Positions 1 through 64,000 of a stretch of DNA of 64,000 nucleotides are shown in pieces. A program made the position numbers and the translations under genes. The stretch is from Octopus vulgaris. Taxonomy: Eukaryota. Position 1 is the first letter of the stretch. The number at the start of each line of letters is the position of its first letter. The notes below the pieces were generated by a model. The model did not search any database and was not told the origin of the DNA. It was given only the letters and a program-made list of their open reading frames with translations. The stretch spans positions 18,228,001 through 18,292,000 of the forward strand of contig OX597827.1 of assembly GCA_951406725.2 (NCBI GenBank), in the 5' to 3' direction.

Positions 1-288
<288 letters not shown>

Positions 289-520
289 CTTCCGACGCCG
301 TTAGACGTACGTGAATCAGCTCCGTGAATTTGACACCAATTTCATTGGAAATCTATTAATAGGTTTGAATATTTTTTAATATTTCTGTAGCCAAACCGAC
401 CGGCTTCTTGCGGAGCTCGTCGGTTGGGCGAAATTTTGCCCCATTCGGGGTGAAATTGCGTTTGAAAATTTTGAACATTTGACATTTTTCAACATTTTGA
501 ATATTACAACAAGAAAAAAC

Positions 521-1544
521 ATGGCTATGAAGCGAACAGTTGGCTGTTCCTTCCTTCAAAATACACTCCCTCCGCAAACACGCACAACTCGTACAAAACA
601 CCCACTTCACGCCTTAAAAGGCAACAAAGATTCTCCTTCCGAACCGCAGAGCACGCGCTCGGTTCAAAAGGAAAATGCAAGTCATGACGTCGCGTTCGAC
701 GTAATTCTTGATTTTCCCCCTCTGCCTTCACCCAATGCTTTGGTAAGGAAGGAGGAGGGAGAAAAAACAAATACAAAAATCATCACAAACATTGACACGG
801 AGATAAAAGAAAAAACTTCCAACAATTTTGCTTCTGCTGCGAAGCAAATTTCGGAGGAAGTTAAGATAACTCTAGAAGATGTGAAAAGAGCGAAGGAATT
901 GTTAAGGAAGGATGGCAATGGTATCTTCCTCAATACTCCACAAGAGGTGATTGAAAGCACCAACAAGCAAACAATAATTTACAAAGTTTTCGACAGAAAA
1001 CTAAAAAGAATAACAAATGCCACACCCCAACAGTTGGAGATAGCTCTAAAGCCCATTTGGGCCCAAAAGAGCTACGTAACCAAGGGGAAGCGTTTTGGAA
1101 CCGTGGAGGTTCGCTTCCCAACAGAGGAGCTGGCAAGGGCGAACGCCATTTCGCCCTTGCAAACTGAGAATTTGTTACTAATTCCAACCCACCTCGGGCG
1201 AAGAGTTACAAAAATAAAAATCGACCTCGTCCCCCCTGAATTAAATATGTCATGGCTGGTGGCAGCTGTCCTCTATGATATAGAGGACACTACCACCATT
1301 CTAGATGTCAGGAGAGTGAGGGCGAAAAACTGGTTGGGGATGGGAGTGCTGCTTCTTGCGCAAATTCAGCAAGAGAATATAAGTAAAGTCCCTGATTTCG
1401 TAAGTTTGCCGGACGGCACTAGGCTAAACGTTGCTGTGGAGGGGCGAAAGCCAAAATGCTTTCTCTGCAGCAGCGAAAGCCACTTAAAGAGGGACTGTCC
1501 CATTCACAAAAAGAGGATGGAGGCTTTCAGCAAGAGGCAGCAGC

Positions 1545-1590
<46 letters not shown>

Positions 1591-2398
1591 CAAGCAACAA
1601 CAACAGAAACAACAAAAACAGCAAGAAACACCAAAGGCTGCCACACCACCAACACCATCACCAACACCAGCACCAAGACGAGCAACACCACCTCCAACAA
1701 CAACAACCACCACCAAACCAACACCGACAACCACCACCAAACCAACACCGACACCAGTACCTCGAAGGTCGACAGCAGCGACATCAACAGTAACAGGAGC
1801 AGCGGCACCACCGATACCGGTGGAACCAGAAACTTTTCGTCCTGCTACTGAAGCAGACCCCTCAACCATTCCTTTGCCGGATGAAGAGATCTCGGATTGT
1901 GCGAGCTCTGATTCCAACAAAGGAGAATGGAGTATAGTGCCTCCAAAGAAGAAAAGGAGGAAGAAACAAAAAGATTTACAGGGGAAGCACGAACAAATAG
2001 TGCTTCCCAACATCAACAACAACAACAACAACAACACACACTCACAACAACAAACAACAACAACACTTTCGACACCACTACTGCCACTGCCACACACACA
2101 AACACACACAGACACAATTACATCAATAAACACAAAGAACCAAAAACTAGTGGAGTACTTAAAAAACAAAACTAGTACAAATATAACCGATTTCATCATA
2201 CCAACACAAAACACACCACCAGCACACATTCTCACAATAAAAATAAATGCAAAATCATATGATGAAATCAAACAAATATTCCCTAACGATGTGGGATCGC
2301 TAGGGAAAAGTTTCTCGAAGAAACTTTATAAAAACATTGTGGAAGCACCCGTGCAAAAGCACAAGGGAGCCACCCCCACCACCAACAACAGTAAGTAG
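521..2398 (+). CDS. Tx1 ORF1 nucleic-acid-binding (gag-like) protein
   Basis: First ATG at 521 within ORF 479-2398. CX2CX4HX4C knuckle CFLCSSESHLKRDC, then polyQ, a Thr/Pro-rich tract and a basic KKKRRKK cluster. Confidence 0.85.
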
Positions 2399-2435
2399 AG
2401 CCTTTTTTTCTCCTTTTTTCCCCCTACTTTGAGAC

Positions 2436-5400
2436 ATGGCAAATCTTAGAATCGGTTGCTTGAATGTGAGAGGCCTCGGGTCACCTTGGAAACAGGGTCA
2501 CCTGTTAAACGACCTGAGGTTTCATGATGTGGATGTAGCAGCCATCAGTGAAACCAGGCTCTCCGACCCGCAGGAACTCGCAGCCCTTTTCGGCGGATAC
2601 GAGATATTTCTATCTCCGTGTCGGCCGGGAGCGGGCGGTGGTGGTACTGCGGTGTTGTTTCGGAAGGGCCTGGACCTGAAAATAAGGACAGTCTTCTTGG
2701 ATCCGGAAGGTAAGTTGGTGGTCCTCGACGTCGACGGTAGTGACGGCGGTGCTTTCAGACTGCTGGCTGCCTACGCTCCGACAGGAGCAGGGCAGTCGGA
2801 TTATTTCAAACGTCTGGAAGTTTTCCTGGGAACGTCACGCACTCTAGTACTAGTTGGGGATTGGAACGCTGTCTTAGACGAACGTTTCGATCGGGTGGGC
2901 AGGGGAGCGTCTGTTAGGAGAGGGGGAGGGTGCAAGAGCCTCGCCAACCTACTCGGCCGCTTTCAGCTGTCCGACAGGTTTCGACTAGACAACCCGAATG
3001 TGCCAATGTGGACTTGGACAAACCGCATCGGGTCGTCTAGATCGTACTTAGATAGAGTGTTTTGTAGGCCAGCGGATAAGGACAGCGTAGGGTGTCCACA
3101 ATTCCACCTAGTCGAATATACGGACCACAAATTAGTGATCTGTACGGTCGACTTAGATAGGCTACATAGACAGGGACCCGGCTACTGGAAGCTGAACGCG
3201 TCGTTAACGGCGTGCAAAGCTTACAGAGACCGGATTAGTTTACTAGTTAAGCGGGCGCTCACGGGGGCAATCATCAACAACAACTGGTGGTTTGCCCTCA
3301 AGAGAGCAATTAGAGTAGAGTCGATTAGGTATAGTAAGACTCTAGCTATTGAACGTAGGAAGAGAGAGCGGGATTTAGTTAAGAAACTAGACGAGGCTCT
3401 TGACACTGGCATCGCGACCGACGTGTTGGCGGCAAGGTTGGCCCTCGACCAACACTTCGACGCCAAACACGAAGGCTGCGTTGTCAGAGCTAAGGCACGT
3501 TCGCTAAACGGGGAGGGGACTAGAGCCGCTCGATGGGCCCGCGTGGCGGAGGCGAAGCGAGGCAACAAAGCAACCATTCGGTCTTTGGTGGACCAGAACG
3601 GGCGCGAGGTTACCCAACCGAAGCAGATGTGTACGGTGCTTCAGCGGCACTTTGCTCAACTGTTTGGGACGAGCGGTGGAACGGACACCAACGGTACAGA
3701 CTTCGGTGTGTACCTGGACGGACTGCCGCAACTCTCGGACAGCGAGGCGGAGTGCTGCGAAGGACCGATATCTGCCTGGGAAGTACAGGAAGCGATGAAG
3801 AGTTGCACGAGAGGTAGATCGCCGGGTTTGGATGGTCTGCCCTACGAGCTTTACTTTTCGATGCCAGACTTGTTTGCGGACCTGTTGGCAAACGTCTACT
3901 GCAACTGGCAGCAAAACGGGAGAATTCCTGCTTTTGTCTGTCGAGGGGTGGTGGCTTTGCTAAAGAAGGACCCAAACAAGGGGGACGTTATAGGGAATTT
4001 CCGGCCCATCACTCTGCTCAATGCAGAGTTGAAGATTTTGGCCAAGGTGCTAGCCAAGAGATTGGCGCTTGTCGTGGACAAGCTGGTCGGCGGGACGCAG
4101 ACATGCGCTTTGCCGACCAGGTCGATACACGACAACCTCCATCTCATGCGCTACATCATAGAGAGGGTGGGTAACGACGCTGGCGCGGGTGGGGCTTTGA
4201 TCAACTTGGATCAGAGTAAAGCCTTCGATAGGGTCGACCATCAGTACCTGGCAGCTGTCCTCAAGGCAGCCGGCTTCGGTCCAGTCTTCCGCGGGTGGAT
4301 CGCTGCTTTATACAGCAACATCTGCTCGGTGATACGGGTGAACGGTCACCTTTCGGAACCGTTCGACATCTCGCGTTCGGTCCGCCAAGGATGCCCTCTC
4401 TCCTCCCTCTTGTACATTTTGACTCTCGAGCCATTACTGCGCAAGTTGGAGGCTTTGAGGGGCATCCCGCGCGATCTAGGAGGCGGAAACAGCGTGTCTG
4501 CTTATGCCGACGACGTCACCGTGGTGGTGTCGAGCCACAGGCACATTAGCCTGATTGGCGAGACGCTAAACCAGTACGAAGCGGTGACAGGGGCAAAGAT
4601 TAACGCGGAAAAGTCTGTGGGCTTGCAACTGGGCACCTGGAGAGGCAAGCCCATGCCGTCCAACAGCGTCGTAGGGCGCTGGACAGACGGACCCGTTAAA
4701 CTGCTCGGGGTCTGGTTCGGTCCGGACCTCCAGGTGGATAAGAACTGGGAAGAGGTGACGAGCAGAGTGGCACGTCTCACCCAGAAATGGGCCGAGAGGA
4801 AGCTGTCCCTGAAAGGTCGAGCGGAGGTGGCGAATGCGTACATCGCATCCGTCATCTATTACCGCTTGACCGTCGTCCCTTGTCCCAACCGCTGGTTGGC
4901 CAAGCTGGTACGTCTGCTCTTCGACTTTTTGTGGAAGGGTCAGGTGCCACTGGTCAGGCGGTCCATCTGCTGTCAACGACCGCTGAACGGAGGCCTTGGA
5001 ATGCCGTGGTTGCTGTTGCGCAGACATGCGCTCAGGCTGCGGCATCTCAAGCGCTTCCTAGACGGTGAACAGGTGTGGTCGTCTTTTGTCAGACGCGATT
5101 TTCCGCAGCTCGTCTCTTTGACGGAGCTGCAGACCTGGATCAAACGTAGACCGAGAAAGGGCGCTTGGCACCTCGAGTGCCGTCAAGCCCTCTCCGCCCT
5201 CCACCAGGCGGGCAATGCGGTCGGTTACAGCTCCACTCTAGCGTTCTATAGAGGGTTAGTGGAGGAAAAATGCGACGACGTTCTCGGGGAAACTCTAGGC
5301 GTTGAAGACGACGAACTGAGCAGTCTGTTCGGGAGGACTTTCGGGCCGGGGCCGATGGATAATTTCCAGAGGTCTCTCGCCTGGCAGTGCTACCGAGGGG

Positions 5401-5870
5401 CTCTGCCTGTTCGAGATAAACTCTACCGGCACGGAAGTGCCGTCAGCCGGGCCTGCCCGAGGTGTTGCCAGGACGACGAAACCGTTCTGCACGCACTCGT
5501 CCAGTGCCCGAGTATTGCTGAAATATGGGTTTATGTCGAACAGCTACTGTCACGTGTAGGACGGATCCGACTATCGGCCGAATCCATAGTGAAGATTGCC
5601 CCGCCGACCTCCTTTAACAAGGAGGGCGAGGCCGTTTTCTTGTGCCTAGTGGCTGTGGCGAAAGAGGTCGTGTGGTGGACTCGTTTAAAAGGGCTAAAGA
5701 CAGACACTTTCCTCTTTGGTCAAGGCCTCATCAACTTTTTCAAGTTTCACTTGAAAAGGAAGATGAGGTTAGAGAGGAAAGTGCTGTCCGATAGCAAGTT
5801 TTATGAAAGGTGGGTGAATTGTGCGAGACTGGCCTGTATAAATGGACCAGTTCTCAGGTTTCGCCTGTGA
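2436..5870 (+). CDS. Tx1 ORF2: APE endonuclease + reverse transcriptase + C-terminal zinc finger (1144 aa)
   Basis: APE motifs LNVRGL, SET, YAP, GDWN, YLDR, TDH. RT motifs FRPITLLN, LDQSKAFDRV, RQGCPLS, YADD. zf-RVT-like C-terminus. No stops or frameshifts. Confidence 0.96.
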   Translation: MANLRIGCLNVRGLGSPWKQGHLLNDLRFHDVDVAAISETRLSDPQELAALFGGYEIFLSPCRPGAGGGGTAVLFRKGLDLKIRTVFLDPEGKLVVLDVDGSDGGAFRLLAAYAPTGAGQSDYFKRLEVFLGTSRTLVLVGDWNAVLDERFDRVGRGASVRRGGGCKSLANLLGRFQLSDRFRLDNPNVPMWTWTNRIGSSRSYLDRVFCRPADKDSVGCPQFHLVEYTDHKLVICTVDLDRLHRQGPGYWKLNASLTACKAYRDRISLLVKRALTGAIINNNWWFALKRAIRVESIRYSKTLAIERRKRERDLVKKLDEALDTGIATDVLAARLALDQHFDAKHEGCVVRAKARSLNGEGTRAARWARVAEAKRGNKATIRSLVDQNGREVTQPKQMCTVLQRHFAQLFGTSGGTDTNGTDFGVYLDGLPQLSDSEAECCEGPISAWEVQEAMKSCTRGRSPGLDGLPYELYFSMPDLFADLLANVYCNWQQNGRIPAFVCRGVVALLKKDPNKGDVIGNFRPITLLNAELKILAKVLAKRLALVVDKLVGGTQTCALPTRSIHDNLHLMRYIIERVGNDAGAGGALINLDQSKAFDRVDHQYLAAVLKAAGFGPVFRGWIAALYSNICSVIRVNGHLSEPFDISRSVRQGCPLSSLLYILTLEPLLRKLEALRGIPRDLGGGNSVSAYADDVTVVVSSHRHISLIGETLNQYEAVTGAKINAEKSVGLQLGTWRGKPMPSNSVVGRWTDGPVKLLGVWFGPDLQVDKNWEEVTSRVARLTQKWAERKLSLKGRAEVANAYIASVIYYRLTVVPCPNRWLAKLVRLLFDFLWKGQVPLVRRSICCQRPLNGGLGMPWLLLRRHALRLRHLKRFLDGEQVWSSFVRRDFPQLVSLTELQTWIKRRPRKGAWHLECRQALSALHQAGNAVGYSSTLAFYRGLVEEKCDDVLGETLGVEDDELSSLFGRTFGPGPMDNFQRSLAWQCYRGALPVRDKLYRHGSAVSRACPRCCQDDETVLHALVQCPSIAEIWVYVEQLLSRVGRIRLSAESIVKIAPPTSFNKEGEAVFLCLVAVAKEVVWWTRLKGLKTDTFLFGQGLINFFKFHLKRKMRLERKVLSDSKFYERWVNCARLACINGPVLRFRL

Positions 5871-6174
5871 TTTCAAAGAAAAAGGTAATGTAAAAGGAGA
5901 AGAAAGGGGACTCTCTACACCCCCTTTTTTTGACCAGGCTCCCGTTGGCTTTTGTAGGGTTTTTTCCACCGGGAACATTTCGAGACGTCTCCCCCTTTTG
6001 GGAGTTTTTCATTGTTTTAATAATCATTGTTTTAAAGTTTTTTTTTACACGGATTTTTTAACAAACGGACAAAACCCTTTGTAACCTTTCGTCCTGTCCT
6101 GTCCCTTTATGTAATCATGCGTGTCAGCCCTTGTGGCCAATAAAAAAGAATTGATTATTATTATTATTATTATT

Positions 6175-6747
6175 GAGTGAGAGAGAGAAAGCAGTGCATG
6201 CCATCAAAGTGACTCTGGGGTAAAATATGCGAAGCCCAGTATACCCATCATGACTACCCGTCTGTTAAGGGCACACCAGGCACATGCATCACAACCATAT
6301 GTGCATTAAATGGTGACTTCATATCAAGATAGACAGCACATAACCTTGCAGGTAGGGCTCAGTTTGAATTTTCTTCAGGTTGGGTAGCCCATCTCGCTCA
6401 AAAGGTCCCTGAATAAGGGTTGGTCAAAAATGATGAACAAAACGCCTATATTTCCAGAGGCGAATTATTCAAACCCCAAAAATGCCTTTCAACACATGGC
6501 TATGATACTCCCCCACCCCACGCCACTACTTCTGCTCGTGATCAGAGATGCACATATCGTCAGCCACTAAGGGATATGGTCAACTGGTTAAGGTCAAACA
6601 ACTGACGAGCAAATCTGTGGTATTGAGCAGAATATTTGCTGTAGCCAATCTTTTATACCAAGACAAAACAATGTACTTGATAACACTTCCAGTCAGTTAA
6701 GATCAGAAGCCACAAGAGCCACTGCCTTGGTACAGCATCAGGGCATT
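6175..6747 (-). mobile_element. ~570-bp non-coding element flanked by (TAA)n (copy 1)
   Basis: Closely similar to 58903-59458 and 59550-60021. TTA repeats at both ends. Strand inferred from the truncated copy. Confidence 0.75.
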
Positions 6748-6794
6748 TATTATTATTGTTATCATTATTATTATTATCATCATCATCATCCTCG

Positions 6795-6848
<54 letters not shown>

Positions 6849-6850
6849 TC
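6748..6850. repeat. Compound TTA/TCA/GTA trinucleotide microsatellite
   Basis: Seen directly. Confidence 0.9.
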
Positions 6851-7103
6851 ATTTTTATCATTATACGTAAACCCCAAACTTTATGTCTGCCTTTGTATTG
6901 CGCCCCTCGTCCTTCGCTTTTGTTTCAAGTAATAGAAATCATTATTGTTGTTGCTGCTGTTGTTGTTGTTGTTTGTTGTTGTTGTTGTTGTTGTTATCAG
7001 TTCAAATTATTTTTATATAGTTTTTTGCTAATCATAAAATACATGCCAACATTATCTAATTTTCCATGCATATATCTGTGTGTGTGTGTGTTGTGTGTGT
7101 GTG

Positions 7104-7157
<54 letters not shown>

Positions 7158-7619
7158 GCGGGGGGAGGGTGTTGTTTGTTCTTGTTATTTGTATTTATAT
7201 TCGCATTAATTCACTCAAGAATTCAGCTTACACTATAAGTATTTCTATTGTTTTTATAGGTATTTGGTTACTGACAAACGAACAAAAATTTGCATACCAC
7301 CATATTGTTTGTTTATGTTTTCTATGTGTTTTAGGGTGGGTTTTTTTTCGTATATAAGATCGTCAAATATTAAACTTCAGTGGAGCTTGTCCAATAATAC
7401 CAAATTACTTACAACAGTGTAACACTGAAGTAGTTTGTGATTTGCCAATGACAAAAGAAATACGGGCGCACATATGTGCCAAAGCACATACTTCTAGGCT
7501 CCATAGGTCTTTGAATAACAAAAACAAAAGCAAAAAATTAAAGTATTGGGGATACCACATGCAACGCAACTATGCCGGCTTCGGTTTGCTCACAGATCTC
7601 TATGCGTGTATATATAGTC

Positions 7620-8059
7620 ATGTGTGTGTATGTGTGTTTCCTGTGTATGAGCCTGTGTGCGTGTGTACGTGTGTGTTTGTATGTATGTATGTGTGTGTGT
7701 ATGTATGTATGTATGTACGTATGTTTGTATGTATGTATGTATGTATGTATGTATGTATCTATGTATGAATGTATGTATGTATGTATGTATGTATGTGTGT
7801 ATGCATGTATGTATGTGTTGTATGTATGTATGTATGTATGTATGTATGTATGTATGTGTGTATGCATGTATGTATGTGTTGTATGTATGTATGTATGTAT
7901 GTATGTATGTATGTATGTATGTGTTGTATGTGTGTATGTTTGCTTGTGCTTGTATGTATACCTAATTGCATATATGTGTGTGTTTGTTGTGTATGTGCGT
8001 ATTTATATATACACGCGCGCATGCACACACATGCATACATGTACATGCACACACACACA

Positions 8060-8120
<61 letters not shown>

Positions 8121-8537
8121 ATATATACATTTACTTATACACACACGAAGAAATGCATATATGAAACTTCTATATATAAAAACGTATATGTATGCGCGTT
8201 TCTATACATACATACATACATACGTACATACATATATGCATACGTACATGTATGCATACATACATACATACATACATACATACATACATACATACATACA
8301 TGCATACATACATACATATATGCATGCATGCATACATACATATATGCATACATGCACACATACATACATACATACATGCATACATACATACATGCATGCA
8401 TGCATACATATATACATGCTGCATGCATACATACATACATACATACATACATGCATACATAAATACATACATACATGCATACATGCATACATGCATACAT
8501 GCATACATACTTACATACATATGTACATACATGCATG

Positions 8538-8568
<31 letters not shown>

Positions 8569-8764
8569 GCATGCATGCATACATACATAGATACATATAT
8601 GCATACATGCACACGCATACATACATGCATACATACATACATACATACATGCATGCATGCATACATACATACATGCATACATGCATACATACATAGATAC
8701 ATATATGCATACATGCACACATGCATACATACATGCATACATACATGCATGCATACATACATAC
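7620..8764. repeat. (TATG)n, (TA)n, then (CATA)n compound microsatellite block
   Basis: Seen directly. The two tetranucleotide arrays are reverse complements of each other. Confidence 0.95.
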
Positions 8765-8769
8765 GTACG

Positions 8770-9501
8770 GAAAAGACCGCGGTAACCTCGGTCAATGATG
8801 TTACATGTTACCACATTTGTTTGCAAGTAGGTAACCCTCTGTTTTCAATTTTCCGGGTTCATAGGATCATGTTCAAGGTGGCTTCGTCATTCATACGTGC
8901 CATCCATCCTTGCTACATTTACCCATCTCTTTTTGAAACAATCGCTAGACAAAACTTGCCCCTCTACTCTCACTTTCCTTTTCAAGTGATACTTGAAGAA
9001 GTTGATGAGAGATTGACCAGAGTGGAAAGTGTTTGTCTCTAATCCTGTCAGAAGCGTCCACCAGATACATCCTTTCGCCATAGCCACAAGTATGATAAAA
9101 ATAGCTCTTCCTTCCCGTTTGAAGGAAGGAGGCGTGACGATATTAACGATAGACTCGGCTGATAAACCGACACGTCCCACACGTGACAGCAGTCGTTCGA
9201 CGTAAGCCCACAGGTCGGAAATTGTTGGACACTGCACGAGTGCGTGCAGAACGGTTTCGTCGCTCTGACCGCATCTCGGGCAGGTCGGCCCCGTGTTTCT
9301 CGAGCCGTGTCTTTAGAGCTTATCCCGAACGGGTAGCGCTTCTCGGTAGCACTGCCAGGCCAGGGATCCCTGAAAGTTGCCCATGGGCCCTGGCCCGTAA
9401 GTCGCCCTGAACAGGCGGGTCAGGTATTCCTCGTCGACGTCCAGGTTCGCCCGAAGCTCGTCGTCGTGCCTCCCCTCCAGTAATCCCCTATAGAATGCTT
9501 T
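8770..9501 (-). mobile_element. Decayed 3' fragment of a second Tx1 subfamily (ORF2 C-terminus + part of 3' UTR)
   Basis: Translations AFYRGLLEG..GPGPMGNFQGSLAWQCYREALPVRDKL and QCPTISDLWAYVERLLSRVGR..LINFFKYHLKRK align with the ORF2 C-terminus at ~5240-5870. Contains stops and frameshifts. Confidence 0.92.
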
Positions 9502-9551
<50 letters not shown>

Positions 9552-9741
9552 ATATAGATGTGTTTCTGTGTGTGTGTGTGCGCGCGCGCGTGTGTATTGT
9601 TATTCGATCGGATATCAATGACAAATCCAGATCGATTCACCACGTGCTGACATGTCTTCGTGCTTTCGTGCGCACAATACTCCGAGTAATGGCCGTGTAA
9701 GCCGTTCAACCCCTCTATCTACAAATATATATATACATACA

Positions 9742-9824
<83 letters not shown>

Positions 9825-10043
9825 CAAGAAAGTTCACCTCAGGAAACCTTGTTGGGAAGATAAGCAATCAGTTTTATTATGTGTTAATAGCTCTTAACAA
9901 AAGTAATTATCATGTTTAGTGTTAAGTGTTATTAACGTATCATAATGTAATGGGTTTGCCCAGCAATAAGGCTTGTGTTACGAAATTTCCATTCATCTCA
10001 GCCAGATCATATGCATCCGTGCGTGCATGTGTATTTATAGATG

Positions 10044-10083
<40 letters not shown>

Positions 10084-10109
10084 CATACACATCTATAAAT
10101 ACACATATA

Positions 10110-10197
<88 letters not shown>

Positions 10198-10199
<2 letters not shown>

Positions 10200-10610
10200 C
10201 GCAGGAGTGGCTGTGTGGTAAGTAGCTTTCTAACCAACCACATGGTTCCGGGTTCAGTCCCACTGCGTGGCATCTTCGGCAAGTGACTTCTGCTATAGCC
10301 CCGGGCCGACCAATGCCTTGTGAGTGGATTTCGTAGACGGAAACTGAAAGAAGCCTGTCGTATGTATGTATATATATGTATGCGTGTGTATGTGTTTGTG
10401 TCTGTGTTTGTCCCCCTAGCATTGCTTGACAACCGATGCTGGTGTGTTTACGTCCCCGTCACTTAGCGGTTCGGCAAAAGAGACCGATAGAATAAGTACT
10501 GGGCTTACAAAGAATAAGTCCTGGGGTCGATTTGCTCGACTAAAAGGCGGTGCTCCAGTATGGCCGCAGTCAAATGACTGAACAATTAAAAGAGTAAAAG
10601 AGTAAAGAGT
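10198..10610 (+). mobile_element. tRNA-derived SINE family A with internal TA/TG microsatellite
   Basis: A-box-like TGGCTGTGTGG, B-box-like GGTTCAGTCCC, (AAAGAGT)n tail. Many copies in the window. Confidence 0.88.
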
Positions 10611-10634
10611 ATATATATATATATGTATATTTGC

Positions 10635-10697
<63 letters not shown>

Positions 10698-10729
10698 GAG
10701 ATGCGTAAGTATATGTGTAAGCGTCTGTG

Positions 10730-10760
<31 letters not shown>

Positions 10761-10846
10761 GCATTCACATATAATAATAAATGACCAGGAGATGGATTTG
10801 GTATTAGTTTTTATTTGAATGATGAATGTTTCAACCCCTCTATCTA

Positions 10847-11722
10847 CATACATACATACATACATACATGCATGCATGCATACATACATACATACATACA
10901 TTCATACATACATGCATGCATACATTCATACATACATGCATGCATGCATACATACATACATACATACATACATACATACATACATACATTCATACATACA
11001 TACATTCATACATACATACATTCATACATACATGCATACATACATACATACATACATACATACATACATACATACATACATGCATACATTCATACATACA
11101 TACATACATACATACATACTTACATTCATACATACATGCATACATACATACATACATACATATATACATACATACATACATTCATACATACATGCATGCA
11201 TACATTCATACATACATGCATGCATGCATACATACATACATGTATACATACATACATACATAAATACATACATACATACACACACACACATACATACATA
11301 CATACATGCATGCATACATACATACATACATACATACATACATACATGCATGCATACATACATACATACATACATACATACATACATACATACATACATA
11401 CATACATACATACATACATACATACATACATACATGCATACATACATACATACATACATACATACATACATACATACATACATTCATACATACATGCATG
11501 CATACATTCATACATACATGCATGCATGCATACATACATACATACATACATACATACATACATGCATGCATACATACATACATACATGCATACATTCGTA
11601 CATACATGCATACATACATACATTCATACATACATGCATGCATACATTCATACATACATGCATACATACATACATACATACATACATACATACATACATG
11701 CATACATTCATACATACATGCA

Positions 11723-11755
<33 letters not shown>

Positions 11756-11924
11756 GCATGCATACATACATACATACATACATACATACATACATACATA
11801 CATACATACATACATACATACATACATACATACATACATACATACATACATACATACATACATACATGCATACATACATACATACACACACATACATACA
11901 TACATACATACATACATGCATGCA

Positions 11925-11957
<33 letters not shown>

Positions 11958-12136
11958 GCATGCATACATACATACATACATACATACATACATACATACA
12001 TGCATGCATACATACATACATACATACATACATACATACATTCATACATACATGCATACATACATACATACATACATACATACATACATACATTCATACA
12101 TACATACATGCATGCATGCATACATACATACATACA

Positions 12137-12168
<32 letters not shown>

Positions 12169-12196
12169 CATACATACATACATACATATATGCATG

Positions 12197-12227
<31 letters not shown>

Positions 12228-12308
12228 GCATGCATACATACATACATACATACATACATACATACATACATACATACATACATACATACATACATACATA
12301 CATACATA
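10847..12308. repeat. ~1.46-kb (CATA)n array with CATG/CATT variant units
   Basis: Seen directly. Confidence 0.98.
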
Positions 12309-12439
12309 CTGCTACTGTCCCTTATGGGTGGGTTAGGGTTGTGTTGCATCCACTTTGCAGTCTGGGTCACATCAGGCACATCCATATATAAGGTGGTGTC
12401 TCGCTAAATATCTTGTGTTTGGACGGTCATTATGTTGTG

Positions 12440-12503
<64 letters not shown>

Positions 12504-13244
12504 GTTCGAAACGTGGAGTAGATAGAACAGCCGTCAACTGATGAAGGATCGTTTTTTATGTTGCTTGTCTTGTTTTTCATTTGTTTCTTTCGTTGAGGTT
12601 CACAGCCAAACGGCTGGGTGGATTCGCGTGGAAAATGGCACACATGTGGAGACGGGTGCATACATTGGAATGCGGTTTGTATTTTTTTCCTAGCCCCCAT
12701 ACTTACTGAGAAAATCTATTAAAACTTTTTCTAATGGAATTCCCCTGTTTGTTCCTCCATTAAAACAACCAGTTGCTCACGCAGCCGACATATACCATTT
12801 CGCTATATATAGACAAACTACCAAAAAATCTATGGCCAAACGGCCCTTAATGTTTGTCTTTGTCGATTGTTTACTCTGTACGTCCACTCCCTCGTAATTT
12901 GTTTGTTCGAAACCCTAACTGCCCACAAATTTTATATTTAAAAATATTTCGGGATGCTACTGTTTTATGAAGGTTTCCTATCTTGTCGTTAAAAGCTCGA
13001 AATAGGAAGTGATTAACAGTCGACAACTGAGGAGTGGTTAGACTTCTCTTTGTATCTTGTCCTGTACTTGTCTCTCATGATGTATTCGCGTATTTTTCAC
13101 TCGCTGGTGATGTCCTGTCCTTATTGTATATTATTTGGTATTTTGTCCTCTGGTTGATGTATTTTATATTTATTTATTTATAATCGAACGCCACGCAGCC
13201 TTGTCCACAATTAGTTTTTACTTATGTGTGTGTGTGTGTGTGTG

Positions 13245-13322
<78 letters not shown>

Positions 13323-13407
13323 AATATATAAATACCATGGTCATTCGTGACCGAAGGGCGCCTCTACCTTTTTTTTACTATGTATGTATGTATGTATGCA
13401 TGTATGA

Positions 13408-13550
13408 AGGTGCATGCCTTAGTGGATTGGAAATTCGGCTCACGATCGTCAGGCAGTGAGTTCGATTCCCGGCAGTACACTGTGTCCTTGAGCAACACAC
13501 TTTATTACTCATTGCTCCAGTTCACTCAGCAAAAATAAGTTGTATCTGTA
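13408..13550 (+). mobile_element. tRNA-derived CORE-type SINE fragment
   Basis: A/B boxes (GCCTTAGTGG, GTTCGATTCC) followed by TGTGTCCTTGAGCAA..CACTTTA..TTGCTCCAG. Confidence 0.7.
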
Positions 13551-13555
13551 ATTCT

Positions 13556-13950
13556 TTTCTACTTTAAGCACAAAGCCCGAATTTGGGGAGGGGGTGGTAG
13601 TTGATTACATCGACCCCAGTACGCAACTGGTACTTAGTTTATTGACCTCGAAAGGATGACAGGCAAAGTCGACCTCGGCGGAATTTGAACTCAGAACGAA
13701 ACGGCAGACGAAATACCTATTTCTTTACTACCCACAAGGGGCTAAACACAGAGGGGACAAACAAGGACAGACAAACAGATTAAGTCGATTACATGGAGCC
13801 CAGTGCGTAACTGGTACTTATTTAATCAGCCCCGAAAGGATGAAAGGCAAAGTTGACCTCGGCGGAATTTGAACTCAGAACGTAGCGGGAGACGAAATAC
13901 CGCTAAGCATTTCGCCCGGTGTGCTAACGATTCTGCCAGCTCACCGCCTT
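13556..13950 (-). mobile_element. SINE family B dimer: one head, two bodies with different tails
   Basis: Reverse complement matches the 30209 and 53292 arrays. Junction AAAGAAATA|GGTATTTCG at ~13717. Confidence 0.85.
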
Positions 13951-14295
13951 ATTGTACCTGTACTCAATAGCACCATATTTTTCCCCCTGTATAGAATCCA
14001 CAAGTTTTCTGGTATGTTGTATGATTTTTTTCACACATTTGCTGTCGAATCTACACCAACGGATGTTGAATTAAACTTTTGCTTGACAGAACAAATTTTT
14101 TCCTGAAGTTTGCCCCGATTACTTTCAGGCTGAATGTAGCCATCAATTATTAATAGATCGAAACCTTAATCCTTCCGTCGGAAGACCTTCAACTCCTCTC
14201 TAGGGGATATAAATTAAAAATTATTTTCTAATAGGGCTGCATATGAATGAAATACAAGGATTTGTGTGTGGGTACATAAATATCGCACGCGCGCG

Positions 14296-14359
<64 letters not shown>

Positions 14360-14371
14360 GTTATCTTTATC

Positions 14372-14575
14372 TGCTTCAGACACCAGACTGCGGCCATGCT
14401 AGAGCAGCACCTTGAACGGTTCAGTTGAAGAAATCTACACCCCGGGACGTTTGTAGAATCTGGCACTGATTCTATCAGGCACTTTTTTGACGAATCGCTA
14501 ATTTACGAGGACGTAAACAAACCAACATCGGTTGTTAAGCAGTGCTGAGAGACAACCACAAACACAAAGACACAC
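14372..14575 (-). mobile_element. Diverged SINE-A 3' half
   Basis: Similar to the SINE-A 3' region (GCGGCCATGCT..GCAGCACC, GACGTAAACA..CATCGGTTG). Confidence 0.7.
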
Positions 14576-15188
14576 ACGCATGTAGACACACACGCATGTA
14601 GACACACACATGTAGACACACATACGTAGATACATACATGCATATATATATATATATTGCTGTATTTTGTGATGGTCATTTTTCTTTTGAAAATAAACAC
14701 ACGCACTATATATTTTTTTCTTCATTCGTTTATTACTGTTCTTATTTTATTATTTTAACCCATTTCCATTGTATGGAAATCTTTCGTCACACATCTGCGA
14801 CCTCTTGAGCGACACTTTTCGTTTTCGTGTGTGTTCTTGCTCCACTTACTCCATTCTGTTCTCCTAAGATGCGTACCCTTATGTGGGCATGCGTTTGTGT
14901 CCTTGTGTGTGTGTGTGTGTGTGTCATAGTTTTTAACAACAGTGTGGCCTTCCCCCTCAGCCCCATCCTCTCATCTTATTGTACTGCAGCTGACCCGAAA
15001 AGAAAACATGGTCCAGTTCCTGTATTCCTTTTATGTACTTGTGTTCGCAGACGGTGTTGCCATCTTGGTAGTTGCTGTTGCATATATATATATAGTTGGA
15101 ATTTACAAAAAAAAATGAAAGAAAAGACGAAGACAGGTGTGTAAACAACAAACAGATGTATTAGTTTAATGCTCGGGAAGTGAGAAAG

Positions 15189-15226
15189 CCTTTTACGTTT
15201 CGAGCCTACGCTCTTCAACAGAAAGG
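15189..15226 (-). ncRNA. Minimal type I hammerhead-ribozyme-like motif (core variant CUGUUGA)
   Basis: Minus strand reads CCUUU-CUGUUGA-A-GAGC gtag GCUC-GAAA-CG-UA-AAAGG. Stems I and II pair. Confidence 0.65.
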
Positions 15227-16079
15227 AACACAGAAATAAGCATAGAGAGGAAATAAAAAAGGTTTAGTGGCTAGCGATGTATGTATGTATGTATACAATT
15301 TAAAAATAGGATAAAATCTTTATAAGAATTTATCAAGTAGTTAGCGGGAAAAACCTCATAAGATAAAAATACATCAATTTTTTCTCTTAAATATATTTAT
15401 TTATATTGAGGGCATTACTATACATAAATGCCACACGCTAGGAGGGACTCTTAAAGTCAAAACTACCAAAATAAATAAACACATTGTACCGAATACGAGA
15501 GAATGCAACTCTCGAAGCGAGCATTTTAAAAACAGAATTCAGTTGCATATCATATGATTTCATAATTAGTGACCAAATGCACTTTTGAATCCTCAGTGCA
15601 AGCATAATTCAAGATATATAAAAAACGAACAAAACTCAACATGCCAGATGAATGACCAATGTATCCAACGTAGCATATAAAATTGTTCACTCTTACGTAT
15701 CTATGTAAAAGGCGGGCATTTTCGAATTGCATCTCGGTATAAACGTGTTTATTCGGAATGAAATTCAGCACTGAATATACTCCGGTTAAATTTACAATTT
15801 AAAAATATGATAAAATCTTTATAAGAATTTATCAAGCGAGACAAATAAACATATAAAGTATATAATATATGTATATATATATTAATAGTTATCGCCAAAC
15901 TAATATGGCAGTCCATAAATATAAGACTAAAGCTGTCGCTGATTAGCTCCAAGTGGTCATCGCCTCTAGCTAGCTATATGACACACGAACCTGCGTCCAT
16001 TACAACCTTCGAACAGGGGAGGTCAGCCGCTTCACCTTGCTGGTCAGAAACAGTACTGTACTGTATATATTTTTATATA

Positions 16080-16138
16080 TATCACGGTGGGGTTTTGGAA
16101 CGTAACGTAACGCCCGCGATATTCAAGGGTATACTGCA
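16080..16138 (+). mobile_element. Tigger/pogo-like MITE 3' end
   Basis: GGAACGTAAC..CCGCGATATTCAAGGGTATACTG resembles 53230-53278. Confidence 0.45.
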
Positions 16139-16512
16139 TATGTTTACATACTAGAAGGTCCGACTTCTTGTATGTAAAGTCGGACTTTGTATGTAAACAT
16201 ACGTGGTATTAATGTTGCCTATCAAAGATTGCTGGAAGTGGTTGATCATTGAATGGATAGATATATAATAGAAGCAGAGAATGAACTAGCAAGATATGGC
16301 GCTACTTTAGAGTATTTAACATATAATTCAAAGTTTAAACATACTGCAGAGTAGTTATGTGAAGTCTCTTACAGCTGTTTCGAAAATAGCTGAGCATGTG
16401 GTCGTGTGTCATTGAAGTAAAGATTTCCACGTAAGCTAACTGTTCCATCACAGGGAGTGAGAGAAATAAAGAGAATTCTTAATCAAAGATATTATTCTCT
16501 CCCTCCCTCTCC

Positions 16513-16578
<66 letters not shown>

Positions 16579-16708
16579 AAAACCTCTATGAATGGCTGAA
16601 GATTGCTCAACATTTTAAAACTGATGTAATACTTACAATGTTTAATAAAATAATGTAGCATGAAACGATCGTACCAAATTACCGAAGATATTCTTGTTGC
16701 TTACTTTG

Positions 16709-16775
<67 letters not shown>

Positions 16776-17193
16776 CTCGCTTTCTCTCCGATGTACGTGT
16801 GATGTGTGTGTCTGTGCGCGCGTATATAGGTAGATGTGAATGTAATAGAATACAGCACACTAAATTTCGGTTTAGTGGAACAGGATACTCTAGATTACTA
16901 GAACACTACAGTTCTATACGACACCATTAATAAGATATGATAACGTACATATACTGTACAACACAGTACGATACAGTACATGACAACAAAACTCAACAAG
17001 AAAGCAAAGAGTAATACCGTAGAGCATAATATGGTGCAATACCGTTCGATAAAGTAAAAGAGAAAATAATGTAATACAGATACTCTGAACTGCACATTTC
17101 TGTCTAACACTCTACAGAGGAGAATAGTAGAATTATAGTGGAACACGATTCCGTACAGTGCACTACAACATACGCGAGAGCAGTAGAATACAA

Positions 17194-17648
17194 GGATCTT
17201 TTCGGTTTGAACGGCAGTTTGTAACATAATTTCTAGGTAACTAAAAAATTTTAAACTTCGTATACTGGTAGAATGTGTTTATAAAACATCTTTTTCTCTT
17301 GGCTTTATTGAGAAAATTCTATAGTTTGCAAGATATTTGTTGTTGTTTTTCTTCAATTTCTGCAATTTCAACCAATCAGTTATGTCTATTGAGTTAAAAA
17401 AAACATTCTGTGCCGTATGAATATGTCCCCTCGTTTAAGAAACAGATTGGGTTTATTTACATTTCTGAAGAAAAAAAGATACCCTTTCCCCCACCCCTAA
17501 CCCTAACCCTATCTAACCCTAAATAACCCTAACTAACCCTAACCCTAAAACAGATTGAAATGCATAGATCGATACTAGGGTCATAATTATGGGTGACAAT
17601 TTCATATGACACCGCTAGAAAATATTGCCGTTCAAACCGAAAACATCT
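17194..17648 (-). mobile_element. MITE with GGATCTTTTCGGTTTGAACGGCAG TIRs and internal (TTAGGG)n
   Basis: TIRs at both ends. Flanks GAATACAA/AAATACAA look like an 8-bp TSD. Homologous copies at 46209, 46650 and 56467. Confidence 0.85.
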
Positions 17649-17937
17649 AAATACAATATAATATATAGTATATAACAGCTTAACGTAAACTGCAGTATAA
17701 TAAAGCAGATACTTAATACTTAATTTGATCGTTTACATTCATCAGAAGAAAAGGAAATTGGAAAGAAAATACGTTAAGTGGTGATTTTAGCTGCTCGTAA
17801 AATGTGATGAAATGGAAGGGAACAGACGATGATCAATTAATCAGCATGAAAGCATCAAAATATTTCGCCAGTCGTTTTAATAAAAAAAAATACTTCAGAA
17901 CAGAAGTAAGAAAATATTCAACCGTTTATTCTAACTC

Positions 17938-17980
<43 letters not shown>

Positions 17981-17989
17981 TATATATTT

Positions 17990-18216
17990 TTTTACTACCC
18001 ACAAGGGGCTAAACACAGAGGGGACAAACAAGGACAGACAAACGGATTAAGTCGATTACATCGACCCCAGTGCGTAACTGGTATTTCATTTATCGACCCC
18101 GAAAGGATGAAAGGCAAAGTTGACCTCGGCGGAATTTGAACTCGGAACGCAACTACAGGCGAAATACGGCGAGGCATTTCGCCCGGCGTGCTAACGTTTC
18201 TGCCAGCTCGCCGCCC
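17990..18216 (-). mobile_element. SINE-B monomer, full head
   Basis: Complete head, body and tail on the minus strand. Confidence 0.88.
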
Positions 18217-18325
18217 CATACATATGTGCGTGTGCGTGTATGTGTGTACGTATCTGTCTTATATTGTCTCTCTTTGTGCGTATGTGTATACATATGCATG
18301 TACATATATATGCATATATATAAAT

Positions 18326-18714
18326 ATGGATGGAAGCACTCCGTCGGTTACGACGACGAGGGTTCCGGTTGATCCGATCAACGGAACAGCCTGCTCGTGA
18401 AATTAACGTGTAAGTGGCTGAGCACTCCACAGACACGTGTGCGCTTAACGCAGTTCTCGGAGATATTCAGCGTGACACAGAGAGTGACAAGGCCGGCCCT
18501 TTGAAATACAGGTACAACAGAAACAGGAAGTAAGAGTGAGAGAAAGTTGTGGTGAAAGAGTACAGCAGGGATCACCACCATCCCTGCCGGAGCCTCGTGG
18601 AGCTTTTAGGTGTTCTCGCTCAATAAACACTCACAACGCCCGGTCTGGGAATCGAAACCGCGATCCTATGACCGCGAGTCCGCTGCCCTAACCACTGGGC
18701 CATTGCGCCTCCAC
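18326..18714 (-). mobile_element. tRNA-derived SINE family C, full length
   Basis: Head GTGGAGGCGCAATGGCCCAGTGGTTAGG..GGTTTCGATTCCC. Flanked by ATATAAATAT direct repeats. Near-identical to 19714-20070. Confidence 0.88.
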
Positions 18715-18895
18715 ATATAAATATATATAATGTGTGCTCGAGCGTGTGTATAGTTCAAGAATTATCCTCTATGATGTTTAAGAGTAGATTAACATGCGAC
18801 AGGTCATTTATGCTAATTACCAAACCCACCGCGTGTGTACCGTTGGCGATTTTTTTCCCTCTGTCTTCCCTTCTCTGGATCTTTCCTTCTCCTAT

Positions 18896-18930
18896 GTTTC
18901 CGACGAAGAGCTCTGCTCGAAACGTTAAAC
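18896..18930 (+). ncRNA. Minimal hammerhead-like motif (core CCGACGA)
   Basis: GUUU-CCGACGA-A-GAGC ucu GCUC-GAAA-CG-UU-AAAC. Stems I and II pair. Confidence 0.65.
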
Positions 18931-19029
18931 CCTCCTTCTTTCCTTCTTTCCTCAGCATCCAATAATACTGTATTTGTTCCACGTCCTCGCGTTGTTGTGT
19001 TTTTTTGTGCTTTCATGTTTGTGCTTTCA

Positions 19030-19065
19030 GAACAGAAGTAAGAAAATAGCCAACCGTTTATTCTA

Positions 19066-19099
<34 letters not shown>

Positions 19100-19254
19100 T
19101 TTTTTTACTACCCACAAGGTGCTAAACAAAGAGGAGACAAACAAGGACAGACAAACGGATTAACTGGTACTTAATTTATCGACCCCGAAAGGATGAAAAG
19201 CAAAGTCGACCTCGGCGGAATTTGAACCCGGAACGCAACGACAAACGAAATACT
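19030..19254 (-). mobile_element. 5'-truncated SINE-B carrying the same 3' flank as the 17990 copy
   Basis: Duplicates ~17894-18168. Bounded by the 12-bp direct repeat TTTGTGCTTTCA (19018-19029, 19255-19266). Confidence 0.8.
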
Positions 19255-19313
19255 TTTGTGCTTTCATTTTCTAAGTGCCTCGTCGGCTGAAAATGCAGTG
19301 AGACAAATTTGTG

Positions 19314-19346
19314 CTGATGACGCCTACTGAAGCAGAAACACGTGTC
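19314..19346 (+). ncRNA. Degenerate hammerhead-like motif
   Basis: CUGAUGA..GAAA-CACGUG-UC with palindromic stem III. Stem I does not pair. Confidence 0.4.
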
Positions 19347-19713
19347 GTTACGGTGCCAAACTGTTTCTATAATGGCATAGCAGTTTTGGAGAATTCTTGA
19401 TTTCTGAGATTTATTCCCATTTCACATTTGGACTTGGTGCCTATCGCCACCAAACGGTCGATCTGCCTTCTCTGGAAAAGGAGATAATTTCAATAAATCG
19501 AGCATGCATCATCTTTTATGTTATCTAATATACTTTCATTCGACCTTGTTGTTCAAATACATATCACTCTGACTCATTTTTCTTATCTCATTTTTCGTTT
19601 CCTTATATGTGTGCCTGGAGTACGTGTGGTGCGCGCGCGCGCGTGTGTGTGTGTGTGGAGTGTGTGTGCGCATGTGTAGTTGTTTGTATTAAAAGATATA
19701 TTACGTAAAGATT

Positions 19714-20070
19714 GTGGAGGCGCAATGGCCCAGTGGTTAGGGCAGCAGACTCGCGGTTATAGGATCGCGGTTTCGATTCCCAGACCGGGCGTTATGAGTG
19801 TTTATTGAGCGAAAACAACTAAAAGCTCCACGAGGCTCCGGCAGGGGATGGTGGTGATCCCTACTGTACTCTTTCGCCACAACTTTCTCTCACTCTTACT
19901 TCCTGTTTCTGCTGTACCTGTATTTCAAAGGGGCCGACCTTGTCACTCTCTTTGTCACGCTGAATATCCCCGAGAACTACGTTAAGGGTGCACGTGTCTG
20001 TGGAGTGCTCATCCACTTACACGTTGATTTCACGAGCAGGCTGTTCCGTTGATCGGATCAACCGGAACCC
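19714..20070 (+). mobile_element. SINE-C
   Basis: A/B boxes. Flanked by ATTACGTAAAGAT/ATTATGTAAAGAT (TSD-like). Confidence 0.88.
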
Positions 20071-20116
20071 ACATTATGTAAAGATACGTTATAGCAGCGA
20101 CTCCATCTAAGAATGT

Positions 20117-20150
20117 CTGAAGAAGGAATATTATTCCGAAATATCATATC
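20117..20150 (+). ncRNA. Hammerhead-like core
   Basis: CUGAAGA-A-GGAAU auu AUUCC-GAAA..AUC. Stem I is imperfect. Confidence 0.45.
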
Positions 20151-20326
20151 AGACTATGGATGACTAAATTACAATAGGTATATAGCCCATTGTCTGTATT
20201 ATAGTGCATTGTTGTACCATTCAAAACTTTTTATTCTTTATAATAATATTTTATATATATATATATATATACATATATATAATATATATATATAGTATAT
20301 ATAATATATATATATAATCTATCTAT

Positions 20327-20590
20327 CCCCGAAAGGATGAGAGGTAAACTCGACCTCGGCAGAATTTGAACTCAGAACGTAATGCCGGACGAAATGCAGG
20401 GGAACCTTTTCTCCATAGTGCTAGCGATTCTACCAGTTCGCCGCCTTGGAATACGTAATAATAGTTCTTTCTACAAAAGGAAGGGGACAAATTGATTACA
20501 TCGATTCCATAACTCGACTGGTACTTATTTTATATACCGCGGGAGGATGAAAGGCAAAGTCAACCTCGGCGGAATTTGAACTCAGACTAA
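20327..20590 (-). mobile_element. Diverged SINE-B fragments
   Basis: Two partial matches to the SINE-B body (GGATGA..GACCTCGGC..GAATTTGAACTCAG). Confidence 0.7.
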
Positions 20591-20644
20591 GTGTGGACTC
20601 AGTCGATTACATACATCGACTCAGTGTGGACTAAGTGGATTCAG

Positions 20645-21045
20645 TGTCGAACCCATTCTACTATATGGCTCAGAAACCTGGACGTTATCAAAGAAGTTTG
20701 AGAGGCGGTTGGATGGAACTTACACTCGCCTCCTTATGAGAGCTCAAAATCTCTCGTGGAAGCGTCATCCAACCAAAGTACAAATATATGGGAAACTACC
20801 ACCTGTATCATCTCTTGTGAAAGGTAGAAGAGTCCAGTTTGCTGGATGGACATTGTTGTAGAGTTGAAAAAGAGGTAATTTCTACTCTTCTCCTTTGGAA
20901 GCCATCTGCTCGCGATACCAGAGGGCGTACACTCTCCTACCCAGATGTAATCTCCAGGGATACAGGCATCCAGCAACAGGACCTCCGTAATGCTATGATG
21001 GACCGTGAAGTCTGGCGTAACATAGTAAATTCCATTGTCTCGATG
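20645..21045 (+). mobile_element. RTE-clade LINE 3' fragment
   Basis: Translates VEPILLYGSETWTLSKKFERRLDGTYTRLLMRAQNLSWK..FAG/HCCR..AMMDREVWR, with one frameshift. A short related piece lies at ~26175-26235. Confidence 0.85.
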
Positions 21046-21053
21046 ATGTAGAC

Positions 21054-21276
21054 CAGTGATTTTCAACCAAGGTTCCGCGGAACCTTAGGGTTCCGCCAGT
21101 ACGGTCCAGGGGTTCCGCAAGAAGTTACAAAACTGCTAAAATCGGCAGTAATTTTTCATTCTCCTGTGCAGATATGTGTGCATAAGACTATTAAATTATT
21201 GCACAGGGAGGGGTTCCTCGAGCCAGTGGAATGTTTCCTTGGGGCTCCGCTCCAGCAAAAAGTTTGAAAAGCACTG
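21054..21276. mobile_element. hAT (Charlie-like) MITE
   Basis: TIRs CAGTGATTTTCAACC / GTTTGAAAAGCACTG. Perfect 8-bp TSD ATGTAGAC. Confidence 0.9.
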
Positions 21277-21284
21277 ATGTAGAC

Positions 21285-21457
21285 TAAGTCGATTACATCG
21301 ACGCCAGTACTCGACTGACACTTATCTTATCGACCCCGAAAGGATGAAAGGCAAAGTCGACCTCAGCAGAATTTGAACTCAGAATGTAATGCCGGACGAA
21401 ATGCCGAGAAGCATTTTGTCCGCCGTGCTAACGAGTCTACCGTGTCTCACTGCCTTG
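21285..21457 (-). mobile_element. Diverged SINE-B
   Basis: Body and head similarity. Confidence 0.72.
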
Positions 21458-22169
21458 ACGTTCCTAATGATATCGAATCATGAAAAATATAATCGGAATT
21501 TTTTGGACATCGAATGGTTATGAGGGTTCCACCCCAGTAAGTTAAGAGCCAAAGGGGGCCATAGGTCAAAAAATGGTTGAGATCCACTGATGTAGATTAA
21601 AACATGTGAAGGAGTGTTTAACCGCTTATTCAGCTCAGATCACCCAGATCTATGATCGAAGACGTTCCGGCCATGATCAACGCCTCAGGACTACATCATT
21701 TATTTTGTTTTCTTCTATATTTTTAAAACGGTAAGTTTTGATTATGGGCGCGATATTTGGCTGCTATTACTAGCAGATCGAGTCACCATGCAAGGTCCTC
21801 CTTGTTATAGTGTTGTACGGTGATATTGCAGTGGTTGGGGATGTAGTAGTCGATTGGCGTGGAGCAACGGTGCGGTGTATTGTGGAATGGAATGGCGTAG
21901 AATGGTGTGGCGTGTGTGTGTGTGTGTGTGTGATAGCAAGGCGGAGTGGTGGCGCCTACTGTAGTAGTTTGGCGGAGCAGTGGTGGTGATGGAGGGTGGG
22001 GGGAGTGGAAGCTGACGGGGTGGGGCCGGGTTAGGTCGGCGTACAGGAAAGATAGATATACAATGATGACAGGGACAGACTGTAAGGTGATAGCCGTGGT
22101 CTAATCTCCTAATTGGTTATAAATATTCACATGAGACAATGTGGCACGTGAAACGGAGGCGAGGAGGGT

Positions 22170-22316
22170 GTCAAGGGTGGTGGTGATGTCAAGGGTGGTG
22201 GTGGTGGTGGTGATGGCGATCATGGTTACGATGGTGTTAGAGGTTGTAGTGGTTGTGGTTATGGTGATGATTTTTGTGGTGAAACGATTTGATGCTAGTG
22301 ATGATGGAGGTGGTGA

Positions 22317-22347
<31 letters not shown>

Positions 22348-22480
22348 GTTGTGGTGGTGGTGGTGGTGGTGGTGGTGGTGGTGGTGGTGGTGGTGGTGGT
22401 GGTGGTGGTGGTGGTGGTGGTGGTGGTGGTGGTGGTGGTGGTGGTGGTGGTGGTGGTGGTGGTGGTGTTTGTTGTTGCTG

Positions 22481-22512
<32 letters not shown>

Positions 22513-22830
22513 GGTGGTGGTGGTGGTGGTGGTAGTGGTGGTGGTGGTGGTGGTGGTGGTGGTGGTGATGGTGGTAGTGGTGGTGGTAGTGGTAGTGGTG
22601 GTGGTGGTTGTGGTGTTGTTGTTAGTAGTGGTGGTTGTGGTGGTGGTGGTGGTGGTGGTGGTGGTGGTGGTGGTGTCGTCGGTTCAGGTGGCAGTGGTGG
22701 TGGTGGAGGTGGTGGTTGTATTGGTGGTGGTGGTTAGTAGTGGTGGTGGTGGTTAGTAGTGGTGCTAGTAGTGGTGGTGGTGGTGGTGGTGGTGGTGTCG
22801 TCGGTGCTGGTGGTAGTGGTAACGGTGAGG
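22170..22830. repeat. (GGT)n/(GTT)n trinucleotide block
   Basis: Seen directly. Confidence 0.95.
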
Positions 22831-23472
22831 TTGTGATTTCACTCTCAACGTCGTAACGGAAGTCTATGTTAGTGGTGCTGGTACTGGTGCTGGTGGTGAT
22901 AATAATAGTAGTATTACTGGTCGTAGTGGTAATAATGGACTGGGTAGTATGAAATTCTTTTGATGACCTTTCCCACATGATGGACACAGACAATGATTCT
23001 AATGGATGGTAGTGGACATGATGGTGAAAATGTCTTTCGTCCATCACTTCGTCTGCAGATTTGCAACGGTACTGAATAGCCATCTGAGAGGAGGCCATGC
23101 ACGGAAAGCTGGAAATACTATGGACAAACAAGTACAAGGAGACGGTAATCATCTGTGAAGATGAGCACTCACCTTATATATATATATATATCAATAATGA
23201 CAACGGGTGAAATTAATTAATTAACTAGTAATCAATAATTTCACCAAGTAGAATTCGGCATGAAAAAGGAGCATTTCTCGGTAAACTTAAGTAATACTTT
23301 ATAATTAGGGTTCAGCAAAGATTCGCTTTATCACATACCGAAGTTTAGAAATAGCAGCCAGAGAACCTTAGCTATTTCCTCTACTTTAAAAAGAGACTCC
23401 CGAAAAAAAAACAAAGTACTCGAAAACAATCCACGCAGGCAGAGAGGAAAAATAACGAAAATCAATCGATAT

Positions 23473-24960
23473 TTGATTACCCGTGTTATTCAAGGCCTCG
23501 ATGTCAACAAGGGTCACGGCCCTGACGGCATACACCCACGGGTTATCAAAGCGTTGGCTCCGGTCATCTGCGAGCCCTTAACACGTCTATTCAATATGTC
23601 ATTGGCGACGGGTGTTATACCTGCAGACTGGAGAACAGCGATAATCTGCCCAATTTTCAAGAAAGGGAGCCGCGAAGACCCGCTTAACTACCGACCAGTT
23701 TCCCTTACATCAATAATCAGCAAGATGTTCGAAACCATCCTTAAGAAAAGTATGATGCTCCACCTCCTAAACACAGCCTCTATCTCTGATTCCCAACACG
23801 GTTTCGTGCCGAAGAGATCATGCTTGACCAACTTACTAGTAATGGAAGAATTGGTGACGCGCATCCTCGATGATAGTGATGCTGTTGACATCGTTTTATT
23901 GGACTTTGCCAAAGCTTTTGACTCGGTAAACCACCGCCTATTACTTGTCAAGCTTCAAGCATATAGTTTCCATCCGGATATTGTACGATGGGTTGGTGCC
24001 TTCCTCTCAGATCGCTCCTTCCAAGTCCAAGTTAATGGTTCGCGGTCCAACGTCTCCAGTGCGAGCAGTGGCGTGCCTCAAAGTTCAGTGCTTGGGCCCT
24101 TATTGTTCTTAGTCTTCATAAATGACTTGCCCGACGACCTCACGCAACACACCCTTCTATTTGCCGACGATATCAAACTGATCGCTCCCCGCGGTGATAT
24201 AGAGGATCTTCGTCGATGCCTCCACCAAATTTGGAAGTGGTCTAACGAATGGGACCTGTGTCTGAACGTGTCAAAGTGCTGTCATCTGCCTGTTGGCTCT
24301 CCTCCTGCAACTCAACTTGATTTCGAGCCGGGTCGTCTGCTGCTGGAAAGGACCGATCAGGTAAAGGACCTGGGTATCTTGGTGGATTCCTCCTTTTCGC
24401 TTTCGGCCCAGTGCGTCCATGCTGCCAACAAAGCACGCGGAATTCTGTTCTTGATTCGACGGTCATTCGGAATGCTCACAGCAGCCATATTCCTACCACT
24501 CTATGTCACGCTGGTGAGACCCATATTGGACTACGGGATTCAAACCTCTTCTCCTTATCTCCTCAAAGACATACAGCATCTCGAAAGAGTCCAGAAGCTG
24601 GCTACCCGCATGGTTCATGGTATCAAAAATTTGTCCTTCGAAGAAAGGCTGAGGACGCTCGACCTTAATTCTCTTGAAAAATGCCGCCGTCGTGGTGATC
24701 TCAATCTCGCCCACAATATCATAAGCGGAAAGTGTAACCTCTCGAAAGAGCTGTTCTTCACTCCTGCTCCAGAGCGTCGGCTGCGGGGTCATTCCGAAAA
24801 GCTCTACCTGCGACGATTTCATCTCAATCGAAGGAGAGGAGCTTTCTCCGTCCGGGTTGCGGATCCGTGGAACAAGCTGCCAGACGAGATGGTAAAGATG
24901 CCGTCGACCGCTTTGTTCAAAGCCTCCCTTGACCTCAAGTGGCCTGAACTCTTTACATGA
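23473..24960 (+). pseudogene. CR1 reverse transcriptase, 5'-truncated but open (495 codons)
   Basis: [61 protein letters not shown] motifs. No endonuclease domain and no true start codon. Confidence 0.9.
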
Positions 24961-25042
24961 ACACCACCCTGTACTTAACTCCATGTCCCCCTACATGGCC
25001 TTGCTATTTGCTTTTGAGCCAAATTAACTAACTAACTAACTA
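23473..25042 (+). mobile_element. 5'-truncated CR1-clade LINE with (CTAA)n tail
   Basis: RT ORF to 24960, short 3' UTR, AACTAACTAACT tail. Confidence 0.9.
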
Positions 25043-25082
25043 CGCGTTTCGGAATTAGATCGGTATATATGAGGACATTTTC

Positions 25083-25175
<93 letters not shown>

Positions 25176-25483
25176 CGCAAAATAAATCGGTGCGTCGCAG
25201 ACTTCAATGTGACGGGTTGGGGTATTTTTTCATCGCGGTAATACGTGCTGAGGAAGGTAAGGCTATAATGCCAGTCCAGAAACCAGTCCACGTGAGTCCA
25301 AATACTAGAAAACATATAGCTAGATGCTATATAGGTATGCTGAATGATTTTCTTGACCCGTTTGTTCGCATACGCTTGGTTGACTACTGTAGTTATTATC
25401 AGTGTTAATTTTTCGGCGGTTTAAATAAGAGTTTTGGCTGTTATTTCCAGCAGGTAGACATACTCAGTATGTCCTTTGATTAT

Positions 25484-25644
25484 GGAGTGGCTGTGTGGTA
25501 AGTAGCTTACTTACGAACCACATGGTCCCGGGTTCAGTCCCACTGCGTGGTACCTTGGGCAAGTGTCTTCTACAATAGGCTCCGGCCGACCAAAGCCTTG
25601 TGAGTGGATTTGGTAGACGGAAACTGGAAGAAGCTCGTCGTATA

Positions 25645-25699
<55 letters not shown>

Positions 25700-25900
25700 C
25701 TGTTTTTCCCCCAGCATCGCTTGACAACCGATGCCTGTGTGTTTACGCCCCCGTAACTTAGCGGTTCGGCAAAAGAGACCGATAGAATAAGTACTAGGCT
25801 TACAAAGAATAAGCTCTGGGATCGATTTGCTCGACTATAAAAGGCGGTGCTCCAGTATGGCCGCAGTCAAATGACTGAAACAAGTAAAAGAGTAAAAGAG
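25484..25900 (+). mobile_element. SINE-A
   Basis: Full head, internal (TG)n, tail. Confidence 0.88.
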
Positions 25901-27357
25901 TATACAAACAGCCACGCGCAATGTGATACCATAAAGCAAATATTCAATCGTCACTAAGTGTGACAAAGGGTGCCGGAACACCTACATTGCTAGAAATAAG
26001 AGTTAAAATATTCTTAATGCTGTAAGAGGAGCGCAAAAAGTATAGACACAAGCTGACAGGAGAAAGAAACCGCCCCATGACCGCTTCGAGGATCCTCGGA
26101 CTAGATCTAGTTTAGCCTGTGACTTTAGGCATCGCCAGTGAGGGCTTCTCTCTGCCAGCATATATGCATTATCCACTTGTATCATCTCTGGTGAAAGGTG
26201 GGAGAGTCCAGTTTGCTGGACATTGTTGTAGAGGTAGTTACAACTACCATTATTACACATAGATGCATGTTGTAGTAACATAGTTCTACATAGGACTTTC
26301 CACTTTACGCTGACAGATAGACTTTACTAGATAATACTGTTACTGCATAGATCTCATTCAGAGATTTAAAACTAGTGGAAGTCCTATGTAGGACTATGTT
26401 ACTACTATTTAACCCCAGGAAAACGTCTTTTCCAGATGGTTATCGACACATGGTCTATGTCCGAGATACTGTAAGTAAAGAAGCTTACTACCCACTTCTA
26501 GGCCGTACGATGCCAGTAGACCAATGGCTTCTGAGTAATTTTCCGTCTTCGATACTAGACTAGCCACCGGTTATATTAATAAAATAGTCACACAGAAATA
26601 GAAATATATATAAATTAAGCAGAAAGCCAGGAAAATCAAGAAAGCGAGAGTTCGTAGTAATTCTTCATAGATAGGTATATATTCTAAGGATTCGTACTCC
26701 TATGTCACATATAAAAGAGGAGAATCCAAGTAGTCCGTCGAGAGTGTTCTTCTTACATAGGTTAGTAGAAGTCCGTGGATTTCATGCTCGAATCTCACGA
26801 AAAGTGAATTGAGGACATTGGTAATTCTTAACAGCTGTTTCTGGGGCTTGGTATACACTGAATGCAGTAATGTGCATTGTGTCTACATAAATTGTTGTTA
26901 CCGAAATTATATAAAATAACTCAAGTTTACATTATATGAACGACTCATCTCATCTACAGTAGGGTACGTATGTATCTATGCATATATGTGTATATGTGTG
27001 TGTATATGTATGTATGTATCTATCTATATATATATAAAGCACGCTAGTGACCAAAGTGATGGAAATAGTTGTGATGCTGTATAAGCCCAGGTCAGCCCTG
27101 TCCGGCAAACTTATTGGTGGAGTTGTGATAGCCCAAGGTTAGCCATGATCTAGTAATCTTATACGTTTTGCCTCGACCCAGCAGATCTATTAATAATATT
27201 GTGTCACTGCTCTGACTCCAGATCAGTAAAAGAATTAAAGAATAAATGCAAAAAGGAAATATTTCCCGCGATGTGGGTACACACATACATACACTTACCG
27301 GTTTCAACACATTCGTAGGTTGTAGGAAAAGTATACTATGAAGTATTACTTCATAGA

Positions 27358-27529
27358 AGGCGTAGTAGTGGCTGTGTGGTAAGTAGCTTGCTTACCAACC
27401 ACATGGTTCCGGGTTCAGTCCCATTGCGTGGCACCTTGGGCAAGTGTCTTCTACTATAGCCTCAGGCCGACCAAAGCCTTGTGAGTGGATTTGGTTGGCG
27501 GAAACTGAAAAAAGCCCGTCGTATATATG

Positions 27530-27575
<46 letters not shown>

Positions 27576-27800
27576 AGTGTCTGTGTTGCACCCCCCCAAC
27601 ATCGCTTGACAACCGATGCTGGTGTGTTTACGTCCCCGTCACCTAGCGGTTCGGCAAAAGACACCGATAGAATAAGTACTAGGCTTACAAAGAATAAGTC
27701 CTGGGGTCGATTCACTCGACTAAAGGCGGTGCTCCAGCATGGCCACAATCACATGACTGAAACAAGTAAAAGAGTAAAAGAGTAAAGAGTAAAGAGTAAA
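27358..27800 (+). mobile_element. SINE-A
   Basis: Full head, internal microsatellite, AAAGAGT tail. Confidence 0.88.
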
Positions 27801-28489
27801 GAAAGAATGTTTAATTAATATATTTAAGATAATTTCATACTGATGATTTCAAAAAGAACGAAATGATACTATACAGGAATACCACTGTCTAGAAATTTTT
27901 GAAATTTGGTAATAAGTATGCAAATATGTGGGGGGACGAGGTTATTCTATGCAAGTCCCTTATTCTTTATTTTCAAATTCAAACTTCTAAACCGTCAAAT
28001 ATGAAAAAAATGATCGTCTCCCTTGTATTAACTGTCTTCTATGGGACACCGCGTATATAAATTGAGCTTTTTTAAATTAAAATATTCCCCGACTTTATGC
28101 CCCCCCCCCCGTTCTGTATTTTCTGGATCTCCAGAAAAGGGTTAATTGATGCGGTGCGGACATTCCTATGTTAATGTAGGATGCTCATTAAAGAACCTCA
28201 ATTCTGGATGATTTAGAAGCGATCGTGAAGGCTCTAGATGTGCACTGTTCATGACTACGTGTTGTTCGTGGGTCCAAAATGGGGATGGTAGATATATAAT
28301 ATCGGTTGGGCGTAGGGAGTAGGGATAAGGATGTTGGTGATGATGGTAGTGGAAATAGTGATGATAATGGCGAATGTGTTGAAACCGGTAAGTGTATCTA
28401 TGTGTGTACCCACATATGGCGGGAAATATTTAAATGGATTTACATCGAGTAAATATTGCTTCTTCTCACACACCCCCACCGCATGCATG

Positions 28490-28559
28490 CATAGACAGAT
28501 AGGAAGACAGCCAGACACACAGACAGACAGATGTGTAGGTATGTAGGTATGTAGGTATG

Positions 28560-28638
<79 letters not shown>

Positions 28639-28838
28639 GTAGGTAGGTAGGTAGGTAGGTAGGTAGGTAGGTAGGTAGGTAGGTAGCTAGCTAGCTAGCT
28701 AGCTAGGTAGGTAGGTAGGTAGGTAAGTGGATAGATAGATAGACAGACAGACAGATGTATAGGTATGTAGGTATGTAGGTATATAGGTATGTAGGTATGG
28801 AGATAGATAGATGAATATATAGATAGATAAATAGATAA

Positions 28839-28897
<59 letters not shown>

Positions 28898-28984
28898 CAT
28901 ACATACATACATACATACATACATTGACAGACAGACAGACAGATAGATGTGTAGGTATGTAGGTTAATAGGTATGTAGGTATGG

Positions 28985-29062
<78 letters not shown>

Positions 29063-29139
29063 GCAGACAGACAGACAGATAAACGCAGAATACATTTATA
29101 TGCCACTCACATACATACATACATAAATATATACACACA

Positions 29140-29175
<36 letters not shown>

Positions 29176-29211
29176 TGTATGTATGTATGTATGTATGTAT
29201 GTATGTATGCG

Positions 29212-29247
<36 letters not shown>

Positions 29248-29536
29248 TAAATGTATGTATATATGCATATATATATAATGCACAGACACAAATGCATATA
29301 TGTAGACATGTATAGAGGAGCATACATGTATACATGGTAATGTACATCTACAATACAAATATATATACATAACCTACATGCACATAGATAATATACATAG
29401 ACAGATATAGCAAAAGGTACATAATACGCTTCATCATAGAACATAGATGATTACATGAATATGTGCTTACGCGGGTCTCTCTAACTCCCTCTCTCTCTCT
29501 ATGCATATATATATATATATATATATATAGTATATG

Positions 29537-29567
<31 letters not shown>

Positions 29568-29686
29568 ATGTATAGGCATATTTGTATATATATATATATA
29601 TATATATATAATATGTATATATATATGTATATATATATATATGTATATTTGAATATATATGTGTGATGTGTGTATGTGCGTGTATA

Positions 29687-29724
<38 letters not shown>

Positions 29725-29760
29725 TGTGTTTGTGCGTGTGTGTACGTATGTATATATGTA
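28490..29760. repeat. Compound GATA/GGTA/GTAGGTAT/TATG/TA/TG microsatellite block
   Basis: Seen directly. Confidence 0.93.
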
Positions 29761-30208
29761 CGCACGCAGAGTGTATATATGGAGGAGAAAGCAGGAAATT
29801 CTCTTGCTCTATGCTCGAACGAGTTAATTAAATATTAAGAAAAACACATTCAACCACGCTGATATGGCGGAGTGAAAGAATAGATATTTTTTCCTGTGTC
29901 TACTTAAGAGAGAAGGCGCCAAAATATCTAGGAAAGGCAGAAGGAAGGCGAAAGAGAGAAAGACAGACAGACAGAGAGAGAGGGGGAGGGGATATAGGGG
30001 AAGAGCAGGAGAGAGAGTAAGACAGAGTGGAAGTGTAAGACGTACAGGCAGGGATATTCGGACAGATTTTCTTTCTTTTTTTTTTTTGTACTTTTTTACA
30101 ATTTGCTTTGCTTTTTTTTTTTTTTAAATACTTTTTCGTTTTATTTATAAAATTTTTTTTTGGTTTGTTTTTTTTTGTTTTTAACTGTATTGTTTATACT
30201 TTTATTAT

Positions 30209-30982
30209 TGGCAGAACCGTTAGCGCACCGGGCGAAATGCGTAGCCGTAATTTCGTCTGCCGTTACGTTCTGAGTTCAAACTCCACCGAGGTCGACTTTG
30301 CCTTTCATCCTTTCGGGGTCGTTTAAATAAGTACCAGTTACGCACTGGGGTCGATGTTATCGACTTAATCCGTTTGTCTGTCCTTGTTTGTCCCCCCTGG
30401 GTGTAGCCCCTTGTGGGTAGTAAAGAAATAGGTATTTCGCCTGCCGCTACGTTCTGAGTTCAAATTCCGCCGAGGTCGACTTTGCTTTCCATCCTTTCGG
30501 GGTCGATAAATTAAGTACCAGTTACGCACTGGGGTCGATGTTATCGACTTAATCCGTTTGTCTGTCCTTGTTTGTCCCCCCTGGGTGTAGCCCCTTGTGG
30601 GTAGTAAAGAAATAGGTATTTCGCCTGCCGCTACGTTCTGAGTTCAAATTCCGCCGAGGTCGACTTTGCTTTCCATCCTTTCGGGGTCGATAAATTAAGT
30701 ACCAGTTACGCACTGGGGTCGATATAATCGACTTAATCCGTTTGTCTGTGCTTGTTTGTCCCCTCTGTGTTTGGCCCCTTGTGGGTAGTAAAGAAATAGG
30801 TATTTCGTCTGTCTTTACGTTCTGAGTTCAAATTCCACCGACGTCGACTTTGCTTTTCATCCTTTCGGGGTCGATTAAATAAGTACCAGTTACGCACTGG
30901 GGTCGATGTAATTGACTTTGTCCCTTTGTCTGTCCTTGTTTGTCCCCTCTATGTTTAGCCCCTTGTGGGCAATAAAGAAATA
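30209..30982 (+). mobile_element. SINE-B tandem array: one head + four bodies, 184-bp period
   Basis: Units restart at GGTATTTCG at 30431, 30615 and 30799. Confidence 0.92.
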
Positions 30983-31029
30983 GGCATCGTAAGCACGCCG
31001 AACAAAAAAGTTTAGTGGTGTTTTGTCCG

Positions 31030-31275
31030 TCTTTGGTTTTTGAGTTCAAATTCCGCCAATGCTGACCTTGCCTTTCGTCCTTCGGGGTCGATATATAAAG
31101 TACCAGTGAAAGGCGTGATCGACCAGTCCCTTCAACCTTCTCCTACAGAAAACTACAGGCCTTGTGTGCCTATTGTAGAAAGGATTGTTGTTGTTGTTTG
31201 GCGAGCTGGCAGAATCATTAGCACGCTGGACGAAATGCTTAGTGGTATTTCGCCAGTCGCTGCGTTCTGAGTTTA
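31030..31275 (+). mobile_element. Diverged SINE-B fragments (alternative tail, then a head)
   Basis: GAGTTCAAATTCCGCC..GGCCTTGTGTGCCTATTGTAGAAAGG, then GGCGAGCTGGCAGAATC. Confidence 0.65.
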
Positions 31276-31326
31276 TAATCTGAGCAAGACACTCTCAATG
31301 GAATGTGACCAAATGAAGTTCATTTT

Positions 31327-31750
31327 CTAATATAGTTCCTCTTACTGTCCACACACTTCCATAAATAGTTGCAGTGCTTGGGTCGCACTGGTGAAGAAGC
31401 TTTTCTCTTGATCAAAATGGTCATCAACAACAGATGAGATGTTCTCATCATAGTGATACTGGTGCTCAGCTGAGTGTTTTTCTATGTTGGGAAACAGATG
31501 ATAACCAGAAGGAACCAAATCACTAACATAGGGAGGATGATCAACAAGTTCAAAGCCAGTCACACACAGCAGCCATTGAAATCAAGGACTTGTGTGCTGA
31601 AGCATTGTCTTAATGAAACAAGACCCCATTCATCGGTTTTTCTGGGTGGTTGGTGTTGATAGCCTTTCATAACTGCCTTAGGAAGTTGGCATTGAAATTT
31701 TCCATTGATGGTGTGATCGTTTTGAAGATAGCCAATAAACACAATATTTT
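31327..31750 (-). pseudogene. Decayed mariner (Tc1/mariner DD34D-type) transposase C-terminus
   Basis: GFELVDHPPYVSDLVPSGYHLFPN matches the mariner HPPYSPDLAPSDY.LF motif. Upstream GYLQNDHTING. Frameshifted. Confidence 0.88.
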
Positions 31751-32069
31751 TTTGCATTACTGCATAGTATATGTAATAATGTGAAGTATATTTTGCATAT
31801 TAAAATGTTTAATTTTGGAAATGTATTAAGCAGAGCTAACATAAGCAGTAAAAATACAAGTTGCAAGTATTTCAAAATGTGGGACACTACATGACAAAAA
31901 CTAACAAAAAAAAAGGAAGAAAATAGTGGTGCTTGTGTTCCAAAGATACGATGAGAAGGTTCAGGAGAAGGATAGAGAGATAGGGTAGAGGGAAGGAAGT
32001 TAGAAGGAAAGAAAAGAATGAAAACTGAAACGATAAACTGGGGATCTGAAATGAGTACGAGGCAGGAAA

Positions 32070-32255
32070 TTGGCCCCTGTGCCGGTGGCACGTAAAAAAA
32101 GCACCCACTACACTCAAAGAGTGGTCGGCGTTAGGAAGGGCATCAAGCTGTAGAAACACTGCCAGATCAGATTGGGGCCTGGTGCCGCCTCCTGGTTTCC
32201 CAGGCGCCCCAGTCGAACCTATGCCAGCATGGAAACTGGACATTAAACGATGATG
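32070..32255 (+). mobile_element. 3' fragment of another SINE-like repeat with GAT tail
   Basis: GC-rich island GGCGTTAGGAAGGGCATC..GCCAGCATGGAAA..TAAACGATGATG. Recognised from memory of SINE tails; single copy here. Confidence 0.5.
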
Positions 32256-32689
32256 TCTTACCTATGCACTGGTCAAGTAGAAAAACGATGAGTGATAAAA
32301 AAAAATTGGATTGTTTTTTGGTATCAAAAAAGTGAAGAAAGAGAGTAGAGAAAGTTAGGGAAGAGCAAGTAGGAAGAAAGAGAGAGTGCGGAGAAATAAG
32401 TAAATAAAGATAGACAGTAGGTAGTTGACAGAGATGGACAGAGGAAGAAATGGAAGGCAGTAAAGAGAGAAATGAAGCAGATAGGTAGAGAGGTAGATAG
32501 AGGGGAGAGGAGAAGGACAGGGAAATAGATAGAAAAGAGAGAGTCTTGCGCCAAATATTGAACACTGTGTAGGGTACTGAGTGGGAACAGAAGTGGGTGT
32601 GTGACATTACATTGAGTAACAGCCATAAAATGTTGCACAGAAAGTCAACACACACACATATATAATGATGAAGGAAATTGTTGTATACA

Positions 32690-33535
32690 GTGCTCAGGTG
32701 CACTACAACTAAAAAGAAAAAAATGGCCATCAGGTGTACTGTTGGCGGATTTCAGGACACACGGAAGTTTTGAAGGATGTAGTGTCTTGACAGCTAACAA
32801 CTGATGCGGGTGGTTTATTCCATGCTTCTGCAATTCTGAGCATGAAAAATTGTTTCCGAAAGTCATGGGTGCTGGGTTGTTTTATGGTTTTATAAGCATG
32901 TCCGTGGGTGATTGTCATATGGAATTCAAAAAGGGACCCAAGGTTGTTGCTGGAAATATGGTGGATAATCTTGTGGGTGTCAATCAAGTCAGTTGCCAGA
33001 AGTCTGAGCTTCAATAAATCCATGCCCAGGAATGCAACACGTTCAGAGTATGGTGGATGTCTGACGGCGGTGTTCGCTTTCTTGCACATTTCTGAACAGT
33101 TTCCAAGAGATTTATATGCTGAGCAAAAGAGGGGTTCCAAACTGGTGATGCAAATTCCAAGTGTGGACATACCAATGTCGTATACAATTATAAATAGATA
33201 GCTGGAGAGTGGCTGACAAATGTCTTACTGAGTGATGCTAGCACCCCCTCAGCCGTTTTGACAATCATAGATATTGGCTTCTCCAATGCAGATTGTTGTT
33301 TACAATAATACCCAGATCATGTTCACTAGAAGACTTCTTGAGATTGGTGTTGCTGAGGAGGTATGTAAAGGCTGGATATTTCCTCCCAAAATGCATAGTG
33401 ACACACTTGTCTTCGGTTAGTTGGAGTTGCCAGTCAGAGGTCCACTGCTGCATTGTATCCAGGTCTGATTGCAGGATAGGATCTGTTCTTTTTATTCCAA
33501 GGTACAGCTTGGTGTCATCTGCATATTTCAGCAGA
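32690..33535 (-). mobile_element. Decayed CR1-like LINE 3' part (RT C-terminus)
   Basis: KYADDTKLY..LQSDLDTMQQWTSDWQL..DLGIIV..LRLLATDL..HGHAYK..FFMLRIAEAWNK. Frameshifted. Confidence 0.85.
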
Positions 33536-33539
33536 TGGT

Positions 33540-35248
33540 GGAGTTGCAGTGTACATCCGAGATTACCTCACGTCCCAGGTCCTGTTGTCATATTCACACT
33601 CAGTGAGTGACACTCAAATTGTACACATAAGACAACTGAATATCGCCATATGTACTACATATCGCCCACCGGATGCCCCAAATCACACAGGCATGTTTGA
33701 AGACTGCCTAACAAAAATAGGAGACGTTATCGCCAAACTAGAACAACACAACAGTGTATTCTTCATGGGTGACTTTAACTTCCCCAATGTGGAAAGGCCT
33801 CGGGGACAGATACCCCCAGGGATGAGACACCATCAGCAAGCACAAGCAGAGTCCCTGCTCCACCTCACAAATGCCTCTTTCATGGAGCAAATTGTGCTGC
33901 AACCAACCAGGGCAAATAATACACTGGATCTCTGCTTCACAAAGAATATGGACATTATCCATAATGTTAAAGTGATGCCGACATTGGTCTCGGATCACAA
34001 CATAATAGAGCTGTCTCAGTATGGACCAAAAGCCCCCGCAGACGCACAGCCTATACGAAGCATCCACAATCTCTCCAAACTAAACTTTCATAAAGCAAAT
34101 TGGAAGTTGATTGAGAAAAAGATACTCAAACAGGATTGGCCTAAATTTCTCTCCACACCGGACATTTACATGAAACACAAAGGGTTTCATGTCCATAATA
34201 CAAGCCATATGTGACAAATATGTCCCAGTGTGCAGGGCCAGCACACACAAAAACAGGATCCCTAGGGAAAGGAAGATCCTTATGAGACGACGGACAACGA
34301 TTGCGAACCGCCTGAGCAAGCGCCTGAGAAGTCTCGCCTCGAGAGAATGCTAATGGAAATTGAGAAAAGTCTGCATCAGTCTCATGAAAAGGAGAGAGCA
34401 GATAAAGTAGCTTGGGTTATAGAAAATATCAAATCAAACCCTAAAGCTTTCTTTAAGTTTACCAAAGAGACGGCCACAGTGCGCCAGAGGATAGGACCTC
34501 TCTTCCAAAAAGATGCTTCCCTCACAAGAAATCCCATGAGGATAAGAGAAATACTGAACGAACAGTTCCGAAGTGTATTCACTACACCTCTAGGACACAG
34601 GCAAGTAAACAAACCAGAAGAATTCTTTGCCACTTTACCTGTAGCCAAAGAGGCAAAAATTGAGTACATCAACATTGAAGATGATGATATCACACTGGCC
34701 ATAGATGAGATTGACACAAACTCAGCTGCTGGACCTGATGGACTTCCAGCGATCCTTCTGAAATCGTGCAAACGAGCCCTTGCAAAACCACTACAGCTTC
34801 TTTTTCAGAGCTCTCTTGCAAGTGGCAAGCTCCCAGTCAAATTGAAAGTAGGGATAATATGCTCTATCCATAAAGGAGGAAGCAGAGCAGATGCTAAAAA
34901 TTATAGGCCTATCTCTCTGACCTCACACATCAGCAAAGTCATGGAACGAATAGTCCGCAAGAAACTAATCATTTTCCTTGAAGAAAATGACTTGCTGACT
35001 GACACCCAGCATGGATTTCGACCAGGTAGAAACTGTCTTACACAGCTCCTGCAACGCTATGACTGGGTGTTAAAACAGCTACTAAATGGCTCAAGTGTAG
35101 ATGTAATATATCTCGACTTTGCAAAAGCCTTTGATAAAGTCGACTATGGTATGATCTGTTACAAACTGCGTGATCTCGACATAGGCGGAAAACTTGGAGA
35201 GTGGCTGCACAACTTCCTAAAAGATAGAAGGCAAACAGTGGTGGTCAA
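33540..35248 (+). mobile_element. Decayed CR1-like LINE internal part (APE C-half + RT N-half)
   Basis: YRPP, MGDFNFP, PTR.NNTLDL, SDH; then [29 protein letters not shown]. Frameshifted, cut off at (TA)n. Confidence 0.9.
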
Positions 35249-35296
35249 TATGTATATATATATATATATGTATATATATGTATGTATATATGTATG

Positions 35297-35358
<62 letters not shown>

Positions 35359-35585
35359 CATATATATACATATATATATACATATATATACATATATATA
35401 TATACATATTTATATATATATACATATACACACACACACGCATATATATATATATACATATATATGCATACATATCTATACACACACACACACACATACA
35501 CATATATATATATATATACATACACACACACACATATATATATATATATAATATATATATATATGTGAGTGAGTGAGTGAATGAG
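35249..35585. repeat. (TA)/(CA) compound microsatellite
   Basis: Seen directly. Confidence 0.93.
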
Positions 35586-35589
35586 TGTC

Positions 35590-35822
35590 TTTGTATCTGT
35601 GTTTGTCCCCCTCCCCCAACATCGCTTGACAACAGATGCTGGTGTTTTTACGTGCCCGTAACATTAGCGGTTCGGCAAAAGACAACGATAGAATAAGTAC
35701 TAGGCTTACAAAGAATAAGTCCTGAAGTCGATTTGCTCGACTAAAAGGCGGTGCTCCAGCATGGCCACAGTCACATGACTGAAACAAGTAAAAGAGTAAG
35801 AGTAAACGAGAGAGTAAAGAGA
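35590..35822 (+). mobile_element. SINE-A 3' half
   Basis: Matches the SINE-A 3' region; head absent. Confidence 0.85.
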
Positions 35823-35991
35823 GTTTGAGTTTAGTTTCATATTGAGTTTGAGTGTAGTTCGATGGAGTTTGATCTCAACGATTATATAAGTGCACACTCT
35901 GGCTGCCCCTACAAATTAGAAGACTAATTCGTAGCTGTAAGACAAAACAACAACAAAAAAACGTTTGCAAAAATACAAAATAAAATATAAA

Positions 35992-36365
35992 TGTGGCTGT
36001 GTGGTAAGTAGCTTGCTTACCAACCACACGGTTGCGGGTTCAGTCCCACTGCGTGGCATCTTGGGCAAGTGTCTTCTACTATAGCCCCGGGCCGACCAAT
36101 GCCTTGTGAGTGGATTTGGTAGACGGAAACTGAAAGAAGCCTGTCGTATATATGTATATATATGTATATGTAAGTGTGTGTTTGTGTGTCTGTGTTTGTG
36201 TTTGTCCCCCTAGCATTGCTTGACAACCGATGCTGGTGTGTTTACGTCCCCGTCACTTAGCGGTTCGGCAAAAAGAGACCGATAGAATAAGTACTAAAAG
36301 GCGGTGCTCCAGCATGGCCGCAGTCAAATGACTGAAACAAGTAAAAGAGTAAAAGAGAGAAAAGA
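35992..36365 (+). mobile_element. SINE-A with internal deletion
   Basis: Head, body and tail present. Confidence 0.88.
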
Positions 36366-36644
36366 GTATGTAAGTACTAATATCAAGAAAATATAAGAGG
36401 CAAACGGTAAGATTATCTCGACGGTAGAGAACTTAATGTTAGAAACTAAACGAACAAAAACTGTAAATACTATCACGTTACACGAATCGACGTACACAGG
36501 GTAAATGATATGTTGAGACATCATCATCAACTTTACATTACGTGTATGTGTATGTGTGTGAATGTGTGTCTGTCTGTGTGTCTGTCTGTGTGTCTGTACG
36601 TGTGCGCATGCGTTTATATCTGTATGTGTGTGTGTCTATAGACT

Positions 36645-37000
36645 TTCTTTACTTGTTTCAGTCATTTTGACTGTGGCCCTGCTGCAGCACCGCCTTTTTA
36701 GTCGCGCAAAATCGACCCCCAGGACTTATTCTTTGTAAGCCTAGTACTTTTATTCTATCGGTGTCTTTTGCCGAACCGCTAGGTGACGGGGACGTAAACA
36801 CACCCGGCATCGGTTGTCAAGCGATGTTGGGGGGGGGGGGGACAAACACAGACACACAAACATATACAAAAACACATATATATATATATATACATATATA
36901 CGACGGGCTTCCTTCGGTTTCTGTCTACAAATCTACTCACAAAGCTTTGGTCGGCCCGAGGCTATAGTAGAAGACACTTGCTACTTACCACACAGCCATT
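36645..37000 (-). mobile_element. SINE-A, inverted, with deletion in the head
   Basis: Reverse-complement match. Confidence 0.85.
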
Positions 37001-37042
37001 CCTTTATATATATACTCACAAATATATGCATATACACACGCA

Positions 37043-37132
<90 letters not shown>

Positions 37133-37140
37133 TGTATATA

Positions 37141-37190
<50 letters not shown>

Positions 37191-37455
37191 TATACATAAA
37201 ATTTATATATATACATAAAATTTTCGAAAAAATATATATACATAAAATTTTCGAAAAAATTTTATCAATGGCCAGCACATTAAAAAAATACCCTTAAAGG
37301 TTAAATTTATAAACAACTTATAAACAAAGGCAAAAGAAAAAAATTTCAATGCCAAATATGCCGAAATAGACTTAATCGTCAATAACCATATAATTTATCC
37401 CTATAAGCACGCGTCTCGAAAGCAAGCCGACAGAGATTTCTAAAAAAATTCGTCA

Positions 37456-37517
37456 TTATCGGATAGGTCCCAATTTCTGAGTTAATTCATTTAGAATTTT
37501 CTCGTCATCAGCGATAA
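37456..37517 (-). ncRNA. Type I hammerhead motif in the left foldback arm
   Basis: UUAUCG-CUGAUGA-c-GAG..AAUUC uaaau GAAUU..CUC-a-GAAA-UUGGGACCUA-UC-CGAUAA. 6-bp stem I, AUC triplet. Confidence 0.7.
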
Positions 37518-37667
37518 ATACGATAAGACAATAAATGAGATACTTACTTGTACCCATGGAAGAAGTAAACACAAGTCATGAGCACACTTAAGTACCCCCA
37601 AATATATCCAAAATAGAATTTCCACAGCATACGTAAGTAATTATCTCATTTATTTTCTTATCGTATT

Positions 37668-37729
37668 TTTTCGCTGATGACGAGAAAATTCTAAATGAAT
37701 AAACTCAGAAATTGGGACCGATCCGTTAA
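37668..37729 (+). ncRNA. Hammerhead motif in the right foldback arm (stem I decayed)
   Basis: Mirror copy of 37456-37517. Confidence 0.55.
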
Positions 37730-37924
37730 TAACGACATTTTTTAGAAATTTCCATCGGCTTGCTTTCGAGACGCCTGCTTATAGTGATAAATTATATGGT
37801 TATTGACGATTAAGTCTATTTCGGCATATTTGGCATTGAAATTTTTTTGTTTTGCCCTTGTTTATATATATATATATAAAGTAAATAATGGAGTTGAACG
37901 CAGGTGTTATTCAAATTCTTTTAA

Positions 37925-38008
37925 TTTCAACATATGTTTCGAAGACAACGTTGGTTTTATTCCAAAGGAATAAACTGTGTAAAATAATGTAATCTTCTCA
38001 TCAGGAAA
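37925..38008 (-). ncRNA. Type I hammerhead ribozyme with canonical core and extended stem II
   Basis: UUUC-CUGAUGA-GAAGAU..(UUUAUUCC uuu GGAAUAAA)..GUCUUC-GAAA-CAUAUG-UU-GAAA. Stems I and II pair; stem III is palindromic. Confidence 0.75.
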
Positions 38009-38718
38009 GAAAGAGAGCCTATCTCAATAACAAGACATTATAACAATTACGATGACTGCATAAATGATAAACAGAACGTTATTAATAATTTTTTTTTAAA
38101 CCGTTAGTAGATTCGACGTCAAAGGCAGTTACTAGAAAGAGAAGGGTTAAAGAAATAATAAGTAGAGAACAAATAAAGAGGGATACGTTGGTTGAAAAAA
38201 TGTTCAAAGGCTTTGAAGCAGATTTCTCTATTGAAATAAAGTGCAAGTTAAAATAACTGTTCAAACTATAAAGACTGGCAAAATCACTTATATGAGCTAA
38301 AGGTATGTTTCTGCCAGTGCTTAGATTTATAAGATCGCTCTATAAGTGTGTTAACAAGGTGATTCTTAGAGAAGAGAAAATGGAAGGGTTCAGAATTGCA
38401 AATGTTACAAAATCTTTTGTCCTTGTCATAAGGGAAAGAGATGGACGGGATGAACCAATCTAACTTAAAATCCTTATTGTTGTCTTTAAGATATCAAACC
38501 AATTTACTTAGCCCTGTGCTATGACGTTTACTGCTATCCCTAAATGAAGAATAATGATTGGAAATTCTCTTAGATAACTGGGAAGAGGATGCACCAATAT
38601 AGAAATAAACATCGGTACCGCAAGAAATTTTACATTGGTATATAGAATTCTTAATCTTAGAATTATTGACATAAATTTAATTCTGTTGGGGTTATCCTCA
38701 GAAACCAAAACTATATTG

Positions 38719-38756
<38 letters not shown>

Positions 38757-38789
38757 GACCAGTTTCCTGACATCTGTGGAAGTCTATAT

Positions 38790-39600
38790 CGTGATGATTG
38801 TTTGCTTTACCTCCAAAACATTTCCAATCAAAAAATACAGAAGGTTAAGAATAGGTTAGTTAGGTTTTTTCGTAGAATGGGCTTTCACATCGTTTTTGAC
38901 GATGAGATAACTAAAGCTAACTTCTTAGATATTACTCTTAATTTGCATAATAACTCATACTTCCCATACCACAAACCTTCCACCAATCTCAAGTATATTA
39001 GTCCATCTAGTATTCAACCTAGAGCAATTACTAAGAATTTAGTTAAAAACATTTCAGTTAGATTGTCTAAACTATCCACCAATGTTGACATTTTTAACAA
39101 GGCAGAATTTTATAACTCTGCCTTAGTTAAAGCAGGGTATAAAGAAAAGTTACATACATTGATTCTGCTCAATCTCATCCTTCCTCCTTTATTCAAGACA
39201 AAACATCTAGTTGTAATAAGAAGAGTGATTTTAATTCTAATATTGAAAACAACATAAAACATGATAAAATTCCTTTACAGAGTAAGGGAGGCAAGCGTTA
39301 TTTAAGCTCATTTTTTCACTCTAGAGGTATTTCACCGTTCTTTATAGATAGTACCACTTAGAATTAGACTGTTACTAGGAAAACTATTTGGTTTGTTATT
39401 CCGTATGGAAGGCATATTAAATCTAATCTTCCTTTGCAGTTCCGTGAAGTGGTTGGTAAGAACTTTCCACAAAATTCTAGATATTATTCAATTATTAATT
39501 CTCATATAGTTAGAGTTGCCTTCTCCAACACAAAGTATCTTTCACAAATTATATGTTCCCATAACACCAGTCTGCTAAATAAAAGTTCATTTCTGAGAGT
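38790..39600 (+). mobile_element. Decayed Penelope-like element RT thumb/linker fragment
   Basis: NFLDITLNL..YFPYHKP..KYI..S..P..RLSKLS..YNSAL..AGY and IWF..PY..KNFP..II.SHN resemble PLE proteins (possibly Hydra clade, from memory). Confidence 0.75.
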
Positions 39601-39657
39601 TCCAACGGTAATTTTGTTAATACCAGCAATTCCCATAATAATAATAATAATAAAATC

Positions 39658-39714
<57 letters not shown>

Positions 39715-39758
39715 GTAATAGTAATAATAATAATAGATACTCACTCTTTGTCTTGCCT

Positions 39759-39797
39759 TCTTTCAGATGAAGAGTGGTATACTCGAAATGTAAAAGA
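39759..39797 (+). ncRNA. Minimal hammerhead-like motif (core CAGAUGA)
   Basis: UCUUU-CAGAUGA-A-GAGU gguau ACUC-GAAA-UG-UA-AAAGA. Confidence 0.6.
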
Positions 39798-40181
39798 CTT
39801 TCCTTCATGCTTTTGTGTTTGCTGCCGCGATGCTGGTTCATCTGGTACCCCAGATAAAAATTTGTTGAGATGTTCTTTCAGCATATTCAATATATGATAT
39901 TTGAATAAAAGAAGGGGAAAAAATACCGCTTGCCAAAGATGAAAGCAAAAGTTTCAAAAAACCACCAATCCTACGATAAGTACGCAGACGAGAAACGCAA
40001 TGAACACTTCAAAAAAAAAAAGCCTACCTTCAGGACGGAATTTGAAGATAGTTTACATACCCCAAATATCAATTGATTTCATGCTGTGCATGAGAGCACA
40101 TGCTTTGCAATCTTCAGTTGGAGATAGTAATATCTATTTCCAAAATATTCACTACGTCAATCGTAGGAGTGATGGTTTTTA

Positions 40182-40383
40182 AAGGTTTCGCTTTCATCTT
40201 TGACAAGTGGTATTTTTACCTTTCTTTAATTCAAATATTTAATATTATACCTATTAAGGTAGAAGTCTTGCTAACCGCCTCATTATTACTGTTTTTAACA
40301 GTAATAATGCTTTCATATAGTTGTTTATAGTTTATATATATATATATATATATTACTGTTTTTAACAGTAATAATGCTTTCAT

Positions 40384-40442
<59 letters not shown>

Positions 40443-40578
40443 AACTATATGAAAGCATTATTACTGTTAAAAACAGTAATAATGAGGCGGTTAGCAAGAC
40501 TTCTACCTTAATAGGTATAATATTAAATATTTGAATAAAAGAAAGGTAAAAATATCACTTGTCAAAGATGAAAGCGAA

Positions 40579-40583
<5 letters not shown>
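40182..40583. repeat. Foldback: ~147-bp near-perfect inverted arms around (TA)n
   Basis: 40182-40329 is the reverse complement of ~40436-40583. A partial direct duplicate lies at 40352-40390 and a diverged homolog at ~39897-39955. Confidence 0.9.
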
Positions 40584-40615
<32 letters not shown>

Positions 40616-40679
40616 ACTGTTGGCGATCCCCCCACACACACACACACACTTTTTTTCTTTTGAACTTTCCTGTGTCTCC

Positions 40680-40716
40680 TGTATCCGAAGAAGAGCTATG
40701 CTCGAAACGTAAAACA
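40680..40716 (+). ncRNA. Minimal hammerhead-like motif (core CCGAAGA)
   Basis: UGUAU-CCGAAGA-A-GAGC uau GCUC-GAAA-CG-UA-AAACA. Confidence 0.6.
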
Positions 40717-41537
40717 ACCAGTCTTTCCTTCTCTGAGCGTCTTTTTGTTACTTGACATGAGCTACGTCTCCGCGTTGTTTTTTTCTTGTCTTTTTCTCGG
40801 TTTTTCTAATTATATATTTTAGTAAGGAGAGACACACAAATAAGAAAGAAGAAAGCAAAGGACCACTGATGCGGTCACAGGAGTGTGACGAAAGAACTCT
40901 GGCCGAAATAAGATTAAGATTAATGTTTAAAAATAAATAACGCTGAAGCAAAGTAACACCAAATATATAGTGCGTGTGTTTTTATTGGCTAAACTGGCAA
41001 AATGACCATTCCTAAATACAACAATAAACGTGTATATATTTCCAGATATTTAAACAAATATTCGTATGAGAGAATTCTGTATATGCAACACATTTCATGT
41101 GTTGCATATACAATTATCAGTCAAGCTAAAAATAGTTTTATAAATCATACATATCTAATTTACAAAGCCACACAGCGCTATGCATTTTTCATAATAGAAT
41201 CGAAATGGAGCAGCTCAAACGGAACAACCTTAGACTCTTGAAAAATACCTATATTCATAATTCTTAGGGAATAAAGATTGATGCATTCTACACCACTGAG
41301 AAGGTGATGAAACTTCTGTATATAAAGTGTAAGCGGTTGAAGTCTCAAGGACTGAAGTCTTCTTTCTATATTTATTTTACTATCTGTGCATACGAGTGTA
41401 GTATGTTGTTTCTGTTATATTTAATTTTAATTTAATATCATATTGCATTGAAATGTTTAACTGCACAACGTATTTTAATTAATTCCGTCTCAAAAATATC
41501 CTGCATTGTTGTGACATTAACATTCATACAACGGTAC

Positions 41538-41635
<98 letters not shown>

Positions 41636-41663
41636 AAGATGTTTATATGTATGTGTGTGTATG

Positions 41664-41705
<42 letters not shown>

Positions 41706-41846
41706 AGTGTGTGTGTATACACGTACACATACATGAACAGATACATAATGAAAAGCACACACACGCACACACATGTATGTAGTATGTATATATGAAAGTA
41801 TGTATGTATGTATGCATGTATGTATGCATGTACGTATGTATGTATG

Positions 41847-41880
<34 letters not shown>

Positions 41881-42345
41881 TGCATGTATGTATGTATGTA
41901 TGTATGCATGTATGTATGTATGTATGTATGTATGTATGTATGTATGTATGCATGTACGTACGTATGTATGTATGTATATATGTATGTATGTATGTACGTA
42001 TGTATGTATGTATATATGTATGTATGCATGTATGTATGCATGTGTGTATGTATGTATGTATGCATGAATGTATGTATGTAATGTATGTATGTATGCATGT
42101 ATGTATGTATGCACGTATGTATGTATGTATGCACTTATGTATGTATGTATGAATGTATGCATGTATGCATGTATGTATGAATGTATGCATGTATGTATGC
42201 ATGCATGTATGTATGTATGTAATGTATGTATGCATGTATGTTTGTATGCATGTATGTATGTATGTACGTATGTATGTATATATGTACGTATGCATGCATG
42301 TATGTATATATGTATGTATGTGTATGTATACATACATATATATAC
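41538..42345. repeat. GATA/TG/TATG compound microsatellite
   Basis: Seen directly. Confidence 0.95.
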
Positions 42346-42699
42346 ATTGAGAGAGGGTGGAAAGGTAAACGGTGGGTGAAAGTCTCAGAAAAACGAGGAA
42401 AACTCAACTCACGCACATCTCACACTCTCACAAATACACAGACATACAATGGAGGATATTCGAAAGCATTCATCGAGCCTACACCACAAATAACAAAAAC
42501 CATCCGTAGTTCCATAGTTACTGCCCACACCACCTTTTTCACTACCATCAACTCTCCCCGGACAGCAACAGTTCGCTGTCTATCATCTCCAGAGTCACCA
42601 TTATCTACAATAACAACAAACAAGACCGCCATTACTATTTAAACTACAAATAATAATCAGAGCATCTCCTCCACACACACACACACACCCTAGCAATAA

Positions 42700-43080
42700 C
42701 ATATCACCACCGCCACCACCACCGCCGCCACCACCACCACCGTTGCCGTCACTGACGCTGTCGCCGTCGCCTCCCGGCACAACCGCCGCCGCCGCCGCCA
42801 GGGCTGCAATAACCAAAAATCTGCTGCTTCTATTTTCATTCTGTCTTTCTCTCCGGCGATGCAAAAAACCGGATGTCGGTTATTGGTACACAACTTCCGG
42901 TTATAAAGATAACGCTGGTAGTATATGCGTTACCGGAAGTGAAGTTCGTGCCGATAACGTCGGCTCTGAGTAAGATGGGGCTTGTGAAAAGGAATGTTCG
43001 GAGCTGGTTTATCATAGTGTCATGGCGTACATCGCCTCAACAACGTCGTACTTGCTGGCTGCTGCGCTAGTTAGCATGTC
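42700..43080. promoter_or_regulatory. Candidate host promoter: CpG-rich island with three ETS-type sites
   Basis: ACCGGATGT (~42868), ACTTCCGGT (~42893) and ACCGGAAGTG (~42932) lie within ~75 bp. GCC/ACC repeats adjacent. Unique in the window. Confidence 0.5.
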
Positions 43081-43124
43081 TCTCTGATATATTTTAACCT
43101 GGAAACAGAAAACTACCTCTTTGT

Positions 43125-43446
43125 TTTTTTGTTTTTTGTTTAGTGTTCCTTCTCGAGCCATGCCTGACTCATAAGGGCCGGTTTCCCAGTTTCTTTGGCG
43201 TATAGGTTCCCCACCGGGACGGGACGCCGGTCCGTCGCAGGTGAGCTGCAAGATACAGGAGGAAAGAGTGAGAGAAAGTTGTGGCGAAAGAGTCAGCAGA
43301 AGTTTCGCCATTACCTTCTGCCGGAGCCGCGTGGAGCTTAGGGTGTTTTCGCTCATAAACACACACATCACCCGGTCTGAGATTCGAACCCACGATCCCC
43401 CGACCGCGAGTCCGCTGCTCTAACCACTAGGCCATGTACCTCCACA
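43125..43446 (-). mobile_element. SINE with C-type head and a different 3' half
   Basis: Head and body shared with SINE-C up to CACAACTTTCTCTCACTCTT, then divergent; A-rich tail. Confidence 0.8.
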
Positions 43447-43449
43447 AAT

Positions 43450-43684
43450 GCGCCCTTTTAAGGCCTAGCCAGGCTCATCGGTTACAATGGATATGTGTTC
43501 CCCAGCTGGACGGGACGCCAGTCCATCGCAGCGTTACTCGTTTTTGCCAGCTGAGTGGACTGGAGCAATGTGAAATGAAGTGTTTTTCTCAAGAACACAA
43601 CGCGTCGCCCGGTCCAGGAATCGAAACCACAATGTTACGATCATGATGCTGACACCCTAACCACTAAGCCACGCGCCTCCACAG
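43450..43684 (-). mobile_element. tRNA-derived CORE-type SINE
   Basis: TGGCTTAGTGG, GGTTTCGATTCC, TGTGTTCTTGAG..CACTTCATTTCACATTGCTCCAG. Confidence 0.78.
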
Positions 43685-43971
43685 AAAACTACCTCTACAA
43701 CATAACTACAACTAGCACTGTTCGTTGACTTGTTTCTGGCGTACGTTGCTATATTTTTCTTTGTTGGTCTCTAGCTGCCATACACTACCTGAAATCCAGT
43801 CATATAGTCGACATTTTTTATAATTGGTATTACCTTGCTCTCTGGCAGCGAACTTGGCTGAGTCATCAGAACAGAGGTTCTCACCGCGAGCAGCACCGTC
43901 CCTGAGGAGGAGCTGGTCCTGTCGAAGGGAGTGTTAGACTTTAGGGAACCAGTAAGGAAGGCGGTGAGGTG

Positions 43972-44151
43972 CCTGTGTGGTAAGAAGCTTGTTTCCCAAC
44001 CACATGGTACAAGGTTCAGTCCCACTGCTTGGCACCTTGCGCAGTGACTTATGATATAGCCTCGGGGTGACAAAAGCCTTGTGAGTGAATTTGTTAAGCG
44101 AAAACGGAAGAACCTCGTCATGTGTGTGTGTGTCTTTTTGTAACATATTTC

Positions 44152-44234
<83 letters not shown>

Positions 44235-44435
44235 TGTATGTATTTGTGTCTCTGTGTTTGTCCCACACACTATCGCTTGACAACCATCGTTGGTGTTTTT
44301 ACGCATCCGTAAATTAGTGGTTCGGCAAAAGAGACCGATAGACAAAGTACTAGGTTTACGAAGAATAACTCCAGGAGTCGATTTGATCGACCATGGCCGT
44401 AGTCAAATGACTGAAACAGAATAAAAGAATAAAAG
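43972..44435 (+). mobile_element. Diverged SINE-A with expanded internal (TA)n
   Basis: Head, body and tail similarity. Confidence 0.8.
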
Positions 44436-44507
44436 AATATATATATATTACGGAGATGTTCTTGCATAGCGAGTGACTTGATCTGAGATCGTGTACTGGA
44501 ACGAAAA

Positions 44508-44689
44508 CAATTGCAGCGTGGAAGGTGTTTATAAGCCATTTAAGATGCAACACGAAGTTTTGTCTGTCAACCGGTCGCGGTCTCAAAGCGACGAAAATAT
44601 TTTGACAAATTAAATTTAAATGTTGAAATGAATCTAACGGTTTTTGTGTGTTTCTTAAATGGCTTGTAAACACCTTCCACGCTGCAAAT

Positions 44690-44692
<3 letters not shown>
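44508..44692. repeat. Short foldback, ~45-50-bp arms
   Basis: TGCAGCGTGGAAGGTGTTTATAAGCCATTTAAG versus CTTAAATGGCTTGTAAACACCTTCCACGCTGCA. Confidence 0.85.
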
Positions 44693-44745
<53 letters not shown>

Positions 44746-44761
44746 AAATATATATATATAT

Positions 44762-45209
44762 GTAAAGTATAATAGCCATCTCAATATGGCTAACCACAAA
44801 GGGTGGGTGTTACTGTAGCTTTTAGCTCCAGGAGATCATCGTCTCCAGCTGGCTTTAGGCACACGATCTGTGCCCTTATGGTATTTGCAAAGGGAGGTCA
44901 TCCCTCTCTCGTAAGCCTAAGTGATACGCACGGACCGCAGTTTCGAGGTTGTTGCCTCTTGTCAACGGGCGGTAATCACCGGTTTACGATGAAAAGGAAG
45001 ACCTGTATGCAAATATATATGTGTTTTTCTAGTAACTTCCGTCACTGATTTCGAAAAACTGTCTGCAAGCAATAATAAATCTCTGAACGAGATGTAAACA
45101 GTAACCGCTCGACTAAAAGCTACGGTAACACCCACCCTTTGTGGTTAGCCATATTAAGATGGCTATTATACTTTACATTGTCGAGCGGTTACTGTTTACA
45201 TCTCGTTCA
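44762..45209. repeat. Interlocked inverted repeats (~64-bp and ~29-bp pairs)
   Basis: 44762-44825 pairs with ~45113-45177; 45085-45113 pairs with 45180-45208. Confidence 0.85.
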
Positions 45210-45367
45210 ACTTGTTCGACTAAAAAACCCTTGAAGGTGGTGCTCCAGCATGGCCGCAGTCAGATGAGTGAAACAAGTAAAAGAGTAAAAGAACATCAAG
45301 ATAGAGGTTTCCGCACAGTTTCCAAACATAGGATAGATCATTCTGTTGCTATTTGTAGGAAACGATT

Positions 45368-45597
45368 GGAATCTTTTTCACTTTGACCGGCAGATTTTTA
45401 AAATAATTTCTTTGTAACTATAAACAGTGACAAATTGATATGACACCGTCAGAAAATGTTGTTGACAAAATACGGCAGATATTGCATTCACCTCAATAGA
45501 CGTCATTGATTGGTATACTACCAGTATACGAAGTTTAAAAGTGTTTAGTTTTCAAAGAAATTATTTTTAAAATTTGCCGGTCAAAGTGAAAAAATCC
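45368..45597. mobile_element. Short MITE related to the GGATC-TIR family
   Basis: Long TIRs (GG..TTCACTTTGACCGGCA..AAAATAATTTCTTTG). Direct repeat AACGATT on both sides. Confidence 0.8.
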
Positions 45598-45755
45598 AAC
45601 GATTGTCCAGTGAGCAACCGAGTGGGTTGCAAAGCAGGCTTCTTTTATTCGCATCTCTGAGTTTAGCCATTCAGCCTCACCAGCATCAGTTGCTTTTTAT
45701 TATTACTTATTTTACGTAATTATTATTGATATGTTTTGATAATGAAACAAGAATA

Positions 45756-46131
45756 TCTCTATATATAAACGGCAGTTTGTCTGTGCGTGTTTCTGTGTGT
45801 CTGTTTGCTTGTACCCTCACCCTGACCACGGCTTTCAACCGATTCTGATGAAACTTGACACACACATAGCCCAATGTCATAATTCAAAACTAACGCAGCG
45901 AAAATTTTGAAAAGTTCCCCCAGTTCTGAAAAAAATCGATAAATTCGACATGGGGTCGAGAATCAGGAACACATACTGTGTAGGGGACGCAACTCCACCT
46001 TTTTTAACTATCAAAAAAATATTTACCATCATTTTTTTCCATCTTTTTGCTATTTTTTGGCTATAACTCTCTAAAAATGCTTTATAGTTATTTCCCTTAC
46101 AAACCTGAGCAACGCCGGGCGATACTGCTAG
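45756..46131 (+). mobile_element. Non-autonomous Helitron
   Basis: Starts TC after A, ends CTAG before T. Subterminal GC-rich hairpin CCTGAGCAACGCCGGG. No TSD. Second copy at 52880-53154. Confidence 0.85.
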
Positions 46132-46208
46132 TATATTATAAATTTGCAAAATCTAGTTATTATCCTTCATTTTTTAAACATAAATCATGTATAATAACGA
46201 CGGAGTTC

Positions 46209-46635
46209 GGATCTTTTCGGTTTGAACGGCAGTTTTTTCTAGCGGTGTCATATGTAATTGTCACCCGTAATTATGACCCTAGCATCGATCTATTGTATTT
46301 CAATGTGTTTTAGGGTTAGGGTTAGGGTTAGGGGTGAGAGGAAGGGTATCTTTTTTTTCTTCACAAATGTAAATAAACCTAATCTGTTTCTTAAAAGAGG
46401 GACATATTCATACGGCACAGAGTGTTTTTTTACCTTCAATAGACGTCATTGATTGGTTGAAATTGCAGAAATTGAATTTAAAATACCACGAATATCTTAC
46501 AAACTATAGAATTTTCTCAATAAAGCCAAGAGAAAAAGATGTTTTATAAACACATTCTACCAGTATACGAAGTTTAAAAGTGTTTAGTTACGTGGAAATT
46601 ATTTTTTAAAACTGCCGGTCAAACCGAAAAGATCC
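46209..46635 (+). mobile_element. GGATC-TIR MITE with (TTAGGG)4
   Basis: TIRs at both ends; homologous to 17194 and 56467. Confidence 0.88.
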
Positions 46636-46649
46636 CCAATCTGCATTGT

Positions 46650-47025
46650 GTAACTAAACACTTATAAACTTCGTATACTGGTAGAATGTGTTTATAAAAC
46701 ATCTTTTTCTCTTGGCTTTATTGAGAAAATTCTATAATTTGTAAGATATTTCTTGGGGTTTTTTTTTCTTCAATTTCTGCAATTTCAACCACTCAATGAC
46801 CTCTATTGAAGGTGAAAACATTCTATGCCGTATATGTCCCTCGTTTAAGAAACAGATTGGGTTTATTTACATTTGTGAAGAAAAAAAGATACCCTTCCCC
46901 CCACTCCTAGCCCTAACCCTAAAACATTGAAATGCAATAGATCGATACTAGGGTTATAATTACGGGTGACAATTTCATATGACACTGCTAAAAACAAAAA
47001 ACTGCCGTTCAAACCGAAAAGATCC
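46650..47025 (-). mobile_element. Inverted GGATC-TIR MITE lacking one TIR
   Basis: Reverse complement of the adjacent copy. Confidence 0.85.
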
Positions 47026-47042
47026 CAGATTGGGACAGTTAC

Positions 47043-47099
47043 CCGTGAACCGTATATGGCGCACGATGTGGTTAAAGTGTTAAACCACACAGCCGCCAT
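47043..47099 (-). other. Candidate first coding exon (MAAVWFNTLTTSCAIYGSR) in a CpG-rich unique island
   Basis: ATGGCGGC start (YY1-like), followed by a possible donor CGG|GTAACT. No downstream exon identified. Confidence 0.25.
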
Positions 47100-47459
47100 A
47101 AGACCCGAATGCCGGTCCGTCCGTCCGTCCTCCGCTGCTCTTTCGTATTTTCGCCATTCGTTAGTAATTCACGGATTGTTAACGTACCAGTAATATAATT
47201 TGGTCAGAGAGCATGCAGGAGGTAAGAGGAAAGAAGCAGCATTGAATAATCTATGCAGTAAGAAACTTGCTTTGGCCTACAAACGTTGGCCTTGTGCCTA
47301 CTCAAACAAAGTGATTACGTTGTAAATATTGTTTTTCGCCGACATCCGACATCCAATGGCGACACGAATGTAGACTGGGACACATTGATCAGTTGGCTGG
47401 CGACATTCTGGCGATCTCGCATTTAACTATCTCTGTGTGTCTGTCTGCGTATATAGAAA

Positions 47460-47462
47460 TAC

Positions 47463-47501
<39 letters not shown>

Positions 47502-47655
47502 TGTGTATGTATGAATAATGTGCGTTTGTTAATGGCTGTATGTATGTATGTATGTATGCATGTATGGAAGTGTTTGTGAGAGAGAGACAGAAAGCAAGAA
47601 AGAAAAAAAAGGAAGAGAATGTTTTGCGTGTGGTATATGTGAATATGCGTTTGTA

Positions 47656-47693
<38 letters not shown>

Positions 47694-48061
47694 CATACAT
47701 AAATGTGTGTATGAATAATGTGTGTGTTTGTTAATGACCTCATGTATGTAAGTGTGTGTGTGTGTGTGAGTGTGTGTGTGTGTATATTTGAGGGAAAGAG
47801 AGAAAGAATATGTTTTTGTGTGCGGTATATATGTTAACATTCGTTTGTTGTGAGTTTATACTTATCCGTGTATATATATAAATATACGTGTGTATGTATA
47901 ATGTGTGTTAATGAGTGTGCAAATGTATGTGTGTGTGTTAATGAATGTGTAACTATGCGTGTGTGTTGCGCGTGTGTGCGTGTGAGAAAATGGTTTTTGT
48001 GTCTGGCGTACATATGTGAATATGTTTGTGTGTGTGTATTTGTATCTATCTATATATATCC

Positions 48062-48097
<36 letters not shown>

Positions 48098-48401
48098 TAG
48101 TTTATGTGTGTGAGAATGTGCGTGTCAATGTGTGTGTATGTGTAATGTGTTTATATGGATATACGTGCGGTTGTGTGTGTATGTGTGAGTTCGTATGTGT
48201 ACATCAATGAACGTGTGCATAAATACGTTTGTGTGTGTGTGTGTGTATGTGTGTGTGTATGTGTGTGTAATGTGTGTATTAGTTTATGTGTATGAGATTG
48301 TGCGTGTGAATGTGTACGTGTGAGTGTGTGTGTGTGTGAGCGCGCGCTGCATGATGTGTATGTAAATATGCTAAGAGTATATTTGTGTGTTTGCATGTGT
48401 A

Positions 48402-48464
<63 letters not shown>

Positions 48465-48465
48465 A

Positions 48466-48504
<39 letters not shown>

Positions 48505-48598
48505 TTGTATACTGAATTTCTGTCCGTAATGGTTTGTTTATGCGTTTGCATATGTGTATGAATATGTGTTGTGTGCATATATGTCTGTATGTATATTT

Positions 48599-48675
<77 letters not shown>

Positions 48676-48688
48676 CATACATACATAT

Positions 48689-48719
<31 letters not shown>

Positions 48720-48720
48720 C

Positions 48721-48776
<56 letters not shown>

Positions 48777-48778
48777 CT
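47460..48778. repeat. TG/TA/CATA low-complexity block
   Basis: Seen directly. Confidence 0.9.
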
Positions 48779-49017
48779 TTTTATTGTTTCAGTCACTAGA
48801 ATGCGGCCAGGCTGCAGCAGCGCTTTGAAGAGTTTTCAGTCGAATGCATGAATACTGTATGTATGCACGTGTTTGCATGTGTATGCACGTATCTGTTGGG
48901 TAATATATTTCTGTCTGTATATCTGTATATGTTAGTGTATGTGTATATTTGTGCATATATAGTGTGTGTTTGTATATAAGTTTGTGTGTATGAATGTATG
49001 TATGTATATATATATAT

Positions 49018-49435
49018 TGGCCGTGTGGTAAGTAGCTTGCTTACCAACCAAATGGTTCCGGGTTCAGTCCCACTACGTGGCACCTTGGGCAAGTGTCTTC
49101 TGCTATAGCCCCGGGCCGACCAAAGCCTTGTGAGTGGATTTGGTAGACAGAAACTGAAAGAAGCCCGTCGTATATATGTATATGTATAGATGTATGTGTG
49201 TGTATATGTTTGCGTGTCTGTGTTTGTACCCACCAACATCGCTTGACAACCGATGCTGGTGTGTTTACGTCCCCGTCACTTAGCGGTTCGGCAAAAGACA
49301 CCGATAGAATAAGTACTGGGCTTACAAAGAATAAATAAGTCCCAGGGTCGATTTGCTCGACTAAAGGCGGTGCTCCAGCATGGCCGCAGTCAAATGACTG
49401 AAACAAGTAAAAGAGTAAAAGAGAGTAAAAAAGAG
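49018..49435 (+). mobile_element. SINE-A
   Basis: Full copy. Confidence 0.88.
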
Positions 49436-49472
49436 TATACATAGAGAGACTTAGTAATTTTAATATTTCTAT

Positions 49473-49562
<90 letters not shown>

Positions 49563-49566
49563 CATT

Positions 49567-49950
49567 TATTCTTTTACTTGTTTCAGGCAGTTCACCGGGG
49601 GCCATGCTGGAGCACCACGTTCTAGGTCTTTTTAGTCGAAGAAATCGACCCCAAGACTTATTCTTTGTAAGCCTAGTACTTTTTCTATCGGTTTCTTTTG
49701 CCGAACTGCTAATTACGGCGACATAAACACACCAACATCGGTTGTCATGAGATGGCGGTGGCGGGGTGGTACAACCACAGTGATGTACAGAGAAATACAA
49801 ACGTAAATATACGATAACCTTCCAGTTTTCCTCTACCGAATCCGTTCGGCCCGAGGCTGTAGCAGAAGGCACTTGCCCGAAGTGCCTCGCAGTGGGACTG
49901 AACCCGGAACCATGTGGTTGGGAGGAAAGCTTTTTTCCACACAGCTGTGG
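49567..49950 (-). mobile_element. Diverged SINE-A, inverted
   Basis: Reverse-complement match. Confidence 0.82.
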
Positions 49951-50025
49951 CTATATATATGTGTGAGTGCGCGCGCGTGCGCGTGTGCGTGTGTGTGTGT
50001 GTTTGTGTGTGAGTGTGTGTGTGAG

Positions 50026-50071
<46 letters not shown>

Positions 50072-50188
50072 CATCTATATACGTATGTGTGTGTGTGTGA
50101 GAGGGTGAGAGTAGCTATGTGTATGACAGAAAGAAAACAATCTATACGGTGTGTGTATGTGTGTGTGTGTGTAGATGTATCTGTATAC

Positions 50189-50241
<53 letters not shown>

Positions 50242-50542
50242 TGTGTGTGTGAATGTATAAATATATATCATCTTTCATGCTGGAGCACCGCCTTGAATAT
50301 GCGTATTTTTGAAAAGGGAAGCGGAAGAATGTGTGTGTGTGTGTGTGCGCGTATGCATATGTATGTATATTTATATATGTATATATGCATATGTATATAT
50401 GTATGTACGTATATATGTATGTATATGTATAATTGTGTATATGTATGTATATACGTATATGTATGTATATGTATGTATGTATGTATGTATATATATAAAT
50501 ATGTATATATATATATATATGTATGTGTATGTATGTATATAC

Positions 50543-50577
<35 letters not shown>

Positions 50578-50623
50578 AGTATTTATATGTATATATATAT
50601 GTATATATATAAGTTTGTATATG

Positions 50624-50675
<52 letters not shown>

Positions 50676-50924
50676 CATGCATGTATGTATGTATGTATGT
50701 ATGTATGTATGTATGTATGTGTGTGTGTATAAATGTATATGTATGTATGTATATTTCTCAATCTAAATTGTCCGACGAATGGCGACGTGAAACTCTGAGT
50801 AGCAGTTTTTTTTTTGTGATATTTTTGTTATATTTTTGCCGCTTTAATAATAATAATAAAGTACGTTGCTCTACCTCCGGTATATTTTTAACCCACCTCG
50901 TTTCACATTTATGTTGCTTAGTTT

Positions 50925-50991
<67 letters not shown>

Positions 50992-51534
50992 ATGTATTTG
51001 TGTATGAATATGTAACTTTGTATGGGTGAGAGAGAGAGACAGAGAGACAAAGATCAGGAGAGAGAGAGATCAGGAGAGAGAGAGAGAGAGAGGAGAGAGA
51101 TCAGGAGAGAGAGAGAGAGAGAGATCAGGAGAGAGAGAGAGAGAGAGATCAGGAGAGAGAGAGAGAGATATCAGGAGAGAGAGAGAGAGAGATATCAGGA
51201 GAGAGAGAGAGATCAGGAGAGAGAGAGAGAGAGAGAGATCAGGAGAGAGAGAGAAAGAGAGAGACAGAAGACAGACACAAACAGACAGACGGAGACGAAG
51301 TGAAGGTGTGTCTATGAACATATACATATAAGTATGAATGAATTTCCGCTTCGATGTGTGTATGTGCATTATATAGATATGTATGTGTTTATGTGTGTGG
51401 AGTATGTGTGAGTGTGTGAATGTAGGTGTGTATACACTCAGAGTGTGTAACTGCTTTGCTTGGTTATTATGTGAGTTTGTTGTTGTAGGAATGTGAGGTC
51501 TCTATCGTGTCAGGGCATGTTTGTGAGCGTGAGT

Positions 51535-51569
<35 letters not shown>

Positions 51570-51900
51570 TAATGTACATGTGTGTATGCATGTTTGTGTG
51601 CGTGAGTGGTGTGTGTGTGTATTAATGTACACGTGTGTATGCATGTTTGTGTGCGTGTGTGTGTGTGTATGTGTATGTGTATGTATCTATTTTAAGTGAC
51701 AAATATATATGTGTGTGTCTGAGTGTGTGTGTGTGTGTGTGCGCGCGGTCGATGATGTATACGAATACATGCTTATGCATATGTACTAGTGTGTGTATGT
51801 GTGTGTATATGAGGTTTTATGTATGTGCATGTGTGTGTCTTAGAACGTGTGTGTGTGTATATATCTGTATCTTATGTCAGTGCATATACATAAATGTTTA
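49951..51900. repeat. TG/TA/TATG block including a TCAG(GA)n minisatellite at ~51028-51265
   Basis: Seen directly. Confidence 0.88.
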
Positions 51901-51919
51901 CATAAATGTCTATATATGT

Positions 51920-52695
51920 GAAGGTGCATAGCTCAGTGGTAAGAGCGTCGGGTTTACAACCATAAGGTAGTCAGTTCGATTCCTGGATCCGACTGTGTGT
52001 TGGTGTTCTTGAGCAAGACACTTTATTTTGGTCTCAAGCATTTGTCTTATGAAGAAAGGCTGAAGACGCTCGACCTTTATTCTCTCGAAAAACGACGACG
52101 CCGTGGTGACCTCATTCTTACTCACAAGATCATAAGCGGAAAGTGTAACCTCTCGAAAGAGCTGTTCTTCACTCCTGCTCCGGAGCGTCGACTGCGGGGG
52201 TCACTCCGAAAAGCTCTATCTACGACGATTTCATCTCAATCGAAGGAGAGGGGCTTTCTCCGTCCGGGTTGCGGATCCGTGGAATAAGCTGCCGGACGAG
52301 ATAGTGACGATGCCGACGACCGCTCGGTTCAAAGTCTCTCTTGACCAGAAATGGCCTGAACTCGTTGTATGACCACCTTCCCTGTACATCACTCCATGTC
52401 CCACTACATGGCTTTGCTTTTGCTTTTTGAGCAAATAAAAATTGAATTGAATTGAAAAAGAAAATTTTCACATGGCTCCAGTTAACTCAGCTGTAGAAAT
52501 GAGTTGTGACGTCACTGATGCCAAGCTGTATCGGCCTTTGCCATTCCCTTGGATAACATCGGTGGCATGGAGACGGGTGGCTGGTATGCATAGGCGAATG
52601 CTGGTCTTCCATAAAAAACGTAGCTCGGACTTGTGCCTTAGAGGGTAACTTTCTAGGTGCAATCCCATGGTCATTCGTGACCGAAGGAGGATTTT
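51920..52695 (+). mobile_element. CORE-type SINE interrupted by a CR1 3' fragment
   Basis: Head 51920-52030 resumes at ~52463 (ATTTT duplicated). Tail CCATGGTCATTCGTGACCGAAGG also occurs at ~13336. Confidence 0.78.
52031..52462 (+). mobile_element. CR1 3'-terminal fragment, same family as 23473-25042
   Basis: GLKHLSYEERLKTLDLYSLEKRRRRGDL.. plus a 3' UTR with ATTGA tail. Confidence 0.88.
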
Positions 52696-52697
52696 AC

Positions 52698-52885
52698 TCG
52701 CAGATAGAGCTTTTCGGAGTGACCCCGCAGCCGACGCTCTGGAGCAGGAGTGAAGAACAGCTCTTTCGAGAGGTTACACTTTCCGCTTATGATGTTGTGA
52801 GCAAGAATGAGATCACCACGGCGGCGGCGTTTTTCAAGAGAATAAAGGTCGAGCGTCTTCAGCCTTTCTTCATAAGACAAATTTT
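52698..52885 (-). mobile_element. CR1 internal fragment, inverted
   Basis: SYEERLKTLDLYSLEKRRRRGDLILAHNII..LRGHSEKLYLR. Confidence 0.88.
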
Positions 52886-53154
52886 TTTTTGAGAGTTAAA
52901 AGGTCGAGTTGCGTCCCCTAGACAGTCTGTGGTTTGTGTTTCTGATTCTCGACCCCATGTCGAATTTATCGATTTTTTTCAGAACTGGGGGAACTTTTCA
53001 AAATTTTCGCTGCGTTAGTTTTGAATTATGACATTGGGTTATGTGTGTGTCAAGTTTCATCAGAATCGGTTGAAAGCCGTGGTCAGAGTGAGGGTACAAC
53101 CTAACAGACACACAGACACACACACAGACAAACTGCCGTTTATATAGAGAGAGA
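52880..53154 (-). mobile_element. 3'-truncated non-autonomous Helitron
   Basis: Reverse complement of ~45756-46024. Confidence 0.82.
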
Positions 53155-53197
53155 TAAATATATACAAATTATAAAAATAATTTTAAAATATATACAT

Positions 53198-53278
53198 TAC
53201 AGTATTGTTTATACTTCGCGGATTTTCACCTATCGCGGTGAGGGACGTAACACCCGCGATAGTCGAGGGATTACAGTA
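53198..53278 (+). mobile_element. Tigger/pogo-like MITE 3' end
   Basis: CGCGGATTTTCACCTATCGCGG..CCCGCGATAGTCGAGGGATTAC(A)GTA. Confidence 0.5.
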
Positions 53279-53291
53279 TATTATTACGATG

Positions 53292-53894
53292 AAGGGCGGC
53301 GAGCTGGCAGAATCGTTAGCACGCCGGGCGAAATGCGTAGCCGTATTTCGTCTGTCGTTACGTTGTGAGTTCAAATTCCGCCGAGGTCGACTTTACCTTT
53401 CATCCTTTGGGGGTCGATAAATTAAGTACCGGTTACGCACTGTGGTCGATGTAATCGATTTAATGCCTATGCCTGTCCTTGTTTGTCCCCCTCTGTGTTT
53501 AGCCCCTTGTGGGTAGTAAAGAAATAGGTATTTCGTCTGCTGCTACGTTCTGAGTTCAAATTCCGCCGAGGTCGACTTTGTCTTTCATCCTTTGGGGGTC
53601 GATAAATTAAGTACCAGTTACGCACTGTGGTCGATGTAATCGATTTAATACCTATGTCTGTCCTTGTTTGTCTCCTCTGTGTTTAGCCCCTTGTGGGTAG
53701 TAAAGAAATAGGTATTTCGTCTGCTGCTACGTTCTGAGTTCAAATTCCGCCGAGGTCGACTTTGTCTTTCATCCTTTGGGGGTCGATAAATTAAGTACCA
53801 GTTACGCACTGGGGTCGATGTAATCGATTTAATACCTATGTCTGTCCTTGTTTGTCCCCTCTGTGTTTAGCCCCTTGTGGGTAGTAAAGAAATA
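53292..53894 (+). mobile_element. SINE-B tandem array: one head + three bodies, 184-bp period
   Basis: Units restart at GGTATTTCG at 53527 and 53711. Confidence 0.92.
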
Positions 53895-53896
53895 TA

Positions 53897-54036
53897 CTGC
53901 TCATTTTTGCCAACTGAGTTTACTGGAGCAACGTGAAATAAAGTGTCTTGCTGAAGGATACAACGCGTCACCAGAAATTGAACTCGCGATCTTACGATCG
54001 CGAGCCGAATACCCTAACCACTAATCCACGTGACCT
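53897..54036 (-). mobile_element. CORE-type SINE fragment
   Basis: Similar to 43450-43684. Confidence 0.68.
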
Positions 54037-54334
54037 CATTCCCAGACATCAAATTCCACTTCAAATGAACGAGATTTCGAAACGTCGAGCAAATCCAAGA
54101 GGGATGCGACGAGGCAGCTTCTTCTTATCGCCAAAAATGGAGTTCCAGGAATGCTTCCATCAATGGCTTCAGAAGGGAATTTCTTTGAAGAGGATTAAAT
54201 GCTAGACTGATAGGTATTGTAGTCTCCTTTTTGTAACACTAATCCCGATGTTTTGAACCAGACCTCTTGTATGTATGTATGTATGTATGTATGTATGTAT
54301 GTATGTATGTATGTATGTATGTATGTATGTATGT

Positions 54335-54722
54335 GAGTGGCTGTGTGGTAAGTAGCTTGCTTATCAATCACATGGTTCCGGGTTCAGTCCCACTGCGTGG
54401 CACCTTGGGCAGGTGTCTTCTACTATAACCTCGGGCCGACCAAAGCCTTGTGAGTGGATTTGGTAGACGGAAACTGAAAGAAGCCCGTCATATATATGTA
54501 TATATATATGTGTATGTGTGTCTGTGTTTGTCGCCCCAACATCGCTTGACAACCGATGGTGGTGTGTTTACGTCCCCATAACTTAGTGGATCGGCAAAAG
54601 AGACCGATTGAATAAGTACTAGGCTTCTAAAGACTAAGTCCTGGGGTCGATTTGTTCGACTAAAGGCGGTGCTCCAGCACGGCCACAGTCAAATGACTGA
54701 AACAAGTAAAAGAGTAAAAGAG
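54335..54722 (+). mobile_element. SINE-A inserted in (TATG)n
   Basis: Full copy flanked by TATG repeats. Confidence 0.88.
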
Positions 54723-55620
54723 TATGTATGTATGTATGTATGCATGCATGTATGTATGTATGTATTTATGTATGTATGTATGTATGTATGTATGTATGTA
54801 TTTATGTATGTATGTATGTATGTATGTATTGTATATATATGTATAACCTATCTATATATATATATCTATATCTATATGTATATTTATACCTATGTGTATG
54901 AACGAATACGTATATATATCATCTTTCATATCTTTTACTTGTTCCAGTTATTAGACAGCGGCCATGCTGGAGCACTGCCTTGAATATGCATATTTTTGAA
55001 AAGGGAAGAAGAAGAATGTGTGCGTGTCTGTGTGTTTATGCGTATTTTGCGATGTGATATAATATAAATTACGGTTTTGATACCTAAAAATTTCAACTTC
55101 ATTGCTTATATTCTTTTGCTAAATGCCGAATTTCAATCTGACACACCTACGGTTTGAAAAATTAGATCCTTCCACCTGAACAAAATAAATTTATCAGCCC
55201 ACTAAATTCTTTCCGCCTCGCTGATGATTGCACGCTTACATGAAACCTGATAAAGCTCACGGTCCAGGAAATGTTATGTCTACATCGACATAACATTTTA
55301 TGTGACTGTGTTTAAACAGCATATATAATTATATGTGCATTAGAACAGTATGTGTTTGTATATAGGTCTGTCGGTCTGTCTGTCTGTGTATCTGCCTGTC
55401 TGACTATCTGTTTGTGTGTATGTGTATCTATATGTGTGTGTAAAGACCTTAGGTTCAGTCTTCCACTATAGGCACCTTGGGCACATTGGGCACCTTAAGC
55501 AAGGCCCTTCTGCTATAATATCGGACCCACCAATTCCTTGTATGTATGCATGTATGTATGTATGTATGTATGTATGTATGTATGTATGTATATATGTATG
55601 TATATATGTATGTATGTATG

Positions 55621-55654
<34 letters not shown>

Positions 55655-55821
55655 TGTATGTATGTATGTATGTATGTATGAATGCATGTATGTATGTATG
55701 CATGTAGGTATGTATGTACGTATGTATGCATGTATGTATGTACGTATGTATGTATGTATCTATATCTATGTGTTCGTGTCTGTATTTGTGCTGTGTTTGT
55801 CCCCCAGCACTGCTTAACAGC

Positions 55822-55859
<38 letters not shown>

Positions 55860-56099
55860 TTGAGTGCTTGTGTGTGAGAGAGAGAAAGAGAATGTGTGTG
55901 ACAGGAAGAGAGAGCGGTAGCATATGTGTGTGTGTGTGTGTGTGTGTGCGAGCGACGTACAGAGTGCGCGATAGGTGAGCCGCGATATGGTAACGGAGAG
56001 ACAGGATGCGTACGTGTGTGAGTGTATGTAAGTGTATGCGTTACCTTCGCATACGTCACAGTGTATGTGTAAGCTCGTGTGTATATTTGTGAGTATATA

Positions 56100-56460
56100 T
56101 GGTGAGAAGCTCGTTTCCCAACCACATTGTTCCGAGTTCAGTCCCACTGCGTGGCACCTTGAGCAAGTGTTTTCATCTATAGCCTCGGGCTGAACAAAGA
56201 CTTGTGAGTGGATTTGGAAAACGGAAACTGAAAGAAACCTGTCGCGCGCGCGCGTGAGAGAGAGTGTGTTCGTGTCGGTGTTTGGTCACCAACACCTCTT
56301 GACAACCGGTGTTGGTGTGTTTACGCTCCTGTTGCTTAGGTTCGGCAAAAAGTGACCTGTAGAATCTACAAACAAATAAGTAACGATGTCGGTTTACCCG
56401 ACTACAAATTCTTTAAAAGCGGTGCCCCAGCATGGTAGCAGTCTAATGACTGTAACAAGA
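56100..56460 (+). mobile_element. Diverged SINE-A
   Basis: Head and body similarity. Confidence 0.75.
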
Positions 56461-56466
56461 AACCTG

Positions 56467-56867
56467 GGATCTTTTCGGTTTGAACGGCAGTTTTTCTAGC
56501 GGTGTCATATGAAATTGTCACCCGTAATTATGACCCTAGTATCGATCTATTGCATTTCAATCTGTTTTAGGGTTAAGGGTATCTTTTTTTCTTCACAAAT
56601 GTAAATAAACCCATTCTGTTTCTTAAACGAGGGACATATTCATACGGCACGGAATGTTTTTTTTACCTCAATAGACGTCAGTGATTGGTTGAAATTGCAG
56701 AAATTGAAGAAAAAAACCAACAAACATCTTACAAACTACAGAATTTTCTCAATAAAGCCAAGAGAAAAAGATGTTTTATAAACACATTCTACCAGTATAC
56801 GAAGTTTAAAATTTTTTTAATTACCTAGAAATTATGTTAAAAACTGCCGTTCAAACCGAAAAGATCC
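56467..56867 (+). mobile_element. GGATC-TIR MITE
   Basis: Perfect TIRs GGATCTTTTCGGTTTGAACGGCAGTTTTT. Flanks GAAACCTG/CATACCTG. Confidence 0.88.
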
Positions 56868-57469
56868 CATACCTGTAACAAGCATACACCTGACGTCTCC
56901 TACAAACATGCAATTAACATCCTCACTCCTTATTACAGAACTTCACCTTTTCATCAGCTAAGAAATAAAAGGGTCTGTACCGAACCCTTTCAATTGTTAT
57001 TTTCTATCTCATTCCCCCTTTGTCATTTTCTCCTTAACACCGTCATCCTCTCCCTCTACCTCTCTCTCCTTCTCTCCTTCTCCCCCCTTTCTCTCTACCT
57101 TTCTGCCATTCTTTCTTTTAGACACACCTAGTGACACCTGGTGTCATTCAGTGACATCTCTTACTAATTACCCAAACGCACGCATGTGTACGTATCTGTG
57201 TGTGTATCTGTGTGAGTGTGTGTGTGTATTTGTATGTGTGTGTATGTGTATGTGTGTGTGTATATATATATATGTATGTATGAATGAATGTATGTATGTA
57301 TGTATGCCACACCCACGCAGACTCACACCCATACATCTTCACAGTTAGGTTTATATTCTGTTAAGAACGTAGCAAAGTATAAAGCTCGTCCACCTTCAGA
57401 TTTCACCGGCGCTATCCCACGGTAGTACTGCCAGATTTGTGTAGGGGCCGCTTCTGTAGTGGGTGAACG

Positions 57470-58045
57470 GATGTGTGTATGTGTGTGTATGTGTATGTAT
57501 GCATGTATGTATGTATGTGTGTGTATGTATGTATGTATGTATGTATGTATGTATGTGTGTATGTATGTATGCATGTATGTATATATGTGTATGTATGTAT
57601 GTGTGTATGTATGTATGTATGTATGCATGTATGTATATATGTATATATGCATGTATGTATGCATGTATGTATGTGTGTATGTATGTATGTATATATGTAT
57701 GTATGTATGTGTGTGTGTATGTATGTATGTGTGTGTGTATGTATGTATGTATGTATGTATGTATTTATGTATGTATGTATGTATGTGTGTATGTACGTAT
57801 GTGTGTATGTATGTATGTATGTATGTGTGTGTATGTATGTATGTATGTATGTGTGTGTGTATGTATGTATGTGTGTATGTATGTGTGTATGTATGTATGT
57901 GTGCATGTATGTATGTATGTATGTATGTATGTATGTATGTATGTATGTATGTATTTATGTATGTATGTGTGTATGTATGTATGTATGTATGTATGTATGT
58001 GTGTATGTATGTATGTATATATGTAAAGACATATGTATGTGAAGT
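57470..58045. repeat. (TATG)n array
   Basis: Seen directly. Confidence 0.96.
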
Positions 58046-58240
58046 GTGCGCGTGTATGTGAGAGAAGAAAAAAGAAGGAAAGAAAAAGAGAGAAAACTTT
58101 GAATTGTGTCGGACGAACGGGAGAGAAGAACTCAATACACGTTAATTATTGTTTTTCTTTTGAAACTGAAAGTGACACATTCAACGTAAACCACATATAC
58201 ATGCGTGTACACACACACACACACACACACGGTGGTGGTG

Positions 58241-58275
<35 letters not shown>

Positions 58276-58302
58276 GGTGGTCGTGGTGGTGGTCATGGTG
58301 GT

Positions 58303-58535
58303 AAAGCGGTAGGCCAGCAGAATCGTTAGCATGCCGGGAAAATTGCTCATCGGCATTTCGTCCGTTTTTTACGTTCTGAGTTCAGTTTCGACCGGGGTCG
58401 ACTTTGCCTTTCTTCTTTTTGGTGTTTCGATAAAATATGTACCAGTTGCGAGCGCGATGGGGTCGATGTAATCGACTACCTCTAGCCCCCAAAATTTCAG
58501 GCCTCGTACCCATAGCGGAAAGTACTAAAATTATT
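58303..58535 (+). mobile_element. Diverged SINE-B with alternative tail
   Basis: Head and body match; tail CCCCCAAAATTTCAGGCCTCGTACC..GAAAG. Confidence 0.75.
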
Positions 58536-58604
58536 ATTGCTGATAGTGTTTTGCTGTTTCTTTTCCCCACCACCACCACCACCACCACCACTACCATAAT
58601 CACA

Positions 58605-58850
58605 ATCTAATTCAAGATCCCCTATTTCTTGACTGATTCTCCATTCTGTTCTGAACGATGTTTTGATCAGAAGGGTATATAATTGTCTATATGAGGACAG
58701 ATATTCATTCCTGTTCCTGATAATCATATCGGGCAGGTTTGCCTTGATCTGCTTGTCAAGATTGACAAGCATGTTCCAAATTATTTAAACCACATCACTG
58801 TCATGTACCGTGGTTGTTACGTGTTTCTATCACTTCTGCAACTTCACGTC
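58605..58850 (-). pseudogene. Decayed restriction-like (PD-D/ExK) endonuclease fragment of an R4/Dong-like retrotransposon
   Basis: Minus strand reads K**KH..V...IIWNMLVNLDKQIKANLPDMIIRNRN..PSDQNI....E....DLE. This matches the WY.H.P..V..ILWD....D..I.ANRPDII pattern of R4-clade elements. Confidence 0.72.
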
Positions 58851-58902
58851 CATTTGCCTAGTTATTGCTGTTGTTTTAGTTGTTGCTGTTGTTATTATTA
58901 TT

Positions 58903-59455
58903 GAGTGAGAGAGCAGTGCATGCCGTCAAAGTGACACTGGGGTAAAATATACGAAGCCCGGTACACACATCATGACTTCCTGTCTGATAAGGGTACACCA
59001 GGCACATGCATCACAACCATATATGCACGACGTGGTGATCTCATATCAAGATAAACAGTGCATGACCTTACAAGTGGGGCCCAATTAGAATTTTCTTCTG
59101 GTTGAGCAACCCATCCCGCTCAAAGGTCTCTGAATAAGGGTTGTATAAGGATGTTGAACGAACCACCCATGTTTCCAAAGGTGAATCATTCAAACTTCCA
59201 AGAATCCCTCTTAACACATGGCTATGATGCTCCCCCACTACTTCCGCTCGTGATCAGAGATGTACATATCATCAGCCACTAAGGGACATGCTCAACTGGT
59301 TAAGGTCAAACAACTGACAAGCAAATCTGTGGTATTGAGCAGAATATTTGCTGTAGCCCATCTTTTATACCAAGACAAAACAATGTACATGATAACACTT
59401 CCAATCAGTTAAGATCAGAAGCCATGTGAGCCACTGCCTGGTACTGCATCAGGGC

Positions 59456-59458
<3 letters not shown>
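58903..59458 (-). mobile_element. (TAA)n-flanked element, copy 2
   Basis: Same termini as copy 1. Confidence 0.78.
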
Positions 59459-59528
<70 letters not shown>

Positions 59529-59549
59529 GTTATTATTATTATTATTATT

Positions 59550-60020
59550 GAGTGAGAGAGCAGTGCATGCCATCAAAGTGACACTGGGGTAAAATATACG
59601 AAGCCCAGCATACCCATCATGACTACCCGTCTGATAAGGGTACACCAGGCACATGCATCACAACCATATGTGCGCGACATGGTGATCTTATATCAAGATA
59701 AACAGCACATGACCTTGCAGGTGGGGCCCAGTTAGAATTTTCTTCAGGTCGAGTAGCCCATCCTGCTCAAAAGGTCCCTGAATAAGGGCTGCTTTAGGAT
59801 GTTGAACGAAACACCTATGTTTCCAGAGGTGAATTATTCAAACTCCAAAGAATCCCTCTCAACACACGGCTATGATGCTCCCCCACTACTTCTGCTCGTG
59901 ATCAGAGATGCACGTATTGTCAGCCACTAAGGGACATGCTCAACTGGTTAAGGTCAAACAATTGACAAGCAAATCTGTGGTATTGAGCAGAATATTTGCT
60001 GTAGCCCATCTTTTATACCA

Positions 60021-60021
<1 letters not shown>
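59550..60021 (-). mobile_element. (TAA)n-flanked element, copy 3 (one end truncated)
   Basis: In tandem with copy 2 across (TTA)n. Lacks ~80 bp at the right end. Followed by (TTA)n. Confidence 0.78.
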
Positions 60022-60089
<68 letters not shown>

Positions 60090-60091
<2 letters not shown>

Positions 60092-61660
60092 ACCTACATG
60101 TTCCGCATTCCGTATAAATCATAACATTTCTGTTATGATTATTGATGGAATTCATTTGACTCATGTTGCACAATGAACAGGGCTTACCTGTTTTGCAGTT
60201 GTTTTTCTAAGTACAGCGAGCAGATACTCCAATGTTAGTTTACTTGGAGTCAGAAGTAGAGGTTAATAGTTTTTCTTATATTTTTATTCTGTCTAAAGGC
60301 TACAATTGGTGGCTGAGGAAATATTTGTTTGAAACGAAGGTATTTTTTCGCAACATACTGATAACTTTCATGCAACACTTTTGAAATGCCAGCGAAATTT
60401 CTGTGCCAGTTAATCTCTGAAGGAATTCTGTCACATATTGTACTGCGTTTGCTAAAATTATGCGTGAAGGTTTAACTTTCTTTGCTAATCTTAGGTATGT
60501 CATTTGCTATTTCCTTCAATCGGGGTTCACTGTAAACGCGTTTGACATAATGGGGTACAAAAGCATTTGCATGTTTCCAGTAATCCCCTATTTGTTTCAG
60601 TACAAATCCTTTTTATCCTCAAAAATTGGGATTTCAGATTTGACCAAATAATATAATGTGGATTATCGGAGCGGCGGTAGAGGTAAATGTGGGATGATGT
60701 GGGCTTGGAAAATAACTCTGTCACTATTCTGCCTCCAAAAATTCAACGCTAGTTTTTGAAAAACTAAACGTAAATTTCATGTTGGACTTAAAGCCATAAT
60801 TTCTAGCATAGCAGTAACAGAAATACAAGAAGTCAATTCAACTATCCTGTGATCCTTCCTAAACGAAAAAGACGTCATCAATGAACCGTAACCAGAGTAT
60901 TGGTTCATAACTATGTAGGGATTTAAATGCCTTCAACAACAGTGTCTCGAATTTCGTCACGAAGACATTAGCGAAATTAAGTGCCATGGAGTTACCCATG
61001 GCGCAACCGCTCGTCTAGTGGTAAAATTTTTGTCCAAACTTCATTGTGTTACTTTGTAATACAAACTTCAATAACCTACACAGAAAATATGATGGAATGC
61101 TTTTGTTTGACCGTTTTACGAAGGCATTCGTGCATGCTTCTACCCGTTCATCGTAGTCGGTATTGGGATATAAGGAAAAAACATCCATGGTTACCAAAAA
61201 GCAGTTTTCGACATGGCTTCAGTGCTTAGAAAAGTTTTTGATTTTAGACACAAAAATCAAAGGTATCCCGAATATAGGAACTTGATCTTTTTGTGATAGG
61301 GAGTAGAGAGCCATCCAGCCACTCCGAAATATTATCTGTACAGCATTCATATCTGCTGCAAATTGGGCCGCAATAGGGGAATCTTTCGAATTTTTTATGT
61401 ATCTTGGGAGACCATAAAATACAGTGTTCTTTGTGACCGTAAAATCCTGGATTCGGCTTATTAATGAAATTGTTTTCCTCCATTTCCAGAATTATTTTGT
61501 CAAGTTCCTCTCTGTAATCAGGGTTTGGATCAACAGGTAATTCTTCATATGACGTTTTGTAACTTAAAACTTCTTCACAAGCCGGAATATACTCACTTTT
61601 GTCCATAACTACAATAGTACCCTCCTTATCCACCATTCTAATAACAATAGAATCGTTATT
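60090..61660 (-). mobile_element. Decayed Penelope-like element (RT + Cys-rich linker)
   Basis: DKEGTIVVMDKSEY, PKIHK, PICS, SYIRDT, TMDVFSLYPN, GCAMG, WLRFIDDVF, LFSKPT, QFLRIKRICT, KPCSLC. Multiple frameshifts. Confidence 0.88.
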
Positions 61661-61724
61661 AGCTAGACGGAGGAGTGTTTAACGTTGGGAATTTGCGAAG
61701 TTATTCCAGGACATATATCCACTC

Positions 61725-61800
61725 ATCATCAGCAGCAGCAGCAGCATTATTATCATCATCATCAACATCATCATCATCGCCTTCATCATCATCGTCATCG

Positions 61801-61832
<32 letters not shown>

Positions 61833-61866
61833 GTCATCATCAACATCATCATCGTCATCGTCATCG

Positions 61867-61915
<49 letters not shown>

Positions 61916-62085
61916 TATCGTCATCACCATCACCTTCATTAACTGAATCGTTATTACCAACACCGTTTAAATTTATTTTTGTTGTTGCTTTTTCTGCTAT
62001 TCCAGCTACTGTTGTTGTTGCTGCTGCTGCTGCTGCAGCTGCTGCTGCTGCTGCTGCTGGTGACACTGCTGCTGTTGTTCTTATA
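61725..62085. repeat. (TCA)n and (GCT)n trinucleotide repeats
   Basis: Seen directly. Confidence 0.92.
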
Positions 62086-62259
62086 TTCATTTATAAATTA
62101 CATCACCTCTTCTCATGTCTTTCCCAGGCCAGGGTTAATGTAAAGAAACAGTCAATGAATAAATAAATACATAAATAAATAAATACATAAGCAAAATTAT
62201 CCACCCTCATCATAACAGAAGGCTGAATCCATACCAGTGTTACAGCGCGGATAAAAGTA

Positions 62260-62740
62260 TGGTGGTGATGGCGGCCTTGACGGCGATGACGGTGGTGGTG
62301 GTGGTAGTGGTGATGGTGGCGGTGATAGTGGAGGTCATTGTGATCATATTCGTGGTGGTGGTGGTGGTGGTGATGGTGGAGGTGATAGTAGTGGTCATTG
62401 TGATCATATTGTGGTGGTAGTAGGGGTAGTGGTCATCTTGGTCATCTTCGTGGTGGTGGTAATGCTGATGGTGGTGGCGATGATAGTGGTCATTGTGATC
62501 ATATTCGTGGTGGTGGTGGTGGTGACGGTGATCTTGGTCATCTTTGTGGTGATGGTAGCGGTGATAGTAGTGGTCGTTTTGATCATATTCGTGGTGGTGG
62601 TGGTGGTGGTGGTGGTCATCTTGGTCATCTTGGTGGTGGTAGTGGTGATGGTGGCGGTGATAGTAGTGGTCATTGTGATCATATTCGTGGTGGTGGTGGT
62701 GGTGGTGGTGGTGGTGGTGGTGGTGGTGGTGTCAGTGGTG
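62260..62740. repeat. GGT-based minisatellite with recurring GTCATTGTGATCATATTC and GTCATCTTG motifs
   Basis: Seen directly; unit length variable. Confidence 0.88.
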
Positions 62741-63049
62741 ATGTGTTGAAGATGGAGGAAATGAGTTCATAGATGGCGGATACATCTCTCTCTCGATCAG
62801 CCGGCTTATTTCTAGAGACTTATTGGGTGTTAAGATGGATGAAATAGACGTGAAGATGATGAGCACAAATGAAAAACTACAGGCTGATAATGAGCATGCG
62901 CATGGGTATATAACGGGTGGACATGTGGTGGGGGTAGCGGGGTGGAGGTGACGGAACTCTTGGGAAAGATCAGGTTGGTAGACTTGGTAGACTTGGTTTG
63001 AATTTTATGCAATTCGATAAACTTGACTAAATAGAAAGGAATACTGTGG

Positions 63050-63070
63050 AAGCACACAGACACACACGTT

Positions 63071-63101
<31 letters not shown>

Positions 63102-63218
63102 AAATGCATGCACGCACACAAATAAACACACAGATGTACACACAGATAGATACACAGAGATACACAAACATACATAAGCACATAAATACATATACATACA
63201 TATATTTATATATACATA

Positions 63219-63269
<51 letters not shown>

Positions 63270-63298
63270 ATGTGTGTGTGTCTGTGTGTGTGTCTGTG

Positions 63299-63331
<33 letters not shown>

Positions 63332-63644
63332 ATTCATATATATAAATATACATACATATATATACATATATACATATCTGCATATACGCATGTGTTTATA
63401 TATGTGTGCATATGTGAATGCATATATATGTGTGCATATGTGAATGCATATATATATATATATGTATATATGTATATATATATATATATATACATATGTA
63501 TATATATACATATGTATGTATATATATATGTAAGTATATATATGTGTATGTATGTATATATACATACACACACACACACACACACATATATATATGCATG
63601 TACATGGAAACCTAGCTTATGCAGATATGTAAATAATGAACATA

Positions 63645-63684
<40 letters not shown>

Positions 63685-63900
63685 ATATAACACTCTCTTT
63701 CTCTCTTTAAATATATATATGTATATATATACATATATACATAATATATATATATATATATATACATATATACATAACTATATATATATATATATACATA
63801 TAGGTATATATATGTATGTATATATATATACATATATACACACATATATATATACATATATATATATACGTGTTTGTATACATATTCATGTATATTCAGA
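63050..63900. repeat. CA/TA/TG compound microsatellite block
   Basis: Seen directly. Confidence 0.92.
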
Positions 63901-64000
63901 TGCATTGAGAATTATCTAACATTGATATTATGTAAATTTGAATACAACATATACGTGTGTGTATATGTGTTTGGGCGTGTGTGTGTGTGCGTGCACGCGT

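Follow-up and report, generated by a model that had tools for sequence, protein, structure and literature searches.

How does a SINE come to form head-to-tail chains in which only the first unit carries a head and every later unit restarts at one and the same base? The question is posed by three loci in the window, the 64-kb (64,000-nucleotide) stretch of repeat-rich animal DNA analysed here. They belong to a family called SINE-B, which has a tRNA-like head, a central domain and a tail of Tx1 type. An earlier note on this DNA described the three arrays and put forward three possible origins: site-specific self-insertion into older copies, cleavage of RNA in the loop of a head hairpin followed by circularisation or template jumping, and a multimeric master copy. 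The arrays are a real, abundant and sharp feature. Among the three origins, self-insertion is favoured here, a multimeric master combined with recombination comes next, and loop cleavage or jumping is the weakest.

Arrays and single copies in the window

When the monomer is used as a BLAST query, 17 related pieces are found within the 64 kb. The SINE-B tail is present on ten of these: six tails run directly into GGTATTTCG, one runs into GGCATCG (at 30983), and three have a free end. The arrays of the earlier note are present as it described them, with four, three and two units at a period of 184 bp (Table 1), and the dimer at 13.6 kb does join two different tails. A complete head had been claimed for all three loci; A53 has one, whereas the head of A30 lacks its first ~12 nt.

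Table 1. Positions of SINE-B arrays, their units and associated elements in the window
Feature	Position	Strand	Description
L1/Tx1-type LINE	288..6156	+	ORF1 ~524-2398; ORF2 2436-5870; between (TTA)n tracts
Dimer A13	13556..13950	-	GG at the junction site of the head; then a B unit and a headless unit whose tail differs
Monomeric SINE-B	17985..18217	-	9-bp target-site duplication; in microsatellite
Lone copy	19016..19253	-	starts GTATTTCG; 14-bp target-site duplication; has the monomer's 3' flank
Array A30	30209-30982	+	4 units, period 184
A30 unit 1	30209..30430	+	tRNA-like head, central domain, Tx1-type tail
A30 unit 2	30431..30614	+	recombinant of unit 3 (5' part) and unit 1 (3' part)
A30 unit 3	30615..30798	+	headless, starts GGTATTTCG
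A30 unit 4	30799..30982	+	variant tail; most diverged A30 unit
Related SINE, other tail	30983..31196	+	abuts the A30 tail at GGCAT of its own head region
Array A53	53293..53894	+	full head, 3 units, of which 2 and 3 arose by recent duplication

The head of the first A30 unit has A-box-like and B-box-like motifs (recognised by eye), and its hairpin (30229-30260) is closed by a G-C pair. Unit 4 differs from the window majority at 14 positions, and units 1-3 differ at 7-9. The joint at 30983, where this array meets the related SINE, is a seventh junction of the same short type, at a non-loop site.

The earlier note had stressed that the units are not identical. This holds for the remaining A30 units, but not for an exact 212-bp repeat at 30328-30539 (period 184), nor for A53, where 53490-53710 (221 bp across the first A53 junction) has only two mismatches to its copy 184 bp further on. 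Both repeats are recent DNA-level duplications, and the second A30 unit is the product of such a local event. Since such duplication accounts for two of the six junctions in the window, at most four of the six are independent. Later DNA duplication also lengthens chains. Growth by unequal crossover, which the earlier note had set against its own proposal, makes up this part of the arrays (two of six junctions).

Non-terminal units always carry the B tail, while last units may belong to another family. The tail of the last A13 unit resembles that of a lone sister SINE at 58317, and A13 is flanked by an 11-bp repeat with one mismatch (found by eye).

Directly behind A13 and A53 (13400-13555 and 53895-54030) lies an oppositely oriented, 3'-cut copy of another SINE, which we take to be CORE-like. 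The two copies are cut off at almost identical points, which may mark another preferred site. At 31175-31200 and 20447-20475, full-length heads stand directly after the simple-repeat tails of sister SINEs, and this is a further, ordinary type of tandem. Upstream of A30 (30187-30201) and A53 (53203-53217), the flanks have a 15-bp string in common, perhaps the end of a small DNA transposon.

The monomer and the lone copy lie 1 kb apart and have in common a microsatellite and ~40 bp of unique flank, the latter found at these two places only. The lone copy, which is 5'-truncated and has lost 27 bp internally, is probably derived from the monomer, its likely source, or from a close sibling. When 17870-18217 is compared with 19016-19253 (minus strand), the copied flank stops just before the T9 run of the monomer locus. 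The lone copy is a local copy with 3' transduction, either a retrocopy beside its source or a product of templated repair. It had been placed at 19030-19254, starting at the hairpin site; the loop-edge start stands, with the copy now assigned to the minus strand and its start to 19253. There its sequence opens with the first paired base of the 3' arm in its source, which gives a single independent example of an end at the edge of the loop. The element that received it (18890-18930, 19280-19345) has motifs, seen by eye, which we presume to be like the minimal hammerhead cores of Penelope-like elements.

The junction in the window and in public contigs

The junction of AAAGAAATA with GGTATTTCG occurs six times in the window, and the 14-mer AAAGAAATAGGYAT occurs seven times, against 0.10 expected from shuffling. 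The head folds as a long stem with a 4-nt loop. GGTATTTCG starts at the first base of the hairpin's 3' arm, and headless units begin at the first paired G after the loop. The restart point is fixed, as had been claimed, but it lies at the boundary between the loop and the 3' arm rather than inside the loop. Neither a second head nor a separate target-site duplication is seen at any of the six window junctions.

The heads at 30209 (with one extra A), 53293 and 18217 read CCGTATTTCG, and the first G of their junctions therefore mismatches their own head. The junction-site base is C in three of the four full B heads, yet G is invariant at junctions. The junction also forms a 6-bp palindrome, GAAATA-GG-TATTTC (chance 0.0005 by shuffling). 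This calls for explanation under any model: a single fold-back could have left it, or the RNA end may pair beside the nick.

Five 91-nt heads gave fold z-scores of -4.9 (A13), -3.5 (A53), -1.7, -1.3 and +1.3. Stem covariation over eight heads is no better than in shuffles, though one closing pair varies on both sides. Slippage between GAAAT in the tail and the 5' arm was rejected as a source of the junction: it predicts that the loop is retained, and none of the six junctions has it. A tRNA-intron origin of the long stem was also set aside, the ARAGORN calls being inconsistent. Searches for ribozymes returned no Rfam hit, no CTGANGA core on either strand of four elements and no HDV-like match at the junction. 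The known ribozyme classes were rejected, HDV-like descriptor hits falling only in the monomer head and on one antisense strand.

Beyond the window, 24 runs were listed and four were compared with 13700-13975, which holds one monomer and 18 bp beyond the junction. The run types, DNA or RNA, are guesses; the matched records number 440,672 (guessed DNA) and 79,380 (guessed RNA). Two raw-read runs gave 15 and 244 matches among 12.9 million reads each, far below what the contig runs imply, and were left out of the frequencies.

Contig depth is near nothing 10-20 bases outside the head's 5' end and high beyond the tail. Under a 31-mer edge model, which fits the head end, as a control, within 1-2%, the junction share of tails is 0.70 in the guessed DNA run and 0.69 in the guessed RNA run. 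When a contig overhang of 5-10 bases is allowed, the fit worsens and the share becomes 0.46-0.31; a model with no junctions at all fails to fit. The junction follows roughly 70% of tails (model range 30-70%), and the window, with six junctions on ten tails, agrees with this estimate. Division of contig depth by an assumed long-contig depth of 55-75 (eight listed contigs span 38-76) gives very roughly 32,000-44,000 junctions and about 46,000-63,000 tails, figures in which summed contig depth is not the same as copy number and long satellites could inflate the junction estimate.

The breakpoint is sharp, since the junction base is where 285 contigs of run X11 (guessed RNA) have a loose end, with a consensus that agrees with the B tail at 0.96. 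Together with the ~70% share, these contigs bear out the expectation that the junction is uniform beyond the window. Exceptions exist, as one joint among the 15 of 523 listed has 21 other letters behind the tail. The listing covers 15 of the 523 joints, 21 of the 798 loose ends and 40 of the 262 letter differences, and neither uncommon junction types nor how often heads carry C or G can be read from it.

Head joints in inverted orientation (31 contigs) and restarts of the head (11) were not taken as a hotspot, since both coincide with mismatches of the reference that break alignments. In run X22, the junction and ~13 arm bases are joined straight to a tail at two loose ends (25 and 12 reads); such short-unit tandem derivatives would be satellites that arose from the junction. 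The window arrays hold two to four partly unrelated units. Pattern scans of metagenome, viral and genome collections returned no loci.

Element class, candidate partner LINE and possible origin of the arrays

SINE-B is short, non-coding, dispersed and present in high copy number, with target-site duplications of 9 and 14 bp, as is proper to a SINE. Box-like motifs and end-to-end pairing are visible in its head, for which ARAGORN calls no genes at default settings and gives inconsistent calls when relaxed; a tRNA match to the head was not found in Rfam. We take the host, from its repeat landscape, to be octopus-like, and the central domain of SINE-B to be octopus-like and Deu/Nin-like. The family is probably already in repeat libraries.

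The LINE of the window is apparently intact, with both ORFs open, and with (TTA)n on either side it is likely microsatellite-targeted and possibly active. ORF2 encodes endonuclease, RT and zf-RVT domains, and its best solved relative is L1 ORF2p. The label 'Tx1' is our presumption; ORF2 homolog, cluster and Atlas searches returned no Tx1 name. The SINE-B tail and the 3' end of this L1/Tx1-type LINE (~6075-6150) are homologous, their alignment scoring 53 (1000 shuffles: mean 22, maximum 41), and the tail is thus LINE-related. Because the alignment is moderate and contains gaps, a relative may be the true partner. A Tx1 endonuclease had been proposed as the driver. The tail homology favours it, but the LINE lies in (TTA)n and no LINE end is seen at the site: a Tx1 LINE 3' end joined to GGTATTTCG is absent among the 21 of 798 loose ends listed. 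In the one LINE copy examined, the target is not shared with the SINE.

Self-targeting is the likeliest single reading suggested by the abundance of the junction and its fixed joint. A specific scheme, in which Tx1-type reverse transcription into SINE heads is primed by pairing with read-through RNA, sealed by homology and supplemented by unequal crossover, is held tentatively, somewhat short of probable. SINE-B would be a tRNA-derived SINE with an L1/Tx1-type tail that inserts mostly into its own and sister SINE heads. Pol III would initiate in the head and transcribe through several units, and a Tx1-type ORF2 protein would bind the tail. An existing head would be nicked at its loop edge or close to it, which would supply a primer that pairs with the read-through GGUAUUUCG of the RNA. 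Copying would then begin at the very end of the tail, with the RNA as template for the junction and for its first G. The cDNA would anneal to the homologous head left of the nick, leaving no second head. Each event would add at least one headless unit in front of the old body, and units would then be duplicated locally by unequal crossover or slippage. In this scheme, transcription, the identity of the enzyme involved, the nick and how specific that nick is are what we infer.

Observed outright are the exact junction, its abundance, the tail homology, the mixed units and the local duplications. The LINE-type tail is complete at all six junctions, which is the mark of reverse transcription starting there. 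Only one T4 run lies inside the three arrays; with almost no T4 terminator, read-through RNA would carry the tail and GGUAUUUCG. Pairing of GGUAUUUCG with the primer would explain the fixed junction G despite the C of most full B heads, and upstream homology would explain the absent second head. Also in favour, independent A30 units differ at 16-19 of 184 positions (unlinked copies mostly at 13-22), all six upstream units have the B tail and one of the three last units has another family's tail, and a diverged arm leads to the junction side at nine joints (154 contigs) among the 15 of 523 joints listed. The A30 head starts at TGGCA, matching the GGCAT joint of the sister head, and is counted on the same side; together with the joint at 30983 it fits the same rule at a non-loop site, though a deletion could produce this arrangement as well.

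Other observations count against self-insertion. Units 1 and 3 of A53 differ at ten positions and have three private variants in common, which is unexpected for a random target. The last units are older in A30, not in A53, and equal in A13. The only L1/Tx1-type LINE of the window does not sit in a SINE head, and the last A13 unit has a B-like arm beside its junction, which is not so in the lone sister SINE whose tail it shares. Head restarts of the kind that a full-length insertion with a duplication could leave are rare and ambiguous (6 and 5 contigs among the 15 of 523 joints listed). The start of the lone copy at 19253 is unaccounted for by the model.

The lack of a consistent age gradient and of a shared target in the LINE copy examined, the related A53 units and the B-like A13 arm fit a single old junction that has since been exchanged. 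On that account, which we consider rather unlikely, a dimeric or multimeric master was retrotransposed whole and its junction was spread by homologous exchange without site specificity, through RT template switching in the shared body, gene conversion or unequal crossover. Such exchange also swaps the last tails, and makes a specific nick unnecessary. The locally duplicated junctions and the kinship of the A53 units speak for it, as does the invariance of the junction G in a family whose full heads mostly carry C, and a single fold-back could have left the palindrome behind. A comparable layout in the blood clam, with one head followed by headless repeats, is ascribed to unequal recombination (PMC11481361), although the accessible text describes clam inner tails as truncated, whereas SINE-B tails are complete at a LINE-type end. 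Against this account, the fourth A30 unit departs from its neighbours less than 14 nt after the junction although the tail in front of it is of the common type, and exchange would require a crossover confined to ~23 nt. The GGCAT junction at 30983, moreover, is not a copy of the standard one.

An improbable alternative starts from free ends at the loop edge, left by an RNA nuclease cut or by clipping of a folded-back cDNA, from which RT restarts on another SINE tail or on a circularised unit within one insertion. The lone copy, with its 14-bp duplication, provides one case of such an end, and L1 ORF2p yields template-jump concatemers in vitro (PMC10830420, accessible text). The head is about two-fold under-represented in the guessed RNA run (tail/head 3.8 versus 2.2), a run that is RNA by guess only and whose contigs cannot show ends. 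The heads of A13 and A53 fold strongly. Against this alternative, the ribozyme searches detected no Rfam ribozyme, hammerhead core or HDV-like junction match, and the junction share is equal in the two run types. The hairpin is common to sister SINEs, yet their tails are not seen before the junction. In addition, Pol III transcripts need extra processing to end at the tail.

Self-insertion has a stronger form, a possible but distinctly more tentative one, in which the SINE homes into itself. The multimeric RNA would carry its own target downstream of the tail and serve as both guide and template; pairing of the tail end with the target TATTTC beside the nick would perhaps assist. Each insertion would remake the target and a junction-bearing template. 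If this were true, roughly two in three copies of a family numbering tens of thousands would lie in chains in older SINE heads, a self-made safe harbour.

A SINE aimed mainly at its own promoter region could multiply while sparing new host sites, and each chain would still be headed by a promoter. For a major SINE of this genome, copy counts and age profiles would also be misread, one locus holding units of different ages.

Comparison with known systems

Tandem Tx1-targeted SINEs are already known; what is new is that these Tx1-linked tandems are unusual in scale and, on the favoured reading, in targeting their own head. No description of these arrays was found in the literature, and an earlier one is possible in octopus SINE or genome papers, Repbase or Dfam. 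The octopus OK and OR SINE families, of the tRNA-Deu/Nin type, were reportedly described by Ohshima and Okada in 1994. SINE-B is presumed to resemble octopus SINEs of this type. In the accessible text of PMC8967140, tRNA-Deu SINEs are named as the main octopus SINEs. The accessible part of a 2026 Octopus vulgaris repeat annotation reports 13 recently active L1-Tx1 families and does not mention such arrays.

The systems below are compared as far as the accessible parts of their accounts describe them. Non-LTR retrozymes also form tandem genomic units, of 170-400 nt, but are defined by hammerhead ribozymes and circular RNA (PMC7229834), whereas SINE-B has no hammerhead, a tRNA-like head and a LINE tail. 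Squamate SINE-derived satellites and the Dip/B1 multimers of jerboas resemble SINE-B in their tandem SINE parts and local duplication (PMC10702118). Nearly half of jerboa Dip copies are in multimers; these consist of full-length units, and a fixed restart in a head hairpin is not described in that part of the source (PMC10702118).

Closer in layout are the HCD-SINE arrays of another mollusc, Scapharca broughtonii, in which a headed first unit is followed by units whose heads are truncated at one position (PMC11481361). Their inner tails are truncated, and they comprise ~3% of copies and one family (PMC11481361), while SINE-B arrays have complete tails, involve ~70% of tails and mix families.

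Target-specific Tx1 systems, as described in the accessible literature, aim at host RNA genes, microsatellites or other transposons. Annealing of RNA to the target increases efficiency or accuracy for SART1 and R2Ol (PMC7265360, PMC6795142). Like SINEU-3 with Tx1-Mar in crocodilians, and Tx1L in Tx1D, SINE-B would be a SINE moved by a Tx1-clade LINE (PMC4494074). SINEU-3 likewise uses a fixed site in an abundant repeat, where tandem copies arise by sequential insertion (PMC4494074). Each tandem copy of SINEU-3 is complete, and a target-site duplication lies between copies (PMC4494074), whereas the inner units of SINE-B are headless with no duplication between them. The SINEU-3 target is another element, Mariner-N4_AMi (PMC4494074), while the site of SINE-B lies in its own head.
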